Shown one piece after another: positions 1 through 64,000 of a stretch of 64,000 bases of DNA. Each line of letters opens with the position of its first letter. Within the stretch, counting starts at the first letter, position 1. This DNA comes from a virus. The stretch covers positions 12,652 to 76,651 of IMG/VR virus record IMGVR_UViG_3300033149_006574. One strand, written 5' to 3'. The position numbers were made by a program, and so were the translations under genes. The notes beneath the pieces were generated by a model that was not told the DNA's origin, did not search any database, and saw only the letters and a program-made list of their open reading frames with translations.

Positions 1-1250
1 TCAGCCTTTGAATACGGAATCAAAAGAACATCTCCCCATTCCACTTCACTCAAGCCTCTGTCAAGCCTGATCATATTTATGGTTTTAATAAGATTCTTAA
101 GATCGTGTTCTTCAAGCTTAATTTGCTCTGATACATCAAGAGCACCAAGTGGATTGAATTTTATTTTTGCTTTTGCAGGTTTAAAATATACTTTCAAAAG
201 TTTTCTGTCTATTCTGTTTTTAACGATTCTCTGATATCTTGAAATGACAAGGGTTCTAAAAAGCGAAATCTGTTGTGATGCATTTTCTTTCGTCCCACCC
301 GAAAGGCCAAGAATAATTGGTTGCATTCTCCAGAGTGCAAAAATCTTTTCTCTTAAGCCTTCTGCATAAGTCGAAAATTCCATATCTTTATTGGAAAGAG
401 AAACAGGAGTTACTTTAACATTCCCACTGGTAACAAGATTGGCATGTGGCTTCCCCTTTAATTGAGAATTAAGCAGATCGGTAATTCTTTCAAAATCCTC
501 CTTACTAACATTGCCGACATCTATATGCAATCTTGGAGTAGCATTATTTTCAAAAAATGCGCCATTATATTGTTCAGCATAAATATCCGATGCTATTACT
601 TTTTGCAATGTTTGAATTGGCGATTTACTATAAATTTCTTCCCCTACTGATGGCATTCTGAAATAAATAATTTCATCAGGATCATATTCCTGAGTCACTC
701 TTGCCACTTTTTGAACGAATTTAACAATAGAGCCATTTTTCACTTTAATCTTTATTGTTTCAGGTGAAAGGGCATAAATCTTAAAAGGAAATTCAATATC
801 CTGAACTTCTTTCTCAGGGTCTTCAACCTCCTTTACGAATTGAAGGTATTTGTTTTTATTAAACGGAACGTACCAATAAGCTACATGATAGAGAGCAAGA
901 TTCAAAAATAATTCTTCCAGCAGGTCATCAAAAGTATCTTCTTCATTAGGCCTTTCCGTGAACTCTTGCAAAACCTCAAGCCAGCGATCATCAATTTTAG
1001 TTCCGATTTTGGAAGGAACAAAACGAAAGCCCGCAGCGGTTGCTCCGGATGCAATTGCTTCAACCACTGCTCTGACCCAGACATCCTGGTTATAGCATTT
1101 CGTAACGGTGGTAAGATTAAATGGAAGTGCTTTCTCTTCAGAGTTTAAAAAGGAAAATCCTGCAATTGTAGGGACATAAGATTTTTTTATTTCAATTTGT
1201 TTTTTTAAATTTTTTGATCCTTTGGGCCGACCTCTTTTCTTTTTAATCAT
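1..1250 (-). CDS. Phage portal protein, HK97 family (runs off left edge; not in ORF track)
   Basis: Manual translation from ATG 1250: MIKKKRGRPKGSKN...WVRAVVEAIA...RPNEEDTF...YDPDEIIYFR...SPIQTL...FFENNATP...KDMEF...INMIRLDRGL; directly downstream of TerL. Confidence 0.9.
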   Translation of the reverse strand, partial: MIKKKRGRPKGSKNLKKQIEIKKSYVPTIAGFSFLNSEEKALPFNLTTVTKCYNQDVWVRAVVEAIASGATAAGFRFVPSKIGTKIDDRWLEVLQEFTERPNEEDTFDDLLEELFLNLALYHVAYWYVPFNKNKYLQFVKEVEDPEKEVQDIEFPFKIYALSPETIKIKVKNGSIVKFVQKVARVTQEYDPDEIIYFRMPSVGEEIYSKSPIQTLQKVIASDIYAEQYNGAFFENNATPRLHIDVGNVSKEDFERITDLLNSQLKGKPHANLVTSGNVKVTPVSLSNKDMEFSTYAEGLREKIFALWRMQPIILGLSGGTKENASQQISLFRTLVISRYQRIVKNRIDRKLLKVYFKPAKAKIKFNPLGALDVSEQIKLEEHDLKNLIKTINMIRLDRGLSEVEWGDVLLIPYSKA

Positions 1251-1254
1251 ATTT

Positions 1255-2688
1255 TCACACCTCTAACATTTCGAATTGAAAGATACCTCCCTGTTTCTCG
1301 AACTGGGGTAATATTTCAGCAACAATAGCACAGCGAAGCATATCCACATGATGGTCCTCTTCGTTCGGATAAATTATGGTTCCGTCTTTTGCAGTTGCCC
1401 TGGTCGAATTGTGCAATTCATCCAGTAAAGAATAGTCTGAGGAGGGGACTTTAATCATATTTTCAATCATTGCTTGCTCAAGTTTCAAAGAGGACCACAC
1501 TTTGACCCTTTGTGTTATTTTTTTCCCATCTGATGTTTCGCCCAGCTTAACATGCTTGCCGAAATTAACTGGAACGAAAGTAAATGGCCCCTCATAATTA
1601 ATAAGGTCTAAGGCGACAGATTTTCCCGCACCACCCTCATCAATCGCTACCCAGCATCCTGGAAAACGATTAATTAAAAATTTAAATAATTCCGTTTGTT
1701 GACTATAAATCACGCCATTAAGAATATATTTACCAAATAAATGCAATGCGCCTTTATCCGTTTTATTCCACAGTCCTATAACGGTGGGACTTGGTGAATA
1801 AGCAATATCAGCTGAGATTATTACAGGAGCGGTTTTTGAGATTGGTTCGGGAACCTCAAGATGTTCGAAATCAATTTTTTGGTCCGCCTGAAAATCCAGA
1901 TTTACGATTTTGTAATCCTCATACTCAAAATTTGATATAAGATCCAGCGCTCTTGGTGCAAAGGCTAGATCTCTGAAAGTTTTTGACCATTCTGCAAGCA
2001 CCTGTGTCCTGTACATAAAGCTCGAGCGACCACCATACATTCTTGCCAGAAAATCATCCTGCTGTTTGGTATAATCGGGTCGGTCAAATTTAGTAATAGT
2101 CTTCTCCTTAAAAAAAGTCTCCTCTTCCAGCGTCCTATAAAGATATGATTTTCTCACATCATTTGGCACTCCAAGAACGCGAATTTTTGTATTCGTTTTA
2201 AGACAGCCCTGTAATTGTTCCAATGGCTTTGTGGTAAATATCTGTCCCTCATCTATCCATACGACGTCCGGGTGTAGACCGAAAAAAGTTTTGCCACCCG
2301 AAAATCCTGCAACTCTTGAATGTAAAACCGTTTTGTTTTTAAATTGTATCAAATAATCGGGGGCTCTTAAAACCCTTTCAACCTGAGTCTTTAAAAAGCT
2401 ATCGTTTTCAATCCTCAGGATTATTCTGTCCATTGTTGGAGAAAGATGAGCTTTGTTGGGAGTAGTAAAAAGAAGTTCCCTCTCTTTTTTCTCTGAGTTA
2501 TCAAGGCATTCCCTTATAATATCAGCTTCCAGTGTTTTTGTTTTACCCACGCCCCTTGCGGCGGAAACATGATAAAATTGAAATGCTTTATAACGAATTG
2601 ATATCCTTTTTTGGTAGTCAAAAGGATCCATCTGATTCCAGAACCAGAACCACGAAACAGGATTTTTCACAAGCCAGGCAAGTTTCAT
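1255..2688 (-). CDS. terL: Terminase large subunit
   Basis: Walker A AARGVGKT, Walker B VVWIDEGQ, C-terminal RNase H-like nuclease (ISADIA...IDEGGAG...DHHVDMLR); adjacent to portal. Confidence 0.9.
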   Translation of the reverse strand: MKLAWLVKNPVSWFWFWNQMDPFDYQKRISIRYKAFQFYHVSAARGVGKTKTLEADIIRECLDNSEKKERELLFTTPNKAHLSPTMDRIILRIENDSFLKTQVERVLRAPDYLIQFKNKTVLHSRVAGFSGGKTFFGLHPDVVWIDEGQIFTTKPLEQLQGCLKTNTKIRVLGVPNDVRKSYLYRTLEEETFFKEKTITKFDRPDYTKQQDDFLARMYGGRSSFMYRTQVLAEWSKTFRDLAFAPRALDLISNFEYEDYKIVNLDFQADQKIDFEHLEVPEPISKTAPVIISADIAYSPSPTVIGLWNKTDKGALHLFGKYILNGVIYSQQTELFKFLINRFPGCWVAIDEGGAGKSVALDLINYEGPFTFVPVNFGKHVKLGETSDGKKITQRVKVWSSLKLEQAMIENMIKVPSSDYSLLDELHNSTRATAKDGTIIYPNEEDHHVDMLRCAIVAEILPQFEKQGGIFQFEMLEV

Positions 2689-3404
2689 ATTTTAGGGATT
2701 GGGGTAGCGGTAAACCCCTGTAATTCGGGTAAATAATTTAACACTTCTATCTCCTGCCCGCAATAAGGACATTTTAAAACATACATTTCTGGATGCAATC
2801 TGGACCATTTTTCATATTTTTGAAGCACATCGGCAATAGTATCTTCCAGCGTCATGGCCTGAGAGTCAGACTTTTGCTTTTCCTCAAGCCTCTGACTTCT
2901 CAAAAGAGATAAATCCTTTTGTAGCATCCTGAGCTCTTCCGTAATTTTTATAAGTGATTGGTGCAAATAATATTTGTCTTTTGCCGAAGAAGTTGTGGTA
3001 AGTGAATAATCAATTCTTTTGGATTCAAGCTCAAGCATAAGCAATCTTGTCAAAAGCGCCAGATCCGCTGTTTCATAGATCGAGGTATCTTTTAAATATT
3101 CGTCTCTTCTTTTGACCCAGAACATTTTTTCCTGCTCATTTTTCAAAAATACCACGGACTTATCTGGTGCAGTTTCAATAAAAATATCTTCTTGTTTTTT
3201 AGAATCCTTTTCCTTACTCTTTTGCTGAAAAGCTTTAAACTGTTTAAGTTTCGGGATCACGGACCTGCAGGTCGGACAGAGAGTGGGCAATTGTTTGCCG
3301 GGATAGTGAAGGACCCTGAACTTTCTCTTACACTGCTGGCATATCTGCACCTTAATCTCGCCTGTGGCTTTTTTCTCAAATTTCTTAATCAAATCTTCAG
3401 TCAT
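2685..3404 (-). CDS. Probable terminase small subunit (Zn-ribbon and helical domain)
   Basis: Immediately upstream of terL with ATGA overlap; CxxC...CxxC N-terminus, coiled-coil core, CPYCG near C-terminus. Confidence 0.55.
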   Translation of the reverse strand: MTEDLIKKFEKKATGEIKVQICQQCKRKFRVLHYPGKQLPTLCPTCRSVIPKLKQFKAFQQKSKEKDSKKQEDIFIETAPDKSVVFLKNEQEKMFWVKRRDEYLKDTSIYETADLALLTRLLMLELESKRIDYSLTTTSSAKDKYYLHQSLIKITEELRMLQKDLSLLRSQRLEEKQKSDSQAMTLEDTIADVLQKYEKWSRLHPEMYVLKCPYCGQEIEVLNYLPELQGFTATPIPKI

Positions 3405-3416
3405 TTTCTCCCCTTT

Positions 3417-3608
3417 TTATGTAAGCTTGTTTGTGGACAGAACGCGGGTCTCGATATTTATAGCATCAAAATATTCTGAAGGTATAAGAACCCTTCTGCC
3501 AAAATGAATTGCGGGAATATTCCCTGCTTTAATATGCCTCTGTATCGTTCTAGAAGAACATTTTAAGATTCTCGCAGTCTCTCTGATTGTTAAAAATTTA
3601 TCGTTCAT
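3417..3608 (-). CDS. Excisionase/HTH_17 (MerR-like, BldC/Xis type) DNA-binding protein
   Basis: FLTIRETARILKCSSRTIQRHIKAGNIPAIHFGRRVLIP pattern. Confidence 0.85.
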   Translation of the reverse strand: MNDKFLTIRETARILKCSSRTIQRHIKAGNIPAIHFGRRVLIPSEYFDAINIETRVLSTNKLT

Positions 3609-3837
3609 TATCGAATCTGATAAGCGGAATCTTTTTTCTATCCTCCCATTCCTGCGCCCCTATTCCAACAAATTCCCCATCGACAGAAAAAAATTCAAGG
3701 GATATGCCCATTTTCCTGGACATAATCATCTCAAGCACAGCTTTGCGCTTAAAAAATTCATCTTCTGCTTTTTGAAATCTCCTCCAGTATGGTTTTAACT
3801 TCCTGACCCAAACATCTTTTTTAAATTTTACTTGCAT
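3598..3837 (-). CDS. Hypothetical protein, first gene of packaging operon
   Basis: SD GAGGGGG upstream; overlaps the next gene. Confidence 0.7.
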   Translation of the reverse strand: MQVKFKKDVWVRKLKPYWRRFQKAEDEFFKRKAVLEMIMSRKMGISLEFFSVDGEFVGIGAQEWEDRKKIPLIRFDNER

Positions 3838-3851
3838 CTTACCCCCTCACT

Positions 3852-3890
3852 ATTATATATGACATATGGCGACATAAAACGACAAAAAAT
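3852..3890 (-). promoter_or_regulatory. Leftward promoter region with three GACA direct repeats at 10-bp spacing
   Basis: TATAAT on minus strand at 3857-3852; GACATATGGC/GACATAAAAC/GACAAAAAAT at 3861, 3871, 3881. Confidence 0.5.
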
Positions 3891-4893
3891 GAAAAAATCG
3901 CACAAAAATTAAAAATTCAAAAAAATAAAAAAATTCTTTAAATTCTTTCTCATGATCATCCCAGTACCGGTACTAGATACTCAGGTATAATAATATAATA
4001 TATATAAATATATGCTAATCAAATATTTAATACCGGTTTATGCTATATATACCGGAGAGCAACTAAGTATCTATTTGAGCTAAGTTTATTCTAGATCTAT
4101 TACAATTAAGCTATAAAGTTACATAAAGTCTATTCATGTTAATACCGGCTTTGCATAAATATAGCGACAAATATGATTTTATGTCACAGATGTTCCGGCA
4201 CCTTTCTTAAAGAAAATGAATAAAAAAGAAAAAAATATTGTTAAAAAAAGAAAAAAATTTGCTTTCCTCTGCTTTCTAGCTGAAATTGCCAGTCCAGCCC
4301 TGCTATAGGAATGCCACCAGAACAATTCTTTGCCCTAAATTTTCGATTTTCTTGCCCCGAGCCTACCTGACCTATCTCCCAGGAGCATCTAAGCCCCAAA
4401 ATCGCCAAATTTTTGCTCACAGAGATATGTCCTGCTCTAGAGAAAGAGAAAAAAAAGAAGAGGAACTAAATAGAAAAAATCCGGAAAGCACAATTTGAGG
4501 CCTCAGTGTTATAGCTAATTTCGCACCAGAGCAACGGAAAGGGGGATTTCAGGCGAGATTTTTAAAAACACGTGTAATTGTATCAGAATAGACAGTTCGT
4601 GGCTTAAATCGCAAAATTTGACTGTCAAGTCCCCCTCAGATTCCATTACTAATGGGAAATCGAGAGCGAGTGGAATTTTTAAAAATGGTGGGGTCAAATG
4701 AGAGGCACTATCCCACAACCCCTTGCCACGCCTTGATTTTTTTACTTCCCCCCGCTTTTGAATTATCTTTATGGTTATTAGCATTCCAGTGGTTTGGTAA
4801 AGCGATACTTTACTTCACATAATAACACTTGTGTCAAGTAGTTGTTACCACTTCACTTGTCATTAGCAAGATTGAAGTTTGAAGCGTAAGTAG

Positions 4894-4923
4894 TTGACTT
4901 TTCCACTCCATATATGGTATAAC
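4894..4923 (+). promoter_or_regulatory. Sigma70-type early promoter
   Basis: TTGACT-N18-TATAAC with extended -10 TGn, upstream of the first rightward ORF. Confidence 0.6.
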
Positions 4924-4958
4924 ATTAGTAGAATTGAAAATGAGAGGAGATTGAAAGA

Positions 4959-5123
4959 ATGACAAACTTGCAAGGTTTTATAGTTATGGAAAATTTAACA
5001 AAACAACAAGCGAAAAGATTAGTAAGGATTCTTACACACGCAAACTTTGGAATTTCCAATAGAAACGAAAAATATTCAGTGTATGGATTAGTAGACAAAG
5101 AATACTTTGACATAGTGAAATAG
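4959..5123 (+). CDS. Small hypothetical early protein (54 aa)
   Basis: SD GAGGAG, ATG 4959, MTNLQGFIVMENLTKQQAKRL...; below ORF-track cutoff. Confidence 0.6.
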   Translation: MTNLQGFIVMENLTKQQAKRLVRILTHANFGISNRNEKYSVYGLVDKEYFDIVK

Positions 5124-5332
5124 TGAAAATGAATACTTGGGACAAGTTGCAAGTATATAGTAAGCCGCAAAAGAGATATTATCGCAAGCGGCGTAAATTA
5201 TTTACGAAGACAAACGCTACAAGTTTATGCGATAGTTGCGGCAATTATCAATGCAAGTTTAAGAATAGACAGGTAACAATTTTAAGTTGCAACAATTATA
5301 TACCTTGTTTCAAAGCAGTAAGTAAATTGTAA
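5123..5332 (+). CDS. Small basic Cys-rich (CxxC-x4-C-x11-C) protein
   Basis: ORF track; four-Cys pattern; coupled to upstream stop. Confidence 0.55.
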   Translation: MKMNTWDKLQVYSKPQKRYYRKRRKLFTKTNATSLCDSCGNYQCKFKNRQVTILSCNNYIPCFKAVSKL

Positions 5333-5351
5333 GGAAGGGGGGTGAATTTAG

Positions 5352-5615
5352 ATGATTAAAGCCAAACAGATGGAAGTGACTCCATCTACAAGCGGGAAGA
5401 TAAAGTATATATCGATCCCGACTCCACGATGGAGCAAGGTAAGTAAAGCATTCACTCCGACTGGTAACGCTTCACCGACTGATGTTGCTGCTTCACTACT
5501 TGCCAACATCTTCTACGATAATCCGACACCAGAGCAATTCGCCGCATTCAAGGAAGAGATTAAGGCAGCCAGAAAAGCAGCAGCGGAAGAAGCAGAGGAA
5601 GAAGCAGAGGAGTAG
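5352..5615 (+). CDS. Early protein with acidic Ala/Glu C-terminal tail
   Basis: Strong SD GGGGGGTGA; ends AAAEEAEEEAEE; followed by terminator. Confidence 0.75.
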   Translation: MIKAKQMEVTPSTSGKIKYISIPTPRWSKVSKAFTPTGNASPTDVAASLLANIFYDNPTPEQFAAFKEEIKAARKAAAEEAEEEAEE

Positions 5616-5626
5616 AGCCCGTAAAT

Positions 5627-5681
5627 TGCGGAGTGTGTGGCAGTTTGTTAGATTGCTTTCACACTCCGCAGTATTTTTTTT
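5627..5681 (+). terminator. Intrinsic terminator
   Basis: TGCGGAGTGTG/CACACTCCGCA stem followed by a T8 tract. Confidence 0.85.
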
Positions 5682-5775
5682 GTTCAAAAATTTTTTTTGG
5701 TCTCATAAAATTATATTTATAAATTGAATAGAATCATATTCGCAAATTAAAAATATTTCCGGGAGGAATTATCCG

Positions 5776-5940
5776 ATAGAATATCCTGATGAATATCAGG
5801 AAAATAGGGTTAAACTGTGCGATATTTGCGCAAGGCGTAAATACTGCACACGAAGGCATAATGTATACAACATTTATCAGTGTAAAGCGTGGTCTCCAAG
5901 AATTACAATAACAAGAGCAATTGCAGCGGGGGAAAAATAA
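5776..5940 (+). CDS. Cys-rich 54-aa protein with probable ATA start
   Basis: GGGAGG 9 nt before ATA; LCDICARRKYC...QCKAW resembles the Cys pattern of 5123..5332; stop abuts the next ATG. Confidence 0.5.
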   Translation: MEYPDEYQENRVKLCDICARRKYCTRRHNVYNIYQCKAWSPRITITRAIAAGEK

Positions 5941-5941
5941 A

Positions 5942-6394
5942 ATGATTTCAGGAATTAAGAAAATAAATATATATGGTGACGGAATATTAAAGATAGATAA
6001 TAGAACCTCTGATAATAATATCAGGCAGTTATTAGAAAACATTTATCAGAGGATTATCTCCGTTGTGCCAATGACAGCACAGCGGAAAGAAGATTTAGAC
6101 AATTTATTAATTATATTGAAAGATGGGCATTGTTCCAAAAGATTCTATGGTCAATGCTTCTATAGCGAGAAGAAAATTACATTATATTATAATGATTCTG
6201 CACAAATACAGAGAACATTTGCGCATGAATTATGTCACTATTTGTTCCAAGATGCAAGAAGAAGAACGGGCCTGAATTTTTCTATATATTCTAACAGTCG
6301 CAAAGTTAGAGAATATCTAGCAAACACGTTCGCCAAATATATAATAGAAAATGCACAGGACAAATTGAAAGCATTTTGTGCATTATACAAATAA
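5942..6394 (+). CDS. ImmA/IrrE-like zinc metallopeptidase
   Basis: FYGQC...RTFAHELCH...EYLANTFA (HExxH plus downstream E). Confidence 0.75.
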   Translation: MISGIKKINIYGDGILKIDNRTSDNNIRQLLENIYQRIISVVPMTAQRKEDLDNLLIILKDGHCSKRFYGQCFYSEKKITLYYNDSAQIQRTFAHELCHYLFQDARRRTGLNFSIYSNSRKVREYLANTFAKYIIENAQDKLKAFCALYK

Positions 6395-6497
6395 TAAAAA
6401 AACAATATAAAAAAAGGGAAAATTTTTTCGGGCATTTTTGGCTGAAAAGTTATCAGCATTTTTGAAGGATTCCGGGGGGGAAGGAGGTGATAAAATA

Positions 6498-6695
6498 ATG
6501 TTGGTAGCGCATTATCGGACAAAAAAGGATTTAAAAAATAGCATCGGGAAAGAATTAAGATTCAGCGAAACATCAATGTTTGGACCAGAATATGGTCCAA
6601 ATAAAACACTAACAGTTGTTGGACCGGATGCATATCAGCGTAAATGGTTTGCAATGGTCCAGATGAAGGATGGAATAATAAAATCTGTAAAATAA
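6498..6695 (+). CDS. Conserved small phage protein (ETSMFGPEY motif)
   Basis: SD AGGAGGTGA before ATG 6498; motif recalled from uncharacterised phage proteins. Confidence 0.7.
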   Translation: MLVAHYRTKKDLKNSIGKELRFSETSMFGPEYGPNKTLTVVGPDAYQRKWFAMVQMKDGIIKSVK

Positions 6696-6703
6696 ATTTT
6701 TGA

Positions 6704-6893
6704 GCTGGCGGGCAGGCGGGCGAAGCCGGTTCTTCCGCACCGGAACAGTTTCCGGAATAATCTCGAGATGGCACGGGATTAGCGGATAGCATTCAGGTGA
6801 TCAAGCCATCTAAGCCGGATGCGACAAGAATGAGGCACTGGATGTAAAATTTCATCCACTGTACCAGAGCGGGTTCGAATCCCGTCGTCAGCA
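6704..6893 (+). ncRNA. tRNA-like structured RNA 1 (~190 nt)
   Basis: GCTGGCG (6704-6710) pairs with CGTCAGC (6886-6892), stacked on T-arm GCGGG-TTCGAAT-CCCGT; several internal hairpins; GC-rich intergenic DNA. Confidence 0.65.
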
Positions 6894-7310
6894 TCCTTTT
6901 TGGGGAGAAAAAAATGAAAAAGCCAAATAGATTACCGGTAGTGAATATCAAATTTTTTCTGGACAAAAGGTTAAAAGAACTGAGAATGGTTAATAATCCG
7001 CATATACGAATTCATTTAGATGAACAGGAAGGAGAGGAAAAATGTTATTTACAATCTTAGAAAAACTGGCGATAATTTTTGGGCTAATATTCATTGCCTG
7101 GGTCACAAAATTTTTGAGATAAGGAAAATTATATGATTTGGATATTATTTGTTGCAGTGATTGTTATAGGCATTGGGTTAACAATTGAAGATATTTACAG
7201 AATAAGGAAGAAAATAAAGAAAAAGAACAATGACAAAAAAAAGAATTTAGAATGTAGAAAATATCCGGATTCACAAAACTGAGCAAATATCTATAAAAAA
7301 GGAGGGTAAG

Positions 7311-7775
7311 ATGCCAAACCATTGTGAGAATGTGCTATTTGTCTCGTGCAAAGAAAAAGACAAGGATGAACTTCTTAGGTTCAGGGAATTTGCGAAAGGT
7401 GAATGTCCCTGGAAAGAAAAAGATGAAGAACCGATTAAAGAAGAATTTTGTTGTAACAAATTTGTTCCAGTTCCAAAGAAAGTAATTAGACAGGGTTTTG
7501 ATAAAGCCGGTTATGATTGGTGTGTTGCAAATTGGGGTACAAAATGGGGAGCATATGATATACAAGTATTCGTTTCCCCATTTATTTTAAAATATATGTT
7601 TTCTACCGCCTGGGGTCCATTCTCAGAAGACTTTATGATTAAAATGAGCAAAAAATTTCCCGCATTGGAATTTGTGCTTATGTATAGAGAACCTGGAGTA
7701 GGTTTTAGTGGATCAATGTTCGTAAAGACCGGAGAAATGATTGATAGCCATTTTCGTGATTGGGTGAACAGTTGA
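7311..7775 (+). CDS. DUF1281/YubB ferredoxin-like family protein
   Basis: MPNHCEN...YDWCVANWGTKW...FSTAWGP...YREPG signature. Confidence 0.75.
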   Translation: MPNHCENVLFVSCKEKDKDELLRFREFAKGECPWKEKDEEPIKEEFCCNKFVPVPKKVIRQGFDKAGYDWCVANWGTKWGAYDIQVFVSPFILKYMFSTAWGPFSEDFMIKMSKKFPALEFVLMYREPGVGFSGSMFVKTGEMIDSHFRDWVNS

Positions 7776-7803
7776 AAAAAAGGAAACAGTTGAAGAAAAG
7801 GAG

Positions 7804-8043
7804 GTGATCAAAAAAATGGAATCTATGCTAAAGGATCAAAAGAAATCTATATTAAAAAGTACTTTTATTAACATTCTTATGAAAGCATCTTTTGTATTGA
7901 AAACACCATTAGAGCTTTTACAACTAGAAGTAAAATACGATTACGACACTGATAAAATGGAATATACATTTTATGATAATACGACCAATCAGATGCTCTT
8001 GCACATTCACGGGTTAGAAGAATTAGAAAAAGCGGAGGCGTAA
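7804..8043 (+). CDS. Hypothetical protein
   Basis: ORF track; SD GGAGGTGA. Confidence 0.6.
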   Translation: MIKKMESMLKDQKKSILKSTFINILMKASFVLKTPLELLQLEVKYDYDTDKMEYTFYDNTTNQMLLHIHGLEELEKAEA

Positions 8044-8431
8044 AATGAAATCCGAAAAGATTGAAGTTTCCACCGCCGGAATGTTGAAATTAGCAATGTA
8101 TAACGAAAAAGAATTTGATAGATTCAACTCTCTCATAGACCAGGGAAAAATTACCGAAGCAGTAAATCTGATAAATTCCCTTTATCCTGAGCCTGATCCT
8201 ATAAAATAACTATGAAAAAAATACAGAATAAAAATAATTGGCATTTCGTGAGAATTCCAGGAGGTTATCAGCCATTTCGTGCAAAACGGGTCCTTTTTTG
8301 GATTTTCCTATCAAATGGTGAGAATAAAATAATATTTGCTCCATTTAAAAAATCTTTTCGGAAAGTGGGAGAACATAGTGAAGTAATTTACATTTGAGAA
8401 AAAGGGACTGAAATAGAATAGGAGGCTGAAA

Positions 8432-8756
8432 ATGAGCTATGATATTTATTTGAAAGATAAAGATGGAAATAATTTTGCCTTAGAAGTTCCCTTGGAAGAG
8501 GGCGGAATTCAGCTAGTGGGTGGAAACATTGATACCTGGCTCACAATATCTGGATAAAAAGAAGGGAATCCGGTGGTTATATGGGAGAAAGGCAAAAGAT
8601 TGTATTAAAAGATTGGAAAAAGCAATTGAACCGTTTAAAGATGCTCCGACTTATAAGGACTATTGGGCGCCAACCCCTGGAAATTGCGTTAAACCTTTAA
8701 AAATTTTCTTAGAATGGTGTAAAAAATATCCCGAAGGGGTTTTTACAGGAGATTGA
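8432..8756 (+). pseudogene. Frameshifted or internally deleted conserved phage gene (MSYDIYL...YWAPTPGN...PEG)
   Basis: Frame from ATG 8432 with SD GGAGG stops near 8557; C-terminal half lies in another frame (8520..8756) with no SD. Confidence 0.55.
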
Positions 8757-8831
8757 GAAAAAAAGGAATCCTTAGATTAACATTTCGCTTATCAAAAAAT
8801 TTTCTGGATTTCTAAGAAAAAGGAGAGCAAA

Positions 8832-9122
8832 ATGAAAAGAACAATCAGAGAATGGATGAAAAGAAAGCCATCGCAAAAGGAAATTAAAAAAAATGAAAGA
8901 TTCATTGAGGATATCAGGAACACTGTTCAGGCTTTTCTGCCTGAAAGTGAACAATGGAAGATGTCGGCCTTCAAAAATCAGGCTGGATTCCTTGACTACG
9001 AAGGGAATCCAGAACTTGATTGGGAAAATTGCACTCTCAACAATTGGCAATTGCTTTGGGCTGCTGGTATAGAGGATGATGACAATTATATCTTGAGCGA
9101 AAATGAAGGATATCTAATTTGA
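8832..9122 (+). CDS. Hypothetical protein
   Basis: SD AGGAG; ORF track. Confidence 0.7.
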   Translation: MKRTIREWMKRKPSQKEIKKNERFIEDIRNTVQAFLPESEQWKMSAFKNQAGFLDYEGNPELDWENCTLNNWQLLWAAGIEDDDNYILSENEGYLI

Positions 9123-9139
9123 GAAAAAGGAGGAGAAAA

Positions 9140-9487
9140 ATGACAAAAACGTGTGAAGAAAGAATCGATGAAGAGTTAGAATCTAGGCTTAAGGATTTTA
9201 AATTAGCATTGGACGGGAAATATGGGGAGGCGCTTGGTGATAAAGATATGGAGATTGAAGATTTTCTTGATTTTATCAATAATTATGCACTTGCCTATGA
9301 CGATGATGCTCATTATCGGGCAAAGAGACTGGAACTGTCCTGGGGCGGACCACAGGATTATTTCTTATTCTTTGAAGATGGGATAATCGAATATCATTTC
9401 TTGCACTGGTTCGATGGAGCAAAAAGAACGCTAGAAGGAGAGAATTATAAAATTATGGCGGAAGTCAGGGACCGCCTTTCGTTTTAA
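9140..9487 (+). CDS. Acidic hypothetical protein (LSWGGP motif)
   Basis: SD AGGAGG before ATG 9140. Confidence 0.7.
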   Translation: MTKTCEERIDEELESRLKDFKLALDGKYGEALGDKDMEIEDFLDFINNYALAYDDDAHYRAKRLELSWGGPQDYFLFFEDGIIEYHFLHWFDGAKRTLEGENYKIMAEVRDRLSF

Positions 9488-9493
9488 ATTATG

Positions 9494-9634
9494 GCTGGTT
9501 GTGGCAAAGACCAAATGTATGTGCCAATTAGAACGAATGGCAGATGCGATGCCAATAATCCTGCTGGCGAAAGCGCCGAGTAGGTGAGGATGTAGCAATT
9601 CGTTTAGTGGGTGAAAATCCTGCCGGCCAGCCCA
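9494..9634 (+). ncRNA. tRNA-like structured RNA 2 (~140 nt) with encoded CCA
   Basis: CTGGTTG/CGGCCAG acceptor, T-like arm GTGGG-TGAAAAT-CCTGC, discriminator C then CCA; D-like hairpin; anticodon arm replaced by a branched domain. Confidence 0.7.
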
Positions 9635-9663
9635 CAAAATTTTAAAAAAAGGAGGTTAAAGGG

Positions 9664-10203
9664 ATGAATAATTATCTGAAAATTAATATGAAATCTAAGA
9701 TTTTGCCGGAATATGCGGAAAAACTTGAGGATGAATTATTAAAGTTCTTCACTGAGAAGGATATAATAGTTGATATATTTGATAGTGTAACCGGTAATAA
9801 TACACAAAATTACAACAAAGCCAGAAATAAAAGAGCGCAATTTACAACGGGGTATATTGAAAAATGGCTTGGAACAAGATTTACAAGCTCCTATTATTCA
9901 ACGAAACAGTGGGAATCTTTCCTCAAAGATTTTAAACATGCCATAAAAAATTCCCTTCCCGAAGGTTCCCGCCTGGTTAACTGGTTAAAAGGACATTTTG
10001 AGGTATCTGGTTTCATTGTCCGGAATAATAAATATGTCTATTTTTCAATATCAGATGTAAGATACTGGCAAGATGAATGGTATCATAAAATTTTAATCCG
10101 CACTGCAAGCGGACCAGAAGATTATATGGGTGGTTCAAATAATTATACCGACCTTCCGCATTTTAAAGGGAATGTGGAAAAATTATTAGAGAGGGGTGAA
10201 TAA
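9664..10203 (+). CDS. Hypothetical protein (GHFEVSGF...SDVR...LIRTA...DYMGGSN motif)
   Basis: SD AGGAGG; motif pattern seen in mobile-element hypothetical proteins. Confidence 0.7.
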   Translation: MNNYLKINMKSKILPEYAEKLEDELLKFFTEKDIIVDIFDSVTGNNTQNYNKARNKRAQFTTGYIEKWLGTRFTSSYYSTKQWESFLKDFKHAIKNSLPEGSRLVNWLKGHFEVSGFIVRNNKYVYFSISDVRYWQDEWYHKILIRTASGPEDYMGGSNNYTDLPHFKGNVEKLLERGE

Positions 10204-10206
10204 AAA

Positions 10207-10374
10207 ATGAGAGAATGTAATTACATTATAGGTTTTGAAAACGATGGGAGAGCCATTTATGGTAATGATGGGTTTAATTGGATATGTTCATTTACTCTTG
10301 CTCAGGCAAAACAAAAAATAAAAGAGATTCCCCGTAAAGATGTGAAAATTTATAAACTTGTAGAGGTAAAATAA
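10207..10374 (+). CDS. 55-aa protein, paralog of 34264..34443
   Basis: MRECNYIIGF...TLAQAKQK...KIYKLVEVK. Confidence 0.7.
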   Translation: MRECNYIIGFENDGRAIYGNDGFNWICSFTLAQAKQKIKEIPRKDVKIYKLVEVK

Positions 10375-10526
10375 TTTAGATTTGATGACAATAAAGGGAG
10401 GAATAATGAAGAGAATGACAAAGATATGGTTTAAAATTATAAATGTCCTTATTTATATTTTAGTTTTTGCGGGAGTACTTTTAATATTTTTACTAGCATT
10501 TTGAACTCTGAGGAGGATTTAAAAAA

Positions 10527-10853
10527 ATGACCAAACAAGAAGCAATTGACAGGAGCATCGCCCACTGGGAAAGAATGATAAGATGGGTAGAAAAACAACC
10601 GAAAAAAGAAGAAGTAGATATTTATTCGATGGTAGATGAAATTGATGAAGGCACAGGATCAATGGACTGCCCGCTTTGTAAAAAATATCAATGTAAATGT
10701 GATAAATGTCCGCTTGGGAAAGAATTTGGTTATTGCATTGACCAAGAATCAGTTAATGCTTATTATGAAACATATCTCTCAGAAACTTGGGATGAATGGC
10801 TTAGAAATGCAAGAATTTTATTAAAGCAATTAAAATCGTTACGGGAGGAATAA
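10527..10853 (+). CDS. Cys-rich hypothetical protein (CPLC...CDKCPL)
   Basis: SD GAGGAGG; ORF track. Confidence 0.7.
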   Translation: MTKQEAIDRSIAHWERMIRWVEKQPKKEEVDIYSMVDEIDEGTGSMDCPLCKKYQCKCDKCPLGKEFGYCIDQESVNAYYETYLSETWDEWLRNARILLKQLKSLREE

Positions 10854-11014
10854 AAAATGTTTACCCTGACAAAAGAACAATGTTTATCAAGATTTAGAGT
10901 TATTTGGCAGAATTATTCGCAAGAAGAACAGAAAAAAATATTGATTGAAGATTTAATTGAGCTAGCTTATAAATCAGGATACCATGACGGATGGTATGAC
11001 GCCTCTAAAAATAA

Positions 11015-11272
11015 ATGAAAGCATATTTAACCTCAATAACAAATGGAACAATTTTAATAGGGAACACGCTTTATTGTCTGCCCCTTCGCACTCAATGTCC
11101 AGGAAAAAGAGAAGGGCTAAGAAGATATCCCTGGGTAGCGGTAAAGGAGAACAGTTGGGCATCCGCCTGGAAGGCAAAAGAAAAATTGATAGAAAAATAT
11201 AAGTGCATATTGGGAAGAAAATTTAAATTATCAGATTTATGGAAGGAGGTGAAGGAAAATGAAGGTCATTAA
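11015..11272 (+). CDS. Hypothetical protein
   Basis: ATGA-coupled to an upstream small ORF (10857..11018). Confidence 0.55.
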   Translation: MKAYLTSITNGTILIGNTLYCLPLRTQCPGKREGLRRYPWVAVKENSWASAWKAKEKLIEKYKCILGRKFKLSDLWKEVKENEGH

Positions 11273-11501
11273 GTTTTGCGCCATTGGTTCTAATTGGTCT
11301 TTAGGCCAACAACTAGGACTTGGTCGGCAAGAGAGATGTTGGGCAGTGGAAATTGAATCCCCCTCACCGGGAGCATTAGAAATAACGGAAAAGAAGCCTG
11401 GGGTCTATGGGCTTATCAGAAAATATTATCGGCGTTTTGATTCTTATCAAGATGCTGAAAAGTTCTGCAAGGAGGAGAATAAAAAAGATGAACAAAAATG
11501 A
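11259..11501 (+). CDS. Hypothetical protein
   Basis: SD AGGAGGTG. Confidence 0.65.
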   Translation: MKVIKFCAIGSNWSLGQQLGLGRQERCWAVEIESPSPGALEITEKKPGVYGLIRKYYRRFDSYQDAEKFCKEENKKDEQK

Positions 11502-11907
11502 GGACTTAGTTAGAGAATTTCAAGAAATGGCGGAAGGAATAAAGCACCAGAATAGAGACATAGAACACGCCATTAAATATGGCATTGCACTCTGCATTGA
11601 TAAGGTGCAAAATAAAAATGGAAAGGGGGTGAATAAGATGAACGAAGGAATCAGGTATATCCCGGGAACAGAAGAGGGACATCACTATCTGGTAGTCTTC
11701 GACAATGGTTCTTATACCATAGGGATAAGAGCATTGGGAGGCCCGGATTACAGAGTAAGAATTATTGCGAATGAGGATGGCGAAGGGAATGTTGCAGACC
11801 TCTCCTGCATCGGCGATTTCACTCTTAAGGGGGATCATATTTCAGCTGTGTGTAGTGATGTAGTTCGAGGGATTGAAACTGCAGCGGAGATCATTGGTGC
11901 AAAATAA
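11488..11907 (+). CDS. Hypothetical protein; in-frame internal SD/ATG at 11638 suggests two fused cistrons
   Basis: SD AGGAGG before 11488; GGGGGTG before 11638. Confidence 0.6.
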   Translation: MNKNEDLVREFQEMAEGIKHQNRDIEHAIKYGIALCIDKVQNKNGKGVNKMNEGIRYIPGTEEGHHYLVVFDNGSYTIGIRALGGPDYRVRIIANEDGEGNVADLSCIGDFTLKGDHISAVCSDVVRGIETAAEIIGAK

Positions 11908-11942
11908 ACATCAGAGATGATAACAATCAGATGGGAAAAAAT

Positions 11943-11983
11943 CCGGAGGCAGTGGGATTTAAAAAAGTCCTCTCTGCCTCCGG
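11943..11983. terminator. Strong hairpin adjoining the SD of the 11999 gene; terminator-like on the minus strand
   Basis: CCGGAGGCAG/CTGCCTCCGG stem preceded by an A-tract. Confidence 0.55.
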
Positions 11984-11998
11984 TGGAGGTTTTAGAAA

Positions 11999-13360
11999 AT
12001 GGAAACAGGTCGAAAATTAGTAAAAATAGCGAATTTGATCCTCACATATGAGGAATTTCGAATACCTAAGAAAATAGTTGCAGAAAATTTCATTATAAAG
12101 AAAAAGGACTTTGGGTGCATTGTTTACAAATTAAATGGTAGAAAACCTTTTATCGATATAATCATAAGTAGGACTAAGATACCGGAAGGATTTAAAGCAA
12201 TAATAAAAGGTTATTTGAATTCAAAAAGTTCTGCTTATAAGGAATTTCTCGTAAAGCAATATCTTTTCGGTCTTAAAAAGAACAGTCCTCTTTTTAATCC
12301 AACAGCAGAAGTTCTTCTAAGTAAGCCCTTTTCAGAAATACTAGAAAAAGAATTTATTTTTTATGTAGTACAAAGAAAGCCGTGCCTTCTTGCCAAAAAG
12401 CCCCTTCTGAGGATTAAAAATTCAGCTCGTCCTGCCTGGATATTTTATCCCTCATCAAGAATATATATTAAATGGCCACCAATTAGCATTCAGAAATTGG
12501 CAAGAATGAAATATTTCCCATCGATAAAAATAGCAGGTTCAATGGTAGCAGTTCCTATAGGAATGGGAATAAAACTTTTAAAAGATAAAAGTATTCATAT
12601 TGAGGAGAAGAAAGGAGAATTTTATCTTGTACCCGAAGATATTTTTAAAAGAATGGAAAATAATGATTCCTTTAAGACAATTTTAAATTTGCTTAAAGAA
12701 TCTAGAACGGTAGACTTAACTTTCCTATGTGCAAAATACTATTTACTCGATTATATTTTAACGATAGCAGATAGATTTGACATTGATACATTTGAAGAAA
12801 GGGCTGAATTTGGGGAACTACAGAATTTTTTATTAGACCTTTTTATAGAATATATAGCATTTGCTTGTTATAGTGAATTAAAGCACAGCAGAAAAAAAAT
12901 AGCAGAATCCTGGAGGATAAAACAAATACTAAATAAAAAAGAGTTAAAATTATTTAATTGTATACCGATAGATGATGTGCCATCTCAGCGTTCTTTTAGG
13001 CTTATTAAATTATTAATAAATTTCCCTGTTGATAATAAAATACCCGATATTTTGAAAATGGCTAAGAAATTGTTCTCTTTGCGCTGGGAGAGAGGTTATG
13101 GTGGAGAAAAATGGAAAATAATTGCAGATATAGGTTTAAAATATGTTAATGAGGACATTAATAAATCTGTTTTTATAGATACCGTATGGAACATTCAGCA
13201 TAATAACGGAACATTTTTCGATAAGGGAAGGGAATTTTTATACTATGGTCATGTACGTGATATATTAGATGCGAAAAATGAGGGTGAATGGGAAATATTA
13301 TTATCGAAATGTCCGCAACTTGCAAAAAAATTATGGGAGGTAAAAAGATATGACAGATAA
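11999..13360 (+). CDS. Uncharacterised protein with conserved-looking C-terminal domain (ELKH...GYGGEKW...QHNNGTFFDK)
   Basis: 453-aa ORF with SD; overlaps the phosphatase gene. Confidence 0.75.
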   Translation: METGRKLVKIANLILTYEEFRIPKKIVAENFIIKKKDFGCIVYKLNGRKPFIDIIISRTKIPEGFKAIIKGYLNSKSSAYKEFLVKQYLFGLKKNSPLFNPTAEVLLSKPFSEILEKEFIFYVVQRKPCLLAKKPLLRIKNSARPAWIFYPSSRIYIKWPPISIQKLARMKYFPSIKIAGSMVAVPIGMGIKLLKDKSIHIEEKKGEFYLVPEDIFKRMENNDSFKTILNLLKESRTVDLTFLCAKYYLLDYILTIADRFDIDTFEERAEFGELQNFLLDLFIEYIAFACYSELKHSRKKIAESWRIKQILNKKELKLFNCIPIDDVPSQRSFRLIKLLINFPVDNKIPDILKMAKKLFSLRWERGYGGEKWKIIADIGLKYVNEDINKSVFIDTVWNIQHNNGTFFDKGREFLYYGHVRDILDAKNEGEWEILLSKCPQLAKKLWEVKRYDR

Positions 13361-14144
13361 ACAGAATGAAAAGAAGACAGAAAAAACAGAAAAAATATCA
13401 AACAGCAATTTTTATACCGGAGGCTTTTATAATATTGGAAGGTTCTGTGACCATAAGCCATTATTAGATGGTTTATTGTTTTGTGGCAGTAAAGCAGAAG
13501 CTGAGGAATATTATCGGAAAAATCAGGATGTTAAATTATGGGTTTCATTAAATGAAAATCCTCAGAAAAATTTACCTTTTGATTCTGAAAATAAATTATT
13601 TGCACAAAGAGCTAGAATAATTTACTATCCTATAGAGGATAGAGGGGTTCCTGTTTATGAAGGATTCTCTTCCTTAATAGATTTGATTTTGGAATATTTA
13701 AATAATAAGAAAAAAGTAATAATAAATTGTTTTGGAGGTCATGGGAGGACAGGGCTTGTCTTGTGCTGTGTAATGGGCAAACTTAAGCCCGAAATATCAG
13801 ATATTATAAAATATTGTAGAGACATTTATTGTAAACAAATTATTGAATCACTTAAACAGGCAGAATTTGTGTTCAAATTCTTAAACAAGAAGTTACCACA
13901 AAAATATGTTGAGGAATTTGATATATCCTGGCCACCAAAAACAAAGCAGACCTTTTTTCTTACCGAAAAAGATAAAAAGCAAAAAGAGGATACTATTTCC
14001 GAAAATGAGCAAGATGATGAGTATTTCCCTTATTTGAATTGTGGAATCTGTGGGCGCAGGGGAAATCTTAAGTATGAGCCTAGTCTCCAGATGTATCTAT
14101 GTAGAAAATGTAGAAGGAGATATTATGCTACAGGGAAAATATAA
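13350..14144 (+). CDS. Protein-tyrosine/dual-specificity (CX5R) phosphatase with C-terminal Zn ribbon
   Basis: YPIEDRGVP acid loop, NCFGGHGRTG P-loop, IESLKQ; CGICG...CRKC. Confidence 0.85.
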   Translation: MTDKQNEKKTEKTEKISNSNFYTGGFYNIGRFCDHKPLLDGLLFCGSKAEAEEYYRKNQDVKLWVSLNENPQKNLPFDSENKLFAQRARIIYYPIEDRGVPVYEGFSSLIDLILEYLNNKKKVIINCFGGHGRTGLVLCCVMGKLKPEISDIIKYCRDIYCKQIIESLKQAEFVFKFLNKKLPQKYVEEFDISWPPKTKQTFFLTEKDKKQKEDTISENEQDDEYFPYLNCGICGRRGNLKYEPSLQMYLCRKCRRRYYATGKI

Positions 14145-14166
14145 AAAGGAAAGGCGGTGAAAAGGA

Positions 14167-14400
14167 ATGGATGGTGATGTTAAATCGATTGAAAAAACTT
14201 GCATCAGAGAATTTTATTCCGTTGAGATTGAAAACGGAAATGATAATGCTGAAATAGTAGTGGAATGTTGGGCAGTTGCTGAGGATAATTGGCTCCCGGA
14301 ATGGGAGATTGACTATCTGGATTGCCCGGAAGATTTAAAACAAAAAATAGATAAAGATAAAGTAATAGACCTGGTAAAAGACTGGCGTGGGGAGAAATAA
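14167..14400 (+). CDS. Small highly acidic protein
   Basis: About 22 of 77 residues are D/E. Confidence 0.7.
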   Translation: MDGDVKSIEKTCIREFYSVEIENGNDNAEIVVECWAVAEDNWLPEWEIDYLDCPEDLKQKIDKDKVIDLVKDWRGEK

Positions 14401-14587
14401 GAATGAATAGAGCGTGGTGTGATAAATGTATTAACATGACAGGTGGTCTACGAAGGGTGCAATTTCGTAGATTAGGCAAATCAAATGGCTCTTATTTTTA
14501 CAAAACGGTACAGCGTATTTGCAAACGTTGCAGAAAAAAATATTTTGGATCTTGGAGGTATGCAAGAGAAGATGAAAGGAGGCAAAA

Positions 14588-15181
14588 ATGAGCACAAGAG
14601 GATGTGTAGCAATCAAAAAAGGGGAAGGCTTTTGTGGAGTTTACAATCATTTCGACTCATATCCTACCGGATTAGGATATGAACTTTGGCAAAAGTTGCA
14701 GGAGTTGAAAAAGAATGGGACATTGAATCAATTTCCACAAAATCTACTAGCATTTGATGACTGGAAAAATTATTTAAATGGTGGAATATGCCCATATTGT
14801 GGGAAAAAGGGATTTGGACAAGCCCATTCCATTGATGGTAAATTATTTGGGGATTTAGATAAAGAAATTCTGAATAATGTAAAAAGAACGGGTTTTCCTG
14901 ATCCTGATTCAAAGTATCATTCTCATGGAGAATTAACAGATAAAATAACATCAGAGAATTGCGATCCATTATTTATAGAATGGGTATATGTAGTGGAAGT
15001 TAAAAAACATCGAATGGACATCTTATGCTCTACTAGGGATACAGGTTGGCATGAAGAGGATCTGGGAAATGGCCAAACATTTAGAACACCTAATTATAAG
15101 CATGTATTGGTCACTACAATAGATTTGAATGGAAAGGAACCTAATTGGAAAAAGATAGAAGAAATGAGAGCAAAACTATAA
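14588..15181 (+). CDS. Conserved phage hypothetical protein (MSTRG...YNHFDSYP..LG family)
   Basis: Recognisable N-terminal motif; SD AGGAGG. Confidence 0.75.
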   Translation: MSTRGCVAIKKGEGFCGVYNHFDSYPTGLGYELWQKLQELKKNGTLNQFPQNLLAFDDWKNYLNGGICPYCGKKGFGQAHSIDGKLFGDLDKEILNNVKRTGFPDPDSKYHSHGELTDKITSENCDPLFIEWVYVVEVKKHRMDILCSTRDTGWHEEDLGNGQTFRTPNYKHVLVTTIDLNGKEPNWKKIEEMRAKL

Positions 15182-15212
15182 AAACATTTTTCTTAAAAAA
15201 AGGGAGGGCAAA

Positions 15213-15755
15213 ATGCACATATTGATTAGAGCAATTGTCTACGGGAAAGATAAAGAGGAAGGACTTGAACAGGCGAGAAGTATATTTGAGGGATTGTGTG
15301 AATATCAGCACCCATTTGATTATTATTCAATGTTCGACGAAGAAAATTTTGGTAAATGGGCAAAAGGCCGATGGGGAAATTTACCAGCGATTACTTTAGC
15401 CAAAAGTAAAAAAGGGAAGGAATTAATCCGGGAAGGAATGAATTTAACTAAAAAATTTTTTATGCAGTATATTAAAAAAGTAAGAAAAATATTAGATGAA
15501 TGCAAAAACGATGAGGAGCTATTTGAACAGAGATATGTAAATATAGATAAAGATATCAGATGGAATTGTTATCCATTAGGAGAAAACCGGGGGCCATTTA
15601 CATATCTTTATGATAATGATGGGGAAGGAATAAAAACTCCATCCCATTTGAGAGATGTATTGAATAAATGGAAAAGCATATATGAGGGAAAAGGAAAAAG
15701 CAATCCATATAAGGACAAAAAGATATGGGTTGTTCCGGCTGACATGCATTTTTAG
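15213..15755 (+). CDS. Hypothetical protein (FDYY...WVVPADMHF)
   Basis: SD GGGAGG; ORF track. Confidence 0.75.
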   Translation: MHILIRAIVYGKDKEEGLEQARSIFEGLCEYQHPFDYYSMFDEENFGKWAKGRWGNLPAITLAKSKKGKELIREGMNLTKKFFMQYIKKVRKILDECKNDEELFEQRYVNIDKDIRWNCYPLGENRGPFTYLYDNDGEGIKTPSHLRDVLNKWKSIYEGKGKSNPYKDKKIWVVPADMHF

Positions 15756-15764
15756 AGGGGAGGG

Positions 15765-17170
15765 ATGGAGCAGGCGCTATGTGATGAATCATGCGGAGCA
15801 GGGCTGACGCACATAAACCGATGCAAAACATGCCTCCCCGATTATAAAAAAGGAGGAACCGTGGAAAAGAAAAACGAATATCGGGAGCTAATGGTAAAAT
15901 TCTTAGGAGATTTATTTAAGATATTTAATAGTCAATCTCCTAAGAATGAAGAAGAATCAAAAAAAGCAATTATGGAATATCTCCGTTCTCTTGAAGTAAT
16001 GCTTCTATTAGCCTTACCTCATTCAGATATGATAAGAATGCTAATAGAGGATCTGCGAATAATAATTGAAAGCAGGGAAAAAGATAAGAAAAAAATTAAT
16101 TAAATAAGGAGCTTATAGGAAGATGAATAAATGGATAATGATGGGAGAAGTAAAATGGTTTTTAATGTGGAATGAAATTTTATCTAGTAATCCGCATCTA
16201 ATAAACCAAAAAGAAAGATTAGAGAAAATGCTGTTACAGATTAAAAATATTAGAAAGGAAATGGTATTCATTATATCCTCTCTCCCAAAAGAAAATGGAT
16301 ATAAGATATTATTATCAATAATTATGAGCATTTGTGTAGCATTTATTTCAATTTTACCCCCAAGCACAGAAAGAACTAACCTAATAACTGGGATAATCAA
16401 ACTCTTGGACAAAATAGATAGACCGGAAGATGGAGAAGATGAATGACTAAAGCTGCAGTAATAAAAATGGCTCTAGAATGTTTTGTAAGAAGAGCTAATT
16501 TGCATAATTCTATAAGATTTAAATGCAAATTTTCAAATTTAGAAGTAGCATTTACAAAAGATGTCCCTGAAGATATAAAGAGGGATGTTTATAGTTTATT
16601 CAACGAAATTGTTCTTTCGATTGGTGAAGAAGATAAATATGGGAAAATTAAATTAATTGAATCTCCCATGTCTGTAGTATCAAGAGATAAAAGCCTATGG
16701 GATAAGTAAAAAAGGAGGAAAAAAATGATATATACTGCGAAATGTCCAAATTGTGGAAAAATTATTGAGGTTTGTCAATCGGATTATCTAGGTTATCCGG
16801 TATTTGACGAAAACTCACGCATTGATACATTTTCCTGCCCTAAATGTGGAACGAGATTGATTACAGAAGTTAATATTAAATTAAAGGAGGTGGGGAAAGA
16901 ATGTTGATATTTGGTGTTTATTCTAATGGCGAAGAGTTTGGAATATCAGATGGGAAGAACATATTTTGGTTGTTTGAAGGCCAAAATTTTCTGGATGAGG
17001 ATGTAGATCTGAATCAGGGAAAATCTTTTTTAACACCATTTGTTGTGTCAACGCACGGCAAAGATAAAGTAAGAGTTAAAGATGGCAAGAAGATAATTGC
17101 AGAATATAATGTAGCCCCAGATGTTGTTAATTCGTTGATTAAAATGAAAAAGAAGTTGACGGGCATTTAA
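15765..17170 (+). CDS. Run of five small coupled hypothetical genes (15765/15861..16103, 16123..16446, 16443..16709, 16725..16907 Zn-ribbon, 16901..17170)
   Basis: ORF track; SDs and start-stop overlaps. Confidence 0.6.
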
Positions 17171-17175
17171 AAGAA

Positions 17176-17646
17176 ATGAATCAGGGTTGCTCTTGTGAAA
17201 AATGTGTAGCTGCTTGCTGGCATACCCCAGGTTGGTTTGGCTCGATTGAAGAAATTGAAGGGGCTGCTAGACTGATGGGAATGCCGGTAAAAGATTTTGT
17301 TAAAGAATTTCTTATCCAGGAATATTGGGTAGGGGAAGAAGAAGATATTATTGTTCCTTCTCCACGCAGAAATTTTGATAGATATAAAGGACCAAAAGAA
17401 ACAGATTATTCAGAGATTTTTAAAGAAGAAAATGGCAAAGGCTTTGTTCTAGCTAGTTGGGGACATAATCTCATAAGAGGATATGCTTGCATTTTTTTAG
17501 ATGAGAATAATAGGTGTTTAATCCATCAGAGTAAGCCCAGAGAATGCAGAGAATGTTTTGTATGTAAGGGCCAATTTATTGATAGAAGCGATTTATTACC
17601 ATATTGGAAAGAACATCAGGATTGGATAGGGGAAATGGAGAGATGA
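17176..17646 (+). CDS. YkgJ/CxxCxxCC-type Zn- or Fe-S-binding protein
   Basis: CEKCVAAC...CIFLDENNRCLIHQSKPREC. Confidence 0.75.
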   Translation: MNQGCSCEKCVAACWHTPGWFGSIEEIEGAARLMGMPVKDFVKEFLIQEYWVGEEEDIIVPSPRRNFDRYKGPKETDYSEIFKEENGKGFVLASWGHNLIRGYACIFLDENNRCLIHQSKPRECRECFVCKGQFIDRSDLLPYWKEHQDWIGEMER

Positions 17647-18446
17647 CAATAACGAAAGATAAGATAAAAGAATTTTTAACTATGGCCAAATTATCTGGTC
17701 ATTCAAATAATACGATAGCAGGATATGAGGGAGATTTAAATCAATTTTTCAATTATTCACGGGACTTAACTAAATCAAAAATAAATTCATGGATCGTAGA
17801 TTTATACAATAAAAAAAGAAAATCAGCAACAATTCAGAGGAAAGTATATGCACTAAAATCATTTGCTAAATTTTTGGGAAAAGAAAAAGAAATACCATCA
17901 ATCAAATTCCAAACCAAGAAGCTATTACCGAAATATTTAAAACAGAAAGAAATTGAGATAGTATTGAGTAAAATTAAAAGCTTAAGGGACAAAGCAATAT
18001 TTAATATTCTTCTATGCACTGGATTAAGAATCAGTGAATTAATTTCTATAAATAGGGACGATATTTCTGATAACAAAATTAAAATAAAAGGCAAGGGGAA
18101 TAAAGAGAGGATAGTTATTTTATCCAAGCAAGCCCTTAATATTTTAAAAAAGTATTTGGAAACTAGAAATGATGAGAATCCTGCATTATTTTTAGGTAAT
18201 AAAAAGCAGAGGATAACCAGAGGTGGTTGTTATTTCTTAATAAAACATTGGTTACAATATTGCAATATTAATGGGAGCCCACATTGGTTAAGGCATACTT
18301 TTGCAACAAAACTTATTAAATCTGGCATGAGTATTTATGCATTATCAAAATTATTAGGGCATTCATCTCCAACAATAACTCAGCGTTATGCTCATTTAGA
18401 AACCGCAGATTTGGAACAGGAATATGCAAAATACTGGAGGGATTGA
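17643..18446 (+). CDS. XerC/XerD-like tyrosine recombinase
   Basis: SAM-like N-terminus (SNNTIAGYEGDL), TGLRISEL, KGKGNKER, HWLRHTFAT, LLGHSS, TQRY. Confidence 0.92.
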   Translation: MTITKDKIKEFLTMAKLSGHSNNTIAGYEGDLNQFFNYSRDLTKSKINSWIVDLYNKKRKSATIQRKVYALKSFAKFLGKEKEIPSIKFQTKKLLPKYLKQKEIEIVLSKIKSLRDKAIFNILLCTGLRISELISINRDDISDNKIKIKGKGNKERIVILSKQALNILKKYLETRNDENPALFLGNKKQRITRGGCYFLIKHWLQYCNINGSPHWLRHTFATKLIKSGMSIYALSKLLGHSSPTITQRYAHLETADLEQEYAKYWRD

Positions 18447-18710
18447 TGAAAATTGAAGATTTGATAAGCAAAGGAAAAATACCATTCCCTATTTGGCTTA
18501 AGCATACAGGATTTCTTAATTATTCATATGATGAAAACGGGGATATTATAGATATTTGTTTTGACCATTTGCCCTATCTTGGCAAGAAAGCTAAATTTTG
18601 GTCTTCTATTTATTTATATAATGACTATTGGATTATAGATACAAGAGATGGTTCAGCAAGACTTATTGATTTTGATAAATGGTTCGAAGATAGATATGGA
18701 AGATAGGTAG

Positions 18711-19499
18711 ATGGAAAATAAAATCAATTCAATTATTTGTGGTGATTCGTTAGAAGAACTTAAAAAGATAAAAAGTAGGTCTATTGATTTAATTATTACA
18801 TCGCCCCCATACAATACGGGAATTTCGTATGATAAACATGATGACAGACAGGATTATAAAGTATATCTAAATAATATGGCAAAAATATTTGAACAATGTT
18901 ATCGGATATTGGTTAAAGGCGGTCGCATAGCACTAAATAGTCCCTCAATGATTATGCAGCATACAGGTTCAAGAGTAGCATATCTTAGCATTGATTTTTT
19001 ATTAGCATTGAGAAAAGTTGGGTTTCAAGACCGCGAAATGATAATTTGGATTAAGTCAAAGCCATCTAAAATTGGAAATGAATGGGCTATTCTTCCATCA
19101 GGGCATAGTACAAGTTGGGGCAGTTGGAAATCAGCTTCTAACCCTAGTATAAGGGATGCAAGTGAATTTATAATTGTTATGCATAAGGAAACGCCAAAAT
19201 TACAAACAAAAGGAATATCAGATATTACAAGAGATCAATTTTTGGCATGGACGACCAACGCCTTTTATTTTCCACCAGAGACATCTATGCGCAGATTTCA
19301 TCCAGCTCCATTTCCTTTGGAATTGCCAAGGCGTCTTATTCTATTATATTCATGCAAAAATGCGATAATTTTAGATCCATTTTGTGGAATAGGCACCACA
19401 TGTCTGGCTGCGAAAAGATTAGGTAGAAGATATATTGGGATTGATATTTCTCCAACATATTGCAGAATTGCTAGAGATAGATTGAACGAGTTGCTTTAA
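18711..19499 (+). CDS. N4-C/N6-A DNA methyltransferase (beta class)
   Basis: TSPPYN, HPAPFP, DPFCGIGTT. Confidence 0.9.
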   Translation: MENKINSIICGDSLEELKKIKSRSIDLIITSPPYNTGISYDKHDDRQDYKVYLNNMAKIFEQCYRILVKGGRIALNSPSMIMQHTGSRVAYLSIDFLLALRKVGFQDREMIIWIKSKPSKIGNEWAILPSGHSTSWGSWKSASNPSIRDASEFIIVMHKETPKLQTKGISDITRDQFLAWTTNAFYFPPETSMRRFHPAPFPLELPRRLILLYSCKNAIILDPFCGIGTTCLAAKRLGRRYIGIDISPTYCRIARDRLNELL

Positions 19500-19579
19500 T
19501 TACCCCCTCAGAGCCTCAAATTTGCGATTTAAGAGGGGAAATAGGAAAGGGAATAGGTAAATAAGAGAGAAGAGAAAAA

Positions 19580-20629
19580 ATGGAAGATAAACAGGAATTA
19601 GGGAAGCGATTATTAGATATCGTATTAGATAGAGAGCCAGATTATAATCCACCAATACTTTTAGGAAAAGATAATTTAAGACCTCAGAGCTTTTCAGATT
19701 TCATAGGGCAGGAAAAGGTTAAGGCTCAACTTAAAATTGCGGTAGAAGCATCTCAAAAATTATCTACTTCAATAGACCATATTCTTTTAACTTCTTTTTT
19801 ACCTGGAACGGGAAAAACAACATTAGCTAATATAGTGGCAAAAGAAAGAAAGGTAAAATTTTATATGGCTAATGCGGGAAGCATAGAGAAATATGTAGAT
19901 TTATTTTGTTTATTAGGACAAGCCAGAAAGGATAAAAATCCAATTATATTCATAGATGAGATACATAATTTAAAAACAGCATTAGCGGAAAGTATTTACA
20001 ATGTTATGGAAGATCCTAATATGGAATTAACATATGAAGAATCTAACTGGGGAACAATTAGTTTTAAAATGCCACCATTTACTTTAATAGGTGCAACTGC
20101 AGGAAATCAAGGAATGTTACCCTCTCCATTTTTAGATAGATTTGGAATTAAAATAACATTGGAAGCTTATACAATTGAGGATATTATAAAGTTAATTAAG
20201 AAGAATATTAAAAAATTTCATATCAATTTAAATCAAAATGTTATAGAGGCTTTAGCCCAGATGTCTTGTTACACTCCTCGTCTGGCTAATAATTTACTGA
20301 AGCAATTATATAATTATTGTATTGTTAAAAAGATTAAAAATATAACAATGAAAGATTTTTCTGCATTTAAGAAATTATATGATTTAGATGATTTAGGGTT
20401 AGATATGCCATCCCGTATGATTATTAAGGCATTAGCTGAAAGTCCTAAGGGTGCATTGGGAATCGATTCCCTTGCCAGAAAAACCCGAATAAATAAAAAT
20501 ACTATGATTCAGATTTATGAACCTAAATTGCTTGCATTGAAATTGATTGATTATATGCCACGTGGTCGTGTATTAACACAAATTGGAAAGAGGTATTTTA
20601 TTGAGAAAATGGATAAAAAGGAGAAATAA
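19580..20629 (+). CDS. ruvB: Holliday-junction branch-migration ATPase RuvB
   Basis: LRPQSFSDFIGQEKVK, PGTGKTT, FIDEIH, FTLIGAT, PFLDRFG, TPRLAN, YEPKL, PRGR. Confidence 0.92.
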   Translation: MEDKQELGKRLLDIVLDREPDYNPPILLGKDNLRPQSFSDFIGQEKVKAQLKIAVEASQKLSTSIDHILLTSFLPGTGKTTLANIVAKERKVKFYMANAGSIEKYVDLFCLLGQARKDKNPIIFIDEIHNLKTALAESIYNVMEDPNMELTYEESNWGTISFKMPPFTLIGATAGNQGMLPSPFLDRFGIKITLEAYTIEDIIKLIKKNIKKFHINLNQNVIEALAQMSCYTPRLANNLLKQLYNYCIVKKIKNITMKDFSAFKKLYDLDDLGLDMPSRMIIKALAESPKGALGIDSLARKTRINKNTMIQIYEPKLLALKLIDYMPRGRVLTQIGKRYFIEKMDKKEK

Positions 20630-20666
20630 TAGCCTCTAATTTAAATTATATGGCTATTTTGACCCC

Positions 20667-20695
20667 TTGACAACTGTCCATTTGTGAAATATAAT
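20667..20695 (+). promoter_or_regulatory. Perfect-consensus sigma70 promoter
   Basis: TTGACA-N17-TATAAT. Confidence 0.9.
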
Positions 20696-20720
20696 CAAGA
20701 AAAAAGGGAGAAAAAAGTAA

Positions 20721-21158
20721 ATGGAAAGTAGAGAAAAAGCACGAGAAAGATCTAGACTTTGGTATTTGGCTAATAAAGAGCGTCATAAGGAATATAATAA
20801 GAAATATTATTCTCTCAATAAAGAAAGGGTTAGAGAGTATCAAAGAAAATATCGTAGGGAACATAAGGATTGGTATAAAAATTATTATTTAGCTAATAGG
20901 GAGAGAATTTTACAAAAACAAAGAGAATGGCGTATATCCCATTTTAAGGTTAAAAAGAAATTGGTTCCTGACAATTGGATAACAACGCAACAGGTCTGCC
21001 AAATGCTGAATGTTTCCAGGGAAAGAGTGCGTCAATTAAGAAATGAAAGAAGGATTCCATATCTTGAATTAAGTTCTCATATTCTTATCTATCCTAAAGA
21101 TGAAATAGAGAAAAAGAGGAGGATGAGAGATGTCAAAACCAGCAAGATTATTAGTTAA
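20721..21158 (+). CDS. Basic helical-repeat protein with C-terminal HTH_17 domain
   Basis: Repeated YY.AN(K/R)ER; WITTQQVCQMLNVSRERVRQL. Confidence 0.75.
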   Translation: MESREKARERSRLWYLANKERHKEYNKKYYSLNKERVREYQRKYRREHKDWYKNYYLANRERILQKQREWRISHFKVKKKLVPDNWITTQQVCQMLNVSRERVRQLRNERRIPYLELSSHILIYPKDEIEKKRRMRDVKTSKIIS

Positions 21159-21474
21159 AGAAGTGGCAAGGATAATGGATACTTCAAATGTATATGCTCA
21201 GAGAATGATTAATGCTGTGATTGCGGGTATTTTAAGAGAAATTATAGAAAAAGGAGAATGTTCTATTTTTAATTTTGGTTTATTTTATACCCATCGAAGA
21301 AAATCATACGTAGCTCCATTCGATAAGAATGTTATTATTCCCCCAAAAATTCAAATTTCTTTTCGTCCATCTAAAAGTGTAAAAAAGCTGATCAACTCTA
21401 AAAGCCAGGAGGAACAAAGTGGAGAACAAAGTGAAGATGAGGACAGGGAGTTTGGACAGCATTCCGATACCTGA
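21130..21474 (+). CDS. HU/IHF-like DNA-binding protein
   Basis: CSIFNFGLF...IPPKIQISFRPSKSVKKLIN. Confidence 0.8.
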   Translation: MSKPARLLVKEVARIMDTSNVYAQRMINAVIAGILREIIEKGECSIFNFGLFYTHRRKSYVAPFDKNVIIPPKIQISFRPSKSVKKLINSKSQEEQSGEQSEDEDREFGQHSDT

Positions 21475-23764
21475 GTTAAATAATTTTCATAATAAGCTTG
21501 TAGGGAAATTGGCAGAAGGAATAATTCAAAGTGTTGAGTTATATGTCAGGATCCATATTCAGCCAAAACCTAAGTGGTTACCAAAATGGCTCTGGTATAA
21601 AATTTTAAAGAGATTATTGGTTTTACAAAGATTTTCGGACTTCAACCATGAATAAAATCTATGCTATGCACATTACAATAGAAATTAAAGCCAGAAGCTT
21701 AGAAAGTGCATTAAAAAAATTGGAACCATTAAAAAATCGCAAAAAATATAAAGTAGTTAAAATAGAATATGCGAATGCATATAGAAAGTAGGGGTTTATT
21801 AAAATGCAATTTGATCTAAAAAGGGTTAAAGAAGCTGAGGAATATCTGAGGGATTATAATAAGGGCCAAGATATATTTGAAAGGGTTTATCGGTCATATC
21901 ATGGTAGCTATAAAATTATTTGGGCAAGGTATGATGCAATTTATTTTCTGTATCTATCACTCTACATATTGAAACTGGTTAATAAGACCGAAAATGATGA
22001 AGAGAAGCTTATTAAAGTTATTAAACCATGTATTAGAAAGTCATCCCTTACACAAAAGATCTTTAGCGAAATGGTTAAAAATGATTTCATGAAAGTAAAA
22101 AAAGCTTGGTACGACATTGAAGACCATATAATTCCATACTTAGGTTATTTAATCTTTTTCAAAACTATTCTGGAATGTCTTATTGAGTATGCCCATAAAA
22201 GAACTGGAAATGAACCATATGGAAGATTCATAGAATATTTTGAAGGAACTGCTGAATATTTTATAGGAGATTTATATGTATCAGAAAAGAAAAAAGATAA
22301 AATATCCAACCGATAAAAATGTTTTAAGAATTATTAAAAAATTTCTACATGATTATCAGGTAGTTGGTGTTCTACGTACAACTCCAGTTCAAGAATTTTG
22401 GATAGCAGGAATGCCACGTATAGAACATACCGGTGCTTGTAGAATTACTTTAGAGGGATATAAGTTACGGAAATGGGAATTAAAAAAAAAGAATAAGAAA
22501 GGAGGGTAATTAAAATGACAGATGTTAAAGATTTCGATGAAAATTCAATTGAAATACATGAGGGGGTAACGGATGAAAGGTAATTTTAAAAACTTTCCAT
22601 ATTTGAAAGAAGTATTATGCAAGATGTGTTCAATGGTTGGAGCTGATTTTAATAAAATAGATTTTAAGGAAAGATATTGGTTTCGAAAATATTCTTGGAC
22701 ACAGGAAAAAGAAAAAGAATTTTCTGAATGGCTTTTCAATTATTTAAAAACTAATAGAAAAGCAAGAAATGAATTAATGGAAGTTCCTTTAAATAATAAC
22801 AAAGCTATAAAAAATTTTATTCAAATGTTTCTTCTCTCTTATGGTTGGACTTACACAGAATGAAAGGAGGCTCAAAATGTTTAAATTTTTTGCTTGGGTA
22901 GTTATGGTAACTATAGTTTTAAAGTTATTGATCACCCCGTATTATGCTGGACAAAAAAAAGAAAAAGGGCATTTTGATATATCAGATATTATTGCGACAA
23001 TAGTTGAAGCAACGATATTGGTGCCTTTATGTTTAAGAGTTCTGGAAATAATTTAAATGGAAAAATTGGAAGTTAAAATTTTGGGATATATGGTAAGAGG
23101 CATTAAACTCGAATTAATATACTTACCGCAAATGTCCTCTAAATATTCCATTAGAACCGGAAGGACTATGCTTGATTCTTTCGATAATGAGGAAAAGGCA
23201 ACAATATATTTCAATGGGGTAAAAGAAGGAATAGAAATAGGCTATAACCAGAAAGGGGGTGAATAAGATGAACCGGGAAGACTGGAAAGATTTTTGCACA
23301 TTTGTTCTCGTTATTGCAATCATTATAAGTATTTCATTTGCCATTGTTAGTGTTCCGCTTTTGATTAGCTCATCTAAACGGGCTAGAGTGATTAATGAAG
23401 AATTCGGAACACAATATACAACTTGGGATATGTTTTTGGCAGGAAAAACAATTGAAAGAGTATTGATAGGGCAGAAACATCATATTGAAATTAATGAGGA
23501 GGTGATTGGTAAATGATCACATTAGGAAAAAAAGTAAAAGATAGAATAACAGGCTTCGTAGGAATTGCAACTGGCAGGGCAGTATATTTGAATGATTGTG
23601 TTCGCGTTCAGGTTACACCTTCGAAACTCAAAAATCCAAAAGCTGAACCCGAATGGTTCGATGAAGAGGATTTAAAAGAAATTGGACCAGGAATACTTAC
23701 TAAGCCCAAAAAGCCAACGGGTGGTCCACGTAGATATGAACCAAAAAAGAGGAGGATAAAATGA
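21419..23764 (+). CDS. Run of small hypothetical genes (21419..21655, 21804..22316, 22276..22509, 22573..22863, 22877..23056, 23057..23266, 23268..23516, 23513..23764), two with TM helices
   Basis: ORF track; SDs and overlaps. Confidence 0.6.
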
Positions 23765-24756
23765 AAGAAAAGGAACAGGAAGAATTCGTGAATGGAGAGA
23801 AAACATTAGTACCAACAGAAATAATCTCTCCGCTAGAGGCAATTACAAAAGGGGAGATTGATACGCAGATTGCAACAGCAAAGCGTTATCCACGCTCAAT
23901 TGATGCATTCTATAAGAATGCTCTTTCAATGGCAACTGGTAATAAGGATATCGCCCAGAGATGTTTTTATCGCTTAGAGAGAACGGATAAAAATGGGAAA
24001 AAGGTAATAATTGAAGGGCCTAGTATTCGTTTAGCAGAAATATGTGCTAACTCATGGGGAAATTTTAGATATGGTGCTAGAATTGTAGGTGAGAACGATA
24101 AAACAGTGGTAGCACAGGGCGTTGCTTTTGACCTGGAAAGAAATGTTTCCTCTTCTATTGAAGTCTCTCGCCGAATAACGACAAAAACAGGACAAAAATT
24201 TTCCGATGATATGATACAGGTTACTAAGAATGCAGCCTGTTCAATTGCACTAAGAAATGCTATTAATAAGGTAATACCCTATGCTTACATACAGGGTATA
24301 TATGAACAGGCAAAACAAGTCGCAGTGGGAACAAAGAAAACATTGAAAACTCGAAAGAAAGAACTCTTGGAAATGTATAAAGAATTGGGAATAACGGAAA
24401 AACAACTTTTAGAGAAATTAGAAAAACCAAGTATGGCAGATATTACACTTACGGACATTGAAAGAGGGTTAGGCCTTTACACTGCGATAAAAGATGGCGA
24501 TACGACAATTTCTGAACAATTTGGCCCAAAGTCCACTAAGCCAGAAGTAGAAATGCCACAAGCAAAAAAGCCAGGAAGGCCCTCTAGCTTTCTTCTCGAA
24601 ATTAAACCTCTAGTAGATAAAGTAAAAGATTCTAATAGTTACGAAAATCTATTAAATAACTTTGGCGTATCTTCGCCACTTGAAATTCCGAAAGAACAAC
24701 AAGAGGAATTTCTAATACAATTAAAAGAAATAGCAAATGCAGAATCTTCAAGCTAA
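23761..24756 (+). CDS. Putative ssDNA-annealing/recombination protein
   Basis: EIDTQIATAKRYPRS...GPSIRLAE...DLERN motif; sits next to an exonuclease gene. Confidence 0.6.
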   Translation: MKEKEQEEFVNGEKTLVPTEIISPLEAITKGEIDTQIATAKRYPRSIDAFYKNALSMATGNKDIAQRCFYRLERTDKNGKKVIIEGPSIRLAEICANSWGNFRYGARIVGENDKTVVAQGVAFDLERNVSSSIEVSRRITTKTGQKFSDDMIQVTKNAACSIALRNAINKVIPYAYIQGIYEQAKQVAVGTKKTLKTRKKELLEMYKELGITEKQLLEKLEKPSMADITLTDIERGLGLYTAIKDGDTTISEQFGPKSTKPEVEMPQAKKPGRPSSFLLEIKPLVDKVKDSNSYENLLNNFGVSSPLEIPKEQQEEFLIQLKEIANAESSS

Positions 24757-25312
24757 GATAAAAGATTGGCCACATGTAACTGAAATTCTCAAGGCAGAAA
24801 GCTTTATTGATTATTCATCTATTAATGAAGACATCTTGTCTGCTAATCAGCGTTTTGGAACAGCAGTGCATAAAGCCACAGAGCTTTCTGACCTTGAGAT
24901 ATTAGATATAACAACTCTATCAAAGTCACTTATCCCTTATCTTAATGCTTGGGAAAAAGCAAAAAAAGAACTTGGATTAAAAGTATTAAAACAGTATGTA
25001 GAAAAATTAGTCTGGTCAAATCGATGGAAATTCAGAGGAACGCTTGACCGGATTATGGAAAGAAGGGGGAAATTAGCCCTGATAGAAATAAAAGCAACAG
25101 CTTCAATTTTACCGGCTAATTGTCTTCAAACTGCTTTCTATCAAATTGCTTTTGAGGAAATGACCAGGAAAAAGATAAAAGAACGGTGGGTCATACGATT
25201 AAAACCTGATGGTTATGAGGCAAAACTTTGTAAAGAAATGTCTGATAAAGATGTTTGTATCGGTATGGTGCAATCATATTATTGGAAAAGAATGCATTTG
25301 AAAAGGGGGTAA
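24737..25312 (+). CDS. PD-(D/E)XK exonuclease (RecB/Cas4-like)
   Basis: PHVTEIL, GTAVH, E...FRGTLDR...LIEIKAT...QTAFY. Confidence 0.8.
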   Translation: MQNLQAKIKDWPHVTEILKAESFIDYSSINEDILSANQRFGTAVHKATELSDLEILDITTLSKSLIPYLNAWEKAKKELGLKVLKQYVEKLVWSNRWKFRGTLDRIMERRGKLALIEIKATASILPANCLQTAFYQIAFEEMTRKKIKERWVIRLKPDGYEAKLCKEMSDKDVCIGMVQSYYWKRMHLKRG

Positions 25313-25314
25313 TC

Positions 25315-25992
25315 ATGCCAACGAAATTAATCCCAAAAGAGGCAGAAGAATTTGTAGGTAATACTCTTCAGGAACTCCAGAGGATTACAGAAGTAAATAT
25401 TACTAGTAAAGAAGATTATATAAGAGCAAATGATATATTGAAACAGATAAAGAAAAAAGAAAAAGAATTACTGAATATCCGTTTATCAATAACCCGTCCT
25501 TTGGATGATAGTAAAGCAAAAATAATAGATTTTTTTAGACCAACACAAGAAAATTTAGCAAGAGTAAAGAATATATATAATAATGCTATGATAAAATGGC
25601 ATCAGGAACAAGAAAATAAACGTATAGCTGAAGAAAAACGTTTGCAAGAGCTGGCAAAAAAAGAAGAGGAAAAAAAGCGTCAATCCTTATTAAAAAGAGC
25701 AGAAAAGCAAAGAGAAAAAGGTAATATAGAAAAGGCAGAAGAACTAAAAGAAAAAGCAGAGGATATATATATCCCTTCCCCTGTTGTTATATCAGATGAA
25801 CCAAAACCAAAAGGAACTTATATAATTAAAACTTGGAAATATAAAGTAATCGATATTTCGAAAGTAGACCGGAAATGGTTAATACCAAATGATAAAATGC
25901 TTACAGATTTTGCAAGGGCAACAAAAGGACAAGTGCCGATAGAAGGCATAGAGTTTTATTGCATAGAAACTATTGCTAATAGAGAAACGTGA
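25315..25992 (+). CDS. Coiled-coil phage protein of the recombination module
   Basis: RLSITRPLD...WKYKVIDISKV...IEGIEF; SD GGGGG before ATG 25315. Confidence 0.7.
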   Translation: MPTKLIPKEAEEFVGNTLQELQRITEVNITSKEDYIRANDILKQIKKKEKELLNIRLSITRPLDDSKAKIIDFFRPTQENLARVKNIYNNAMIKWHQEQENKRIAEEKRLQELAKKEEEKKRQSLLKRAEKQREKGNIEKAEELKEKAEDIYIPSPVVISDEPKPKGTYIIKTWKYKVIDISKVDRKWLIPNDKMLTDFARATKGQVPIEGIEFYCIETIANRET

Positions 25993-26121
25993 AAAAAGAT
26001 GAAGAAAATTTTTAAATATCAAATACCTTTTGAACATCAGTATTTTGACCTTGCTTTACCAAAAGGTTCACGAATTTTAACTTTACAATTGCAGGATGGT
26101 ATTCCTTATTTATCTATTCCG

Positions 26122-27325
26122 GGCAAGAAGACCCCATCCGCAAGGGTGGGGATGAATTGCCTCTCTTGATTTTTAGGCAGAAGTAATATATCACATAAAT
26201 ATGAGATTAACATACAAATACAGACTTTTTCCCGCAAAGAAACACGAGACAATTCTTGACAAGACATTGGAAGAATGTCGCTGGCTCTATAATCATTTCC
26301 TTAAAGAACGCAAAATTTCCTGGGAAAAGAATAAAAAATCTCTTAATTATCATTCTCAAGCAGTATCCATTCCTAAACTTAAAAAGCAAAGACCATCTCT
26401 TAATTCCATATATTCTCAGGTCCTGCAGAACGTTGCTATTCGTGTTGACCTTGCATTTAAGGCATTCTTCCGCAGAGTTAAATCTGGTGAAAAACCAGGT
26501 TATCCTCGCTTCAGAGGACAGGGTAGATATGATTCGTTTTGTTATCCTCAAACAGGATTCAAGATAATTAAGAATAAACTTAATCTTTCTAAAGTAGGTT
26601 CTATTGAAATCAAAATAAAAGGAATTATTAAGAACCTTACTATCAGAAAACAGAGAGATAAATGGTATGCCTGTTTTTCCTGTGAAGTTAAGAGTAAACC
26701 TCTTAAAGAATCTAAACATGCTATTGGTATAGATATGGGACTTGAAACTTTTGCCACATTTTCTAATGGCCAAAAGATAGAAAATCCTCGCTTTTTCAAG
26801 ACAGACCAAAAGGCACTTGCCAGAGCCCAAAGAAAATTGTCTAAACAGAAAAAAGGTTCTCTTGAAAGAAAGAAAGCTAAAAAGATTGTTGCTCGTATTC
26901 ACGAAAGAATCTCTAATAGACGAAATAACTTTTGCCATCAGGAAGCAAGAAAGATTATCAATCGCTTTGGTATAATTTGTATTGAAGATTTGTCTATCAA
27001 TCAAATGCAAAGAGACAACTTCAGAAGTATTAACAGGAGCATTGACGATGTAGCGTGGGGACAATTTGCTCAATATCTCTCCTACAAAGCAGAATACGCT
27101 GGTAGGCAATTGATAAGAGTAAATCCTGCTTATACATCGCAAACTTGTTCTCGGTGCGGACAAAGACAAAAACTTAAATTGTCTGAACGTGTATATCATT
27201 GCAACTCCTGTGGTTTTTCGCTTGACCGAGATATAAATGCTTCTCTAAACATTTTGAGATTGGGAACACAATCTCTTGGTATCCAATCCATAGAAGCCCC
27301 TTCCGTCAGGTAGGGGAATGTTCAC
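26122..27325 (+). mobile_element. Non-autonomous IS200/IS605-family element (tnpB only, IS1341-like)
   Basis: Left-end hairpin GGCAAGAAGACCCCATCCGCAAGGGTGGGGATGAATTGCC; right-end hairpin AAGCCCCTTCCGTCAGGTAGGGG ending TCAC; no TnpA; no target duplication. Confidence 0.85.
26201..27313 (+). CDS. tnpB: TnpB RNA-guided endonuclease
   Basis: TYKYRLFP, GYPRFR, RuvC I GIDMG, RuvC II IEDL, Zn finger CSRCG/CNSCG, RuvC III DRDINA. Confidence 0.95.
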   Translation: MRLTYKYRLFPAKKHETILDKTLEECRWLYNHFLKERKISWEKNKKSLNYHSQAVSIPKLKKQRPSLNSIYSQVLQNVAIRVDLAFKAFFRRVKSGEKPGYPRFRGQGRYDSFCYPQTGFKIIKNKLNLSKVGSIEIKIKGIIKNLTIRKQRDKWYACFSCEVKSKPLKESKHAIGIDMGLETFATFSNGQKIENPRFFKTDQKALARAQRKLSKQKKGSLERKKAKKIVARIHERISNRRNNFCHQEARKIINRFGIICIEDLSINQMQRDNFRSINRSIDDVAWGQFAQYLSYKAEYAGRQLIRVNPAYTSQTCSRCGQRQKLKLSERVYHCNSCGFSLDRDINASLNILRLGTQSLGIQSIEAPSVR

Positions 27326-27411
27326 GATGATTCGTCAGTTCAATTTATTGGAATGTTTCAAAGGGTGGGATATGTATTCCATTTGTTTGAACTTTTTATA
27401 GGAGGGGAAAA

Positions 27412-27654
27412 ATGTTGAAAAAAGATGTAATTGGTTTAATTTTACTCTGTATTGGGTTAGCTTTAGGTGCATGGCTGGGAGCTAAGATAATGTTAATTGA
27501 CGGGATAATTCAGATAATCGAATCAATAAAAGCTCATCCAACAATTACCTCAGGAGTTACTTGCGGAATTGTTCGTGTTTTATTTTCGGGTGTGATTGCT
27601 TGGTCAATTTGGGCTATAACTATTGCAATATGGAAATCTTTCTTTTCTGATTGA
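27412..27654 (+). CDS. Two-TM membrane protein
   Basis: Hydrophobic helices; SD GGAGG. Confidence 0.7.
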   Translation: MLKKDVIGLILLCIGLALGAWLGAKIMLIDGIIQIIESIKAHPTITSGVTCGIVRVLFSGVIAWSIWAITIAIWKSFFSD

Positions 27655-27828
27655 CATGAAAATGCCTAAAAACATCAAAAAACTTCGTTCGGTTTGTTGC
27701 AATGCAAGAATAAATGTATCTAAATTCTTCCCTGATTTTTTGAGGGATGATCCTAAAACAATGAAGCAGGGAACAAGCTATTTCATTTGTGTAAAGTGTG
27801 GTAAGCCATGTAATGTAAAAATAGAAAA

Positions 27829-28410
27829 ATGAAATTTGGAAAAGATTTAATCATATTTGATTTAGAATGCACAGGTAGTGATAAAGAGCTTTATTCAATT
27901 TGCGAAATTGGTGCTGTTCGGGTATGCAGAGTTTCGCTTATAATTATAGATGAATTTCAATCACTAGTTAAACCCTATATTAATAATTTTGAACCAGAAG
28001 CAATGGCGGTTCATAAGATACCTATTGAGATGCTTCAAAAAGCACCTGATATAAATATAGTTCTTGATAAATTTGAAAATTGGATTGCTAAGGGTAATAA
28101 TTCAAAATTGGAATCAAATGAACTTGCCTGTCGTAAGGTTACACTTGCTGGCTGGGGTGCTTCATATTTCGATGTGCCATTTTTACAAGAGGCATATAAA
28201 ATCATTAATCGCCCCTGGCCATTTGATTATAAGGTAATCGATGTAAAAACAATTGTTCGTTGGGAGTTTGCAAAGCAAAATAAACCCTTTAGAGGGGGGT
28301 TAGATAAATGTAGTAGACGATTAAATTTTACAATGGAAGGAACACATCATCGTGCTATCGATGACGCTAAAACAACAGCTAGAATTTTGAGTGCAATTTC
28401 TTATTGGTAG
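27829..28410 (+). CDS. DEDDh 3'-5' exonuclease (DnaQ-like)
   Basis: FDLECTG, FDVPFL, HHRAIDDA. Confidence 0.9.
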   Translation: MKFGKDLIIFDLECTGSDKELYSICEIGAVRVCRVSLIIIDEFQSLVKPYINNFEPEAMAVHKIPIEMLQKAPDINIVLDKFENWIAKGNNSKLESNELACRKVTLAGWGASYFDVPFLQEAYKIINRPWPFDYKVIDVKTIVRWEFAKQNKPFRGGLDKCSRRLNFTMEGTHHRAIDDAKTTARILSAISYW

Positions 28411-28419
28411 ACAAAACCA

Positions 28420-28758
28420 GTGCGAAAAATAAGATATTTATATAATAGAGAGACAGAAAGAACCTTAGAATATCTTAAACAACGATTACATAAAGTTAGG
28501 GTTGTTCTTGCAGGACCACAGACTATTGATAAAGAGCATTTAGGCGAATGCTATAGGGACAATGGTAGAATAAAGATTAGAATTAAAGCAAATACCAGGA
28601 GCATAAAAAAAGTTCTTTTACATGAGATATTAGAGGCAATAGCGATGATTCTCTATAAAACGAATCAGGTCATAGATGTCAATAAAAATACCAATATAGA
28701 AATATTTGACCACGCCAATATAGATAGAACAGTAAAAAAAATATTAAAACAAAAATGA
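28420..28758 (+). CDS. Zincin-like protein (HEILE variant)
   Basis: LGECY...VLLHEILEAI. Confidence 0.5.
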   Translation: MRKIRYLYNRETERTLEYLKQRLHKVRVVLAGPQTIDKEHLGECYRDNGRIKIRIKANTRSIKKVLLHEILEAIAMILYKTNQVIDVNKNTNIEIFDHANIDRTVKKILKQK

Positions 28759-29141
28759 GCTATCAAAAAATAAGAAAGCCGGTAATTTGTATTGATTTTG
28801 ATGGTGTAATAGCAAATTATGATGAGGGCTGGAGGGGAGAAAATGTCTTTGGCGATCCCATACCATTTGCCTCAGAAACAATTCAAAAATTAAAAAGTGA
28901 TGGCTGGTATATAGTCATTTTTACTACTCGGCAGGAAACAAAAGAATTGCGTGAGTATTTATCAAAAAATAATATACCTTATGATGCTATAAATTCAATA
29001 GAGCATAATCCTCCGAATACTTCTATCAAACCGTTCTTTGATATGATTCTTGACGATAGAACGCCACATACTTATGGTAAAAAATGGAACTGGAAAAAGA
29101 TTTATAAATTAATAAGAAAACATTATCCACCATGGTTTTAA
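28755..29141 (+). CDS. HAD-family phosphatase (PNKP 3'-phosphatase-like)
   Basis: ICIDFDGVI, IFTTR, KP..DMILDDR. Confidence 0.8.
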   Translation: MSYQKIRKPVICIDFDGVIANYDEGWRGENVFGDPIPFASETIQKLKSDGWYIVIFTTRQETKELREYLSKNNIPYDAINSIEHNPPNTSIKPFFDMILDDRTPHTYGKKWNWKKIYKLIRKHYPPWF

Positions 29142-29146
29142 TCTAA

Positions 29147-29917
29147 ATGCTTGCAATAAAAAATACAATACTCTGTGATGATTGCTTGAAAATTTTACCC
29201 CAAATTCCTGATAGTTCAATTGATCTTGTGTTTACTGACCCGCCATACAATGAAAAATATAAATATAGGGGTACGGGTTTTATAGATTATAGGGAAGATT
29301 ATTATGAATTTCTGGAAAAAGTTTTGATAGAATTGAAAAGAGTGCTTAAAAATACAGGTTCTTTATATATAAAACATTCTTCACGACAAATAAACAAATT
29401 AATACCATTATTAAATAAGTATTTTATATATAGAAATCTAATCGTCTGGATATCAAATTCTCAAGCTCACCCAAAGAAAAATTATGATAGTTTCTATGAG
29501 CCAATTTATTTTTATACTAAAACAGATAATTATATTTTTAATAAAAGGGCTGAATTTAGAGCTAAACCACCAAATTATTGGTCAGGTTGTGGTAAAGAAT
29601 TTGTAGGACTTCTAAATAATTGTTTCTATGATATAAAAAAGATACAAGCGGGCTGTTTAAAAAAAGTAGAGGGTGATACCATAGGTCATGAAAAATTGCA
29701 TCCTTGTTCAATGCCAATACGATTAGCAGAAAGAATAATTAAGGTGTCAAGCAATGAAGGAGATATTGTAATGGATCCATTTGCTGGCTCCTGCACCACA
29801 GCAGTTGCAGCTATAAGAACAAAAAGGAATTTTATTTGCATAGAAAAAGAAAAAATGTATGCTGATTATGGGAAGCAAAGAATTAAAAACATCCAATATC
29901 AAAAATTATTGCTATAA
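29147..29917 (+). CDS. N6-A/N4-C DNA methyltransferase (beta class)
   Basis: TDPPYN, HPCSMP, DPFAGSCTT. Confidence 0.9.
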   Translation: MLAIKNTILCDDCLKILPQIPDSSIDLVFTDPPYNEKYKYRGTGFIDYREDYYEFLEKVLIELKRVLKNTGSLYIKHSSRQINKLIPLLNKYFIYRNLIVWISNSQAHPKKNYDSFYEPIYFYTKTDNYIFNKRAEFRAKPPNYWSGCGKEFVGLLNNCFYDIKKIQAGCLKKVEGDTIGHEKLHPCSMPIRLAERIIKVSSNEGDIVMDPFAGSCTTAVAAIRTKRNFICIEKEKMYADYGKQRIKNIQYQKLLL

Positions 29918-29948
29918 ATAATTTCTAAGATTTGAAGGAGGAAAACTT

Positions 29949-30464
29949 ATGGACAAAAAGGAATCATCAGAAAAAAAGAACATAGCGGGCGAAAAAGTAA
30001 AGGTGGAAGTTGAAATTAATTATTATGATTATAAAGTATTGGAGGAACTTGCTAAAAAAGAGGGGAAATCGCATGGAAAACAGATAACTGTTTCGGATTT
30101 AATTAGAAAAATCGTTTACAAAGAATTAAGCTTTTTATCCTCAACGGTAAAAGAACAAAGAGAGATTTTCGACTATTGGAACAGTAAAGAGGTTATAAAG
30201 CATAAAAACTTTACTAGATGTCGTAGACATATTTCGTCAGCACTCAGGGTATACAAGGTTGAGGAGATTAAGCAAGCAATTGACAATTATGTAACTGTTT
30301 TAAATGATGAGCGAAGTTATTGGAATTATAAATGGGATTTAATAAGTTTTCTTTTAAGGGGTGTAGATAGGTTCTTAACTTGTAATAAACCGCTTCAGTC
30401 TTTTCGTAAGTTTACCGGTTCTAAGAAAGATGAAATGCCAATTAAATATAATAAATTAACCTAA
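29949..30464 (+). CDS. Putative replication initiator or helicase loader (RHH-like N-terminus)
   Basis: IFDYWN...EEIKQAIDNY...W..FL pattern; directly upstream of DnaB. Confidence 0.6.
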   Translation: MDKKESSEKKNIAGEKVKVEVEINYYDYKVLEELAKKEGKSHGKQITVSDLIRKIVYKELSFLSSTVKEQREIFDYWNSKEVIKHKNFTRCRRHISSALRVYKVEEIKQAIDNYVTVLNDERSYWNYKWDLISFLLRGVDRFLTCNKPLQSFRKFTGSKKDEMPIKYNKLT

Positions 30465-30467
30465 AAA

Positions 30468-31790
30468 ATGGCTTCCAAAGAAATATTTCAGGATAAAGAA
30501 GCTGAAGAAGCTTTACTTGGTTGTTTCCTAATAGATAACAATATTTTAGACCTTGCTCTTAGTTATTTAAAAAAGGAAGATTTTTATTTTAAAAAAAATC
30601 AATTTCTCTTTGAGCAAATGCTCAAAGTATATAAAAAGCAAGGTGCATTTGATTATGTTATATTATATCCATTAGTAAAACAACAAATATCCTCACAAGA
30701 ACTTCTTGATTTAATGGAAAAGCCATCGACAGTTCAGATGGCAAATGCTTATCTAAAGCGTATAAAAATCCTCTCCTGTGAAAGACAAATACAGAATCTT
30801 GTTTTAAAATTACAAGGACAAAGTCAGTCAATAGATAACGTTCAGCTAACAGAAAAAATAGGATTATTAAAAACAGAACTTAATAAAATAGAAAATGAAT
30901 TAAATCTAGAAGAAGAATTTAATTTTCAAAAGGATTTAACCGAAACGCTGGAAATAACTGAAGAATTAACAAAAAAAGAATCATTAGCATTTCCAACAAA
31001 TATACATATCTTTGACAAACATTTTGGAGGATTTCATAGACAAAGAATCTATATTCTTGGTGCAAGACCGGGGCATGGTAAAACCTCTTTCTTAGCATGG
31101 TTTACTGCTAATATTAGTAAATATGGATATAAAGTACTTTATATCAGTCCAGAAATGGCTAAAAAAGACCTTATTTTAAGAATGCTCTGTAGTCAGTCAA
31201 ATATTGAGAATCGGATACTGGAGAATCCTAAACTATTAACAGAAGAAAATTGGAAAGTTATAACAAATACTGCGGCTAAGATGTATGATTATAAAATAGC
31301 CATTTATGATAAAAAATGTTCCATTCAACATGTAAATTTTCTTGCCCAAAAAATAAAACCAGATATTTTAATTATTGATTACATACAGCATATGCAATTT
31401 AAAAGTATGGAATTTCGTGCTATAGAGATTAATAATATTATGAATGAGCTTAAAAATATAGCTAAAGAAAATAATTGCAGTGTTATTATAGCTAGTCAGA
31501 TAAGCAGACAGATAGAGGAAAGGCAATCTAAACTACCAATGTCAAGTGATTATAAAAGCTCTGGGAGTATAGAAGAAGGTGGAGATATGGCTATGTTTTT
31601 ATTATGGCCATATAAATTTAATTTAAGAAATAATCCTAAAACACATTCTCCCTGGCAGGAAGAAGATAAACATATAATCACGATAGTTATATCGAAAAAT
31701 AGATTTGGTCCGACAGGAGATTTTGAGTTAAGATTCAATTATGAGAATTATTCTTTTGAAAATTTACAATTACTAAAAGGAGGAAGTTAA
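30468..31790 (+). CDS. dnaB: Replicative DNA helicase DnaB
   Basis: EAEEALLG, GARPGHGKT, SPEM, IIDYIQ, SQISR, SGSIEE, KNRFGP. Confidence 0.93.
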   Translation: MASKEIFQDKEAEEALLGCFLIDNNILDLALSYLKKEDFYFKKNQFLFEQMLKVYKKQGAFDYVILYPLVKQQISSQELLDLMEKPSTVQMANAYLKRIKILSCERQIQNLVLKLQGQSQSIDNVQLTEKIGLLKTELNKIENELNLEEEFNFQKDLTETLEITEELTKKESLAFPTNIHIFDKHFGGFHRQRIYILGARPGHGKTSFLAWFTANISKYGYKVLYISPEMAKKDLILRMLCSQSNIENRILENPKLLTEENWKVITNTAAKMYDYKIAIYDKKCSIQHVNFLAQKIKPDILIIDYIQHMQFKSMEFRAIEINNIMNELKNIAKENNCSVIIASQISRQIEERQSKLPMSSDYKSSGSIEEGGDMAMFLLWPYKFNLRNNPKTHSPWQEEDKHIITIVISKNRFGPTGDFELRFNYENYSFENLQLLKGGS

Positions 31791-32012
31791 AAATGGGGTA
31801 TGATTTAGAAAGGCGAGTAGAAGATTATCAGAGGACAACGGAAAAATTAGTAACAGAAGTAAGAGAGTGTTTCAATAAAAATAAAGAAAGGACGGGAGAG
31901 GCAAAGGGACAGGAAGTTTTACTCTTTTTAGCATGCATTCTAACCTTTATCCGTGCTGTTATGCCACCTGAAATGAGAAAAATGTTTATGGAAATGGCAA
32001 GAAAAATGGAAG

Positions 32013-32567
32013 ATGAAAAAATATCGAACAATACTTATTGATCCACCCTGGCAATTAAAATTGACAGGACTATATCGAACAAGAAAATTACGTCCTGCGA
32101 AATTAGTATATCCAACAATGACGATAGAGGAAATAAAAAAAATACCGATAAATGAACTTGCTGATATTGGCTGTCATTTATGGTTATGGGTTACCAATCA
32201 AACATTACCATTGGGGTTTGAATTAATTAATCATTGGGGTTTTAAATATCATGCCCCAATTACTTGGGTCAAACCCTCTGGTTGTGGAAATTATTTTGTG
32301 CATAGAACACAACATATCCTGTTTGCTTACAAACAAAAATGCCAATTTAATAAAGCACGGTATAAACCAACAGTATTCTTTACCTCTATTCCTAAGCGAC
32401 ATTCAGAAAAACCAGAAGAAAGTCATCAATTGATAGAGAGCATATCTGATGAACCAAGATTAGAACTTTTTGCACGTAAGAAACGAAATGGATGGGACTG
32501 TATTGGTAAGGATATAGATGGCAAGGACATTTTAAATTACTTTTTTTGGGCTTTTCATAAACCATAG
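32013..32567 (+). CDS. MT-A70 family adenine methyltransferase
   Basis: IDPPW, HLWLWVTN, HSEKP, RLELFAR. Confidence 0.9.
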   Translation: MKKYRTILIDPPWQLKLTGLYRTRKLRPAKLVYPTMTIEEIKKIPINELADIGCHLWLWVTNQTLPLGFELINHWGFKYHAPITWVKPSGCGNYFVHRTQHILFAYKQKCQFNKARYKPTVFFTSIPKRHSEKPEESHQLIESISDEPRLELFARKKRNGWDCIGKDIDGKDILNYFFWAFHKP

Positions 32568-32779
32568 AAGGAGGTAAACTATGAAAAAGCGAATTGAAAT
32601 CACCAAAGTTAAGAATGGTTATATTGTTGAGTGTGAGGATTCCAATAATACTACAAAAATTTATGAAGCTGATGATAAAGACCCAGTTATTAGAATGTTA
32701 TATGATATATTGAAATATTTTGATGAAATGAGTTCTTAGATATGATTTAAGAAAGATTGAGGATTGAGGAGGAGAACCA

Positions 32780-33586
32780 ATGAGAAAAGACGCAGTTATC
32801 GGTGAAGTTTATGGTGAACCTGCAGAGTCAAAAGAGATATTTGCAAAGTATAAGCAAGAACGCCACGCTAAAAATGTGTGGAAAGCAAGGTTTATCGTGG
32901 TAGCAATACTATGGATTTGGTCTGCTATCTATGCTATGAATTTAGAACAGAAATTGCGGATAGCACAAAGTCAACTGGAGATAGCAAGGCAGGGAGTAGT
33001 AAATTTGGCTGAACAGGAGGAGAGATGAAAAATCTGATGAGAAATCTGATGGAAGAAGCAAACAATGCAGTAAGATGGCAAAGGCAAGTAGCCCGTGATG
33101 TGTATGAGCTTTCGCAAAAATGGGCAAGAAATGCCATAGATAATGAGATACCTTATGGTATTTTATCTTTTGCGATTGCTGAACCTCAAATTGCTGTAAC
33201 AATAACTGCATTAACATCAACATTTAAGGACGAAGATATTCCAACTATGTTCTTTATTCCTGCAATGGTACAGAACTTAGCTAAAAAAATAGATAAATCT
33301 CAAATGCAAGGAATAAAAAAACTTGCTGAAATATTAGTTAAATTGACAGAAGAAATTGAGAAGAAAGGAGAGGTAACTGATGGACAGGATTGACGGAATG
33401 CAAAAAGATGAAAAGTATTATCATGCAGATATTACGCTTCATTTACAATACCCGCTGGAAAATGTAGACCACCCGGAGGAAATAATAAGAGGATTGCTTG
33501 AAATGCCCCTTGAAGACCTTATCAAGAAATGCGGGGGCAGAAAAGTAGTATCCTGCGAAGGGTGGACTGCGGAAGAGGAGATTTGA
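32780..33586 (+). CDS. Three small hypothetical genes (32780..33028 with TM, 33025..33393, 33380..33586)
   Basis: SDs and overlaps. Confidence 0.6.
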
Positions 33587-33590
33587 ATTA

Positions 33591-33730
33591 TCGGACAGTA
33601 AATCCCGACAGGACGCCACTTGTGTTCCTCTCCATCGGGTGAGCAAAAGCAAGGGCTATATCCCTGTCGGGTATGTCCGAAAACGGGGGCTGGTTTCCTT
33701 TTAGTGGTTGTTGTGGTTGACCAGCTTCCC
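33591..33730 (+). ncRNA. Structured intergenic RNA or leader upstream of the HNH gene
   Basis: TCGGACA/TGTCCGA and CCCGACAGG/CCTGTCGGG nested stems, then GGGGGCTGGT/ACCAGCTTCC hairpin. Confidence 0.5.
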
Positions 33731-33747
33731 CAGAAAGCGAGGTCACT

Positions 33748-34041
33748 ATGCCAATAGATAAGAATGATTACCCGGAAAACTGGAAGGAAATTTCCTTAGC
33801 AATTCGTGAGCGTTATGGGCATCGCTGTCAGCGGTGCCATACCGTATCAAAACCCAAACATGTATTAACGGTTCATCATTTAGATATGGACCCGAAAAAC
33901 AATTCACTTTCAAATCTGGTGCTTCTCTGTCAGAAGTGCCACCTGCATATTCAGGCAAAGGGTAAGATGGACATGAACAGGTTTTATGACATTTTGAATG
34001 CGGAGAAGAACTTTGACAAAAGACAGGGGAAGCTGTTATGA
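33748..34041 (+). CDS. HNH endonuclease
   Basis: YPENW...CQRC...LTVHHLD.DPKNN...NL..LCQKCH. Confidence 0.9.
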   Translation: MPIDKNDYPENWKEISLAIRERYGHRCQRCHTVSKPKHVLTVHHLDMDPKNNSLSNLVLLCQKCHLHIQAKGKMDMNRFYDILNAEKNFDKRQGKLL

Positions 34042-34083
34042 GCTGTTTCTATCAGCCAGCCCCCCCAGAAAGCGAGGCAAGAA

Positions 34084-34260
34084 ATGAATGGATTAAAAGT
34101 TGGTGATAAAGTAAAGATAATAACGAAAGGTTATTTGAAGGGGCAAATTGGCAAGGTTATTAACACAATCAAATTTCCAAGGGAATTTTATATGGTTCAG
34201 CTTAAAGGGAGTATTCAGGAATATCTCTTTTTAAGAAGTGAATTACAGAAAGCGAGGTAA
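34084..34260 (+). CDS. KOW/SH3-like small protein (58 aa)
   Basis: LKVGDKVKIITKGYLKGQIGKVI; not in ORF track. Confidence 0.65.
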   Translation: MNGLKVGDKVKIITKGYLKGQIGKVINTIKFPREFYMVQLKGSIQEYLFLRSELQKAR

Positions 34261-34263
34261 AAA

Positions 34264-34443
34264 ATGAGAAAGCATAATTATCTTATAGGATATAAAGATG
34301 GAAAGAATGGTATTTTTGATAACGAGTATTTTTTCATAGAGTTACTTACTTTGTCGCAAGCAAAACAAAAGCTTAAAATCTTTTCTGATAACCCGAACCT
34401 GAAAATCTACAAACTTGTGGAGGTAAAAAATGACAAAACTTGA
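34264..34443 (+). CDS. 59-aa protein, paralog of 10207..10374
   Basis: MRKHNYLIGY...TLSQAKQK...KIYKLVEVK. Confidence 0.7.
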   Translation: MRKHNYLIGYKDGKNGIFDNEYFFIELLTLSQAKQKLKIFSDNPNLKIYKLVEVKNDKT

Positions 34444-34854
34444 AAAGAAAATTATTTCTATTCTCGTCCCATTATCGGCAAATGCGCACAAAAGTGAAAT
34501 AACAGATGACCAAAGGATGGATGATATAGAAAATGCAACGCAAAAAATTATTACCCTCATCAAAGACCTTCTGCCTTGCCCTGTTACACTTCCTACAGCC
34601 ACATATTATCGTGAGAATGCTGAAGGTTGGAATGCTTATTTTGCAGAGATTTTACGCAGGATAGAGGAGGAGTAAATGAATGATATAAATAATAATTACC
34701 CACCGGGAATGACAGATATGGATTATCGTTATGTAGGCGAAAAACCTGCATATTATTGCAAGAAATGCCATCGTTGGCTATGGTTCCCTTGTAAAAATTG
34801 TCCTAATCCTGAAGAATGTTTTTGCGATGGCAAATATAACAAAAAGGACGACTA

Positions 34855-35085
34855 ATGGCTATCCGAAAGAAAACGGTTTGGGTTGCAAAATGTAACGGTC
34901 TATGCGGTAAAAGCATAATAAAAGATATTAATTTTATCTCGTTCTACTACAAATCCGACCTGATTGCAGAACTAAAAAGGCAGGGATGGCATATAGAGAA
35001 ATACGACAAGGTCTATTGCCCTTCTTGCTACAAAAAGAGACAGAGGGCAAAGGCACAAGTGAAAAAGAACAGGAGGAAGCCTTGA
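34855..35085 (+). CDS. Zn-finger-like hypothetical protein
   Basis: CNGLCG...GW...YCPSC; its stop overlaps the TTG of the MTase frame A. Confidence 0.65.
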   Translation: MAIRKKTVWVAKCNGLCGKSIIKDINFISFYYKSDLIAELKRQGWHIEKYDKVYCPSCYKKRQRAKAQVKKNRRKP

Positions 35086-35873
35086 CCTTCTTGAGCGTAA
35101 TGTCTGGTTGCGGTGGAATGGATTTAGGAATAGAAAGGAGCGGATTCAAATGCAAAGGACAAATAGAGATAATGCCATATGCTTTGAAAATCTTGAAGAA
35201 GCATTGGCCAAAAGTCCCGAAACATACGGACATCTTGACCTTTTGTGTGCGGGATGGCCTTGTCAGGACAATTCAATCGCAGGTAAAAGAAAGGGTATGC
35301 AGGGTAAAAGAAGCAGTTTATGGAGTGAAGTTAGAAGACTCATCGGAATATTCTACCCTAAATGGCTTATGCTCGAAAATGTTCCCGGACTTTTCTCTGT
35401 CAACAATGGCAAGGACTTCTGGCAAATCATATCCGACCTCGATTCGCTCGGGTATTGTGTGGCGTGGGATGTGCTGGACTCACAAAACTTTGGAGTGGCA
35501 CAACGAAGAAAAAGAGTGTTCATTATCGGAAGTTTTGGAAACATCGGTGCATCCAAAATATTATTTGAGCCGAAAGGCAGTAGCAGGAATGATAAGGCGA
35601 AGCAAAAAATGGGGGCGAGGGGGTTATGTATTTCTACAAGAGATGGAGAAAGGAATGACCCGACGAATGAAACTATTATCGCTTCAACAATTGGAACAAG
35701 CACTAACCCCGACCCCAACTACGGAACACACTTCATCGCACAAACAATCGGAGCATCCCCAAGAGGTAATACTTCCTTTGTATGGCAAGACACTTATATT
35801 GCGGAAACTAACTCCCATAGAAAAAGAGAGATTACAGGGATTACCAGACAATTGGACTCTCGTAGAGGAATAG
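35082..35873 (+). CDS. C5-cytosine methyltransferase, chain A (motifs I-III and IX)
   Basis: AGGAGG then TTG 35082; FLSVMSGCGGMDLG, QIEI, HWP..TDI; SLSEVLE..HPKYYLS; RKLTPIEKERLQGLPDNWT. Confidence 0.8.
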   Translation: MTFLSVMSGCGGMDLGIERSGFKCKGQIEIMPYALKILKKHWPKVPKHTDILTFCVRDGLVRTIQSQVKERVCRVKEAVYGVKLEDSSEYSTLNGLCSKMFPDFSLSTMARTSGKSYPTSIRSGIVWRGMCWTHKTLEWHNEEKECSLSEVLETSVHPKYYLSRKAVAGMIRRSKKWGRGGYVFLQEMEKGMTRRMKLLSLQQLEQALTPTPTTEHTSSHKQSEHPQEVILPLYGKTLILRKLTPIEKERLQGLPDNWTLVEE

Positions 35874-35953
35874 TTATTGGCAATGCTGTTACTGTTCAGG
35901 TTGCACAATGGTTAGCGAAAAGAATTATAGATTATGAAAGAGGACTTTTATGA
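35150..35953 (+). CDS. C5-cytosine methyltransferase, chain B (motifs IV-VIII, TRD, X)
   Basis: AAGGAG 9 nt before ATG 35150; DLLCAGWPCQDNS, MLENVPG, FGVAQRRKRVFI, IGNAVTVQVAQWLAKRI. Confidence 0.85.
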   Translation: MQRTNRDNAICFENLEEALAKSPETYGHLDLLCAGWPCQDNSIAGKRKGMQGKRSSLWSEVRRLIGIFYPKWLMLENVPGLFSVNNGKDFWQIISDLDSLGYCVAWDVLDSQNFGVAQRRKRVFIIGSFGNIGASKILFEPKGSSRNDKAKQKMGARGLCISTRDGERNDPTNETIIASTIGTSTNPDPNYGTHFIAQTIGASPRGNTSFVWQDTYIAETNSHRKREITGITRQLDSRRGIVIGNAVTVQVAQWLAKRIIDYERGLL

Positions 35954-36474
35954 CCAATTATCATAAAAACAGATTTGGCAGACGCTACACAGACCGTCTC
36001 ACACACAAAATTTCTTATGTAATTGCGATATTCTTGCTTCTGACATACTTTTGTATGACAACCATAAAAATATCGCCTCAAAACGAAAATATGAGCCTCA
36101 AGAGCGATAATAAACAGGAGATAGAGGCAATCATTTCAGAGTTAGCTCCTCAATATGACCTTGACCCTGAATTGGTAAAAGCAATGGTTCAAGTAGAAAG
36201 TCAGTGGAAAGCAACCGCAAGAAGCAAGAAGGGCGCAATAGGTCTTATGCAGGTTATGCCAGAAGTATGCCAATTGTATGTGAAACCCCTGAATTTGAGC
36301 GCAGAGGAGGCAAGAAAGTTATTGTATCTAAAGAGGTTCAATCTCCATATCGGAATGGCACACCTGAGGGCTTTGCAGGCAAGATGGGGTGATAAGGCAT
36401 TGGACATATATTCTGGCGGTGCAAGGGATTATGTGAGCAAGATAAGATTGGCGATGAGGAAGGAGGAACGATGA
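35950..36474 (+). CDS. SLT-family lytic transglycosylase with N-terminal TM
   Basis: AMVQVES, ARSKKGAIGLMQVMP, NLHIG..HL. Confidence 0.88.
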   Translation: MTNYHKNRFGRRYTDRLTHKISYVIAIFLLLTYFCMTTIKISPQNENMSLKSDNKQEIEAIISELAPQYDLDPELVKAMVQVESQWKATARSKKGAIGLMQVMPEVCQLYVKPLNLSAEEARKLLYLKRFNLHIGMAHLRALQARWGDKALDIYSGGARDYVSKIRLAMRKEER

Positions 36475-37416
36475 AAAAGTGTAAAGTTGACGGTTTATTC
36501 CATCTGTGGAATTTGGAAAAAGGAATAAATGATTTGTTCGCAGAATATCCTATTCAAGAAATCAGAATATTCCCCCAGAAATTTGAAGGTGACCAAATGA
36601 AAGAAGAATTATTGTTTGCTGTTATCGGATTTTATGAAGAGGAGGAAGAATGAAAAAACTGACAGAAAACGAAAAAGTTAAGTATGAGGTTTCCAAAGAT
36701 GGAACGGGATTACTGGCTTATTTTGAAGACGGTAATTTTTACCACATCCATAGTGATGAATTAACGAAATTGGAGAAGTGGATATTAGAAATGTTGAAAG
36801 GAATAGAAAAACTTGCTGATATAATAGCCGAATTTGTTGGCAGGTAAAAGCAAATGAATGATGTTAAATCCTTAAAAGAAAGTTTAAGAATGATTGAATT
36901 TTTATGTTACCTTTCCGCAGACCCAGCAAATGATACAAGCGAGCAAAAACAAAAACTCATAGATACAATTTATGAAATAGCGCATTTACATTCTGGCTGT
37001 AAAAACAAGCATATAGAGTGGAGAAAGAATAGACAAAAACTAAAAAAAGAATTCAAAAAATGTGGATGGATTTGAGAAACAAGAGGTTCGCAAAACTCAA
37101 CGGGATAAAACATTGGAAATGGGCTTAAATGATGGACTACCCAATAATGGAACAATTAAATAAAATAGAAAAGTGGCCTATTAATTCCACAGATGACATA
37201 AAAAATTTAATTGATTATATAAGGCGACTATGGTGGTATTCAGAGACAGGTTTTGTTCTGAAAGGAAAACAGGTCTTACGATTAGAATTACATACATATG
37301 GCTGGAGCGGTAATGAAGATATAATAAGAGCATTAAGAAAAAATGATTTTTGGCTACTTTTCTGGGAAAAAAGCACAAGGGGCGGACATTATTGGTTTAA
37401 GATACCTTTATTTTGA
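36471..37416 (+). CDS. Four small hypothetical genes (36471..36653, 36650..36847, 36854..37075, 37129..37416 with GWSGNE motif)
   Basis: ORF track; overlaps. Confidence 0.6.
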
Positions 37417-37429
37417 TTGGAGGTGGGAA

Positions 37430-38080
37430 ATGGAATATCCAAAAATCCAAACAATTTTCAAAAGAGATATGACCAAGAATGGCAAGATAATGGTTGACCA
37501 TTATTCTATGCCAGAATTTGAATATCTGAAGGATAACAAATGGATATTTACAGAGAAAGTAGATGGGACGAATATCAGGATAGAATGGAATGGCGAAATT
37601 GTAACAATAAAAGGAAAAACCGATAGAGCGTTAATACCAACCTTCCTTTTTATTCGCCTTCAAGAATTATTTGTTGAAAAAGATAGAACAAATATATTTA
37701 GAGAAGTATTTAGACCAAAAGATGATACAGAAAAAATAGATGTGTGTTTATATGGTGAAGGATATGGCGCACGAATTCAAAAAGGCGGTGGAAATTATAA
37801 ACCCGATGGGGTAGATTTTGTTTTAATAGACGTCAGAATTGGTTATTGGTGGCTTAAACGTGAAGATGTAGAAGATATTGCGAATAAGTTTGGAATAGAA
37901 GTTGTCCCAATAGTAGGAGAAGGAACATTGCAAGATATGGTAGAGAAGGTAAAAAATGGATTTAATTCTAAATGGGGCAATTTTTTGGCAGAAGGCATTG
38001 TAGCCAGACCAGAAATAGAATTAAAAGACAGAAAAGGCAGAAGGATAATTACAAAACTGAAATATAAGGATTTCAAATGA
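37430..38080 (+). CDS. ATP-dependent RNA ligase family nucleotidyltransferase
   Basis: YPKI, motif I TEKVDGTN, LYGEGYG, F.LIDV, EGIV, ITKLK; SD GGAGG before ATG 37430. Confidence 0.85.
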   Translation: MEYPKIQTIFKRDMTKNGKIMVDHYSMPEFEYLKDNKWIFTEKVDGTNIRIEWNGEIVTIKGKTDRALIPTFLFIRLQELFVEKDRTNIFREVFRPKDDTEKIDVCLYGEGYGARIQKGGGNYKPDGVDFVLIDVRIGYWWLKREDVEDIANKFGIEVVPIVGEGTLQDMVEKVKNGFNSKWGNFLAEGIVARPEIELKDRKGRRIITKLKYKDFK

Positions 38081-38424
38081 TGAAAACCACTCGCCAAAAA
38101 GGTAATTATTATCGCCTGAAGACCAAGCACTGGCTTGAAGCGCACGGGTGGACGGTGCAGGTCAGCGAGCGAAAAAAGATAAACTACTTCAGGGATAGGA
38201 AAACGGGAGAGTTGAAGCAGTTTTATGCACCGATAGATTTATTCGGTGCTGACCTTGTGGCAATGAACGGGCAGAACATCGTTTTTGTGCAGGTTAAGGC
38301 AGGAAAGAAAAATATCGCACAGGCACGGGCGGAGTTCTTATCATATCCGTTCCCAAAATGCGTCTGGCGATGGATTGTAAGTTGGAAGCCCAAAGCAAGA
38401 GAGCCAGAGGTAGAGGAAATCTAA
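38077..38424 (+). CDS. Hjc-like PD-(D/E)XK Holliday-junction resolvase
   Basis: KG...K..LE.HGW.V...DLFGADLVA...FVQVK. Confidence 0.7.
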   Translation: MMKTTRQKGNYYRLKTKHWLEAHGWTVQVSERKKINYFRDRKTGELKQFYAPIDLFGADLVAMNGQNIVFVQVKAGKKNIAQARAEFLSYPFPKCVWRWIVSWKPKAREPEVEEI

Positions 38425-38508
38425 ATACTAATTAAATACTAATATCTACTAAATTAGTATTTAGCAAGGAAATGAAAAAGAAGGGACATTTTGAAAAGGG
38501 GGTAAAAA

Positions 38509-38823
38509 ATGAGATTAGAAGGAGAGAAGGAACGGATTCATCTCTATGATAAAGCGGAAGATGCAGTTTTGAAGCTATCAGATGGAAATCCTGGTGCATT
38601 AATAGTTCTAATAGACTTACTAAAACAACCATCAGGCTTATTGAGAATATTAAGATTAGATGCTTTTGGTATATATGGACAATGGATATGGATAGCGTAT
38701 AAAGATATTTGCAAAGGAAATATAGATCTTTTAATAGAAAAATTGATTAAGAATGGAGATGAACTGATAAAAGAAATTAAGGAAACGCAAGATTGGAAAT
38801 ACTATCATTCTACAACAGGGTGA
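38509..38823 (+). CDS. Hypothetical protein (DGNPGA...GIYG..IW motif)
   Basis: SD; ORF track. Confidence 0.7.
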   Translation: MRLEGEKERIHLYDKAEDAVLKLSDGNPGALIVLIDLLKQPSGLLRILRLDAFGIYGQWIWIAYKDICKGNIDLLIEKLIKNGDELIKEIKETQDWKYYHSTTG

Positions 38824-38829
38824 TAAAAA

Positions 38830-39579
38830 ATGATTAAACCATATTACGAAGACGGAAATTCAGGGATTACGATATATAATAATGATTGTTCTGATATATT
38901 ACCACAAATAGAAGAAAATAGTATTGATTTGGTTCTAACTGATCCGCCTTACGAGTTAGATTGGCGACAGAGTATAAATTTCAAAAATAGAAAATCAATG
39001 TTTCATCATAGAGAGGAAACACAAAAATGGGATAAGGACATAAGAACAATATATAAGATAATCTTTAAAGAATTTGATCGGATAGTAAAATATACAGGTT
39101 CAGTAATTATGTTTGTGCGTTCTGAATATATTTCTTGGGCAATAGAAGAAGCAAAGAAAAATAATTTTGATAATAAAGCAACAATTGTTTGGCATAAAAA
39201 AAATCCGGTAATACAAGTGAGAAAAAAGAACTATTTATCTTCTATCGAAACTATCTTATGGGTTGCCAGATGGGCAGAAAAATGCCCTTTTACTTTTAAT
39301 TTTAAAACTCAAAATGAAATGCATAATTTTATTGAAATACCATTATGTGGAGGTAACGAACGAACGTGCCATCCAACACAAAAACCCTTAAAATTGATTA
39401 AACATTTATTGGAAATACATAGTAATGAAAATGATTTAATTCTTGACCCCTTTCTCGGTTCTGGCACAACCGCTGTTGCTTGCAAGCAATTAGGACGTAG
39501 ATGTATCGGGATAGAGGTGTCAGGAAAGTATTGTGACATAGCAACTAAACGTCTTTCACAAGAGTATTTGAAATTATGA
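38830..39579 (+). CDS. N6-A/N4-C DNA methyltransferase (beta class)
   Basis: TDPPY, HPTQKP, DPFLGSGTT. Confidence 0.92.
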   Translation: MIKPYYEDGNSGITIYNNDCSDILPQIEENSIDLVLTDPPYELDWRQSINFKNRKSMFHHREETQKWDKDIRTIYKIIFKEFDRIVKYTGSVIMFVRSEYISWAIEEAKKNNFDNKATIVWHKKNPVIQVRKKNYLSSIETILWVARWAEKCPFTFNFKTQNEMHNFIEIPLCGGNERTCHPTQKPLKLIKHLLEIHSNENDLILDPFLGSGTTAVACKQLGRRCIGIEVSGKYCDIATKRLSQEYLKL

Positions 39580-40166
39580 AAAAATATCAAATAATTTATT
39601 GTGATCCTCCATGGGAATTCAAAGGAAACTATGGGAAAATAGGAAATAGCAAATTAAGCGGTTATGGGGCAGAATTAAGATATCCTTTAATGAAAGATAA
39701 AGATATTCTTGAATTACCAATTCAAAGAATTATTGATAATGATTGTGCTTTATTTTTATGGGTAGTTAATTCAAAACTTGATTTCGGAATTGAAGTATTA
39801 AAAAAATGGGGATTTCAATATAAACAAATTGCATTTTGTTGGATAAAAACCTCGCAGAAAGGAATCCCAAATTGTAGATTAGGTTATTGGACATTAGGGG
39901 GAGCGGAATTATGTCTTTTGGGGATTAGAGGACATATGGGCAATAAAAGAAAAGTCAAAAACATTAGACAAGTTTTATTATATCCAAGGATTGGACATTC
40001 TAAAAAGCCACCTCAGATAAGAAAAAATATAGAATTATTATTTGGAGATTTGCCCCGTATAGAATTATTTGCCAATGAAAGGGTAGAAGGATGGGATACA
40101 ATAGGATATGGGATAGATGGGAAAGATATTAAACAAAGCCTTGAAGAGTTGGATGGTAAATCATGA
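39576..40166 (+). CDS. MT-A70 family adenine methyltransferase
   Basis: CDPPW, LFLWV, HSKKP, RIELFA. Confidence 0.9.
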   Translation: MKKYQIIYCDPPWEFKGNYGKIGNSKLSGYGAELRYPLMKDKDILELPIQRIIDNDCALFLWVVNSKLDFGIEVLKKWGFQYKQIAFCWIKTSQKGIPNCRLGYWTLGGAELCLLGIRGHMGNKRKVKNIRQVLLYPRIGHSKKPPQIRKNIELLFGDLPRIELFANERVEGWDTIGYGIDGKDIKQSLEELDGKS

Positions 40167-40489
40167 GCAAAGAAATTACAGATATTGATTTTAAAAAGGA
40201 AGTTATAGATTCCGATAAAATTATATTAATAGATTTCTGGGCTCCTTGGTGCGTTCCATGCTTGCAACAAAAATCAATTCTTGAGAAACTTGAAAAAGAA
40301 TATAAGGGAAAAATAAGATTTTTAAATATTAATATTGATAAGAATCAGGTATTTGCCAGTAGGTATTTAATAATGAACATCCCTAATTGCCTAATATTTA
40401 AGGACGGAAAACCAATTGAACAAATTGTAGGGCTTGTTTCTACGAATAAATTAAGAGAAGCCCTTGATAGGATATTAATGGAGGGATAA
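40163..40489 (+). CDS. trxA: Thioredoxin
   Basis: IDFWAPWCVPC, NIP, FKDGK. Confidence 0.9.
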   Translation: MSKEITDIDFKKEVIDSDKIILIDFWAPWCVPCLQQKSILEKLEKEYKGKIRFLNINIDKNQVFASRYLIMNIPNCLIFKDGKPIEQIVGLVSTNKLREALDRILMEG

Positions 40490-40490
40490 A

Positions 40491-41984
40491 ATGAAAAAGC
40501 TCTTTAATGCTGAACAGGAATCATGGGTCTTACAAGAAATAGAAAAACATTCATTTTTTGAGGATATTCTAAAGGGATTGGAAGATACTTGGAAATTAAA
40601 GGTAACTCCAACACAGTTCCGTAATTGGTGCGGGAACAAAAGAATAAATTATCCTCCACATAAGAATGCCCCTGGTTATTCACCAGAGGAAATAGCATGG
40701 TTAAGGAAAAAGGCAGAGGAATATCAACCATATCCTATAAAGATGTGGGAAGTATTACAAGAATTTAATAAGAAATTTAGTCAACGCTCAAGGGCAGGAT
40801 TACTTTCTAAATTAGAAGATTTGGGATATACTAATTTTGCATGGACTGAAAGCGGATATGAAAGAAAAGCAAAAAAAATGGGTTTGGTTGAAAAACAAGA
40901 GATGCCCCTCTCCTTTGAAATACTAGAGGCAAAATATCTAAGGGCATTAAATCTCCAAAAAAAGAAAAATAGGGAGCTTATAAGAAGAATAGCAGAACAA
41001 GAGACAATAAAAGAAGCAATAATTTCTCATATAGAGGCTTTACCACCAGCGCCGATTCCAACATTTCATCTTGAGGCAACAAAAAAATCTCATTTTCTAC
41101 CAGTTGCATTACTTGGAGATTTACATGCAGGACAGATTGTAGTAAAGGAAGAAGTTGCGGGATTTGGTGAATATAATTGGTCAGTATTTGTAGCAAGATT
41201 TGAACATTGGGTAAATATGTTAATTCGTTTATGTATGGGAGATTTAAAAGAAAATTATGAAATGAATGAACTAGGAATATTAATGCTCGGAGATTTCGTT
41301 AGCGGTGAAATTCATGATGAATTAAAAGCTTCACAAAATATGGGTATGATAGAGCAAGTAGTTATGACTGCTTTCGTATTAGCACAGGGACTAAGAGAAT
41401 TAGCTCATTGGTTTGAAAGAATTGATATTGGTTGTGTTGTTGGAAATCATGGAAGAATAACGCAAAAGCCAACATTCTCAAGAAATTGGCAAAGTTATGA
41501 CTGGCTTGTTTATTTTATCGCAATGATAATGCTTAAAGAGCAGAAAAATATAATATGGAAATTACCAATGTCTTTCTTTGATCTAAAGGAATTTAATGGG
41601 CAACATTTTTGTTACATGCACGGGGACAACATACGAATGTATCAACAGATCCCCCACTATTCGATAGAGCGAGCAATTGGTCGTATCACACAACTTTTAA
41701 ATTCCAGGCGCCAATTTGCTGACTATTTCATATTTGGACATTTTCATAATTCAGCTGATATTCAACAATGTACGGGCAGAAGGATAATAAATGGTGGCTT
41801 TGCAGGAGCAGATCCGTTCTCTTTAAAGGCAATGCTTGTTAGTGCGGATCCGGAGCAATTAGTTTTAGGGGTTCATAGAGAAAAGGGTATTCCCTGGGAA
41901 CGTAGAATAATGCTTAAATATGCTAAGCCTAAACCAGAAAAATATATCTATCAAGTTCCTGAAATGGAAAACGCAGTTCTGTAA
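40491..41984 (+). CDS. HTH plus calcineurin-like metallophosphoesterase
   Basis: GDLH, LGDFVSG, VGNHGR, HGD, GHFH. Confidence 0.85.
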   Translation: MKKLFNAEQESWVLQEIEKHSFFEDILKGLEDTWKLKVTPTQFRNWCGNKRINYPPHKNAPGYSPEEIAWLRKKAEEYQPYPIKMWEVLQEFNKKFSQRSRAGLLSKLEDLGYTNFAWTESGYERKAKKMGLVEKQEMPLSFEILEAKYLRALNLQKKKNRELIRRIAEQETIKEAIISHIEALPPAPIPTFHLEATKKSHFLPVALLGDLHAGQIVVKEEVAGFGEYNWSVFVARFEHWVNMLIRLCMGDLKENYEMNELGILMLGDFVSGEIHDELKASQNMGMIEQVVMTAFVLAQGLRELAHWFERIDIGCVVGNHGRITQKPTFSRNWQSYDWLVYFIAMIMLKEQKNIIWKLPMSFFDLKEFNGQHFCYMHGDNIRMYQQIPHYSIERAIGRITQLLNSRRQFADYFIFGHFHNSADIQQCTGRRIINGGFAGADPFSLKAMLVSADPEQLVLGVHREKGIPWERRIMLKYAKPKPEKYIYQVPEMENAVL

Positions 41985-42005
41985 AAAGGAAAAGGAGAGA
42001 GCAAA

Positions 42006-42359
42006 ATGGAGAAAATTAGATACGCTTCAGGAATTAGATTAAAATTAACTCACCCACGCTTGCCAGAAGAAGAGCCAAATCATAAAAAAAGAGTGGAAAT
42101 TCCATTAACTCAGAGGGATTGGTACGAAATATATTGTGGCAATTGTATGCATAATGGTGGACCAAAATTTATAGAGCAAAATCCAGATTGGTTTCTTTGT
42201 CCTGCAATATGGCGAGTATCCAGGCCACCCTGTCTTAAAAAAATAAGAGATATGATACCACCAGAATTAGAAGAAAGAGCTAAGGAATGGTTAAGAGAAG
42301 CAAAAAAAGAGATTACACGTAAAAAACCTCCAGATGGCGAAGAGAAGATATCCTCGTAA
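42006..42359 (+). CDS. Cys-containing hypothetical protein
   Basis: SD AGGAG; ORF track. Confidence 0.65.
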   Translation: MEKIRYASGIRLKLTHPRLPEEEPNHKKRVEIPLTQRDWYEIYCGNCMHNGGPKFIEQNPDWFLCPAIWRVSRPPCLKKIRDMIPPELEERAKEWLREAKKEITRKKPPDGEEKISS

Positions 42360-42633
42360 ATTAAAACTAATTTTTTTTGATCCCCAAATTCTTGATAAAT
42401 TTTGGGCGTATCAACCAAAAGAACCGTTAACCAAAGAACGATATCTTCTTTACAAAAAATTAAATAAAGGAATTAAAAAACTAACCCATAGGCAAAGGAG
42501 CTGTCTTAAATTAAGATTCTGGAAACAATATTCAACAACAAAAATAGCAAATAAATTAAAAATTAGTCGTAGAACCGTTAGAGTGCATATCGAAAGGGCA
42601 ATAAATAAATTAAGAAAATTTTTAGTCATTTAA
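42334..42633 (+). CDS. Sigma70 region-4-like HTH regulator
   Basis: LTHRQRSCLKLRF...STTKIANKLKISRRTV..HI.RAINKLR. Confidence 0.8.
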   Translation: MAKRRYPRKLKLIFFDPQILDKFWAYQPKEPLTKERYLLYKKLNKGIKKLTHRQRSCLKLRFWKQYSTTKIANKLKISRRTVRVHIERAINKLRKFLVI

Positions 42634-42634
42634 A

Positions 42635-43336
42635 ATGGAAAGAATTTGCATTGGCTCCATTATTAGGGATAGAGAATGGATTCTACCCGCCTTTTTCAAT
42701 CATATATTAAACATAGAATATCCAAAGGAAAAAATAGATTTAATATTTCTCTTTAATGATATATCTGATAATTCACTAGATTGCGTTCCATTGGCTTCTT
42801 TGAGAGATTATCATTCATTAAATTTGTTTAACCTATATTTTGGTGCTCAACCAGATCGAAGGGATGGAAAAAGAAGACAAAGATTCAAGCATTTCGCATT
42901 CTTGAGAAATACTTTAAAAGATTATTTCCTTTTACTTACTAAAGCTAAATATCTCCTCAGTATAGATAGCGATATATTAGTTTATCCCAAAGCGCTAGAA
43001 ATATTATTATCACAACAAAAAGATATTATCTCGGCATTAATCACTAATGATTATGGAAGGGGAAAATATACAAATGCATTAATGCAAATAGATATTGGAA
43101 AGTATAAACATTTAGATTTTGAACAACCTATTTTGCAATGCATCCCTTGCGATGTAACCGGTGCCTGTTGTCTTATAAAAAGAGAAGTATTTGAAAAAGG
43201 TGTTCATTGGGACTATGATTCCTGGGGAGAGGATATTTATTTTTCTAATCAAGCAAGGGAAATGGGATTTAATTTATTTACCATAAAAGGGATAGCAAGA
43301 CATATCATGGGACCAGAAATGCTAGCCCAGAAGTGA
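42635..43336 (+). CDS. GT-A fold glycosyltransferase (GT2-like)
   Basis: A.LRN, SIDSDI (DxD), DVTGACCLIKR, GEDIYF. Confidence 0.8.
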   Translation: MERICIGSIIRDREWILPAFFNHILNIEYPKEKIDLIFLFNDISDNSLDCVPLASLRDYHSLNLFNLYFGAQPDRRDGKRRQRFKHFAFLRNTLKDYFLLLTKAKYLLSIDSDILVYPKALEILLSQQKDIISALITNDYGRGKYTNALMQIDIGKYKHLDFEQPILQCIPCDVTGACCLIKREVFEKGVHWDYDSWGEDIYFSNQAREMGFNLFTIKGIARHIMGPEMLAQK

Positions 43337-43370
43337 ACACCCCTCTACCTAACGGAAAGAGAGTGTTCAC
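43333..43370. terminator. Hairpin at the convergence of the two genome arms
   Basis: GTGAACAC...GTGTTCAC inverted repeat spanning both stop codons. Confidence 0.6.
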
Positions 43371-43885
43371 GTAGGTTTCACTACTTGACGCCATCCCAAG
43401 TTATATCTGACATAATTTCTCAATGCGGCTGGGGTAGATTGGGCAGAAATCCCCAAAAGTAATCCCTGCATTTGTAGTCCTGAAATTACTGCCTCTGAAC
43501 AATAGTATGCCCAGGGCAATTGTTTGAAAAATTTACAGATTTTCGCAAAAACGCCAAGCCCATCATATATCGTTTTTCCATCCTGACCAACATACCACCA
43601 CCCAAGAGCAATTACTTTCTGCTTTGGCAATGGTATCTCGTAGAACTCGTAAGTATCGTTTTTCCATCTGTCAGGATTATCCTGATGTGGCAGAAATTGC
43701 TCACTTCTCATTCTTGGCCAGCCCATTTCATACAACCTGCCAGCGAAAGGATATTTACAGGTATCGTTTATATCCTCTTCCTGTTCACCGAATATATCAA
43801 ATGTATGAGACCAACCAGGAGAGAATAACCTTATCAGCCGAGATACCCAAGTATCAGATCGTGAGAAACCAATGTATGTTTTCAT
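43367..43885 (-). CDS. Permuted papain-like (YiiX/YebB, NlpC/P60) amidase-like protein
   Basis: SRLIR...WSH...YD..G...YYCSE...TP; likely start ATG 43885. Confidence 0.7.
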   Translation of the reverse strand: MKTYIGFSRSDTWVSRLIRLFSPGWSHTFDIFGEQEEDINDTCKYPFAGRLYEMGWPRMRSEQFLPHQDNPDRWKNDTYEFYEIPLPKQKVIALGWWYVGQDGKTIYDGLGVFAKICKFFKQLPWAYYCSEAVISGLQMQGLLLGISAQSTPAALRNYVRYNLGWRQVVKPT

Positions 43886-43988
43886 TTTTTTTGACTTCCT
43901 TTTTGTCACTATTTTTGTCAAGAATTTATCCTTATTTTTCAATCAGATTCAAAGATTATCCACAAATTTTTGTCAATTATTTTGTCAA

Positions 43989-44138
43989 TTACCCTAGTCG
44001 CCCTGCACCCTTACCTTTTCCAGCGCCTCTGCCATAGCCAGATCCTCCACTGCGACAGCCCCCTGTGTTCTGATTCCTATGTCCACCCCCACTTCTACCC
44101 CGGCCTTTTCCGCTTCCATTTTTTGCACCGTAAGCCAT
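43989..44138 (-). CDS. 49-aa Gly/Arg/Lys-rich peptide
   Basis: AAGGAGG then ATG 44138; MAYGAKNGSGKGRGRSGGGHRNQNTGGCRSGGSGYGRGAGKGKGAGRLG. Confidence 0.7.
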   Translation of the reverse strand: MAYGAKNGSGKGRGRSGGGHRNQNTGGCRSGGSGYGRGAGKGKGAGRLG

Positions 44139-44245
44139 TTTAACCTCCTTTTTTCAAAGAGCGGGGGGTCTTTTACCGTCAAAAATCTCTCAACAGCCCG
44201 TCCGTATCAGTTAGAGATTTTGAGAGCAAAAGGGATTAACTTTAA

Positions 44246-44437
44246 TTATTTCCCCGCTCCCTTATCTTCTTCAATCTTTTTCTTTGTTCTTAGCCCTGCG
44301 TAACCAAGAACAAGCCCAATAAGCTCTACGCATTCAACATTCGTAAGCCCAAGATTGAGCTTTTTGTTTAAGATGATTAACAGTAGTGCAAGCCCAACAA
44401 GCAAAAATTCCGATGTTTTAAAACCAGATTTTTTCAT
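44246..44437 (-). CDS. Holin
   Basis: KSGFKTSEF start, two TM helices, Y..LR plus basic C-terminus. Confidence 0.7.
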   Translation of the reverse strand: MKKSGFKTSEFLLVGLALLLIILNKKLNLGLTNVECVELIGLVLGYAGLRTKKKIEEDKGAGK

Positions 44438-44560
44438 TGAAAACCTCCCAGTTTTTTCAAATCATATTCAAAATCAGAAAATGCCCTTTGAATGGCTTTT
44501 CTGACCTTGCCAGACGCAAAATATTGCGATTCAAGCCCCCTAAAATTCTTTTTAGGTATA

Positions 44561-44779
44561 TTATCCTGTCTGGGAATTTTTATCCACATATAATAATCCA
44601 CAATAAGGGCAAAAAGCCTGTTCAAGGTCGCCATAAAAAACACAGCCACAGAAAGGACAGGTATATCTCACTAAATAATCCCTTCTATATTCTCCCGTCC
44701 TATCATCGTGATATGTTTCTCTTACAAATCCAATCATTTTTAATGTTGGGGCTGACGGATTTACGACCTGCCTAAACAT
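44561..44779 (-). CDS. Zn-ribbon protein
   Basis: CPFCG...CPYCG. Confidence 0.6.
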   Translation of the reverse strand: MFRQVVNPSAPTLKMIGFVRETYHDDRTGEYRRDYLVRYTCPFCGCVFYGDLEQAFCPYCGLLYVDKNSQTG

Positions 44780-44881
44780 AAATCCGCTACTTTATCATTG
44801 CTCTTGGTCACCAAAAGAGCAACCTCTCGGCAAGAAGTCCCCAGTTTCCTGCCGCACCCCGCTTACAGGCCAAACAGGGTG

Positions 44882-45412
44882 TTAGAACCTATATCCATAA
44901 TTCGTCTTGACTATCCAAGCGGGTCTTGAACCTGTTACCGCATTGACCCTTATTTCAGGTTCGGCAAAGAACTTATCCCCGAACTTCTTTGATATCCTTA
45001 CGCCGAATATATTTCTTTCAAGATTAGTTTTCAAGGATACATCAAAATACTTGTCTTTATAGCCAAGCGATATTAAGAACCTTGGGTTTTTCCATTCAAG
45101 CAACGAAAATGTTGTCCCGTAATACAGGCGCTCTCCTCTTGTTATGCTTGCTTCCTGTGAGTTTATCTTCCCTGCACCATCATATACCCACTTTGCATCT
45201 ACCTTGTAATCAGCCACAAAGTCAAATCTACCACAGGATAGGGTATGAAAGTAACAAGTGTTACCTTCGCTCCTCTGAACCCCGAATTCAGCCACTGCTT
45301 TTGGCTTCTCAAACTTTTGAGATATACCCCAGTTAAATGGTAGCCCCTCGCCCTGCGGACTTCCAAACATTATACTGCCTGAAATTATCAATCCTGTTAG
45401 GAATTCCCACAT
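44882..45412 (-). CDS. Putative small outer-membrane beta-barrel protein
   Basis: Hydrophobic N-terminus, amphipathic beta strands, C-terminal YGYRF beta-signal. Confidence 0.55.
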   Translation of the reverse strand: MWEFLTGLIISGSIMFGSPQGEGLPFNWGISQKFEKPKAVAEFGVQRSEGNTCYFHTLSCGRFDFVADYKVDAKWVYDGAGKINSQEASITRGERLYYGTTFSLLEWKNPRFLISLGYKDKYFDVSLKTNLERNIFGVRISKKFGDKFFAEPEIRVNAVTGSRPAWIVKTNYGYRF

Positions 45413-45413
45413 T

Positions 45414-45683
45414 TTATCCTCCGAATTTTATTATCGCTCCCATATATCCGATAATTGCAGAAAGCGTGCCGATGATTAAAGTAACTACCCAATGCGGTCT
45501 CTGATATGTCTGGACGATTAAATTGACCATCTGCTTCTGTAATCCTTCTATCTGACCACGCAAATGCTCAATATGATTATCTTTCAAATCCCGAATATCA
45601 TCACGAAGTTCGTAAACCTTCTGCTCTAATTTCGCTAATCTCTCTCCAGTAGAATATACTTTGCTATTATTATTTTCACCCAT
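45414..45683 (-). CDS. Coiled-coil plus C-terminal TM protein (XhlA/holin-like)
   Basis: ERLAKLEQ...NHIEH...RPHWVVTLIIG. Confidence 0.6.
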   Translation of the reverse strand: MGENNNSKVYSTGERLAKLEQKVYELRDDIRDLKDNHIEHLRGQIEGLQKQMVNLIVQTYQRPHWVVTLIIGTLSAIIGYMGAIIKFGG

Positions 45684-45846
45684 CAGAGTATCTCCTTATG
45701 TTTGTTATCTGGCATTTGCTTAATAAACTTCGGCAACTGCTTTGATATTTTCAACAACGACTCCTTATCCCACGCCGACTGAACTCCTATAATCTTGCCC
45801 GTCGGTGGGTCTACAATAAGTATCGTATATTTCTTTGACAATTCAC

Positions 45847-47688
45847 TCATAGTCCCTGCGGTATAATGATATAATTTGGTCTCCTTGTCGGTGCTGGCGG
45901 TGGTGCTTCCGATGTTTCCTCTGAACCAAAAGATACGAAGTTATCAAACAGAGATAAGTATGTTGCTTTTATCCAATCAGGACTTCTTGCTATATCTGAA
46001 ATCCTGATTTCATCAATTATTCCATCAAAACGATATGTCCCATTACTATCGTGAATAGAACCAATATAAACAGGGCAAGGAGTATCGGCTATATTAGTAT
46101 TCTCATTTCCAGTATTTGCAATGTCTGCTATCTCACCATTCAAATAAATATCAGTCCCAGAATGGGAATCTCCACTTCCGTCATAAGTCCCAACAGCATA
46201 AAACCAAGTATCAGTTGTAATTTCATCACCAGTGTTTCGTCCAGCATATCCTGTATGCATAATAAAATTGATATTGTTATTCGCACTCGCAATACCAAAC
46301 TGCCATTCCATCCATCCATCTGCAATACTTCTTTTTGAGATAATACTCTGAAAAGTTGTTATGCTGTTTATCTTGAATATTACCTCAAGAGTAAATGGGT
46401 CATCATCATAAGTATTTCCGAAAGCAAATCCATCTGAATAAGTATCATCCCCACAATCTATTTCATCATCAGTTGCGTCAAAATCCAATGCACCATCTAC
46501 TTTTCCTATAACTTGGTCACTTGATGTCATTGAGCCAGCGGATGTTCCATCGTGGTCAAAAGAAGTTGAGTCAATCATCTGCGGTGCAGAACCAGATGGG
46601 TCTTCCTGCAGGTGCTGAACCATAACAAAATTGCTATCCCACACCGCTTCTGGATTAGAGGCATTATCAACATCTGAAGCACCGTAATACATATAAAAAT
46701 AATCTGTGCTTGCCTGCGATTGAATTGCTGGTATCTCCACGTGAATATCAGCAGTTCCAGTTGTAGTTGACAGCGACCAATATTCTATCTCAAAATCGCA
46801 AGCGGTGCTATCATCAGCATCTATGAATCTGACGGTATTTGAGTCGGTAGAAAAGTCAAAATGTGTTCCACAGTTTGCGGTTGAAATATGAACTAAAACT
46901 GGAAAGTTATTTAATGTTTCATTGGAGGCAGAATTGTCTATAGTAATTTTTTGTCTGTAAGGCCAAGAATCGTCAAACCACGACGAATGTTTGGTATCCT
47001 TAAACTCATCATTATCAACTTTCAGGGTCAATAATCCTTTGCCACCCCAACCGTCCTTATACTTCTGCACAGGATAACGGATTATCACCTCATAATATCT
47101 TACCTCATTTGCTGGTATCCTGTGATTTCCGATATACTGATATTTCTTTTGCTTGTAAATTGCCTCGTCAATTTTGTTTGCCTTAATCCATCTTGCAGGC
47201 GCAAGAGTATGTGTCCAGCGCTTGATTTCAATTTCGGCGTCCTTGAGGTCAAAATTAGTATCAGAGAGAATTGCTCGTATGTCAGCGTATTTCGTAGAGT
47301 ATCCAGTATTCTTGATTGTAATGCCAAAGCGTTGCTCACAGGGACTTGAAAAGATATGTTTGATTTCCACTCTTGCGTTATTCTTTTCAATCGGAGTTGC
47401 AGGGATAGATTTTGACACCCAGCGAGGCGGTTTCCATACTGGCGGTGCAGGTTCAGGGGGAACATAAGGAGTAGTATCTACTATAACCACATAGGTATCG
47501 TTTGAAACGGTATAAGTAGATGCTTCAACGACCCAATGATTACAAGTAGTATGAGTTACAATGCGAGTAATCCAATTGTCAAAAGAGTTTCCTATTTTTC
47601 TCCAAATGTATTGACCACCCGAGACAAAAGCAGAAGCAATAATTAGAGTAACAATAAAAAATTTAACGCATTTTAAGAAATCATTCAT
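45847..47688 (-). CDS. DUF2341 plus LamG (concanavalin A-like) domain protein with N-terminal signal/TM
   Basis: WFDDSWPYRQKITI, NFPVLV, RFIDAD, EIEYW, YMYYG; GALDFD, W.YAVGTYDG, FDGIIDEIRIS. Confidence 0.85.
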   Translation of the reverse strand: MNDFLKCVKFFIVTLIIASAFVSGGQYIWRKIGNSFDNWITRIVTHTTCNHWVVEASTYTVSNDTYVVIVDTTPYVPPEPAPPVWKPPRWVSKSIPATPIEKNNARVEIKHIFSSPCEQRFGITIKNTGYSTKYADIRAILSDTNFDLKDAEIEIKRWTHTLAPARWIKANKIDEAIYKQKKYQYIGNHRIPANEVRYYEVIIRYPVQKYKDGWGGKGLLTLKVDNDEFKDTKHSSWFDDSWPYRQKITIDNSASNETLNNFPVLVHISTANCGTHFDFSTDSNTVRFIDADDSTACDFEIEYWSLSTTTGTADIHVEIPAIQSQASTDYFYMYYGASDVDNASNPEAVWDSNFVMVQHLQEDPSGSAPQMIDSTSFDHDGTSAGSMTSSDQVIGKVDGALDFDATDDEIDCGDDTYSDGFAFGNTYDDDPFTLEVIFKINSITTFQSIISKRSIADGWMEWQFGIASANNNINFIMHTGYAGRNTGDEITTDTWFYAVGTYDGSGDSHSGTDIYLNGEIADIANTGNENTNIADTPCPVYIGSIHDSNGTYRFDGIIDEIRISDIARSPDWIKATYLSLFDNFVSFGSEETSEAPPPAPTRRPNYIIIPQGL

Positions 47689-47975
47689 TATGGTATCTCA
47701 TACTCTACGTGAAATTGTGCTGGCTTTGAACCTACTGCCGAAACATAGATATACAAACTTTTATACGCTGGAATATCGGTTACAATAAACGATGACGCAC
47801 CTGCACGTGTAGTTCCTGCTGTTATCGTTCCAGTCAAAACATCGGTTGAAGTGCTTGCACCCCAAGGGTCGCCATAATCAGCGTAATAAAAATCAAGTGT
47901 CCAGTTAGAACCGCCCGATTGCGTAATTCCATTTCTTGGTGCGTAGAGGTTCAAAATAATCGGAAGTATGTCCAC
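47688..47975 (-). CDS. Probable detached C-terminal domain of the upstream fibre-like protein
   Basis: Overlaps upstream ORF by 70 nt in another frame; no SD; same S/T-rich composition. Confidence 0.45.
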   Translation of the reverse strand: MDILPIILNLYAPRNGITQSGGSNWTLDFYYADYGDPWGASTSTDVLTGTITAGTTRAGASSFIVTDIPAYKSLYIYVSAVGSKPAQFHVEYEIP

Positions 47976-49320
47976 CTAACTTTTCTGCATTATCCACAAC
48001 CCCATCATTATCGGTATCATAATCTGCCTTGAACATATCTCCGCCGACAAACTCTCCGCCAGCACCACCGCCAGTTAATTCAAAACCTCTCAAATCCTGA
48101 TAATACGACCCGTCTGGAAATGTCTGCAAAGTCCACGTATCAGTTGGCGAACCAGTGCATTTCACGATAACACGACAAATTAAAAATCCCACTTCGTGAT
48201 ATACGGAAGGAATTGTGTAATTAGATATTCCGTAAACATCTGCTATGGCATCGCTTTTCTTGTTATATTCCGTAGAATTATCTGCTGGAAGGTTAATCAT
48301 CAAATGACAGTATTTAGTCGTATCGGATAGCATTCCCCAGATAACACAGGGAACGTATTTGTTATTCCCTATAGATGAACCGTCGTGATAGACGGTAAAT
48401 GACGAAATCTGCGGTAATTCCGTCCACGATGATGAGGAAATTCTGTATTTTATCGTATCGCCAGAGGAAGTATCCAGAGCAGGAAACGTCCAGGCGTGCA
48501 TCTGGTAAATCGTGCCTTCGGTTACTGAAATATCATTACCAGTTATAGTTGGCTGACACCCTGAATCCCAGGTGGCACGCAGACGAATTCTGTCTGCGGT
48601 GAATCTCATATACTCGTCAATTTTTTCCTCTTGTGAATTCATAAGATATACCGTGACACTACTGCCAGAGCAAGAACCGATTAGTGCATTTCCTATCTGC
48701 GCATAATCACCTGAAATCGGATATGAAGTTCCTGTGGTAATATTTACTGAATCTCCATCAGGTGTAAGCCAGATATATGTCCAGACAGGTGCTGAATCTG
48801 TCCCGACCGCAAGCGTAACTGACGAATTCGGAACTACATAATTTTTGCCAGAGATATGAAACTCCGTGTATGTTGAACCCCCAACATCGTAGAAATACCA
48901 TTGTGGAGTCCCATCTATTGCTGTAATCTGATGATTTAAGCCAAGGTGAGATAAACCTTCCGATAGTATATTGATATGTTCTCCTGCCTCATCAAGGGCG
49001 TCCTCTACATCGTTTGATTCACCCCAACGATTATTAGTGTCAGAGACAGAAACATCAGAGGCAGAAACACCTACAAAATTATCCGCCTGTATCGTAGTGC
49101 CAACAATCAATCCATCCCAACCCAATATGCTCTTTGCTGTAGTAGTGGAAGGTCCAATTCGCATATCTCCTCGAAGATAAAGGGTCGCTTTCTCATCAGT
49201 TGTGCTAATCTCAATTCCATAATATTTCCCCACTGCATATACGTTACCGACAGCAAACAACAGAAATACAGCTGAGAGAGACAGAATTGCCCTTTTTTGC
49301 CATTTTTTTCTATTTAACAT
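47905..49320 (-). CDS. Fibre-like protein with Sec-type signal peptide
   Basis: SD GGGGG then ATG 49320; KKWQKR-hydrophobic-VYA leader; VEDALDE and GDMFKADYDTDNDGVVDNAEKLGG fibre motifs. Confidence 0.75.
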   Translation of the reverse strand: MLNRKKWQKRAILSLSAVFLLFAVGNVYAVGKYYGIEISTTDEKATLYLRGDMRIGPSTTTAKSILGWDGLIVGTTIQADNFVGVSASDVSVSDTNNRWGESNDVEDALDEAGEHINILSEGLSHLGLNHQITAIDGTPQWYFYDVGGSTYTEFHISGKNYVVPNSSVTLAVGTDSAPVWTYIWLTPDGDSVNITTGTSYPISGDYAQIGNALIGSCSGSSVTVYLMNSQEEKIDEYMRFTADRIRLRATWDSGCQPTITGNDISVTEGTIYQMHAWTFPALDTSSGDTIKYRISSSSWTELPQISSFTVYHDGSSIGNNKYVPCVIWGMLSDTTKYCHLMINLPADNSTEYNKKSDAIADVYGISNYTIPSVYHEVGFLICRVIVKCTGSPTDTWTLQTFPDGSYYQDLRGFELTGGGAGGEFVGGDMFKADYDTDNDGVVDNAEKLGGHTSDYFEPLRTKKWNYAIGRF

Positions 49321-49357
49321 ATTATCCCCCTTAAAATCGCAAAAGAAAATTGATATA

Positions 49358-50509
49358 TTATCCAATAATGCGAACCTCACTGCCAATTAATAGCTCTAGT
49401 TGCCCTATGTCAATATTGTAGCCAATTTTAATAATCCCGCTTTCGTAAGGCCTCGTATCCGTTGTCCACTTTCGTAAATTAGTTATTGATGCAGAACTGG
49501 CAATATAATTTTTATCTTCATAATCAACCTTGAAAAGGTGATTGTGAACGAAATAATCCTCTCTCGCTGAGGCAGAGGAGTTACCACGAATGAACACATC
49601 CCCTAAATAGAACTCATCTCCATCATTGGGAATTGTCGCATATACATATCCGCTATAATAGCACCAGCACCATCTTTGATTTATTGCATCATCTGTGTTA
49701 ATCTTTAATAATGTCGGAACCGAAGTACCAGGTAAAATACTATACGGTTTTGCAACAACAACCGGGGAAGATAATGTTGAAATTCTAATCCAATATTTTT
49801 CTTCTCCGTTCACTGTTGTTTTTATCCAATCATCTATTGAATCCCAATATATTCGTCCACCAGAAACAAAATTATCTGTATCATCGGTTACTGTGCTTAC
49901 AGGGGTTATGCCTGAAGCAATTTCTGTCCATATTGGTGTGGCCCCTTCCTGATAATACTCAAATTTTAATCCATAACCTGACCCAAGAGTATGAAAATCA
50001 AATGTGATAGAAGTAAATTTATTATCAGAGCCGATATAAAGATAATCTTCGGTAGTCCTTAAAATCTCTTGCTCAGTTTCACCCTCTTGAGACATATCGC
50101 TTGTAATATCGTTATAACAGGGCGTAGATAACGAACCTTGGTAATCAAATATTTTATCAAACGCTGTAATCGTTTCATTATCAGCTTCACCTCTATATGT
50201 AAGCAATTTATCATCAAAATACATCTGATTTTTTGTATTATGAGCAAAATCAGATAAGGGATATTTCCAGATAGAATAACCACCTTCCGCCCTTAGATGC
50301 GTCCAATTAGCAAATGTTGAAGAAGTATGTCCAAGCTCAACATTACGCTTGAATTTTCTGTTTAAGGATAAATCTGAATAAAGCTGGTCTATTTCATTTA
50401 AATCAAATGCTTTTTGCTCAATTCGGCCTTCTAATTCCTGGTCGTTATCAGAAAGCCTGTCTTGAGCATCTTTTAATGACTGATTAGGTTGTGTTCGCTT
50501 TATTGTCAT
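49358..50509 (-). CDS. Tail/baseplate structural protein
   Basis: DYLYIG..KF..I.F...G; DDT..F..G.I.W...DW....VNG..KYWIRI; tail context. Confidence 0.7.
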   Translation of the reverse strand: MTIKRTQPNQSLKDAQDRLSDNDQELEGRIEQKAFDLNEIDQLYSDLSLNRKFKRNVELGHTSSTFANWTHLRAEGGYSIWKYPLSDFAHNTKNQMYFDDKLLTYRGEADNETITAFDKIFDYQGSLSTPCYNDITSDMSQEGETEQEILRTTEDYLYIGSDNKFTSITFDFHTLGSGYGLKFEYYQEGATPIWTEIASGITPVSTVTDDTDNFVSGGRIYWDSIDDWIKTTVNGEEKYWIRISTLSSPVVVAKPYSILPGTSVPTLLKINTDDAINQRWCWCYYSGYVYATIPNDGDEFYLGDVFIRGNSSASAREDYFVHNHLFKVDYEDKNYIASSASITNLRKWTTDTRPYESGIIKIGYNIDIGQLELLIGSEVRIIG

Positions 50510-50518
50510 GATATTCCT

Positions 50519-52831
50519 TTATACAAATTGTATCTCTCGCCATCCAGGCGTTGCCTGCAAGGCATCATATATATAGAATTTTTTATTAACTGTATCTCGC
50601 CAAAACATACCATCTAATGGTGTAGCCACCTGAGTGTCCGAACATTCCATTCGCATTTTTAGCCCTTGATAACCATTAAAATCAATATCTCCCCCCAATA
50701 TTGGATGATAAAGAGAAATCTTTAGGTTATCCTCTTCTGAAATATGTATTGTTGCACCATCCAATTCTTCAGAATTTATGTAAGGATTTTTGTTAAAATT
50801 ACAATTCTTAATATAAAAATATCCATTTCCTGATCTAACAGCTAAAAATATTTTATCATCTGATTCGAAAGTGCTTGATATTATATTCCAAGTGATAGAA
50901 TGATCATAAAATAATTCGGCAATTAAACAATAATTAGTACCTTTTACAATTGAATCTTGTATAATATTTGTATTATACCATGCTTTAATTTCACCACGGA
51001 TATTAGAAGATCTAATAATAAAGCTTCGAGCCTCTAATGAACCATCCGTCCCTATCCAATCATTCGATAAAAAATTAAAAATATTTAATATTACATTATT
51101 AATATTAGCAAAAAAGATTTTAGGTTTAAGGCTAGTAGGATTTATACCTACCACGGGATCTTCAAAACCAAAGTCCAAATCCGAAAAATAACAAGTAGTT
51201 ATATTAGAAGCATTAAATTGAAGAAAAATAGGACGATAAGTACTCATTGCTATTTGTATATCGGGGGAATAAATTTTTAAAGTAAAACTTGATAATTCAC
51301 AATTTTCATTACAAACAAAAATACCATCCCGATTTTCATTTGGAAAATCAATTCTTCGATAAGTAGTAGCAAAATCTGGAATAAAATTAATAATAGTATT
51401 TTGTAGACCAGCGCCAATAACCTTAACATTAGCTCTAATTTCTATAGGGTCATAGGGATTAAAAGGGCCATCTTCCCCGCAAATCCAATCATATTCCCCT
51501 GGTTGAATTCTTAAAATATGTTCTCCAGAAGTTTCATTATTAATATAATTAATAGCTTCTCTTAAATCATTAAAATCGCCCTCCTCTTTAGCTAAGATGG
51601 TAACATTTTTTGTTTGCTTAATCTTTCTTTGTCCTATAAATCTATCTTGAATTCCATTTTCATCTATAAAAACGGATTCTCCTATTTGTATATACCCTCC
51701 ATCGCCAACCTTTAAAGTACCCCCATCACCCAATTCAATAATCCCACCATTTGGTACATAAATATTTTGTCCTAATATTCCACCTAATGCATGAACAAAA
51801 CCTTTTAAAGTAACAGAAAATGCTTTAATGTTCCCCAATTTATCTATTTTAAAACCAGAAACACCTTCTTCATAATTAGCAGATTGGATTCCATCCTCAT
51901 TAATTAAAATGCCCCCAAATTCACCGCTTTCTGCATTAATCTCTCCTCTAACTTTAGCATTCTCCAGCTCTACTTCTCCTGTATCCTTTATCCTGAATCC
52001 TTTTACTCCCTCTTCAAAATTTATGCTTTCAATACTATGCCCGGTTATTTTTATATTTCCAATAGTAGCACCATCTTTACGATAGGAAGCAAGTAATTGT
52101 CCATTAGCATCATAAAAGAATGTTCCGTCTCTCGTAAATTTCGCCAGAGTGCTATTATCAGCACTTTTAATTCTTATCTCCTTAGAATCCATTTCAAGTG
52201 TTCCCTGAGTGTTTTTAATCTGTAATCCTTCAGAAAGTGTAATATCTCCTACAAGAGATGAAGCAAGAACCTGACGAAGGGTATTGCGAAAATAACTAAT
52301 TGTCTCGTCGTCTATGCGTCTATCTATGTCATAAAGCGCATCGCTGGATAACACTATGTATCCATTATTAGATGATTCGTCTTTATCCTGAGTAATCTTT
52401 TGAGTAGTAGTTGAAGGAAGGACAATCTTGCCAAGTTCTAGATAATCAGTTCTTTTAGTAGCACTCTGAACAATATCAAGATTAGAATTAAGATAAAGCC
52501 TTACAACTTTGGGTAAATCCGCCATTTCTATCTGAACACTTTTAGTATCGTCAGTTTCAATACATTTACCATTAAGAATCGCTTTTCCAGGCATTACATT
52601 GACTATCGCACTGGGAGGATCCGTTGCTTTTATCTCAAAACCTTCGGCTATACGATTGCCAACGAGCAATGCCATAGCTTGCGAAAGATTGTTAATACTA
52701 TCAGATATAGATTTAGATGTAACCTCAGCACCAAAATTGCCGGAAGGAACTGTAGCAATGCCAGCCCTTGGTTGCAATGCCTTTTCTATTTCTTGCTTAA
52801 TTAAGATGTAAAGATTTTTGCTTGTTTTCAC
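50519..52831 (-). CDS. Tail fibre/spike with beta-helix (pectin-lyase-like) domain
   Basis: Repeated S.N(F/Y)EEGV.GF.I; GDF.DL.EAI...IQPGEY...IGAG...T beta-helix entry. Confidence 0.7.
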   Translation of the reverse strand: MKTSKNLYILIKQEIEKALQPRAGIATVPSGNFGAEVTSKSISDSINNLSQAMALLVGNRIAEGFEIKATDPPSAIVNVMPGKAILNGKCIETDDTKSVQIEMADLPKVVRLYLNSNLDIVQSATKRTDYLELGKIVLPSTTTQKITQDKDESSNNGYIVLSSDALYDIDRRIDDETISYFRNTLRQVLASSLVGDITLSEGLQIKNTQGTLEMDSKEIRIKSADNSTLAKFTRDGTFFYDANGQLLASYRKDGATIGNIKITGHSIESINFEEGVKGFRIKDTGEVELENAKVRGEINAESGEFGGILINEDGIQSANYEEGVSGFKIDKLGNIKAFSVTLKGFVHALGGILGQNIYVPNGGIIELGDGGTLKVGDGGYIQIGESVFIDENGIQDRFIGQRKIKQTKNVTILAKEEGDFNDLREAINYINNETSGEHILRIQPGEYDWICGEDGPFNPYDPIEIRANVKVIGAGLQNTIINFIPDFATTYRRIDFPNENRDGIFVCNENCELSSFTLKIYSPDIQIAMSTYRPIFLQFNASNITTCYFSDLDFGFEDPVVGINPTSLKPKIFFANINNVILNIFNFLSNDWIGTDGSLEARSFIIRSSNIRGEIKAWYNTNIIQDSIVKGTNYCLIAELFYDHSITWNIISSTFESDDKIFLAVRSGNGYFYIKNCNFNKNPYINSEELDGATIHISEEDNLKISLYHPILGGDIDFNGYQGLKMRMECSDTQVATPLDGMFWRDTVNKKFYIYDALQATPGWREIQFV

Positions 52832-53337
52832 CCTAAGTTAGCCCCCCATTTATATTTATAACAATTTACGGGGCAATGCCCGATAGATGTATAACTAATA
52901 CCTGCAGAGTAAGAATTAGTGCTTCGTAAACATCCATCACCCAATAGTTCTCCATCTATGAATTGCTTTGCTTCATCAGATAAATTACAATGACTACCCC
53001 GTCTTATATGATTGGTTTCACTTCTAAGACGAATTGGAATGTGAAATCGTCTTATCCATTTTAATACAATAGGATGAAGTGTATTATATAATTTCGCTAT
53101 CTGACACATGCTTAATTTTTGATTTAGGTATAGGTCTTCTAGTTGCCTTTTTGTTATTTTAAATTGCATTCTTTTTTTGCCACTATTCCTAGTTCTAATT
53201 GGAATATAATGTTTTTCTAGCCAATAATATATTGTATTTGCACTTACATTATATGGTTTTGCAATTTCTTGGCAACTCAATTTTCGATTTAAATACCTAT
53301 CTTCTAACCAATTTTTATCCTTATATAATTGTTTCAT
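52828..53337 (-). pseudogene. Truncated LAGLIDADG homing endonuclease with tandem HTH repeats
   Basis: Two L.D.YLN.KLS..(E/Q)IAK repeats, FIDGELLGDGCL, then ends about 30 aa later. Confidence 0.65.
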
Positions 53338-53379
53338 TAAATTGATACCCCCTCTATTATTATTAAGGGATAAAGGCGA

Positions 53380-56300
53380 CTATCCATAATATGCAAGAAT
53401 AAGATTCGCCACATTAGAATTGTCAATTGATATTGATTCTATGAAATATAATCTATCTATTCCATTAATATCGTCTTTTATCCAAACAGTGTCTCCAATT
53501 TGAAGGTCGGGTCTTGCAAAACAAGTTGCACGGACCCGAGTAGTCCCTTTATAATATTCTTTCAATAAATCTTTTGCCCTTTTATTAATTCTTGTTTGGG
53601 TATTCAAATACTCATTTATATTATTATCTTTATAGAGAACATCTCCTACTTTTGATAAAATTCCCCTGGAATCATATAAATGTGTATCATCTTCATCTTC
53701 CTCATTCTCGCATAATTTAGCCTCGCCTACCAGTATTGTATTTTCATAGGCAGAAAATTCGGTTATTGAAACTGGCCAGATATCAACTCCGCCTATAGTC
53801 TTCTTTTCTGCTTTATTGAGAACTATGCGTAAATATCTTGCTTTAAATTCTTCGCCTAAATCTTCAAAATTTTTAGTTTCTCCTGCCCCAATTGAAAAAT
53901 TATTGGCTTCTTTACAAATAGGATACCAATCTACATTATTCAGACTATATTCTATTGTATAAGTATTTGAAAAGTCATAATTCCTATCTCCAATTTTATA
54001 AAATCCTGTTGAAAAATCAATAATATCTATGTCTTTCTCTTCTTGTAAATCAAATGAAATTAATACTAATGAACCCGGATCCGTCTTATACCCGATTTGT
54101 AATTGCGTCAGCGGATTTTTGTCATGCAATTTATATCTATCTTCTTCTTGCGAATGTTCTGTGCCAGCATCTATCATATAAGCATTCAGGCTAGCCGAAA
54201 CAGATGTAATCTTTGATCCTACTATCATATCGGCACTATGAAAATATCGAAGGTTTGTCTGTAAATTAATTTGGTTAAATATTATTGTTCTTGGTGCCAA
54301 AAATCCAAAATGATATCTCCATTTATAATGCGAATAGCTATCGCCACTTCCTGAGTAAAGAAATTTTTCACCATAAACTTTTGTATTCATTGCTAAGTGC
54401 TGGTATGTTCCATTAAGGTAAAATGTGATAGTAATTATCGCAGGGTTAGGGGGATAGTTTTGATAAGGAATATTATTCGCAATTATATTACCATAAATAA
54501 GCCACCAGCCATCATCAGATAATAACATTGGCCAGGCAGGATGAGACCAAATGTCCATCAAAGAACTATTTGCGGGAGCATTGGGAGTTGTATATGTACA
54601 ACCTAAATATTTTACCCTACCATCTGGATTTTTAATTTCTGATTGCTGATAATATTTAGACCCACATAAAGACATTATATGATAAATCCATTCGTTTTTA
54701 CGAATTAAATTATCCTTTACTGTAATTTTTATTGGATTATTCGAATCAATTTTAATATTTCCGCTTGCTGTAATTTTAAAATCAGGATATACCCTTTCAA
54801 TTTCTTGTGTAGCCCAAAGGGGATAATATGCATAATAACCCTGTCCTACATCATCAAATTCTAATTTCAAATCACTAACATCAATTTGAGCATATATATC
54901 TTGTCCATCATAAAAAACAATTGGATAATCCTTATCAATATTGAGGGGGAATGTATATCCAATAAAAGCATCGTCTTTTTTAATTCTCCCCCATCCTGTT
55001 GCATTTTTTGTTTCATCAAACATTAATGAAGTCCCATTTACAGTAATTATTGGCTTTTGAGGATAATAAAGAAGAGTCTTATTATAAAGATAGGATCTTA
55101 ATTTGACAGACGGTATACCAGGCCAGGAATCATTATCGGTTCCATAAGGATATAAAGTAATCGTGGGGTTATCAACCAAAAAATAGCTTCCATCATAAGT
55201 AACGCCCGGATCCTGCATAACATTATGAGGATTATTACTCTTACCAAATACCTTAACGTGAGTATATATATCCTCATCCAAATTATACGATAGGCTTCCA
55301 ATAAGATTTAATTTATAATCAGCACCTCGATTAGAATCTAGTGGATTATAAATTTTCTGACTTAAATATCGCCCCCAGAGTTTATTATCACCTAAAGTCA
55401 TAAGCACATAATTGGGTGGAAGATATTGTTTCACGCTATTTATGGCCTCAAAACGATTCGCTATTTTATCAGCAGATAACCTTATAAATGGTATGGTAAT
55501 GCCCGAATATTGTAAGGTATTAAATAAGTAATTTTTAGTACAAATTACATTAGAATCGGAAGCAATCTCATTCTCTAATATTATATACCCCGCCTCTTCA
55601 TTTATTTCTGTAATACTTCCGCCACCGGCGGGAATACTAAAATCTCCCTCTGTTAAAGTATCTAAAATATTAGAGAAGCTAAGCCACCATTTTTTTGTAT
55701 TAGTAATATCTCTTATTAAGCTATCTGTACTTTTGCCAATTGCGTCGTTTAATGTTGTTTCAAAATCGCTATCACTATAAATAGTATTACCATATCCATC
55801 TGGTTCAAGGAGTATTTGCTTAATAACATCTTCTGCCCTCAGGCCAGTCGAATAATAGGAAAAAACCGCCCAAATCTCAAAATCATCTGTGCAAATAGGG
55901 GCTGGTAATATCAATTGTCCTGTTTCATAATTTATTTCAAAAGAATCCTGAATAGTCTTCTCCCCTGAGGTTTTTTGCACAATGCGAATTATTGGGGCAG
56001 GCCATGGGGCGATATTGTTTACTGGCACAAAATATGGAGTGGCACAAGTAAGCCAGTAACCAAAATCAAAAAATTGTGCAAAGTTAGATGGCAATGTATC
56101 CGGATGAGGGCTAGACTCTACTAATGGTACGCCTAAATTATAGCTTTCCCCTGGCATATCATGAACATCTACCTTCGTTCCCTCAATAAGACCTAAATCA
56201 ACATCTGTTTCTTCAGCCTTAACCAGAAAATCTAAGCAAGTAACTTCTATTATATCTTCAGCGCTTTTTGAAGATGGATTAACCTGCCTTACAACCCAAT

Positions 56301-56583
56301 TTGTTTCAAATGTTTCCTTAGACCCATCGTCAAGGATAATAGAACGCTGAACTTTAACATTATCTCCTTGTTTTACCTCTTTTGCCCCACCAACAGAGTA
56401 AAGATGTTCTCTATTTGCAATTTGCAGAACCAGTGATGCCACGCCAAAAGATTTATCAATAGAATAAGAGTAAGAAGAAGCATCGGGGATAACTGTCCCA
56501 TTTATTAAAACATTGGTTTCAATTACAATATTTTTCGAATTTATCTTATTCTCGGCTGATGTTGATAGATGTTTAAGACTCAT
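53380..56583 (-). CDS. Large tail-tip/baseplate hub protein with discoidin (F5/8)-like insert
   Basis: YTIEYS..NVDW...KARYLRI; C-terminal RPDLQIGDTV...YFIESI. Confidence 0.75.
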   Translation of the reverse strand: MSLKHLSTSAENKINSKNIVIETNVLINGTVIPDASSYSYSIDKSFGVASLVLQIANREHLYSVGGAKEVKQGDNVKVQRSIILDDGSKETFETNWVVRQVNPSSKSAEDIIEVTCLDFLVKAEETDVDLGLIEGTKVDVHDMPGESYNLGVPLVESSPHPDTLPSNFAQFFDFGYWLTCATPYFVPVNNIAPWPAPIIRIVQKTSGEKTIQDSFEINYETGQLILPAPICTDDFEIWAVFSYYSTGLRAEDVIKQILLEPDGYGNTIYSDSDFETTLNDAIGKSTDSLIRDITNTKKWWLSFSNILDTLTEGDFSIPAGGGSITEINEEAGYIILENEIASDSNVICTKNYLFNTLQYSGITIPFIRLSADKIANRFEAINSVKQYLPPNYVLMTLGDNKLWGRYLSQKIYNPLDSNRGADYKLNLIGSLSYNLDEDIYTHVKVFGKSNNPHNVMQDPGVTYDGSYFLVDNPTITLYPYGTDNDSWPGIPSVKLRSYLYNKTLLYYPQKPIITVNGTSLMFDETKNATGWGRIKKDDAFIGYTFPLNIDKDYPIVFYDGQDIYAQIDVSDLKLEFDDVGQGYYAYYPLWATQEIERVYPDFKITASGNIKIDSNNPIKITVKDNLIRKNEWIYHIMSLCGSKYYQQSEIKNPDGRVKYLGCTYTTPNAPANSSLMDIWSHPAWPMLLSDDGWWLIYGNIIANNIPYQNYPPNPAIITITFYLNGTYQHLAMNTKVYGEKFLYSGSGDSYSHYKWRYHFGFLAPRTIIFNQINLQTNLRYFHSADMIVGSKITSVSASLNAYMIDAGTEHSQEEDRYKLHDKNPLTQLQIGYKTDPGSLVLISFDLQEEKDIDIIDFSTGFYKIGDRNYDFSNTYTIEYSLNNVDWYPICKEANNFSIGAGETKNFEDLGEEFKARYLRIVLNKAEKKTIGGVDIWPVSITEFSAYENTILVGEAKLCENEEDEDDTHLYDSRGILSKVGDVLYKDNNINEYLNTQTRINKRAKDLLKEYYKGTTRVRATCFARPDLQIGDTVWIKDDINGIDRLYFIESISIDNSNVANLILAYYG

Positions 56584-57424
56584 AGGCGTATACCTTCTTT
56601 AAATCTTCCTCAAGATTTTTGTTCCAAATTTTCGGATCTTCCCCAAATTCCTTTAATTTATCCTCAAAGATTTTTTTATTATTATAATAATATTCATTCC
56701 ATTTGTTCCCTGATAAAATAATCCTGGTCGAATGGTAATTATGAAAAACAAAGCTTTTCAAAGTAACAAGAGATTTATATCCATTTTTTTCAATCATAAA
56801 TAAATCTAGCGTATCTTCGAAATTAGAGCCTTCAAAATCTTCATTATAAGGTAAATAAGCTTCTTTTCTTTTTAAAAATGGATGTTGTAAGCCTCTTGAT
56901 ATTTTATCCCGATATGTTTTCTGTGCAATGTCAGTTATTTCAGATTGTATGCTCTCAAAACCTTTATTCAAAATTTCCTCATCTCTTAAAGCATATTTTG
57001 GGCTACCCCAAAAACCCTTAGGAGTAATCAAGCCACTACAAATCATTCCTATTTTTTTCTCCTTATCCCTTTCCATTATTTCAACAAGAGGACTGAGCCA
57101 CACTTTCGGAAAAACCATATCATTATGAATTTCAATTATATAATCACAATCATAATGTTTTAAAAGATGGGAATTGGCAATATTTCTTGCTTTTGCTATC
57201 CCCTTATTCTCTGGAAGAGAAATAATATCAACTTCATTCTTAATATTATTTTTAATCCATCTTATAGATTCATCGGTAGATGCATTATCAACAATAACCA
57301 ATTTATAATTATATGATACTAAATCAGAGTTCAGTAGGCTCATAAGAGCAAGTCGAGTAATTCCAAACATAAATGGATATTCTTTTAAATTACAAAAAAT
57401 AAGCGAAATTCCTATTTTCAACAA
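56573..57424 (-). CDS. GT2 glycosyltransferase
   Basis: IVDNASTDES, ENKGIAKARN, HND, FED. Confidence 0.9.
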   Translation of the reverse strand: MLKIGISLIFCNLKEYPFMFGITRLALMSLLNSDLVSYNYKLVIVDNASTDESIRWIKNNIKNEVDIISLPENKGIAKARNIANSHLLKHYDCDYIIEIHNDMVFPKVWLSPLVEIMERDKEKKIGMICSGLITPKGFWGSPKYALRDEEILNKGFESIQSEITDIAQKTYRDKISRGLQHPFLKRKEAYLPYNEDFEGSNFEDTLDLFMIEKNGYKSLVTLKSFVFHNYHSTRIILSGNKWNEYYYNNKKIFEDKLKEFGEDPKIWNKNLEEDLKKVYAYES

Positions 57425-57429
57425 GCCTC

Positions 57430-58452
57430 CTATTTGTTTGATAAATATTTTCTACAATTAGCGGGAATAAAATCATTTATGTTTTTATCTGGCAAATATA
57501 ATGAAAAATAATCAGATAAAATCGTTCCTGCTCGATGTAGATAGGTATGTTTTTGATATACTTCTAATTGCCCCCATCTGGCAATATTTTGCCTTGCATC
57601 ATCATTGCTAAGATAATAATCAATTAATTGTATAGTTTCTTCCGGCGATTGGCTCCATTCCATGTGTCTTCCTTTGACAAATAACTTTTCAAATGCCTTA
57701 GTGTAATAACCTAAAGAAAATGTCCTGCATGCCATAATTTCGTAGGTCCTCATAGAAGTCTGGGTTTCTGAGCTCCATATTTGATTAACATTTAACGCAA
57801 TTTTTGCAGATGAATATGCTGATGGTAATTCTTCATAAGCAAGAGGTCCCTTAATTATTTCAGGGTATTTAAGCAAATTATATGGTCTATTAGCATCGTC
57901 CCACCAAATACCCCACACTTGAATTTTATATCCTTTCTCCAAAATCGGATTTAATAATATATTATATGTCTTTTCATATCTTCGGTCATAATTTGAACCC
58001 ACTAGTATTATATCCGTTTGATATTCTGGCTTTATATGCCATTTTCTATGAAATGAGGGCAAACAGCCAAAAAGTAAAACATCGCATGGTTTCCCTAATT
58101 GTTGATAATGTGGAATAAGTTCTTTACAAGTAGTAAACACATAGTCAACATAAGGAACAAACCATCTATCAGATTGTGATGTGTTTATAGGATCCTCTAT
58201 TGCCCAGTAGAATATCTTTAATTTATGTCCAAAATCTTTCTTTATTGCCGGAACAAGTGAAGAGTTAAAGCCAGGGAAGCCCTCAAAAAATACAATATTA
58301 GGCTCCCAATTGTTTATAACTTTATAAAGGACCTCTGCTTGATTATTATATTGCCATAATCCCATTACCATAACGTCTTGTTTTAATTTAACAAAACCTT
58401 CTGCCAAACCATATTTTATAAGTGGACAGTTATTAAGGAAAAGAATCTTAAT
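57430..58452 (-). CDS. CgeB/DUF3880-type GT-B glycosyltransferase; probable ATT start
   Basis: WAIEDP, D.VFTT, YSSAKIALN, RTYEIMAC, HTYLHRA; AGGAGGTGA 5' of ATT giving MKILFLNN. Confidence 0.85.
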   Translation of the reverse strand: MKILFLNNCPLIKYGLAEGFVKLKQDVMVMGLWQYNNQAEVLYKVINNWEPNIVFFEGFPGFNSSLVPAIKKDFGHKLKIFYWAIEDPINTSQSDRWFVPYVDYVFTTCKELIPHYQQLGKPCDVLLFGCLPSFHRKWHIKPEYQTDIILVGSNYDRRYEKTYNILLNPILEKGYKIQVWGIWWDDANRPYNLLKYPEIIKGPLAYEELPSAYSSAKIALNVNQIWSSETQTSMRTYEIMACRTFSLGYYTKAFEKLFVKGRHMEWSQSPEETIQLIDYYLSNDDARQNIARWGQLEVYQKHTYLHRAGTILSDYFSLYLPDKNINDFIPANCRKYLSNK

Positions 58453-58468
58453 GATAAATCACCTCCTT

Positions 58469-59182
58469 TCACTTAAGACACACCGGACACTTACTATGCC
58501 GATAATACTCCTCTATATCTTCATATTGAGTATTAATTGGATATTCATTTATAAAGTTATGGTTGGGTGCATGACCATAGTCTATCCCTACCTTATTCAT
58601 ATGCAATGCTTCATTTGCTAATGCTGGAGCCCATACTCCCATACTAATCAGTGCGATATCAAAATCATTATTTCTCATTTCATTACGAATTATATCGTAT
58701 TCATACATATTAGAAATATCATATTTAATAGAAGGAACAAAATAATTAACACCTAACGGTTTTAAAAATTTTTCTGCCCATTCTTTCATAGGAAAGCCTA
58801 AAAGCAAAAGTTTATGTTTCATTAAAACTTCTTTTACAAATTTTAATCTGGTACATAAAAATAAATTAAGCCAAGCATAACAATATCTATCAGGAGGATA
58901 TTTTAATCCTTGAATCTCAAAGGATCTTTTGGTCCAATCATCTATAACAAAGCAACCAATTATACTTGCTTCTCGAATAGCATTCGCAAGCATTAATCTA
59001 GCCATTTGCATGCTTGAACCTTCAATTTTATTTTCCCCACGATAGTCCCAAATATTACGCTTTAATATCTCACCACTTAAAACAATATTTTCTCCGTCAC
59101 CAATTCTAACCAATGAATATCCCTTCTTCTTGTCTAATGCCTCAATAATCTCATCAATAATAATATTAATATTTATTTCCAT
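58469..59182 (-). CDS. GT-D fold (DUF1792-like) glycosyltransferase
   Basis: SLVRIGDGE, FDIALISMG, GIDYGH. Confidence 0.75.
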   Translation of the reverse strand: MEININIIIDEIIEALDKKKGYSLVRIGDGENIVLSGEILKRNIWDYRGENKIEGSSMQMARLMLANAIREASIIGCFVIDDWTKRSFEIQGLKYPPDRYCYAWLNLFLCTRLKFVKEVLMKHKLLLLGFPMKEWAEKFLKPLGVNYFVPSIKYDISNMYEYDIIRNEMRNNDFDIALISMGVWAPALANEALHMNKVGIDYGHAPNHNFINEYPINTQYEDIEEYYRHSKCPVCLK

Positions 59183-60138
59183 TTATTAAATAGTTTAATA
59201 TAAGCCTCAATCATTTTATTCAATGAAAAATTAGATTTAATTCTTTCCCTTGCATTAAACTTTAATTGATTCAATTGTTCTTTGGGTAAAGAAACGACTT
59301 CTTTTAACTTGGATAAAAATGAGTTCATATCCATATTTTCAGAAAAAAATCCATTTTCTCCAGCCACTATTTTAGAACCAATCGTAGGAGTACTGACAGG
59401 AATATTCCCGTAAGACATGGCCTCCGCTTGAGATAATCCAAATGATTCAGATAAAGAATTAGATAAAATAATATCTAAATTTCCCAGAATGTCCCCAAAT
59501 TTATCTTTAAAGCCATAATAACGAACCTTATTTTTTAAACCATATTCCAAAATTAAATCAAGAACATTGTCTTTTTCCTCCCCATCGCCAATTATTGAAA
59601 AATCTATGCCAGAAACTTCCTTTAACAAATTCTTAAAAATGATAATTAATTGTGGAACTCTTTTTATGCTATCAATCCTACCCAAATATCCCAGATGGAG
59701 TATATCTCCAACTGGCTTTATTGTTACATCTGGAATTTCTATACCAGGATAGATAATGCTTCTTTTATTCTCTGGAACAATAAAATAATTTAACAATTGG
59801 TCATTGTTATAAATATAATAATCACAATCTCTAAACTGCCCTATACAAAACTTGCTATGCAATGTTTCAACAACAGGGATATTTTTTTCTTTTGCTATTG
59901 CATAGCCAAATCCAGACGCATGAATATTTACTAAATCTATATCTTTAAAATTATTATTTTCCGCCCCATATCTAACCTCTACCCCGGCTTCAGAAAATAG
60001 AGATTCAAAATGCCCTCCGACTAAAGCAATAACAACGGATTGAATATCAGAATACGCAGATAAACCTTTAGCAAGATTAAAAACAAATTTTTCAACACCA
60101 CCAAAGCATAAAGAATTACAACATATTCCTACTTTCAT
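59173..60138 (-). CDS. GT4 glycosyltransferase
   Basis: GGVEKFV, YLGRIDSIKR, SESFGLSQAEAMSYG. Confidence 0.92.
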   Translation of the reverse strand: MKVGICCNSLCFGGVEKFVFNLAKGLSAYSDIQSVVIALVGGHFESLFSEAGVEVRYGAENNNFKDIDLVNIHASGFGYAIAKEKNIPVVETLHSKFCIGQFRDCDYYIYNNDQLLNYFIVPENKRSIIYPGIEIPDVTIKPVGDILHLGYLGRIDSIKRVPQLIIIFKNLLKEVSGIDFSIIGDGEEKDNVLDLILEYGLKNKVRYYGFKDKFGDILGNLDIILSNSLSESFGLSQAEAMSYGNIPVSTPTIGSKIVAGENGFFSENMDMNSFLSKLKEVVSLPKEQLNQLKFNARERIKSNFSLNKMIEAYIKLFNKWK

Positions 60139-61181
60139 GTTAGAGAATTTCTATCTTTATTCCAAAAATGGATTGGATTTATTATTTTATCTCCATTCTT
60201 TATAGGCTGTATATTATTTTCTCCAAAATTTTCAAGATAGGTAGGATAAAGACCATCACAAATTTCTCTATAAGCACAATTTTTACATTTTTCTATAAAA
60301 ATATTATTACCTGCACATAAAGTTCTGGTAAGATAATTTGCTAACCTTTCTTCTAAGTTTTCTCCATAAAAAGATTTAACCTTCTCGGCATAATCGTTTC
60401 TTTTGCTTAATGGAATATGAGCCTGCCATGCCATATTCCATTCATAGGGATCATACTGCCATTGCAGGGCATTTGAAACATATTTTTCATAACCTTTCAT
60501 AAAACATAAGGGGATATATCTTACTGTTATTCTATATCTATCAGCAACCTTATCAATTATACGTTTCATAACAATGGCTATATCTTTATAATCTATCTGC
60601 AATTCTTTAGCCTCTTTTCTCAAATTCCAATCAGAGGTTGGATATGGATTAAAACAAATAAAATTTGCCATTCTTGGTTTTAAATCTAAAAGATACCCTG
60701 TGGCATATTCGTACAAGTCATTTATATTAAGATTGGTTACTACGGAATTAGTCCTAAAAGAGAAATTATGTTTTTTCAAGACTTCAATACTCTGACTTGT
60801 TAATTTCCAGCCATTAGGGACACCCAAACAACGATTTTGCGTTTCACCTATACCATGCAAACTTAATAAAATATCTTTTACATCACTTGCTATTGACTTC
60901 TCAACCCCACCAGGGCTTATACCGGAAGTAATCATACAAGAATCAATGCCAATTTGATTTGAATATTCAATAAGCTCTTCTAATTGTGGATATAAGGCCG
61001 GCTCCCCTCCGCTCATGTCATATATCTTTAAATCATAATTTTCTTTCATATCTTTAACCTGAGATTTAACCCATTCAATATCATAATCCTGCTGTGGCTC
61101 AAAGCGAAAATAGCAACCGGGGCATTTGCAAGGACATTTCTTGGTTGGGTAAATAACACCCCGTTTTGTAATATTAGCCAT
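60135..61181 (-). CDS. Radical SAM enzyme with C-terminal SPASM/twitch-like cysteines
   Basis: CPCKCPGC (CxxxCxxC), SGGEP, RYIPLC, CKNC...CDG. Confidence 0.9.
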   Translation of the reverse strand: MANITKRGVIYPTKKCPCKCPGCYFRFEPQQDYDIEWVKSQVKDMKENYDLKIYDMSGGEPALYPQLEELIEYSNQIGIDSCMITSGISPGGVEKSIASDVKDILLSLHGIGETQNRCLGVPNGWKLTSQSIEVLKKHNFSFRTNSVVTNLNINDLYEYATGYLLDLKPRMANFICFNPYPTSDWNLRKEAKELQIDYKDIAIVMKRIIDKVADRYRITVRYIPLCFMKGYEKYVSNALQWQYDPYEWNMAWQAHIPLSKRNDYAEKVKSFYGENLEERLANYLTRTLCAGNNIFIEKCKNCAYREICDGLYPTYLENFGENNIQPIKNGDKIINPIHFWNKDRNSLT

Positions 61182-61785
61182 CTACTCTCCTAAATGCAAC
61201 AACATTCTTATTTTGTTGTTCGATTTTCTGAAATTTAACATTTTTTTCAAAAAATGAATCAATAATTTGTCTAACATTTGGATGCCTTAAATTATTATAA
61301 TCATGACAAAAACAGATGCCACCAACAACAATTTTCGGTATCCAATTATTTAAATCAAATAATAAATCTTCGCTCTTATGAGAACCATCTATGTGCAAAA
61401 AAGAAATAGGTATCTCAAATCGAGAAAAATCCCTCGAAGTGCCAATGCAAATCCTTATTTCATTATCTAACTTATTTTTATAGATATTATTTAACAAAAT
61501 TTTACCCATTTGCTCCCCAATTGCTAAATCAATATGCATCTCTTCAAATTCAGGATTACCAAACAATGGTTCAACTATATATAATTTCTTTTTCTTTTCC
61601 GATTCTTTAATAATATTCCCAAGTAATATTGCAGTCCTGCCATAAAATGAACCTATTTCAACAAAGTCTCCTTCTTTATTAAGTGAATCCTTAGCAAGAT
61701 GATACATAGCTTCAGCTTCTTGTCTTTCATAAAAACCAAAAATGCTATTAACTATATTTTCCCAGATTTTCTCAAAAGTTTGCAT
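61174..61785 (-). CDS. Class I SAM methyltransferase (Methyltransf_24 type)
   Basis: VEIGSFYGRT, FLHIDGSH, GG...HDY. Confidence 0.88.
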   Translation of the reverse strand: MQTFEKIWENIVNSIFGFYERQEAEAMYHLAKDSLNKEGDFVEIGSFYGRTAILLGNIIKESEKKKKLYIVEPLFGNPEFEEMHIDLAIGEQMGKILLNNIYKNKLDNEIRICIGTSRDFSRFEIPISFLHIDGSHKSEDLLFDLNNWIPKIVVGGICFCHDYNNLRHPNVRQIIDSFFEKNVKFQKIEQQNKNVVAFRRVDG

Positions 61786-62446
61786 ATATGTCCCTCAACT
61801 TATCCTGCCATTTATTCCTGAGTAAGGCATTATCTTTTTGTCCCAGGGAAGCTGATTCTGGAAGCCATGAAGTAACTGATTCATGAAAAACAAAGGAAGA
61901 AGAATATATTAATTTATATCCTGCTTGCCAACATCTGATTGAGTAATCTAAGTCAAAAGCAAATTTAGTAAATTGTTCATCCAATAAGCCAATCCTATCT
62001 ATTAATTCTCTTTTAACATACATACAAGCTGAGCAACCCCAATGCGCAAATCTTGGCTCTTTTATCGCATCTCTACTCATTCTAATACCAAAATTTTCTA
62101 TATCAAAAAAACCGCCAGAATTTTCTATAGCTTCTTCTCTTATTGTTGGAGCAACAACAATTCCTATTTTAGAATCAGAATAGGCCAAATTATACAAAAT
62201 ACTCAGCCAGCCCTGTACAAGTCTTATATCATCATCCAATAATAATATATCGCCATCGGTTATTTTAATACCACGATTATGCTCTCTGGGATGGTTGAAA
62301 TCAGGAGAGTTGTTATTGTCTAATACAATAATCTCATATGGGGAATGGACTGTTAATTGTTTAATATCCCTAAAAAGCAAATTCGCTCTATCGGCGGAAA
62401 CATCTCTTGTTGAACAAATAATTGATATTTTCATAGATTTTACCAA
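61772..62446 (-). CDS. GT2 glycosyltransferase
   Basis: YEIIVLDN, NRGI, LLDDD, IGLLDEQF, DYSIR...AGYK; likely start ATG 62434. Confidence 0.88.
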   Translation of the reverse strand: MVKSMKISIICSTRDVSADRANLLFRDIKQLTVHSPYEIIVLDNNNSPDFNHPREHNRGIKITDGDILLLDDDIRLVQGWLSILYNLAYSDSKIGIVVAPTIREEAIENSGGFFDIENFGIRMSRDAIKEPRFAHWGCSACMYVKRELIDRIGLLDEQFTKFAFDLDYSIRCWQAGYKLIYSSSFVFHESVTSWLPESASLGQKDNALLRNKWQDKLRDIYANF

Positions 62447-62970
62447 CGCGCTCGATAGCCCCTATTGTCAAGGTGAAGCGCATTGGGATGAGATAATTGC
62501 TTGCCAAGACCTCCGTCTTGCCACAGTGGCTCAGCAAATTCTATAATAATACCCTGTGGGACTAATTCACCATTTTTCAGCCTAACTACGATATCTGTCG
62601 CACATTTTCTATGCTGAGTGGTATATCCCAATTCTGGGCCAGATACCTCTAACGCACGCTCAGGGCAATTATAACCACGAGTGATTATAATTTGAACTTC
62701 TTGCTTATAATATTTAGATAATATCCATCGAAGTTTTTCCAATCGATTTATTTGATCCACCCAACGCTCCCAATATTTTAAATTTATTGTATGACCACAA
62801 TGAGGACACGGCCCTAAATTTTTTTTACAGGCTGTTTCCAATATACTAAAATGCTCGCTCCACCGTAATTGTGAAATAGTTATTAATTTATTTTTCTTCT
62901 TCATTATTCCCATTTTCGATATCCCTCTCAGCTTCCTGAATATGTTCATTAATGTAGTCCAAAAAGCCAT
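62440..62970 (-). CDS. Peptidase M15A-family endolysin-like protein
   Basis: HFS..E.AC, LEKLR, ITRGY.C, QH...ATDI, LHLDNR...ARW. Confidence 0.8.
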   Translation of the reverse strand: MAFWTTLMNIFRKLRGISKMGIMKKKNKLITISQLRWSEHFSILETACKKNLGPCPHCGHTINLKYWERWVDQINRLEKLRWILSKYYKQEVQIIITRGYNCPERALEVSGPELGYTTQHRKCATDIVVRLKNGELVPQGIIIEFAEPLWQDGGLGKQLSHPNALHLDNRGYRARW

Positions 62971-63039
62971 CTATATCTTTCCTCACTTGAATAACCATTA
63001 TTTTCATTTCCTGTAAAACATGCCTCAAAGCTTCTTTTT

Positions 63040-63276
63040 TCATTTGTAGGATAGAGAATAATAATCTTTTTTACATTTTTTGCAGAAAATAATCCACTCA
63101 CCGAACTTGGAATTTCTGGCAACGAGAGGCTCATCGCAAATAGGGCAAGTAGAAAAATTACCGGCAAGGTGAGAAATTTCCTCTGCAATATCCGCCCTCT
63201 TTGCCCGCCTGGGCTTAAATTTGCCCGTTTTAGGCACTTTATTTTTAATTTCCGTATTTCTATCCGTTTTCCTCAT
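63040..63276 (-). CDS. Zn-ribbon protein
   Basis: CPICDEPLVARNSKFG...FCKKC; SD GGGGG. Confidence 0.65.
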   Translation of the reverse strand: MRKTDRNTEIKNKVPKTGKFKPRRAKRADIAEEISHLAGNFSTCPICDEPLVARNSKFGEWIIFCKKCKKDYYSLSYK

Positions 63277-63349
63277 TTTATCCCCCTAAAAAGCGAATTA
63301 ATATACATTTCCATAATTCCATTTATATTGATAGCATTCTACAGGACAT

Positions 63350-63775
63350 TCACCAATTACTAGTTCCGTCAACAGGAAATCTATCAATAATTATCTGATA
63401 TCCGTAATATTGTTCTTTTCCAGTCTGTAGAAATTTAAGTGTAGCAGAAATTATATAGCCCTGGAAGGTTTTAATTCCCGTTGGGGTTACAAAATCGGTG
63501 TGAGTTGTTATCTTAAGTCCTATATGATTTTTATAATAATTTTGAATCTTATTAATAAGTTCTTCATTAATACTTAAAGGGGAGATATTTAGAGTAACAT
63601 TATTCTTTTTAATAGAAGGACGAATAATTCTTGCAAATGATCCGTCAACTAACTCAATTTTATTAACTACGGGTGCTTCTTCTAAAACTGGTTCTTCAAC
63701 CAATTCTCCCAAATTACCATCTGAAACCCAAGTAGGTGTCGCTAAGCTTGTATCCCATTTTTCAACATACCACAT
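63350..63775 (-). CDS. Distal-tail-like structural protein
   Basis: Immediately downstream of the tape-measure C-terminus. Confidence 0.55.
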   Translation of the reverse strand: MWYVEKWDTSLATPTWVSDGNLGELVEEPVLEEAPVVNKIELVDGSFARIIRPSIKKNNVTLNISPLSINEELINKIQNYYKNHIGLKITTHTDFVTPTGIKTFQGYIISATLKFLQTGKEQYYGYQIIIDRFPVDGTSNW

Positions 63776-64000
63776 TTAAACCCCCTGATAGGCTCTTTTA
63801 GCTCTTATTACCCACTCTTGTTCAATAGTCCGAATAATATCTTCGGCCTGTTTTCCATCATTTATATTTATAGTCATAGAGCCAACAGTAACCTCAGGTC
63901 TTGCCCCCGCTGGTGTAACTATTTCCTGTCCATGCAAAATTGCAGGAACTTCTTGAGATGGCAAGCCAGGAACTATACCACCACCTTGAAATCGAGGAAG
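63776..64000 (-). CDS. Tape measure protein, C-terminal end (runs off right edge)
   Basis: PRFQGGGIVPG...EVPAILHGQEIV...MTININ motif typical of TMP C-termini. Confidence 0.75.
   Translation of the reverse strand, partial: LPRFQGGGIVPGLPSQEVPAILHGQEIVTPAGARPEVTVGSMTININDGKQAEDIIRTIEQEWVIRAKRAYQGV

Follow-up and report, generated by a model that had tools for sequence, protein, structure and literature searches.

Natural DNA (cytosine-5) methyltransferases composed of two chains have been described before, and in one of them the second chain is read from another frame of the same gene. The sources cited here present M.EcoHK31I (E. coli HK31, YGGCCR; Lee, Kam and Shaw 1995) as a two-chain enzyme in which alpha carries motifs I to VIII, the target-recognition domain and motif X, while beta, lying wholly inside the alpha gene in another frame, adds only motif IX, both chains being needed for activity (PMC2836561, PMC3404938). 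In M.AquI, alpha comprises motifs I to VIII and beta the rest of the variable region together with motifs IX and X, the two being encoded by consecutive, head-to-tail genes (PMC3404938). Total overlap of C5-methyltransferase open reading frames (ORFs) has also been noticed in Streptococcus thermophilus phages of the 5093 group, in pneumococcal phage MM1 and in Tn5252 (McDonnell et al. 2017, PMC5601072; also PMC2836561), and fragment complementation has been documented for engineered splits of M.HhaI, M.SssI and M.BspRI (PMC3404938, PMC3439449). Frame transitions in C5 methyltransferases are mentioned neither in the GeneTack survey nor in the Atkins recoding review.

The locus analyzed here lies in a window of 64,000 nucleotides (the whole stretch of DNA under analysis), which was taken from an IMG/VR virus record of 76.6 kb that has direct terminal repeats, and probably encodes a two-chain DNA (cytosine-5) methyltransferase in two interleaved, overlapping ORFs, A and B, whose products would assemble into one enzyme (Table 1). 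As in M.EcoHK31I, motif IX is carried in an alternative frame of the same DNA, here frame A, and motif X in the main frame. Unlike M.EcoHK31I, whose alpha chain is described in those sources as holding the whole catalytic domain, the locus places motifs I to III and a hinge module on the second chain as well, and the cofactor-binding and catalytic halves of the core fall on different chains, with chain B starting after motif I; this comparison is one of published layout. The likeness to M.AquI is that of a natural two-chain C5 methyltransferase split in or beside the variable region, but here the chains are interleaved in the order A-B-A-B-A-B with almost full overlap, motif X being in the frame of motifs IV to VIII and motif IX in that of motifs I to III. 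The 5093-group phages, MM1 and Tn5252 likewise present two C5-methyltransferase-like products from different frames of one DNA, an overlap that was noticed there and left untested. In annotated streptococcal and lactococcal phages, by contrast, a frame-A query matches in two separate pieces (motifs I to III, then the module), its coverage remaining below 80% in every record. The M.HhaI, M.SssI and M.BspRI fragments can come together with no covalent bond between them and so lend plausibility to a natural split in the present case, although they are engineered two-piece splits and not natural interleaved overlapping genes. Only the deeper split, with motifs I to III on a second chain and the catalytic domain divided, thus appears to be new. 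The original prediction, which itself cited M.EcoHK31I, had taken the more deeply split dual-coding architecture to be undescribed; this seems to hold for the deeper split, whereas the general idea of a second C5 chain in another frame is proven for M.EcoHK31I.

Table 1. Coordinates, in the window, of the ORFs, signals, blocks and first junction of the interleaved locus.
Feature	Position	Strand	Remarks
AGGAGG, Shine-Dalgarno-like	35071-35076	+	read from sequence; 5 nt before frame-A TTG 35082
ORF A (putative chain A, 263 aa)	TTG 35082 to TAG 35873	+	frame A open 34932-35873; order: motifs I-III; read-through under motifs IV-VIII of B; hinge module; second read-through; motif IX; TAG
AAGGAG inside frame A	35135-35140	+	9 nt before frame-B ATG 35150
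ORF B (putative chain B, 267 aa; gene-caller protein P0001)	ATG 35150 to TGA 35953	+	frame B open 35063-35953; order: read-through of motifs II-III of A; motifs IV-VIII; ILFEP segment; probable target-recognition core; motif X; TGA
Block A1: motif I FLSVMSGCGGMDLG (35088-35129), motif II, motif III TDI	35082-35231	+	frame-A selection; one-frame profile 9-63
Junction 1: TDI (A) over LDLL (B), zero bases between	35217-35246	+	conserved DNA, source of family probe
Block B1: motif IV GWPCQ (35252-35266), VI ENV (35375-35383), VIII QRRKR (35501-35515)	35232-35501	+	frame-B selection
Block A2: hinge / N-terminal target-recognition module SLSEVLE..PKYYLS..GRGGYVF	35502-35636	+	mainly frame-A selection
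Block B2: probable target-recognition core GLCISTRDGE..ETIIAST..FIAQTIGAS..FVWQDTYI	35637-35771	+	tentative assignment to frame B
Block A3: motif IX RKLTPIEKERLQG (35802-35840), then LPDNWT..EE, stop	35772-35870	+	frame-A selection; one-frame profile to 307
Block B3: LDSRRGIVIGNAVTV..., motif X GNAVT (35879-35893), C-terminal helix	35861-35950	+	frame-B selection; one-frame profile 314-343

Both of the ORFs originally proposed, each with its own upstream AGGAGG or AAGGAG, are present in the window, and the overlap, which had been put at about 720 nt, extends over 724 nt with no stop in either frame. The two ORFs, of almost the same length (263 vs 267 aa), lie on the same strand and together span 870 bases, frame B being one base earlier than frame A; the third forward frame holds 27 stops across this span. 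In other long ORFs of the phage, off-frame stops occur at 7.7 (+1) and 10.8 (+2) per 100 codons. Against this background, the second frame would be expected to contain about 18 stops over the 724-nt overlap and contains none, so that its openness is far from chance. The TTG of frame A shares bases with the TGA that ends the upstream ORF (TTGA, 35082-35085), an arrangement that suggests translational coupling between the two; at the other end, the stop of frame B shares bases with the ATG of the following gene (ATGA, 35950-35953). The pair sits within a co-directional block that also includes an HNH endonuclease, an SLT transglycosylase and an RNA ligase. Relatives have ATG, GTG or TTG as the frame-A start, in the same place immediately before motif I. 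Promoter and terminator scans gave no signal above chance level.

The C5-methyltransferase motifs I (FxGxG), IV (PCQ), VI (ENV), VIII (QxRxR), IX and X are all present at the locus, motifs I and IX in frame A and motifs IV, VI, VIII and X in frame B. No single frame, in the window or in the 40 intact relatives, carries motifs I to X in order on one polypeptide. Matches to Pfam PF00145 are divided in the same manner, with profile positions 1-49 in frame A, 33-169 in frame B (E 2e-41) and 184-297 again in frame A, from 35508 onwards. When a profile is built from 22 relatives with every motif in a single frame (the one-frame profile), it tiles both frames exactly, in the order A (9-63), B (64-239), A (to 307, motif IX) and B (314-343, motif X), which agrees with the A-B-A-B motif order and the three switch points of the original prediction.

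This layout is not peculiar to the window. It is found in 8 IMG/VR contigs (the window and seven further members), and a 26-base probe drawn from junction 1 matches 54 metagenome loci in groundwater, marine, sediment, lake and other samples. Intact copies with the interleaved layout number 40, of which 26 are below 90% nucleotide identity, and in every one of them motif I, the module and motif IX occupy one frame and motifs IV, VI, VIII and X the other, frame A running uninterrupted from motif I to motif IX (40/40). Database relatives of frame B number 835; the best 120 show 45-69% identity over about 94% of the length and share the same start methionine. There are at least 118 B-type protein clusters, and all 118 with motif IV are devoid of an in-frame motif I, motif IX or module; about 90 A-type clusters contain full-length frame-A relatives, recorded by gene callers instead of B. 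The decayed exceptions are three in all, namely L187, where a one-base indel after motif IV rotates every downstream frame, and L192 and L173, which carry large deletions. The recurrence of the same layout in 40 independent assemblies from many habitats rules out a sequencing error, such as an indel, and equally contradicts the notion of a lone decayed allele whose close homologs would all be single-frame. None of 50,697 deposited phage genomes has the interleaved layout of the family, and among 185,579 species genomes the junction probe detects only two true members, both of them Omnitrophota MAG contigs, which are too few to name a host.

Comparison of the members shows that purifying selection switches frame block by block, in the order A-B-A-?-A-B, with five of the six blocks significant. 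The pattern, first seen with 8 members, was established through a codon-phase test that identifies the most variable phase in a nucleotide alignment of 26 members, and is expressed here as the ratio of A-wobble to B-wobble entropy. This ratio is 3.06 (p 6e-9) for the block of motifs I to III (from 35082/35085 to 35231), 0.68 (p 5e-5) for motifs IV to VIII, 1.65 (p 5e-4) for the hinge module, 0.94 (not significant) for the middle block, 2.21 (p 7e-5) for the block of motif IX (35772 to 35860/35870) and 0.47 (p 2e-5) for that of motif X (35861 to 35947/35950). The three frame switches initially envisaged are reproduced by the profile tiling, whereas selection switches five times, the module forming an additional frame-A block. 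In the middle block there are signs of both frames: for frame B, the one-frame profile continues to 35728, GLC.STRDGE..DPT.ET.IAST is conserved and residues C160, G166, D170, P171, E174 and A178 are nearly invariant; for frame A, KT..LK.LSL is conserved too. The conserved frame-A peptides KMFPDFS and LVRTI were weighed as possible marks of function but discounted, since they arise from ENVPGLFS and PCQD read in the +1 frame. Amino-acid selection acts, block by block, on essentially one frame, the other being merely read through. True double coding is confined to short stretches, as in the case of PKYYLS (frame A, 35553-35570) and ILFEP (frame B, 35558-35572), two conserved peptides encoded by the same bases.

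The frame-A selection bears directly on the possibility that chain B is all that matters, frame A being a non-functional read-through, or that a decayed gene or an assembly artefact accounts for the locus. Most gene callers record frame B alone, and the few visibly decayed copies (L187, L192 and L173) lend some color to the idea of decay. Nonetheless, the frame-A blocks display the wobble pattern of frame A, and the layout is repeated across assemblies and habitats to an extent that neither decay nor artefact would lead one to expect. Furthermore, a C5-methyltransferase chain devoid of motifs I to III and IX, as chain B is, cannot bind the cofactor on its own. Taken with the selection data, this makes the idea that frame A is dispensable very hard to credit.

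The start of chain B sets the family apart from its ordinary relatives. An ATG or GTG is found at one aligned position in 24/24 family members vs 4/19 ordinary relatives, and frame B is open from this start to junction 1 in 24/24 members vs 0/19 ordinary relatives, which have a mean of 4.2 stops before motif IV. The putative start codon of chain B and its open N-terminal extension are therefore specific to the interleaved family. In 23 relatives, the site of the AAGGAG is purine-rich (GAAA(A/G)GG...), and every Arg encoded there uses an AGR codon.

The junctions between blocks bear on the number of chains. The linker of about 10 residues that separates motifs III and IV in one-frame relatives is absent, and it is there that the first A-to-B hand-over falls. 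At junction 2, RVFIIG (B) overlaps with SLSEVLE (A), and at junction 5 the WTLVEE-stop of frame A overlaps with LDSRRGIVIGNAV of frame B, so that the linker-free overlap of motifs claimed at the outset is borne out at junctions 1 and 5 and is also seen at junction 2. These overlaps imply that a single chain would have to do without the crossover between strands 3 and 4, the linker from motif VIII to the module and the linker from motif IX to motif X. This weighs against the proposal that the locus yields one chain by programmed ribosomal frameshifts (-1, +1 and -1, with two more if the module is included), the off-frame stretches never being translated. It is true that the conserved blocks, taken in order, yield all ten motifs of a one-chain enzyme, and that at junction 3, where the run AAAAAATGGGG is fairly well conserved, a single chain is geometrically possible. 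In the aligned junctions of 8 members, however, the only such feature is this partly conserved A6 run at junction 3, and none of an X_XXY_YYZ slippery heptamer, an in-frame stop or a rare-codon pause is conserved at junctions 1, 2, 4 and 5. Known frameshift efficiencies would moreover reduce three to five serial events to a very low yield, and frameshifting would not demand a conserved start codon and an open N-terminal extension in frame B. Production of a single chain in this way is accordingly regarded as very unlikely. The conserved layout, the alternating selection, the start specific to chain B and the linker-free junctions all favor the interleaved two-chain enzyme put forward in the original prediction.

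The openness of the second frame must nonetheless be read in the context of the wider clade. Over motifs IV to VIII (92-93 codons), frame A has 0 stops in 24/24 members vs 2.6 expected under synonymous shuffling, a procedure that is informative for this block only, being weak in the short blocks (0.2-0.6 stops expected). However, 75 of 78 ordinary relatives also lack stops in the +1 frame from motif IV to motif VIII, for a shuffling expectation of 1.8, whereas the +2 frame has 6.4 stops; the median +1 ORF in these relatives is 168 codons. The stop-free frame A across motifs IV to VIII was hence dropped as proof of read-through by chain A. An open +1 frame in this region is a property of the clade and not of the family; what is specific to the family is that motifs I to III have been joined to the +1 frame and the rest given a start of its own.

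The ordinary relatives also show how parts of the enzyme may come to lie in the +1 frame. In 36 of the 78, the module SLS..LE..KYYLS is found in this frame, exactly 19 nt after the beginning of motif VIII, and the variation pattern there also favors the +1 frame. In loci L008 and L077, the module and motif IX are in the +1 frame and motif X is back in the main frame, which is the M.EcoHK31I pattern (motif IX in the second frame and motif X in the main one). In loci L036, L069 and L139, the module, motif IX and motif X are all in the +1 frame and motifs I to VIII in the other, an arrangement that resembles M.AquI in having motifs I to VIII in one frame and IX and X in another; L036 at least may be a frameshifted copy. 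None of the 81 classified comparison loci has motif I in the second frame. It is tempting to suggest, as a tentative extension, that phage C5 methyltransferases of a large clade have a translated +1 frame over motifs IV to VIII that delivers the hinge module as a separate subunit, to which some lineages would also have added motif IX and, in the present family, motifs I to III. If so, many phage cytosine methyltransferases annotated as single proteins would be obligate two-chain enzymes, and the catalytic Rossmann-type core of the family would itself be built from two interleaved chains.

Being shared with ordinary relatives, the open +1 frame is not proof by itself that motifs I to III and the module share one continuous chain. 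Frame A could instead give rise to a separate N-terminal piece with motifs I to III and to one or more internally started pieces with the module and motif IX, all joining chain B. The ordinary relatives speak in favor of such an arrangement, because they carry the module in an open +1 frame without motifs I to III, so that a module-bearing +1 product does not need these motifs; internal initiation in the beta frame of M.EcoHK31I offers a precedent (PMC2836561), and residues 46-157 of chain A are those modeled with the lowest confidence. Set against this, no conserved internal start was found in frame A, none of the 40 intact copies shows a break in this frame over the span from motif I to motif IX, and in the predicted complex residues 51-135 of chain A are placed in contact with chain B. 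We therefore consider more than two chains an improbable arrangement, although a less remote one than frameshifting. The +1 ATG created by the ENV motif was examined as an internal start and rejected, as the AAT codon is not enforced (AAC 48, AAT 30).

A prediction of the complex between A and B is consistent with the two-chain enzyme. The model was built in this analysis from the two full-length chains, with a 23-row alignment prepared here for each, in three runs and three controls; ipSAE was 0.87, 0.87 and 0.86, vs 0.00 for the best control, and the ipSAE mark employed is one reached by 58/80 solved complexes and 2/110 mismatched pairs. At least 61% of contacts are common to the runs, with a partner pLDDT of 63 or more. 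Confidence is highest for the predicted contacts of A2-6 with B30-33, A15-17 with B249-256 and A125-126 with B103-105. Of these, A2-6 is strand 1 and B30-33 the strand before PCQ, while A15-17 is the motif I loop and B249-256 the motif X helix, and the top predicted contacts are the normal contacts of a C5-methyltransferase core. In the model, motif I (chain A) thereby faces motif X (chain B), as expected from the initial claim that the cofactor pocket is split between chains. When modeled singly, the chains fold poorly (mean pLDDT 47.8 and 54.3), with confidence highest in the selected blocks of each and, for chain B, a confident helix at 249-266. Since the split is that of a fold with many solved structures, the outcome may in part reflect resemblance to one-chain enzymes; the model shows that the predicted pieces fit and says nothing about binding in the cell.

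Under the interleaved two-chain reading, chain A would start at TTG 35082, probably coupled to the upstream gene, and would supply the cofactor-binding strands (motifs I to III), the hinge or first target-recognition module and motif IX. Chain B would start at its own internal ATG 35150 and contribute the catalytic half (motifs IV to VIII), the probable target-recognition core and the motif X helix. Opposite each functional block, the other frame would constitute a tolerated, poorly conserved stretch that need only be stop-free. In chain A, about 93 unselected residues would separate motif III from the module; such a burden is unusual in a folded enzyme and was counted against the interleaved two-chain reading. 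Side-by-side assembly of the chains would yield a single methyltransferase fold of the conventional kind, with a cofactor pocket predicted to combine motif I of A and motif X of B, and with beta-1 of A modeled beside the strand of B that leads into motif IV. By analogy with the orphan methyltransferases of phages, the enzyme most likely methylates the DNA of the phage itself against host restriction. As to its origin, a likely path would begin with the module and motif IX already placed in the +1 frame of an ancestor, in layouts such as those of L008 and L077. Loss of the III-IV linker through a deletion that shifted the frame would then have joined motifs I to III to this open frame, after which the remaining part would have acquired an internal start codon.

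If both chains are made and assemble, the locus would produce one catalytic domain from two proteins encoded by the same DNA, one base apart. It would represent a demanding case of overlapping genes, in which selection seems to avoid true double coding by alternating the frame that is relevant. It would also extend the known tolerance of the methyltransferase fold, and provide a ready natural split enzyme akin to those engineered for targeted methylation. From a practical standpoint, annotation pipelines retain a single ORF of the pair, B for at least 118 clusters and A for about 90, and phages are consequently listed with a truncated methyltransferase that would not work singly; predictions of phage self-methylation and restriction evasion would miss or misjudge such phages.

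In a quick version of a tree of the core comprising motifs IV to VIII, the family forms two well-supported subgroups whose sisterhood is not resolved, a topology compatible with one origin as well as with more than one. One further protein, P0210, comes from a GC-rich source and looks like an A-type chain of a separate lineage.

Ordinary relatives of the family, which encode the C5 methyltransferase in one frame, mostly carry an open second frame. The +1 frame holds no stops in 75 of the 78 phage loci of this type in the IMG/VR set (L006-L083), 1.8 stops being expected from shuffling, and the stop-free stretch runs from about 39 codons 5' of motif IV to about 56 codons (about 170 nt) past motif VIII. 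A conserved peptide (CSLSDILE..KYFLS) is found in the +1 frame of 36 of the 78, 19 nt downstream of the start of motif VIII, and over the same bases it is more conserved than the main-frame peptide. This holds across the whole range, from gut phages with AT-rich DNA to actinophage-like contigs that are rich in GC.

The relatives also show other arrangements of the motifs. Two loci (L008, L077) have the hinge module and motif IX in the +1 frame and motif X in the main frame, a layout resembling that of M.EcoHK31I, the two-chain enzyme of E. coli; L036, L069 and L139 have the module and both motifs IX and X in the +1 frame. Hence, several frame layouts exist side by side within one clade. L036, at least, may simply be an ordinary gene that has acquired a frameshift. 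Among the database proteins, P0210 (412 aa, from a GC-rich source) runs from motifs I-III directly into +1 read-through (CPAKTFPSP, RMFPDFS) and then into the module and motif IX; this order suggests that a second lineage has gained or retained the layout of the family. The frame of P0212 (305 aa) switches shortly before PCQ, and this protein may be a frameshifted ordinary gene.

Three metagenome loci are decayed copies of the family. L187 bears a one-base indel immediately 3' of motif IV, which rotates every downstream frame by one, and large internal deletions have removed motifs V-VI or VI-VIII from L192 and L173. In Lactococcus phage 4268 (L198, NC_004746.1 7525-8255), the deposited orf14 is a 186-aa 'DNA methyltransferase' followed by about 170 bases devoid of annotation. 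The window's frame A matches this locus in two pieces, and hence a second frame was probably left unannotated in the deposited record.

Within cellular-genome records, the family junction (TDI over LDLL) occurs only in Omnitrophota MAG contigs, L201 and L200 (the same locus as L166, on a scaffold of 153.5 kb in a Candidatus Omnitrophota MAG), and two protein matches (P0046, P0099) are likewise named Omnitrophota. These records may hint at the host, or may be phage contigs binned together with the MAG.

Elsewhere in the window, the two long ORFs listed below are mutually antisense over nearly their full length, and one is presumably the shadow of the other. Both other forward frames of the 169-codon ORF contain unusually few stops (1.8 and 3.6 per 100 codons, against a typical 7.7 and 10.8), and a minus-strand ORF overlaps it.

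Other open reading frames of the window
Feature	Position	Strand	Codons
Long ORF	26177-27310	+	378
Long ORF	26210-27244	-	345
ORF	43528-44034	+	169
Overlapping ORF	43370-43942	-

What the first reader, a model, noticed from the sequence alone, without database searches (positions are those of the whole stretch)
49934..63742. Recurring Ala-Thr-Pro in tail-protein turns: candidate O-glycosylation sequon
Seen: A-T-P occurs five times in the four tail proteins flanking the GT cluster: YYQEG-ATP-IW (49934-49942), YDALQ-ATP-GW (50546-50554), QV-ATP-L (50618-50626), WLTC-ATP-YF (56035-56043) and WDTSL-ATP-TW (63734-63742). Near variants are LSTP, GITP, FVTP and YTTP. Three sit in the same aromatic-x4/5-ATP-x-W context in unrelated proteins with different codons, so this is protein-level convergence rather than a DNA repeat. 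My rough estimate from typical composition is under one expected in about 2400 aa. Inference: loops evolved to present Thr to the phage-encoded initiating GT.
Basis: partly seen in the sequence, partly recalled or inferred. Interest (0 to 1): 0.78.

Follow-up and report, generated by a model that had tools for sequence, protein, structure and literature searches.

The report
Thr-Pro loop tags on phage virion proteins
An uncultured 76-kb phage has inserted the tripeptide Ala-Thr-Pro, or a close x-Thr-Pro variant, into surface loops of about ten unrelated particle proteins, and it carries a seven-gene sugar-transferase cluster inside its tail operon, so these loops are probably sugar-attachment tags, although no chemistry has been done.

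Summary
All five Ala-Thr-Pro (ATP) sites are at the stated coordinates. Across the whole 76.6-kb genome ATP occurs 11 times, always in the 20 late (packaging and virion) proteins. About 1.06 are expected there (P = 1.7e-8), and ATP is the top outlier of all 8000 tripeptides. It occurs 0 times in 15,300 aa of early and glycosyltransferase (GT) proteins. The signal is at protein level: all 11 GCNACNCC words are in frame, codons vary, and there is no Ala-Ser-Pro.

Against distant relatives, the sites lie in or next to lineage-specific insertions of 2-12 residues. Other insertions carry VTP, ITP and STP. Among relatives Thr-Pro stays while the preceding residue and the site change.

The GT cluster sits in the tail operon only in the close clade. 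Its enzymes look soluble. One is a CgeB-family transferase; the Bacillus prototype is implicated in glycosylating a Thr in an exposed loop of a spore-crust protein.

The link between motif and GTs is inferred. One intermediate relative has VTP at the same loops with no cluster at that locus, and the baseline-ATP relatives also carry other GTs.

This scan has noted analogous candidate sequons in other phages.

The parts
63734..63742 (-). ATP site 1: residues 12-14 of the 141-aa protein that follows the tape-measure gene (WDTSL-ATP-TW)
   Evidence: A two-residue insertion (SL) abuts the motif when aligned to 6 homologues (G--SSTW). The intermediate relative has NDVTPTW.
63479..63493 (-). FVTPT: a five-residue lineage-specific insertion in the 141-aa protein (residues 95-99)
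   Evidence: absent from all 6 homologues, including the intermediate clade.
56035..56043 (-). ATP site 2: residues 181-183 of the 1067-aa tail protein (F5/8 type C domain)
   Evidence: It lies in a 12-residue insertion (GYWLTCATPYFVP) found only in the close clade. P0003 has ATP, P0002/L016 has TTP and P0001 has ATS. About 20 distant homologues lack the insertion.
50618..50626 (-). ATP site 3: residues 736-738 of the 770-aa tail-tip fibre protein
   Evidence: The C-terminal 425 aa have no alignable homologue in the relatives.
50546..50554 (-). ATP site 4: residues 760-762 of the 770-aa protein, 10 residues from its C-terminus (ATPGW)
49934..49942 (-). ATP site 5: residues 190-192 of the 383-aa tail protein
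   Evidence: Three-residue insertion relative to 7-11 homologues (YWNGSA---WT). In the AlphaFold2 model it is a hairpin turn between strands 181-187 and 193-196. P0176 has VTP, P0177 has no insert, and distant P0182 has GTP at this loop.
49901..49909 (-). ITP: residues 201-203 of the 383-aa protein, a lineage-specific insertion in a low-confidence loop
   Evidence: P0176 has ITP; P0177 has ATP at this same loop.
50120..50131 (-). LSTP: residues 127-130 of the 383-aa protein, in a loop between strands 119-123 and 132-134
   Evidence: Conserved in both close relatives. Distant P0182 has ATP here; most homologues have a gap.
47392..47400 (-).
2700..2708 (-). ATP near the C-terminus (residues 233-235 of 239) of the protein in the small-terminase position
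   Evidence: L003 has AATPIP; the intermediate relative has SVTPIE.
534..542 (-). Portal ATP (FFENNATPRLHI): an ancestral family motif, to be discounted
   Evidence: Invariant in portals of relatives at 36-70% identity.
57430..58407 (-). CgeB-family glycosyltransferase (325 aa, PF13524); candidate initiating protein O-GT
   Evidence: Pfam E = 2.5e-27. 40-46% identity over more than 90% of its length to Bacillota proteins that sources name 'spore maturation protein CgeB'. 79-96% identity in the three close relatives.
59173..60138 (-). GT4/GT1 glycosyltransferase (321 aa); alternative initiating enzyme
   Evidence: PF00534 E = 9e-22. The nearest named or solved relatives are BshA, TarM, SdgA/B and GtfA-type retaining GlcNAc transferases.
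58469..59182 (-). GT-D fold glycosyltransferase (237 aa)
   Evidence: PF22882 E = 1.5e-29; NF040628 at 83 bits, above its cut-off of 75. 41% identity in L016.
56573..57424 (-). GT2 glycosyltransferase (283 aa); its 3' end overlaps the start of the 1067-aa tail gene by 11 nt
   Evidence: PF00535 E = 3.7e-13. ORF coordinates. 74% identity in L016.
61772..62446 (-). GT2-like glycosyltransferase (224 aa); first gene of the cluster
   Evidence: PF13632 E = 6.6e-6, slightly below the curated cut-off. Weak EpsD and rhamnosyltransferase matches.
61174..61785 (-). SAM methyltransferase (203 aa, Methyltransf_24, weak TylF-like match)
60135..61181 (-). Radical SAM enzyme (348 aa) with SPASM-type weak matches
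   Evidence: Homologues at 27-28% identity occur only in Campylobacter CP220-like phages.

Best explanation
x-Thr-Pro loops, with Ala strongly preferred at position -1 in this phage, are acceptor tags for O-glycosylation of the assembling virion by the phage's own cytoplasmic glycosyltransferases.

Proposed course of events:
1. Inferred: the seven-gene cluster is transcribed with the tail genes late in infection.
2. Inferred: a soluble initiating enzyme puts the first sugar on the Thr of exposed x-T-P turns in capsid, adaptor, tail-tube-region, tail-tip and fibre proteins. The best candidate is the CgeB-family GT; the GT4 is the alternative.
3. Inferred: the two GT2s, the GT-D enzyme and the other GT-B enzyme extend the chain.
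4. Guessed: the methyltransferase and the radical SAM enzyme tailor a sugar.

Shown here:
- The motif excess and its restriction to late proteins.
- Its protein-level nature.
- Its location in lineage-specific loop insertions.
- Turnover among relatives with an invariant Thr-Pro core.
- Confinement of this GT cluster to the same clade.
- Absence of membrane or lipid-carrier machinery in the cluster.

Not shown: any modification of any Thr.

The host is probably a spore-forming member of Bacillota, from which the CgeB-like gene seems to come. This is also inferred.
For: 1.

2. Enzyme-like specificity: Thr but not Ser (ASP 0 against 1.07); Ala before 11 of 30 Thr-Pro pairs (P = 3e-7).

3. Protein-level signal: 11 of 11 DNA words are in frame 0, codons vary, and there is no paralogy.

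4. Insertions:
- Query-specific insertions make up 2.3% of aligned residues. They hold the Thr of 3 of 6 alignable ATP sites (P = 2.5e-4) and of 5 of 15 Thr-Pro sites (P = 1.8e-5).
- Two of the remaining ATP sites abut an insertion (ESDL|ATP, SL|ATP). The sixth, in the 1067-aa protein, lies in a 12-residue insert absent from about 20 distant homologues.
- 6 of 11 multi-residue insertions outside the tape measure carry or abut a Thr-Pro.

5. Turnover with a fixed Thr-Pro core:
- 383-aa protein loops read LSTP/ATP/ITP here, LSTP/VTP/ITP in P0176, LSTP/none/ATP in P0177, and ATP/GTP in distant P0182.
- The capsid loop reads GATP, GTTP, QATP, AATP, GVTP or GGTP in a subset of homologues and is absent in about 70 of 90.

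6. Loop location:
- The capsid model (pLDDT 88, TM-score 0.68 to HK97) puts ATP in a flexible loop at residues 226-241.
- The 383-aa model puts all three Thr-Pro motifs between strands.

7. Baseline in relatives: late proteins of 12 distant relatives have ATP 8 against 10.25 expected over 72,726 aa, and no homologue of any cluster gene within 10 kb of the tail gene.

8. Cluster distribution: present beside the tail gene in every close relative examined. L016 shows it directly. P0188 shares a contig length with P0003, and P0189 shares one with P0001 and P0176.

9. Cluster properties: all enzymes lack hydrophobic segments, there is no flippase, polymerase or polyprenyl-phosphate priming enzyme, and the last GT gene overlaps the tail gene start.

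10. Precedents:
- B. subtilis CgeB is implicated in glycosylating Thr112 in an exposed flexible loop of the crust protein CgeA (PMC13577073).
- GT-D was defined on an enzyme that extends the O-glycan of the Fap1 protein (PMC5063993; abstract listed, role from my own knowledge).
- Mycobacteriophage virions are glycosylated by phage GTs (Freeman et al. 2023, seen only as cited in PMC12582341 and PMC12894461).
Against: - There is no chemical evidence.
- The intermediate relative G001 has V-T-P at the same capsid, 142-aa and terS-like sites (VTP 6 against 0.81 expected), yet its 142-aa gene is followed directly by the tail protein with no GT cluster. The record is a 23%-complete fragment, so GTs could lie elsewhere.
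- The capsid Thr-Pro loop therefore predates, or is independent of, this cluster's present position.
- The distant 'control' phages are not GT-less: G002, G004 and G005 carry other GTs next to structural genes. GT presence alone does not predict the motif.
- ATP is not strictly kept in close relatives (ATS, TTP, VTP, or loss of the insert).
- One ATP is in a terS-position protein that is not expected in the virion. The portal ATP is ancestral.
- Three IMG/VR phages with distant (30%) CgeB-like genes show no ATP excess and only a mild Thr-Pro excess, with early and late ORFs pooled.
- Which face of the capsid the loop occupies was not determined.
Confidence: 0.48

Rival explanations
1. The x-Thr-Pro loops are a selected motif for something other than glycosylation. 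Candidates are another modification (phosphorylation of Thr-Pro, or a radical-SAM-dependent change), or a docking site for a host or phage factor such as a chaperone, prolyl isomerase or decoration protein. On this reading the GT cluster acts on another substrate.
For: - The enrichment, the insertions and the turnover with a fixed Thr-Pro show selection for the motif but do not identify its partner.
- G001 keeps V-T-P loops without the cluster at that locus.
- The phage encodes a dual-specificity-phosphatase-like protein and a SPASM-like radical SAM enzyme.
Against: - No kinase was recognised.
- The phosphatase is in the early region.
- Radical SAM peptide maturases normally need a leader or recognition element, and none is evident.
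- No known phage factor recognises A-T-P.
- The co-transcribed GT cluster is the only candidate protein-modifying machinery lying within the late operon.
Confidence: 0.17
2. The motif is a lineage idiosyncrasy of loop architecture, for example Pro-stiffened turns, with no modification. The GT cluster is a moron that alters host cell-wall polymers (teichoic acid or another surface glycan) or the spore surface, for example to block superinfection.
For: - The GT4's nearest solved relatives include the wall-teichoic-acid GlcNAc transferase TarM, and BshA.
- The phage has an integrase, so it may be temperate.
- The capsid Thr-Pro loop is older than the clade carrying this cluster.
- Relatives carry unrelated GT sets without any ATP excess.
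Against: - A purely structural cause does not explain why one tripeptide is ten times too frequent across unrelated folds.
- It does not explain why Ser never replaces Thr, or why the motif arrives by insertion that lengthens loops.
- It does not explain why different relatives place x-T-P in the same loops independently.
- The cluster has no membrane component, and its last gene overlaps the tail gene start, which indicates late co-expression rather than lysogenic expression.
Confidence: 0.27
3. Chance: the excess is a post hoc pick among many possible short motifs.
For:
- One control locus also has an extreme tripeptide (HTH, 7 against 0.29, in L008).
Against: - ATP ranks first of 8000 tripeptides and survives Bonferroni correction (about 1.4e-4).
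- It is replicated in proteins not used for discovery (P = 1.6e-4, or 9e-4 without the portal).
- It is independently tied to insertions (P = 2.5e-4).
- It is spread over 10 unrelated proteins.
Confidence: 0.03

Closest known systems
Bacillus subtilis CgeB / CgeA spore-crust glycosylation (PMC13577073; Nakaya et al. 2023 as cited there)
   Same: - One cluster gene (325 aa) is a full-length homologue, at 40-46% identity, of Bacillota proteins that sources name CgeB. It has the same length and the same PF13524 domain.
- The prototype is implicated in adding the first sugar to a Thr (Thr112) in an exposed, flexible loop of a self-assembling surface protein.
- Further GTs are proposed to extend the chain.
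- From my own knowledge, the crust is assembled in the mother-cell cytoplasm without a lipid carrier.
   Different: - Here the gene sits in a phage tail operon with six other enzymes.
- The presumed acceptors are many unrelated virion proteins sharing a short tag, not one dedicated protein.
- Orthology to B. subtilis CgeB itself was not tested.
- The residues flanking CgeA Thr112 could not be retrieved, so whether it is Thr-Pro is unknown.
Mycobacteriophage virion glycosylation (Che8, Corndog, Myrna; Freeman et al. 2023, Cell Host Microbe; paper not held, known through citations in PMC12582341 and PMC12894461)
   Same: Phage-encoded glycosyltransferases, reportedly with a methyltransferase, decorate capsid and tail proteins made in the cytoplasm.
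   Different: - The host phylum is different and the GTs are unrelated.
- There the glycans are, from my recollection, on C-terminal extensions of capsid and tail-tube subunits, not on a short sequon scattered in loops of many proteins.
- In this phage the cluster is embedded between tail genes.
Chlorovirus PBCV-1 major capsid protein Vp54 glycosylation (reviews PMC5408694 and PMC9614988, listed)
   Same: A virus encodes its own cytoplasmic glycosylation machinery and uses acceptor sites that differ from the cellular consensus.
   Different: The virus is eukaryotic, the glycans are N-linked to Asn, and the enzymes are different.
Serine-rich-repeat adhesin glycosylation (GtfA/B, dGT1 with DUF1792/GT-D; PMC5063993)
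   Same: A soluble GT4 initiates on Ser/Thr of a protein, then GT-D and GT2-type enzymes extend the glycan stepwise in the cytoplasm. The phage cluster has GT4, GT-D and GT2 members.
   Different: The acceptors there are long Ser-rich repeats rather than isolated x-T-P turns. There is no accessory Sec system here. Similarity to GtfA and SdgA/B is weak and generic (E = 1e-6 to 1e-11, far below the curated cut-offs).
Clostridioides difficile SgtA / BclA3 exosporium glycoprotein (PMC7157674)
   Same: A spore-surface protein of a Bacillota member receives O-GlcNAc on Thr at a short repeated motif, from a dedicated soluble GT encoded next to it.
   Different: The motif is Gly-Pro-Thr collagen triplets, with Pro before the Thr rather than after it. 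SgtA is a GT-A plus TPR enzyme, and no TPR GT is present here.

Membership tests
CgeB family (spore maturation glycosyltransferase) | C-terminal Glyco_trans_1_2 domain (PF13524) | tested here: met
   E = 2.5e-27, 96 bits against a cut-off of 25.
CgeB family (spore maturation glycosyltransferase) | N-terminal DUF3880 (PF12996) plus full-length similarity to proteins named CgeB | tested here: inconclusive
   PF12996 was not reported for the window protein at E <= 1e-3. It is precomputed for P0189 (81% identical) and for nearly all of the 40-46% identical homologues, several of which JGI, NCBI or UniRef name CgeB. Direct comparison with B. subtilis CgeB was not possible.
CgeB family (spore maturation glycosyltransferase) | Transfers a sugar to a Thr in an exposed loop of a protein acceptor | not testable with these tools
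   Needs an enzyme assay. Even for the prototype the evidence is a slight gel shift plus modelling (PMC13577073).
Protein glycosylation sequon (short acceptor motif) | Motif over-represented in the target protein class and not elsewhere | tested here: met
   11 against 1.06 in late proteins; 0 against 1.1 in the rest.
Protein glycosylation sequon (short acceptor motif) | Motif located in surface-accessible loops | tested here: inconclusive
   The sites are in indel-prone loops, in a hairpin turn of the 383-aa model, and in a flexible loop of the capsid model. Exposure in the assembled particle was not computed because no coordinates were available.
Protein glycosylation sequon (short acceptor motif) | Motif co-occurs phylogenetically with the modifying enzyme | tested here: inconclusive
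   In favour: the close clade has both, and 12 distant relatives have neither this cluster nor the excess. Against: G001 has V-T-P loops and no cluster at that locus, though it is a fragment.
Protein glycosylation sequon (short acceptor motif) | The hydroxyl residue carries a glycan | not testable with these tools
   Requires mass spectrometry.
GT-D fold glycosyltransferases (DUF1792 type) | Match to the GT-D domain models above their curated thresholds | tested here: met
   PF22882 at 103 bits (cut-off 27); NF040628 at 83 bits (cut-off 75). No PDB sequence match at E <= 0.01.
Lipid-carrier (Wzx/Wzy or oligosaccharyltransferase-dependent) glycosylation pathway | Polyprenyl-phosphate priming transferase, flippase and oligosaccharyltransferase, all multi-spanning membrane proteins | tested here: not met
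   None of the seven enzymes has a 19-residue window with Kyte-Doolittle mean >= 1.6 (maximum 1.38), and no such families were found.
Phage DNA glycosylation (5hmC/TET-type hypermodification) | A hydroxymethylating or TET/JBP enzyme that supplies the acceptor base | tested here: not met
   No such domain among the 20 largest early proteins. Only N6/N4, MT-A70 and C5 DNA methylases were found. Smaller ORFs were not scanned.

The most novel reading that the evidence does not exclude
A phage captured a spore-surface glycosylation cassette from its Bacillota host (a CgeB-type initiating enzyme plus extenders), placed it inside its tail operon, and then retro-fitted its own capsid, neck, tail and fibre proteins with a minimal three-residue acceptor tag (Ala-Thr-Pro) by repeated micro-insertions into loops. 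If so, this would be the first defined O-glycosylation sequon for a phage-encoded system. By extension it would give a candidate recognition rule, hydroxyl residue followed by Pro in a flexible turn, for the poorly understood CgeB family. It would also be a portable tag for glyco-engineering.
Probability: 0.3. Interest if true: 0.85.

Novelty: new variant of a known kind. Interest (0 to 1): 0.7.

Why it matters
Glycosylation of phage particles has been demonstrated only recently and, to my knowledge, only in mycobacteriophages. No short acceptor motif is known for any phage-encoded system.

Here the sequence alone gives a sharply defined and falsifiable rule: Thr followed by Pro, Ala preferred before it, in inserted loops. 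It also gives a short list of candidate enzymes and a set of natural 'with and without' variants among relatives.

If confirmed, it would show how a virus adapts its whole structural proteome to a newly acquired modifying enzyme. It would give the CgeB family a substrate rule. It would provide a three-residue tag for site-specific sugar attachment in the bacterial cytoplasm.

A sugar coat could also affect phage stability, host range and recognition by host defences or by animal immune systems.

Tried and rejected
- DNA-level repeat or methylation-site explanation: rejected. All 11 words are in frame 0 and codons vary.
- Paralogous domains explaining the shared context: rejected.
- 'Aromatic-x4/5-ATP-x-W' as an extended sequon: the flanks are ancestral strand residues.
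- Cultured-phage relatives: none for the terminase, GT-D, the CgeB-like gene or the 8-kb tail region. The radical SAM enzyme matches only Campylobacter CP220-like phages, and the context there was uninformative.
- Prophage relatives in 185,579 species genomes, searched with the tail protein: none.
- Host identification through the phage's TnpB: hits at 50-67% identity are spread over many phyla, so this was uninformative.
- Searches for more members of the V-T-P clade and of the radical SAM gene in IMG/VR found nothing new.
- Promoter and terminator scans around the cluster were at chance level.
- Freeman et al. 2023 and Nakaya et al. 2023 are not held. The residues around CgeA Thr112 could not be obtained.
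- Using distant relatives as 'GT-less' controls: abandoned, because they carry other GTs.

Full report
**Setting**

The window is bases 12652-76651 of a 76,651-bp IMG/VR virus record with a 114-bp direct terminal repeat. No cultured phage resembles it.

The late genes are all on the minus strand and wrap around the record ends. In order they are:
- a 239-aa protein in the small-terminase position, a 477-aa protein in the large-terminase position (no Pfam or PHROG match; assigned by position and synteny) and the portal;
- a 779-aa protein with a DNA-ligase domain, the prohead protease, the 300-aa major capsid protein (HK97 fold) and a 203-aa head-tail adaptor;
- five small proteins, one of them a 233-aa protein that carries an ATP site;
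- a 235-aa protein and a 1337-aa tape measure;
- a 141-aa protein and a 176-aa Peptidase_M15-like protein;
- seven enzymes: GT2-like, methyltransferase, radical SAM, GT4, GT-D, CgeB-like GT and GT2;
- a 1067-aa tail protein, an HNH/HTH insert and a 770-aa tail-tip fibre protein;
- 383-, 493- and 613-aa proteins, then the lysis genes.

**The observation**

- With each protein's own composition as the null, 0.28 are expected in those four proteins (P = 1.1e-5).
- In the whole genome ATP occurs 11 times, all in the 20 late proteins (8703 aa; 1.06 expected; P = 1.7e-8). It is the most extreme of all 8000 tripeptides.
- It does not occur in 13,204 aa of non-structural proteins or in the GT cluster.
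- In twelve control loci from relatives the best tripeptide usually reaches only 1e-4 to 1e-5.

The signal is in the protein.
- All eleven sense-strand GCNACNCC words in late genes are in frame 0, and third positions vary.
- The proteins are not paralogues.
- It is specific. Ala-Ser-Pro never occurs (1.07 expected). The overall Thr-Pro excess (30 against 20) is fully accounted for by ATP. Ala precedes 11 of 30 Thr-Pro pairs (P = 3e-7).

**What the sites are**

I collected relatives by protein searches. This gave 12 distant phages from IMG/VR (tail protein about 30-43% identical), a clade of intermediate relatedness (L017-L019), one close contig (L016) and close proteins from ENA and JGI.

In the alignments the ATP sites coincide with small insertions peculiar to this lineage:

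| Protein | This phage | Distant relatives |
|---|---|---|
| Capsid | PTDVANGATPSGS | PTNLGK----SGS |
| 233-aa | EAATPVNAK | GGV----PS |
| 383-aa | YYQEGATPIW | YWNGSA---W |
| Adaptor | ESDL inserted just before ATP | no insert |
| 141-aa | SL inserted just before ATP | no insert |
| 1067-aa tail protein | 12-residue insert containing ATP | absent from about 20 distant homologues |

Query-specific insertions are 2.3% of aligned residues. They contain the Thr of 3 of 6 alignable ATP sites (P = 2.5e-4) and of 5 of 15 Thr-Pro sites (P = 1.8e-5).

Other insertions carry FVTPT (141-aa protein), ITP and LSTP (383-aa protein).

Models agree with a loop location.
- In the 383-aa model (pLDDT 62) ATP is a hairpin turn between strands 181-187 and 193-196, and the two other Thr-Pro motifs lie between strands.
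- In the capsid model (pLDDT 88; TM-score 0.68 to HK97) ATP is in a low-confidence loop, residues 226-241.
- I could not determine which face of the shell that loop occupies.

**Turnover**

| Site | This phage | Relatives |
|---|---|---|
| 383-aa, three loops | LSTP / ATP / ITP | P0176 (77% identical): LSTP / VTP / ITP. P0177 (74%): LSTP / no insert / ATP. P0182 (41%): ATP at the first loop and a GTP insert at the second |
| Tail protein, residue 181 | ATP | ATP, TTP or ATS in the three close relatives |
| Capsid loop | GATP | GTTP, QATP, AATP, GGTP or GVTP in a subset of the nearest homologues; absent in about 70 of 90 |

The conserved unit is therefore Thr-Pro in an inserted turn. The preceding residue is small or aliphatic, and Ala is favoured here. 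Gain, loss and relocation around a fixed dipeptide are what a short functional tag would show, and a folding requirement would not predict them.

One site must be discounted. The portal's FFENNATPRLHI is invariant across the whole family.

The 'aromatic ... x-W' flanks are ancestral strand residues, also present in relatives without the insert.

**The glycosyltransferase cluster**

- None of the 12 distant relatives has a homologue of any cluster gene within 10 kb of the tail gene. There the tape measure is followed by a protein of about 150 aa and then the tail protein.
- The close relative L016 has GT-D, the CgeB-like gene and GT2 directly upstream of its tail gene (41%, 79% and 74% identity).
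- CgeB-like proteins at 96% and 81% identity lie on contigs of the same lengths (6262 and 12,220) as the other two close tail proteins.
- The cluster is therefore a clade-specific insertion into the tail operon.
- Its last gene overlaps the tail gene start by 11 nt.
- All seven enzymes lack hydrophobic segments, and there is no flippase, polymerase or priming phosphoglycosyl transferase. This points to stepwise cytoplasmic transfer onto a soluble acceptor.

The most informative member is the 325-aa GT.
- Outside the phage clade, its homologues are 40-46% identical Bacillota proteins that several sources name spore maturation protein CgeB.
- B. subtilis CgeB is implicated in glycosylating Thr112 of the crust protein CgeA. 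That residue lies in an exposed, flexible loop, and other GTs are proposed to extend the chain (PMC13577073).
- From my own knowledge the crust is assembled in the mother-cell cytoplasm, which makes it a close functional analogue of decorating a particle assembled in the cytoplasm.

Other members:
- GT-D was defined on an enzyme that extends the O-glycan of a serine-rich adhesin (PMC5063993; listed, role from my own knowledge).
- The GT4 resembles retaining GlcNAc transferases (BshA, TarM, SdgA/B, GtfA), but only generically.

**What weakens the link**

1. G001, the longest contig of the intermediate clade, has V-T-P at the same capsid, 142-aa and terS-like sites (VTP 6 against 0.81 expected). 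Its 142-aa gene is followed directly by the tail protein. The record is a 23%-complete fragment, so GTs may lie elsewhere, but the Thr-Pro loops are older than the cluster's present position.
2. The distant relatives with baseline ATP (8 against 10.25 expected in 72,726 aa) are not GT-less. G002 has a GT block just beyond its tail genes, and G004 and G005 have GTs beside the prohead protease. These are at most 21-26% identical to the ones here. This suggests GT genes embedded in structural modules are a habit of the whole group, perhaps with different acceptor rules. It also removes the clean 'GT-less' control.
3. Three IMG/VR phages with 30% identical CgeB-like genes show no ATP excess.
4. 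No chemistry exists.

**Verdict**

Its structural reading, tags inserted into loops, is well supported. The functional reading, O-glycosylation by the co-transcribed cluster, is the best available explanation at roughly even odds.

The rivals are:
- another role for the tag;
- a cluster aimed at wall polymers, with the motif unrelated to it;
- chance, which is effectively excluded.

A DNA-glycosylation role for the cluster is not supported. No hydroxymethylase or TET-type enzyme was found among the 20 largest early proteins.

This scan has already recorded analogous candidate sequons (Ser-Gly, Gly-Ala-Thr-Gly, Ser-Pro loops and others) beside GT genes in other phages. Those are unverified notes. 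They show that the idea is recurrent, not that it is proven. What is distinctive here is the very short, sharply specific tripeptide, the direct insertion evidence, and the CgeB connection.

Noticed in passing
late proteins genome-wide, e.g. window 47455-47463 (613-aa protein, residues 75-77); L002 capsid residue 227: Tyr-Val-Pro is the second most enriched tripeptide: 8 against 0.81 expected in late proteins and 0 against 0.81 in early proteins. Two copies are in the portal and two in the 779-aa protein. In the capsid it aligns to F-I-P in relatives, so it is a substitution and not an insertion. Unexplained.
   Followed up: partly
window 62440-62970 (-): The 176-aa ORF between the 141-aa protein and the GT cluster looks like a Peptidase_M15_3 peptidoglycan endopeptidase by language-model features (score 0.95) and by structure (TM-score about 0.7). 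It is probably a tail-associated lysin and not part of the glycan genes.
   Followed up: partly
window 52828-53337 (-): A 169-aa HNH/HTH protein sits between the 1067-aa tail gene and the 770-aa fibre gene. The close relative L016 lacks it: there the fibre gene follows the tail gene directly. It is probably a mobile homing-endonuclease insertion.
   Followed up: partly
L002:10271-12610 (-), just left of the window: The 779-aa head-module protein has an ATP-dependent DNA ligase domain (PF01068, E = 3e-25). The close relative L003 has no such gene between portal and protease, whereas L020 has a 1055-aa homologue (39% identity).
   Followed up: partly
window 45847-47688 and 47905-49386 (-): The 613-aa (LamG/DUF2341) and 493-aa late proteins each have a strongly hydrophobic N-terminal segment (Kyte-Doolittle 19-residue mean about 2.1-2.2). 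This is unusual for tail fibres.
   Followed up: no
window 42635-43336 (+): An eighth glycosyltransferase-like gene (233 aa, Anp1/GT62-like, E = 4e-13) lies at the end of the plus-strand block, away from the tail-operon cluster.
   Followed up: no
G002:31354-42822; G004:97563-99783; G005:80109-82332 (loci L045-L047): Distant relatives carry their own, unrelated GT sets next to structural genes: after the tail genes in G002, and beside the prohead protease in G004 and G005, including a 757-aa double-GT1 protein. GT genes embedded in structural modules seem to be a trait of the whole phage group.
   Followed up: partly
L017/L022 (G001, IMGVR_UViG_3300035698_025451): In this intermediate relative Val-Thr-Pro (6 against 0.81 expected), and [V/I]-T-P taken together, are over-represented in late proteins. 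They occupy the same capsid, 142-aa and terS-like sites that carry ATP in the window's phage.
   Followed up: partly
window 26201-27313 (+): A TnpB/IS605 OrfB gene inside the phage has 50-67% identical relatives in MAGs of many phyla (Thermodesulfovibrionales, Atribacteria, CPR, Actinomycetota, Chloroflexota, Chlamydiota), so it gives no host signal.
   Followed up: yes
window 1255-2688 (-): The 477-aa protein in the large-terminase position matches no Pfam or PHROG family at E <= 1e-3 and no cultured phage by tblastn, although it is conserved (33-69% identity) in the relatives.
   Followed up: no

Follow-up and report, generated by a model that had tools for sequence, protein, structure and literature searches.

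Seven tightly packed open reading frames (ORFs), here named g1 to g7, occupy positions 56573-62446 on the minus strand of the window, a 64,000-nt stretch analysed from the 76,651-bp (76.7-kb) genome of an uncultured tailed phage. This genome has a low GC content of about 33% and carries a 114-bp terminal repeat (DTR) at its ends. The cassette encodes five glycosyltransferases (GTs), a methyltransferase and a radical SAM enzyme (rSAM), and each ORF lies at the coordinates of the original prediction and falls, by profile matches and motifs, in the family given there. The close, mostly overlapping spacing described there is also borne out, with overlaps of 4-14 nt at all junctions except those between g5 and g6 (a 61-nt gap) and between g6 and g7 (a 5-nt gap). 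Around the cassette, no promoter or terminator signal rises above chance.

The first gene, g1 (61772-62446, minus strand), specifies a compact GT-A glycosyltransferase, also labelled GT2a, which probably starts at the ATG at 62434. Its match to PF13632 (26.5 bits) lies below the cut-off of 27, and its homologue in phage L005 passes PF00535. A DDD motif at residues 71-73 is invariant in homologues, and the AF2 model (pLDDT 80.8) shows a GT-A fold. The product of g2 (61174-61785, minus strand) is a SAM-dependent methyltransferase (Methyltransf_24, PF13578, 60.4 bits; TylF weaker, 21.2 bits) with the motifs VEIGSFYG and HIDGSH. Judged from its sequence, it is probably a TylF-like sugar O-methyltransferase, and its homologue adjoins a radical SAM gene in L004. 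The radical SAM enzyme, g3 (60135-61181, minus strand; PF04055, 46.1 bits), combines CxxxCxxC at C16/C20/C23 with a C-terminal auxiliary-cluster region of four invariant Cys residues (C226, C299, C302 and C308). The remaining minus-strand genes encode g4 (59173-60138), a retaining-type GT4 of the GT-B class (Glycos_transf_1, PF00534, 77.8 bits) with E-x7-E at 231-239; g5 (58469-59182), a GT-D-fold enzyme (PF22882, 103.3 bits; NF040628, 83.1 bits against a cut-off of 75) with the motif RIGDGE at residues 26-31; g6 (57430-58407), a CgeB-type GT-B (Glyco_trans_1_2, PF13524, 96 bits) for which a PDB sequence search gave no match; and g7 (56573-57424), a GT2 enzyme termed GT2b (Glycos_transf_2, PF00535, 50.2 bits) bearing the nucleotide-binding motif VDNASTDES.

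The absence of membrane anchors noted originally was confirmed for all seven enzymes by a scan that detected no hydrophobic 19-mer with a Kyte-Doolittle score >1.4. The claim that flippase, polymerase and nucleotide-sugar genes are missing now extends from the window to the whole 76,651-bp genome, which yielded no matches to Epimerase, NTP_transferase, Bac_transf, Glycos_transf_4, Polysacc_synt or Wzy_C and has no lipid-carrier genes. The enzyme families, their solubility and the missing carrier and export genes support the proposed late-operon, cytoplasmic, multi-enzyme set for glycan assembly.

The tape-measure gene ends ~1.3 kb upstream of the cassette; its 3' end (63776-64000, minus strand; phrog_1533 tape measure, E 8.2e-39) forms an open frame across the record start. 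Beginning near genome position 3903 and reading down to 1, this gene wraps over the 114-bp terminal repeat, crosses the ends of the record and terminates at window position 63776. The distal-tail (Dit) position is taken next by a protein of 141 aa (63350-63775, minus strand), with A-T-P at residue 12 and no match in Pfam, PHROG or PDB; in L118, L119 and L077, homologues of 129-157 aa come after the tape measure. On the far side of the cassette, a 1067-aa protein in the tail-tip/hub position (53380-56583, minus strand) contains an F5/8 type C domain (PF00754, 28.8 bits) and matches the tail protein phrog_1887 (E 4.7e-4). Its gene overlaps g7 by 11 nt, and homologues directly follow the Dit-position gene in L119 (E 5.7e-127) and L055. 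Upstream of g1 lie a 78-aa basic, zinc-ribbon-like ORF (63040-63276, minus strand), read from its CxxC...CxxC pattern and preceded by a Shine-Dalgarno-like site, and a 176-aa putative cell-wall hydrolase (62440-62970, minus strand), which may start at the ATG at residue 20. A 79-aa TTG ORF (62949-63188) is an overlapping alternative to the former. The hydrolase resembles Peptidase_M15_3 in the Atlas search (feature score 0.95, 200 shared features; structural TM 0.71 to M15_3 clusters), and Pfam and PDB sequence searches gave no match. The tail context claimed originally is confirmed in part: the tape-measure gene is identified by its match, while the labels 'distal tail' and 'hub' derive from position and synteny in relatives and the M15 assignment from the Atlas search.

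A synteny survey of related phages identifies the block as an insertion. The gene order in L055/L077 and L119 proceeds from tape measure to small Dit-position protein to large tail-tip protein without the cassette, so that the cassette, the M15-like peptidase gene and the zinc-ribbon ORF together constitute a 6.8-kb accessory insertion. Distant capsid relatives carry GT genes in their head modules: L005 has GT4-GT4-GT2a-rSAM behind its capsid gene, with three short ORFs in between, and L078 and L079 have proteins that combine two to three GT2 domains with TPR.

The best explanation, unproven and given about an even chance, is that the cassette forms a late-expressed cytoplasmic set for O-glycosylation of the phage's own virion proteins, with Thr of exposed Ala-Thr-Pro (A-T-P) loops as the probable site. 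Its bases include the enzyme identities and their solubility, the position of the inserted block within the tail module, the pairing of g1 with g3 and the lack of nucleotide-sugar, lipid-carrier, flippase and polymerase genes. Another is the motif itself, which occurs 11 times in late proteins against 1.21 expected (p 7e-8), the top of all tripeptides, and 0 times in early proteins. Under a dipeptide-aware expectation it also ranks first (11 versus 2.31, p 3.1e-5), at a value that fails correction for 4,953 tripeptides. A-S-P has a count of 0, and Ala is the only residue enriched before T-P. Four sites, in the capsid, adaptor, tail-tube and Dit-position proteins, lie in indels or substitutions (loops) that are not in L119 and L077 and are kept in L118, which is 84% identical. 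L123 also has the capsid site, and the tail-tube protein of L120 has A-T-P in the same region, a few residues off. Such placement in loop insertions suggests that the phage may sugar-coat its own particle. Against this reading, the portal A-T-P is ancestral and also occurs in cassette-less relatives. Cassette and motif were compared in one lineage carrying the cassette and two lacking it, L118, L123 and L120 being represented by contigs too short to score. One A-T-P protein, at 2685-3404, is possibly not a virion component.

The fold of g1 is closest to polypeptide GalNAc-transferases (ppGalNAc-T, CAZy GT27). Its best structural matches, also top in Foldseek, are ppGalNAc-T1 (Z 19.4, rmsd 3.1, with 220 of 224 residues aligned to the catalytic domain) and TgGalNAc-T3 (Z 18.8), a narrow lead given that majastridin and chondroitin polymerase are only 1-2 Z units behind. 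A profile match to GalNAc-T1 (E 4.7e-6) spans residues 7-224. The ppGalNAc-T enzymes initiate O-glycans at Thr or Ser, often beside Pro, a preference that fits the A-T-P site. Despite the shared fold and profile match, identity is 14-18%, and g1 has neither the ricin-type lectin domain nor the membrane anchor of these enzymes. It is also coupled to a radical SAM enzyme, an arrangement known for no GT27 member.

This coupling extends beyond the phage. In one well-supported clade, every one of the 11 members has a g1-type GT and a radical SAM enzyme either fused or adjacent, with fusion in several bacteria, and the wider family includes the polypeptides GT2-GT2-GT4-rSAM, rSAM-GT2-TPR-GT-B, TPR-rSAM-GT2-TPR and MT-rSAM. 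Neighbours of homologues in MAGs are transferase-rich, with 13 GT4 and 8 GT2 among 58. Read from these gene and domain arrangements, g1 and g3 act as an evolutionarily fixed pair and the radical SAM enzyme is integral to the glycan machinery, in line with the radical-SAM-tailored glycan of the original prediction. The TPR fusions point to a protein partner, not to its identity.

In its AF2 model (pLDDT 90.6), g3 matches known folds over its core only. By sequence, the best PDB match is the cytosylglucuronate decarboxylase BlsE (1.8e-21), and by fold the best matches are viperin-like enzymes; both act on nucleoside- or nucleotide-type substrates. They share with g3 a partial TIM-barrel radical SAM core and CxxxCxxC, about 225 of 348 residues aligning at a TMq of about 0.52, but lack a counterpart of its C-terminal ~120 residues with the four invariant Cys. 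GT-A partnership or fusion is not a feature of theirs, whereas g3 is paired with g1. The core is as close to the RiPP maturases SuiB and SkfB as to viperin, which favours a target other than the virion shell, such as a non-structural phage or host protein, a small peptide or a metabolite. In mycofactocin-like and RiPP pathways, radical SAM, GT2 and methyltransferase enzymes act on a peptide-derived core. The weak NCBIfam matches of g1, g3 and g7 to mycofactocin MftF and MftC point the same way, but every one is far below cut-off. The zinc-ribbon ORF in the same inserted block and the partner implied by the TPR fusions also favour such a target; against it, no precursor-peptide-like gene common to L004 or L005 was found, five GTs are many for small-molecule tailoring, and the structural-module location recurs in L005, L078 and L079. 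A target of this kind is considered quite unlikely.

It is highly improbable that phage DNA is the substrate, hypermodified with a methylated glycan tailored by the radical SAM enzyme so as to evade restriction, even though g2 has a match (2e-11) to phrog_2675, which carries the annotation of a DNA methyltransferase. Distant rSAM relatives in Campylobacter phages do occur amid nucleotide-metabolism genes, but form a separate clade without a GT2a partner. Some phages are known to encode GTs that assemble glycans on DNA (Pyle et al. 2024, as cited in PMC12619734). The present cassette, however, lies within the tail module, away from replication genes, and no thymidylate-synthase-like hydroxymethylase was found in the genome. 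Fusion partners are TPR and GT domains rather than DNA-binding domains, and MAG homologues lie within GT-rich clusters.

A further alternative arises from g4, whose PDB matches include BshA (3.2e-13) and TarM (2.4e-11), and from TarP, which is among the fold matches of g1. At the cytoplasmic face, the cassette could modify a polymer of the host cell envelope (such as teichoic acid, S-layer glycan or a capsule precursor), with host exporters carrying the product out and superinfection exclusion or lysogenic conversion as the outcome. The wall-teichoic-acid transferases TarM and TarP are soluble, so missing membrane anchors are compatible with host-polymer modification. The phage also encodes a tyrosine recombinase, overlooked originally, which makes lysogeny possible and keeps this route a rival. 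Bacterial GT2a-rSAM homologues within GT-rich chromosomal clusters and a weak match of g7 to the GtrB-like phrog_841 (2.1e-5) favour it too, but g7 lacks C-terminal membrane helices and no GtrA/GtrB/GtrC-type membrane proteins were found. Conversion genes are usually separate morons. TarP/TarM-like prophage teichoic-acid GTs, which are soluble, phage-borne or phage-related, cytoplasmic and dependent on UDP-GlcNAc, are single-gene examples, whereas this seven-gene cassette sits inside the tail operon, overlaps the tail-tip gene and lacks its own promoter or terminator signal. Envelope modification, which would leave the late-protein A-T-P enrichment unexplained, is judged unlikely. The virion target proposed in the original prediction is upheld in part, favoured by A-T-P in late proteins and GTs in relatives' head modules and weakened by the TarM/TarP-like route and the recombinase.

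Under virion O-glycosylation, host NDP-sugars would feed the cassette enzymes. The first sugar would be attached to protein by g1, as its modelled likeness to ppGalNAc-T suggests, and g3 would tailor this sugar or its linkage. The GT4, GT-D, CgeB-like and GT2b enzymes would extend the chain, and g2 would cap it. The resulting coat would change surface properties of the particle such as adhesion, stability or recognition.

Serine-rich-repeat and SD-repeat adhesins of Gram-positive cocci are likewise O-glycosylated stepwise in the cytoplasm, with no lipid carrier, by soluble enzymes of the GT4, GT-D and GT-A types (GtfA/B, the GT-D enzyme dGT1/GtfC, SdgA/SdgB). Known GT-D enzymes lengthen the O-glycans of serine-rich adhesins; g5 is of this fold, and g4 has weak NCBIfam matches to SdgA, SdgB and GtfA, far below equivalog cut-offs. 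The adhesin acceptors are, however, long Ser-rich repeats with accessory Sec export, whereas the phage has neither such repeats nor export genes. In mycobacteriophages, phage GTs glycosylate the virion: soluble GTs, sometimes with methyltransferases, modify the phage's own capsid and tail-tube subunits with host sugar nucleotides (Freeman et al. 2023, Cell Host Microbe, as cited in PMC12619734 and PMC13313380). Phage-encoded soluble GTs and a methyltransferase are the common ground. Mycobacteriophage glycans are carried by C-terminal extensions of the capsid and tail-tube subunits. No Ser/Thr-rich C-terminal extensions were found on these proteins here, which counts against virion glycosylation, and internal A-T-P loops are the candidate sites instead. 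The present system further differs in having seven enzymes, among them a GT-D, a CgeB-type GT and an obligate pair of GT-A and radical SAM enzymes, in a genome of about 33% GC.

An eighth GT-A-like gene, also absent from the original prediction, lies outside the cassette at 42635-43336 on the plus strand. It is Anp1/GT62-like (PF03452, 49.9 bits against a cut-off of 28.8; weak PF00535 match) and closes the plus-strand block. Its product aligns with the GT2a set and has a DSD motif, marking it as a distant paralogue of g1.

Late, cytoplasmic O-glycosylation of virion proteins is the best explanation of the seven-gene cassette (g1-g7), a reading that stands at about an even chance. Under such a scheme, g1 and the radical SAM enzyme g3 would attach and tailor a sugar, with the other four glycosyltransferases (GTs) lengthening the chain and the methyltransferase supplying the cap. 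The data available on virion glycosylation are the position of the genes and the statistics of a candidate sequon. If the reading is true, a tail-operon glycan assembly line in a low-GC uncultured siphovirus would widen the range of tailed-phage self-glycosylation.

Pfam and NCBIfam searches confirmed the original prediction of seven closely spaced, mostly overlapping open reading frames (ORFs) for glycan-type enzymes on the minus strand at 56573-62446. The first gene, g1 (61772-62446), is GT2-like (PF13632, 26.5 bits against a cut-off of 27). It is followed by g2 (61174-61785), a Methyltransf_24 protein with a TylF match (PF13578, 60.4 bits, cut-off 26.3), by g3 (60135-61181), a Radical_SAM protein (PF04055, 46.1 bits, cut-off 29.5), and by g4 (59173-60138), a Glycos_transf_1 enzyme of the GT4 type (PF00534, 77.8 bits). 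The remaining members are the GT-D-like g5 (58469-59182; PF22882, 103.3 bits; NF040628, 83.1 against a cut-off of 75), the CgeB-type g6 (57430-58407; Glyco_trans_1_2, 96 bits) and g7 (56573-57424; Glycos_transf_2, PF00535, 50.2 bits, cut-off 23.3). Junctions within the cassette are overlaps of 4-14 nt, except for gaps of 61 nt and 5 nt, and g7 shares 11 nt with the gene that follows it. GC content does not point to recent transfer (0.31 for the cassette, 0.32-0.33 for its flanks), and promoter-like and terminator-like sites around it occur at chance level in a scan.

Sequence motifs support most of these assignments. The g2 protein is of the Methyltransf_24/TylF type, combining a class I SAM-binding motif (VEIGSFYG) with a PF13578 score above cut-off; the TylF model itself reaches 21.2 bits, just below its cut-off of 23. 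We infer that a sugar hydroxyl is its substrate. An N-terminal, metal-binding DxE is the catalytic motif of GT-D fold glycosyltransferases, and g5, with RIGDGE at residues 26-31, belongs to that fold (DUF1792 type). In g7 the nucleotide-binding motif VDNASTDES is present, the DxD position reads H-N-D with the first Asp not conserved, and the match to phrog_841 is weak. Sequence searches of the PDB with g5, g6 and g7 returned nothing useful. The PF00534 domain and an E-x7-E motif (ESFGLSQAE, 231-239) identify g4 as a retaining GT-B enzyme of GT4, and its PDB matches include BshA and TarM.

The resemblance to TarM/TarP lends some weight to an alternative in which soluble glycosyltransferases modify a polymer of the host envelope, which is fairly unlikely. 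It is also favoured by a tyrosine recombinase of about 280 aa (plus strand, 17604-18446; Phage_integrase, E 1.3e-38); this enzyme may mean that the phage is temperate, or it may be used for dimer resolution. The membrane proteins of GtrABC-type serotype conversion (the flippase GtrA, GtrB as a GT2 with C-terminal TM helices, and GtrC) have no counterpart in the cassette: across all seven proteins, no 19-mer exceeds a hydrophobicity of 1.4 on the Kyte-Doolittle scale, as expected from the earlier view that they carry no membrane anchors. The lack of flippase, polymerase and nucleotide-sugar synthesis genes noted earlier for the window holds for the whole genome, which has no match to Epimerase, NTP_transferase, Bac_transf, Glycos_transf_4, Polysacc_synt or Wzy_C.

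The position of the cassette is that of a late structural module. The window covers bases 12652-76651 of an IMG/VR virus record of 76,651 bp. The record carries a 114-bp direct terminal repeat, and the tape-measure gene (phrog_1533, E 8.2e-39) spans the record ends, with its stop at window position 63776. In transcription order, genes for the capsid, head-tail adaptor and protease lie just upstream of the tape-measure and cassette region. After the tape measure come a 141-aa gene in the distal-tail (Dit) position, a 78-aa zinc-ribbon-like ORF, a 176-aa protein and the seven enzymes. These are followed by two large proteins, one of 1067 aa in the tail-hub position that contains an F5/8 type C domain and one of 770 aa that has a tail-tip domain. 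The 176-aa protein resembles Peptidase_M15_3 by Atlas search only (score 0.95, TM 0.71). PDB sequence searches with the 141-aa, 176-aa and 1067-aa proteins gave nothing useful, and the N-terminal half of the 1067-aa protein likewise yielded nothing informative in the Atlas. The 78-aa ORF (minus strand, 63040-63276), flanked by the Dit-position gene and the gene for the M15-like peptidase, is basic, contains CxxC...CxxC and has a good ribosome-binding site. A 79-aa ORF with a TTG start was considered as a holin and rejected, the overlapping 78-aa ATG ORF with its ribosome-binding site being the likelier gene.

Placement in the tail module also argues against DNA as the substrate of the cassette, an alternative that is highly improbable. 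The genome has no PF00303 (Thymidylat_synt) match, and both elements of phage DNA glycosylation based on 5hmC or 5hmU, a thymidylate-synthase-like pyrimidine hydroxymethylase and placement of the GTs among DNA-metabolism genes, are lacking; a modification of DNA might take some other route. Action on some other protein or on a small molecule is quite improbable.

The synteny survey proposed earlier was carried out, and related loci without the cassette block were found. Capsid, connector, tail-tube, chaperone and tail-tip proteins are common to the phage and two relatives (L055/L077/L121, capsid E 3.4e-83; L119, tail-tip protein E 5.7e-127). In both, the tape measure leads directly into a homologue (129-157 aa) of the 141-aa gene, and the large tail-tip gene comes next. 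Since these relatives lack it, the accessory 6.8-kb block of zinc-ribbon ORF, M15-like peptidase and seven enzymes either entered this lineage by insertion or was lost from the others. The zinc-ribbon ORF is part of the inserted block and is absent from L119 and L077. Repeats flanking the block were not found, AT-rich chance matches aside. Sequence comparison sets the lineage well apart from cultured phages: a tblastn search with the probable large terminase (1255-2688, designated by position only) had no match in 50,697 phage records, and neither blastn with the cassette nor tblastn with g5 found a match among isolated phages. Scanning viral contigs with g3 or g5 as the single query protein likewise gave no match. 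The sequencing runs listed comprise one DNA run, labelled marine sediment metagenome, and no RNA run; its share is small (0.09), so the label is no evidence of habitat.

The enzyme proposed to start the glycan, g1, is a 224-aa GT-A protein whose DxD motif for metal and nucleotide-sugar binding (DDD, residues 71-73) does not vary among 11 homologues. Its structural model (pLDDT 80.8) matches many GT-A enzymes at Z 15-19, with polypeptide GalNAc-transferases (ppGalNAc-Ts) as the first Foldseek matches, and a profile built from g1 homologues has polypeptide GalNAc-transferase 1 as a match along the entire domain (E 4.7e-6). An exhaustive structural search ranked GalNAc-T1 (Z 19.4 over 220 residues) and TgGalNAc-T3 (18.8) ahead of majastridin (Z 18.1) and chondroitin polymerase (Z 17.5). 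Because the latter two are so close behind, the likeness to ppGalNAc-Ts is a lead and not an assignment. The catalytic fold is common to g1 and the GT27 enzymes, whereas the ricin-type lectin domain and type II membrane anchor of GT27 are absent: neither a lectin domain nor a hydrophobic segment was found in g1, which falls outside GT27. To judge from the model, g1 may work like a GT27 enzyme while standing outside that family.

Its partner g3 belongs to the radical SAM superfamily, with a CxxxCxxC motif at C16/C20/C23, of the type that binds the SAM-cleaving [4Fe-4S] cluster, a PF04055 score above cut-off and the partial TIM-barrel core fold. In a model of high confidence (pLDDT 90.6), the core alone aligns with known structures (viperin-like, SuiB, SkfB and BlsE, TMq about 0.52), and the fold search gave these generic core matches with no specific function. 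Four further invariant cysteines (226, 299, 302 and 308) lie in a C-terminal third unmatched by known folds; PF13186 (SPASM) has no match in g3, and the conserved residues suggest a putative auxiliary cluster. Weak NCBIfam matches to the heme-pathway models AhbC, AhbD and NirJ (E about 1e-10) fall far below their cut-offs, and automated virome pipelines could mislabel genes of the g3 type as auxiliary metabolic genes for heme synthesis.

Relatives of g3 are numerous: a word-indexed search found 21, and an exhaustive profile search (E <= 1e-30) found 1,182 representative clusters. A g1-type gene lies directly upstream of the radical SAM relative in only two of 51 viral loci, L004 and L005, which are the nearest. 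In sequences from metagenome-assembled genomes (MAGs), the two share a single fused ORF in L062 (578 aa), L064 (577 aa), L065 and probably L072 (scored as adjacent by the tree script) and are adjacent in L061, L063 and L066. This phage, L004, L005 and eight MAG sequences form one clade of the tree (SH-aLRT 95), and all 11 have a g1-type partner, that of L060 having been identified through profile comparison (96.9%). A separate clade lacking such a partner holds the remaining 50 sequences, those of Campylobacter CP220-like phages among them. This widespread phage clade (viral contigs L007-L054 and L003, which is gp163 of Campylobacter phage CP220) comprises about 50 loci that are 25-30% identical and have no GT2a gene; in CP220 the radical SAM gene neighbours thymidine kinase, phosphoesterase and helicase genes.

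The company kept by the pair is that of glycan synthesis. Among 58 MAG neighbours there are 13 GT4, eight GT2 and five CgeB-type genes. The composition of the phage cassette recurs in single polypeptides, since database proteins P0063, P0116, P0062 and P0047 join the same domains (GT2-GT2-GT4-rSAM, where rSAM is radical SAM; rSAM-GT2-TPR-CgeB-type; TPR-rSAM-GT2-TPR; methyltransferase-rSAM). The radical SAM enzyme is thus part of the glycan machinery. Some database proteins contain four to seven tandem partial copies of the radical SAM domain, such as P0028 (1318 aa). Literature searches for characterised GT-radical SAM fusions or a phage GT/radical-SAM virion system found nothing relevant and no paper on the pair. 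The g1/radical-SAM pair defines a large GT-coupled radical SAM family in bacteria and phages and poses a tractable enzymological question, that of whether its chemistry acts on the sugar or on the linkage.

Ala-Thr-Pro (A-T-P) is the candidate acceptor motif in the virion proteins. The 41 minus-strand (late) proteins contain it 11 times where composition predicts 1.21, the strongest excess of any tripeptide (p 7e-8), and it is absent from the 76 plus-strand proteins. With a dipeptide-aware expectation it still ranks first (11 against 2.31, p 3.1e-5), an excess that loses significance once 4,953 tripeptides are corrected for. The motif is specific: A-S-P has a count of zero, and Ala alone is enriched before T-P. 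The carriers are the portal, capsid, adaptor, tail-tube, 141-aa and 1067-aa proteins, the 770-aa protein (two sites), two tail-region proteins of 383 and 613 aa, and a 239-aa protein encoded upstream of the probable large terminase; the motif is missing from all seven enzymes.

Alignments place the capsid and adaptor sites within insertions of 3-4 residues, and the tail-tube and 141-aa sites within segments that L119 and L077 lack or have in another form. L118, at 84% identity, retains all four of these sites amid varying flanking residues; the capsid site recurs in L123, and the tail-tube protein of L120 has A-T-P a few residues away in the same region. The portal site, by contrast with these four, is ancestral. 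Enrichment was found neither in L055/L077 and L119 nor in the bacterial loci with the GT2a-rSAM pair, L004 or L005. By sequence, the pattern fits a putative sequon acquired together with the cassette, the co-occurrence being one lineage with the cassette against two without it, and the contigs L118, L120 and L123 being too short to show whether the cassette is present. A fuller proposal is that A-T-P is a genuine sequon evolved as small loop insertions in capsid, connector, tail tube and tail tip, on which a minimal ppGalNAc-T-like g1 would start a glycan, working as one obligate two-part enzyme with a hitherto unstudied radical SAM family (about 1,200 sequence clusters, frequently as fusions with GT2, GT4, TPR or methyltransferase domains), and the pair would form a new kind of sugar or sugar-protein linkage; as a joint claim this is tentative and rather doubtful. 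A short candidate sequon accompanied by its cassette is checkable without culturing the host.

To our knowledge, glycosylation of tailed-phage particles has been experimentally established only in actinobacteriophages. Mycobacteriophage virion glycosylation, with its sites in C-terminal extensions of the capsid and tail-tube subunits, is the closest established system (Freeman et al. 2023, as cited in PMC12619734 and PMC13313380). In this phage, Ser/Thr C-terminal extensions are absent from both the capsid protein (300 aa) and the tail-tube protein (233 aa). Against the system as those papers describe it, the candidate sites here are internal loops, a different set of enzymes is encoded and a GT-A/radical-SAM pair occurs.

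GT genes also lie within the head module of distant capsid relatives. L005 has three short ORFs after its capsid gene and then GT4-GT4-GT2a-rSAM, and L078 (8557-10848) and L079 (6858-9230) encode proteins of 763 and 790 aa, with two or three GT2 domains and TPR, just downstream of capsid/adaptor genes. A 990-aa CBM_4_9 protein lies beside the GT2 and TPR gene of L079. Just before the window, at genome positions 10271-12610, the head operon encodes a ligase/LigD-phosphoesterase-type protein, homologues of which adjoin the capsid gene of L005 (L005:4-4153), the contig that also carries the GT4-GT4-GT2a-rSAM genes.

Several other genes in the window deserve mention. Between two large tail-tip genes, a 169-aa HTH protein (minus strand, 52828-53337) has PHROG matches to HNH-endonuclease families and looks like an insertion of the homing-endonuclease type. 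Two late proteins on the minus strand, of 493 aa (47905-49386) and 613 aa (45847-47688), have hydrophobic N-terminal segments (19-residue Kyte-Doolittle values of 2.1-2.2), and segments so strongly hydrophobic are unusual for tail fibres; the 613-aa protein contains DUF2341 and LamG domains and one A-T-P. The last gene of the plus-strand block (42635-43336) encodes a 233-aa Anp1/GT62-like GT-A protein (PF03452, 49.9 bits) with a DSD motif, which is a distant paralogue of g1 and may be an eighth transferase of the same pathway.
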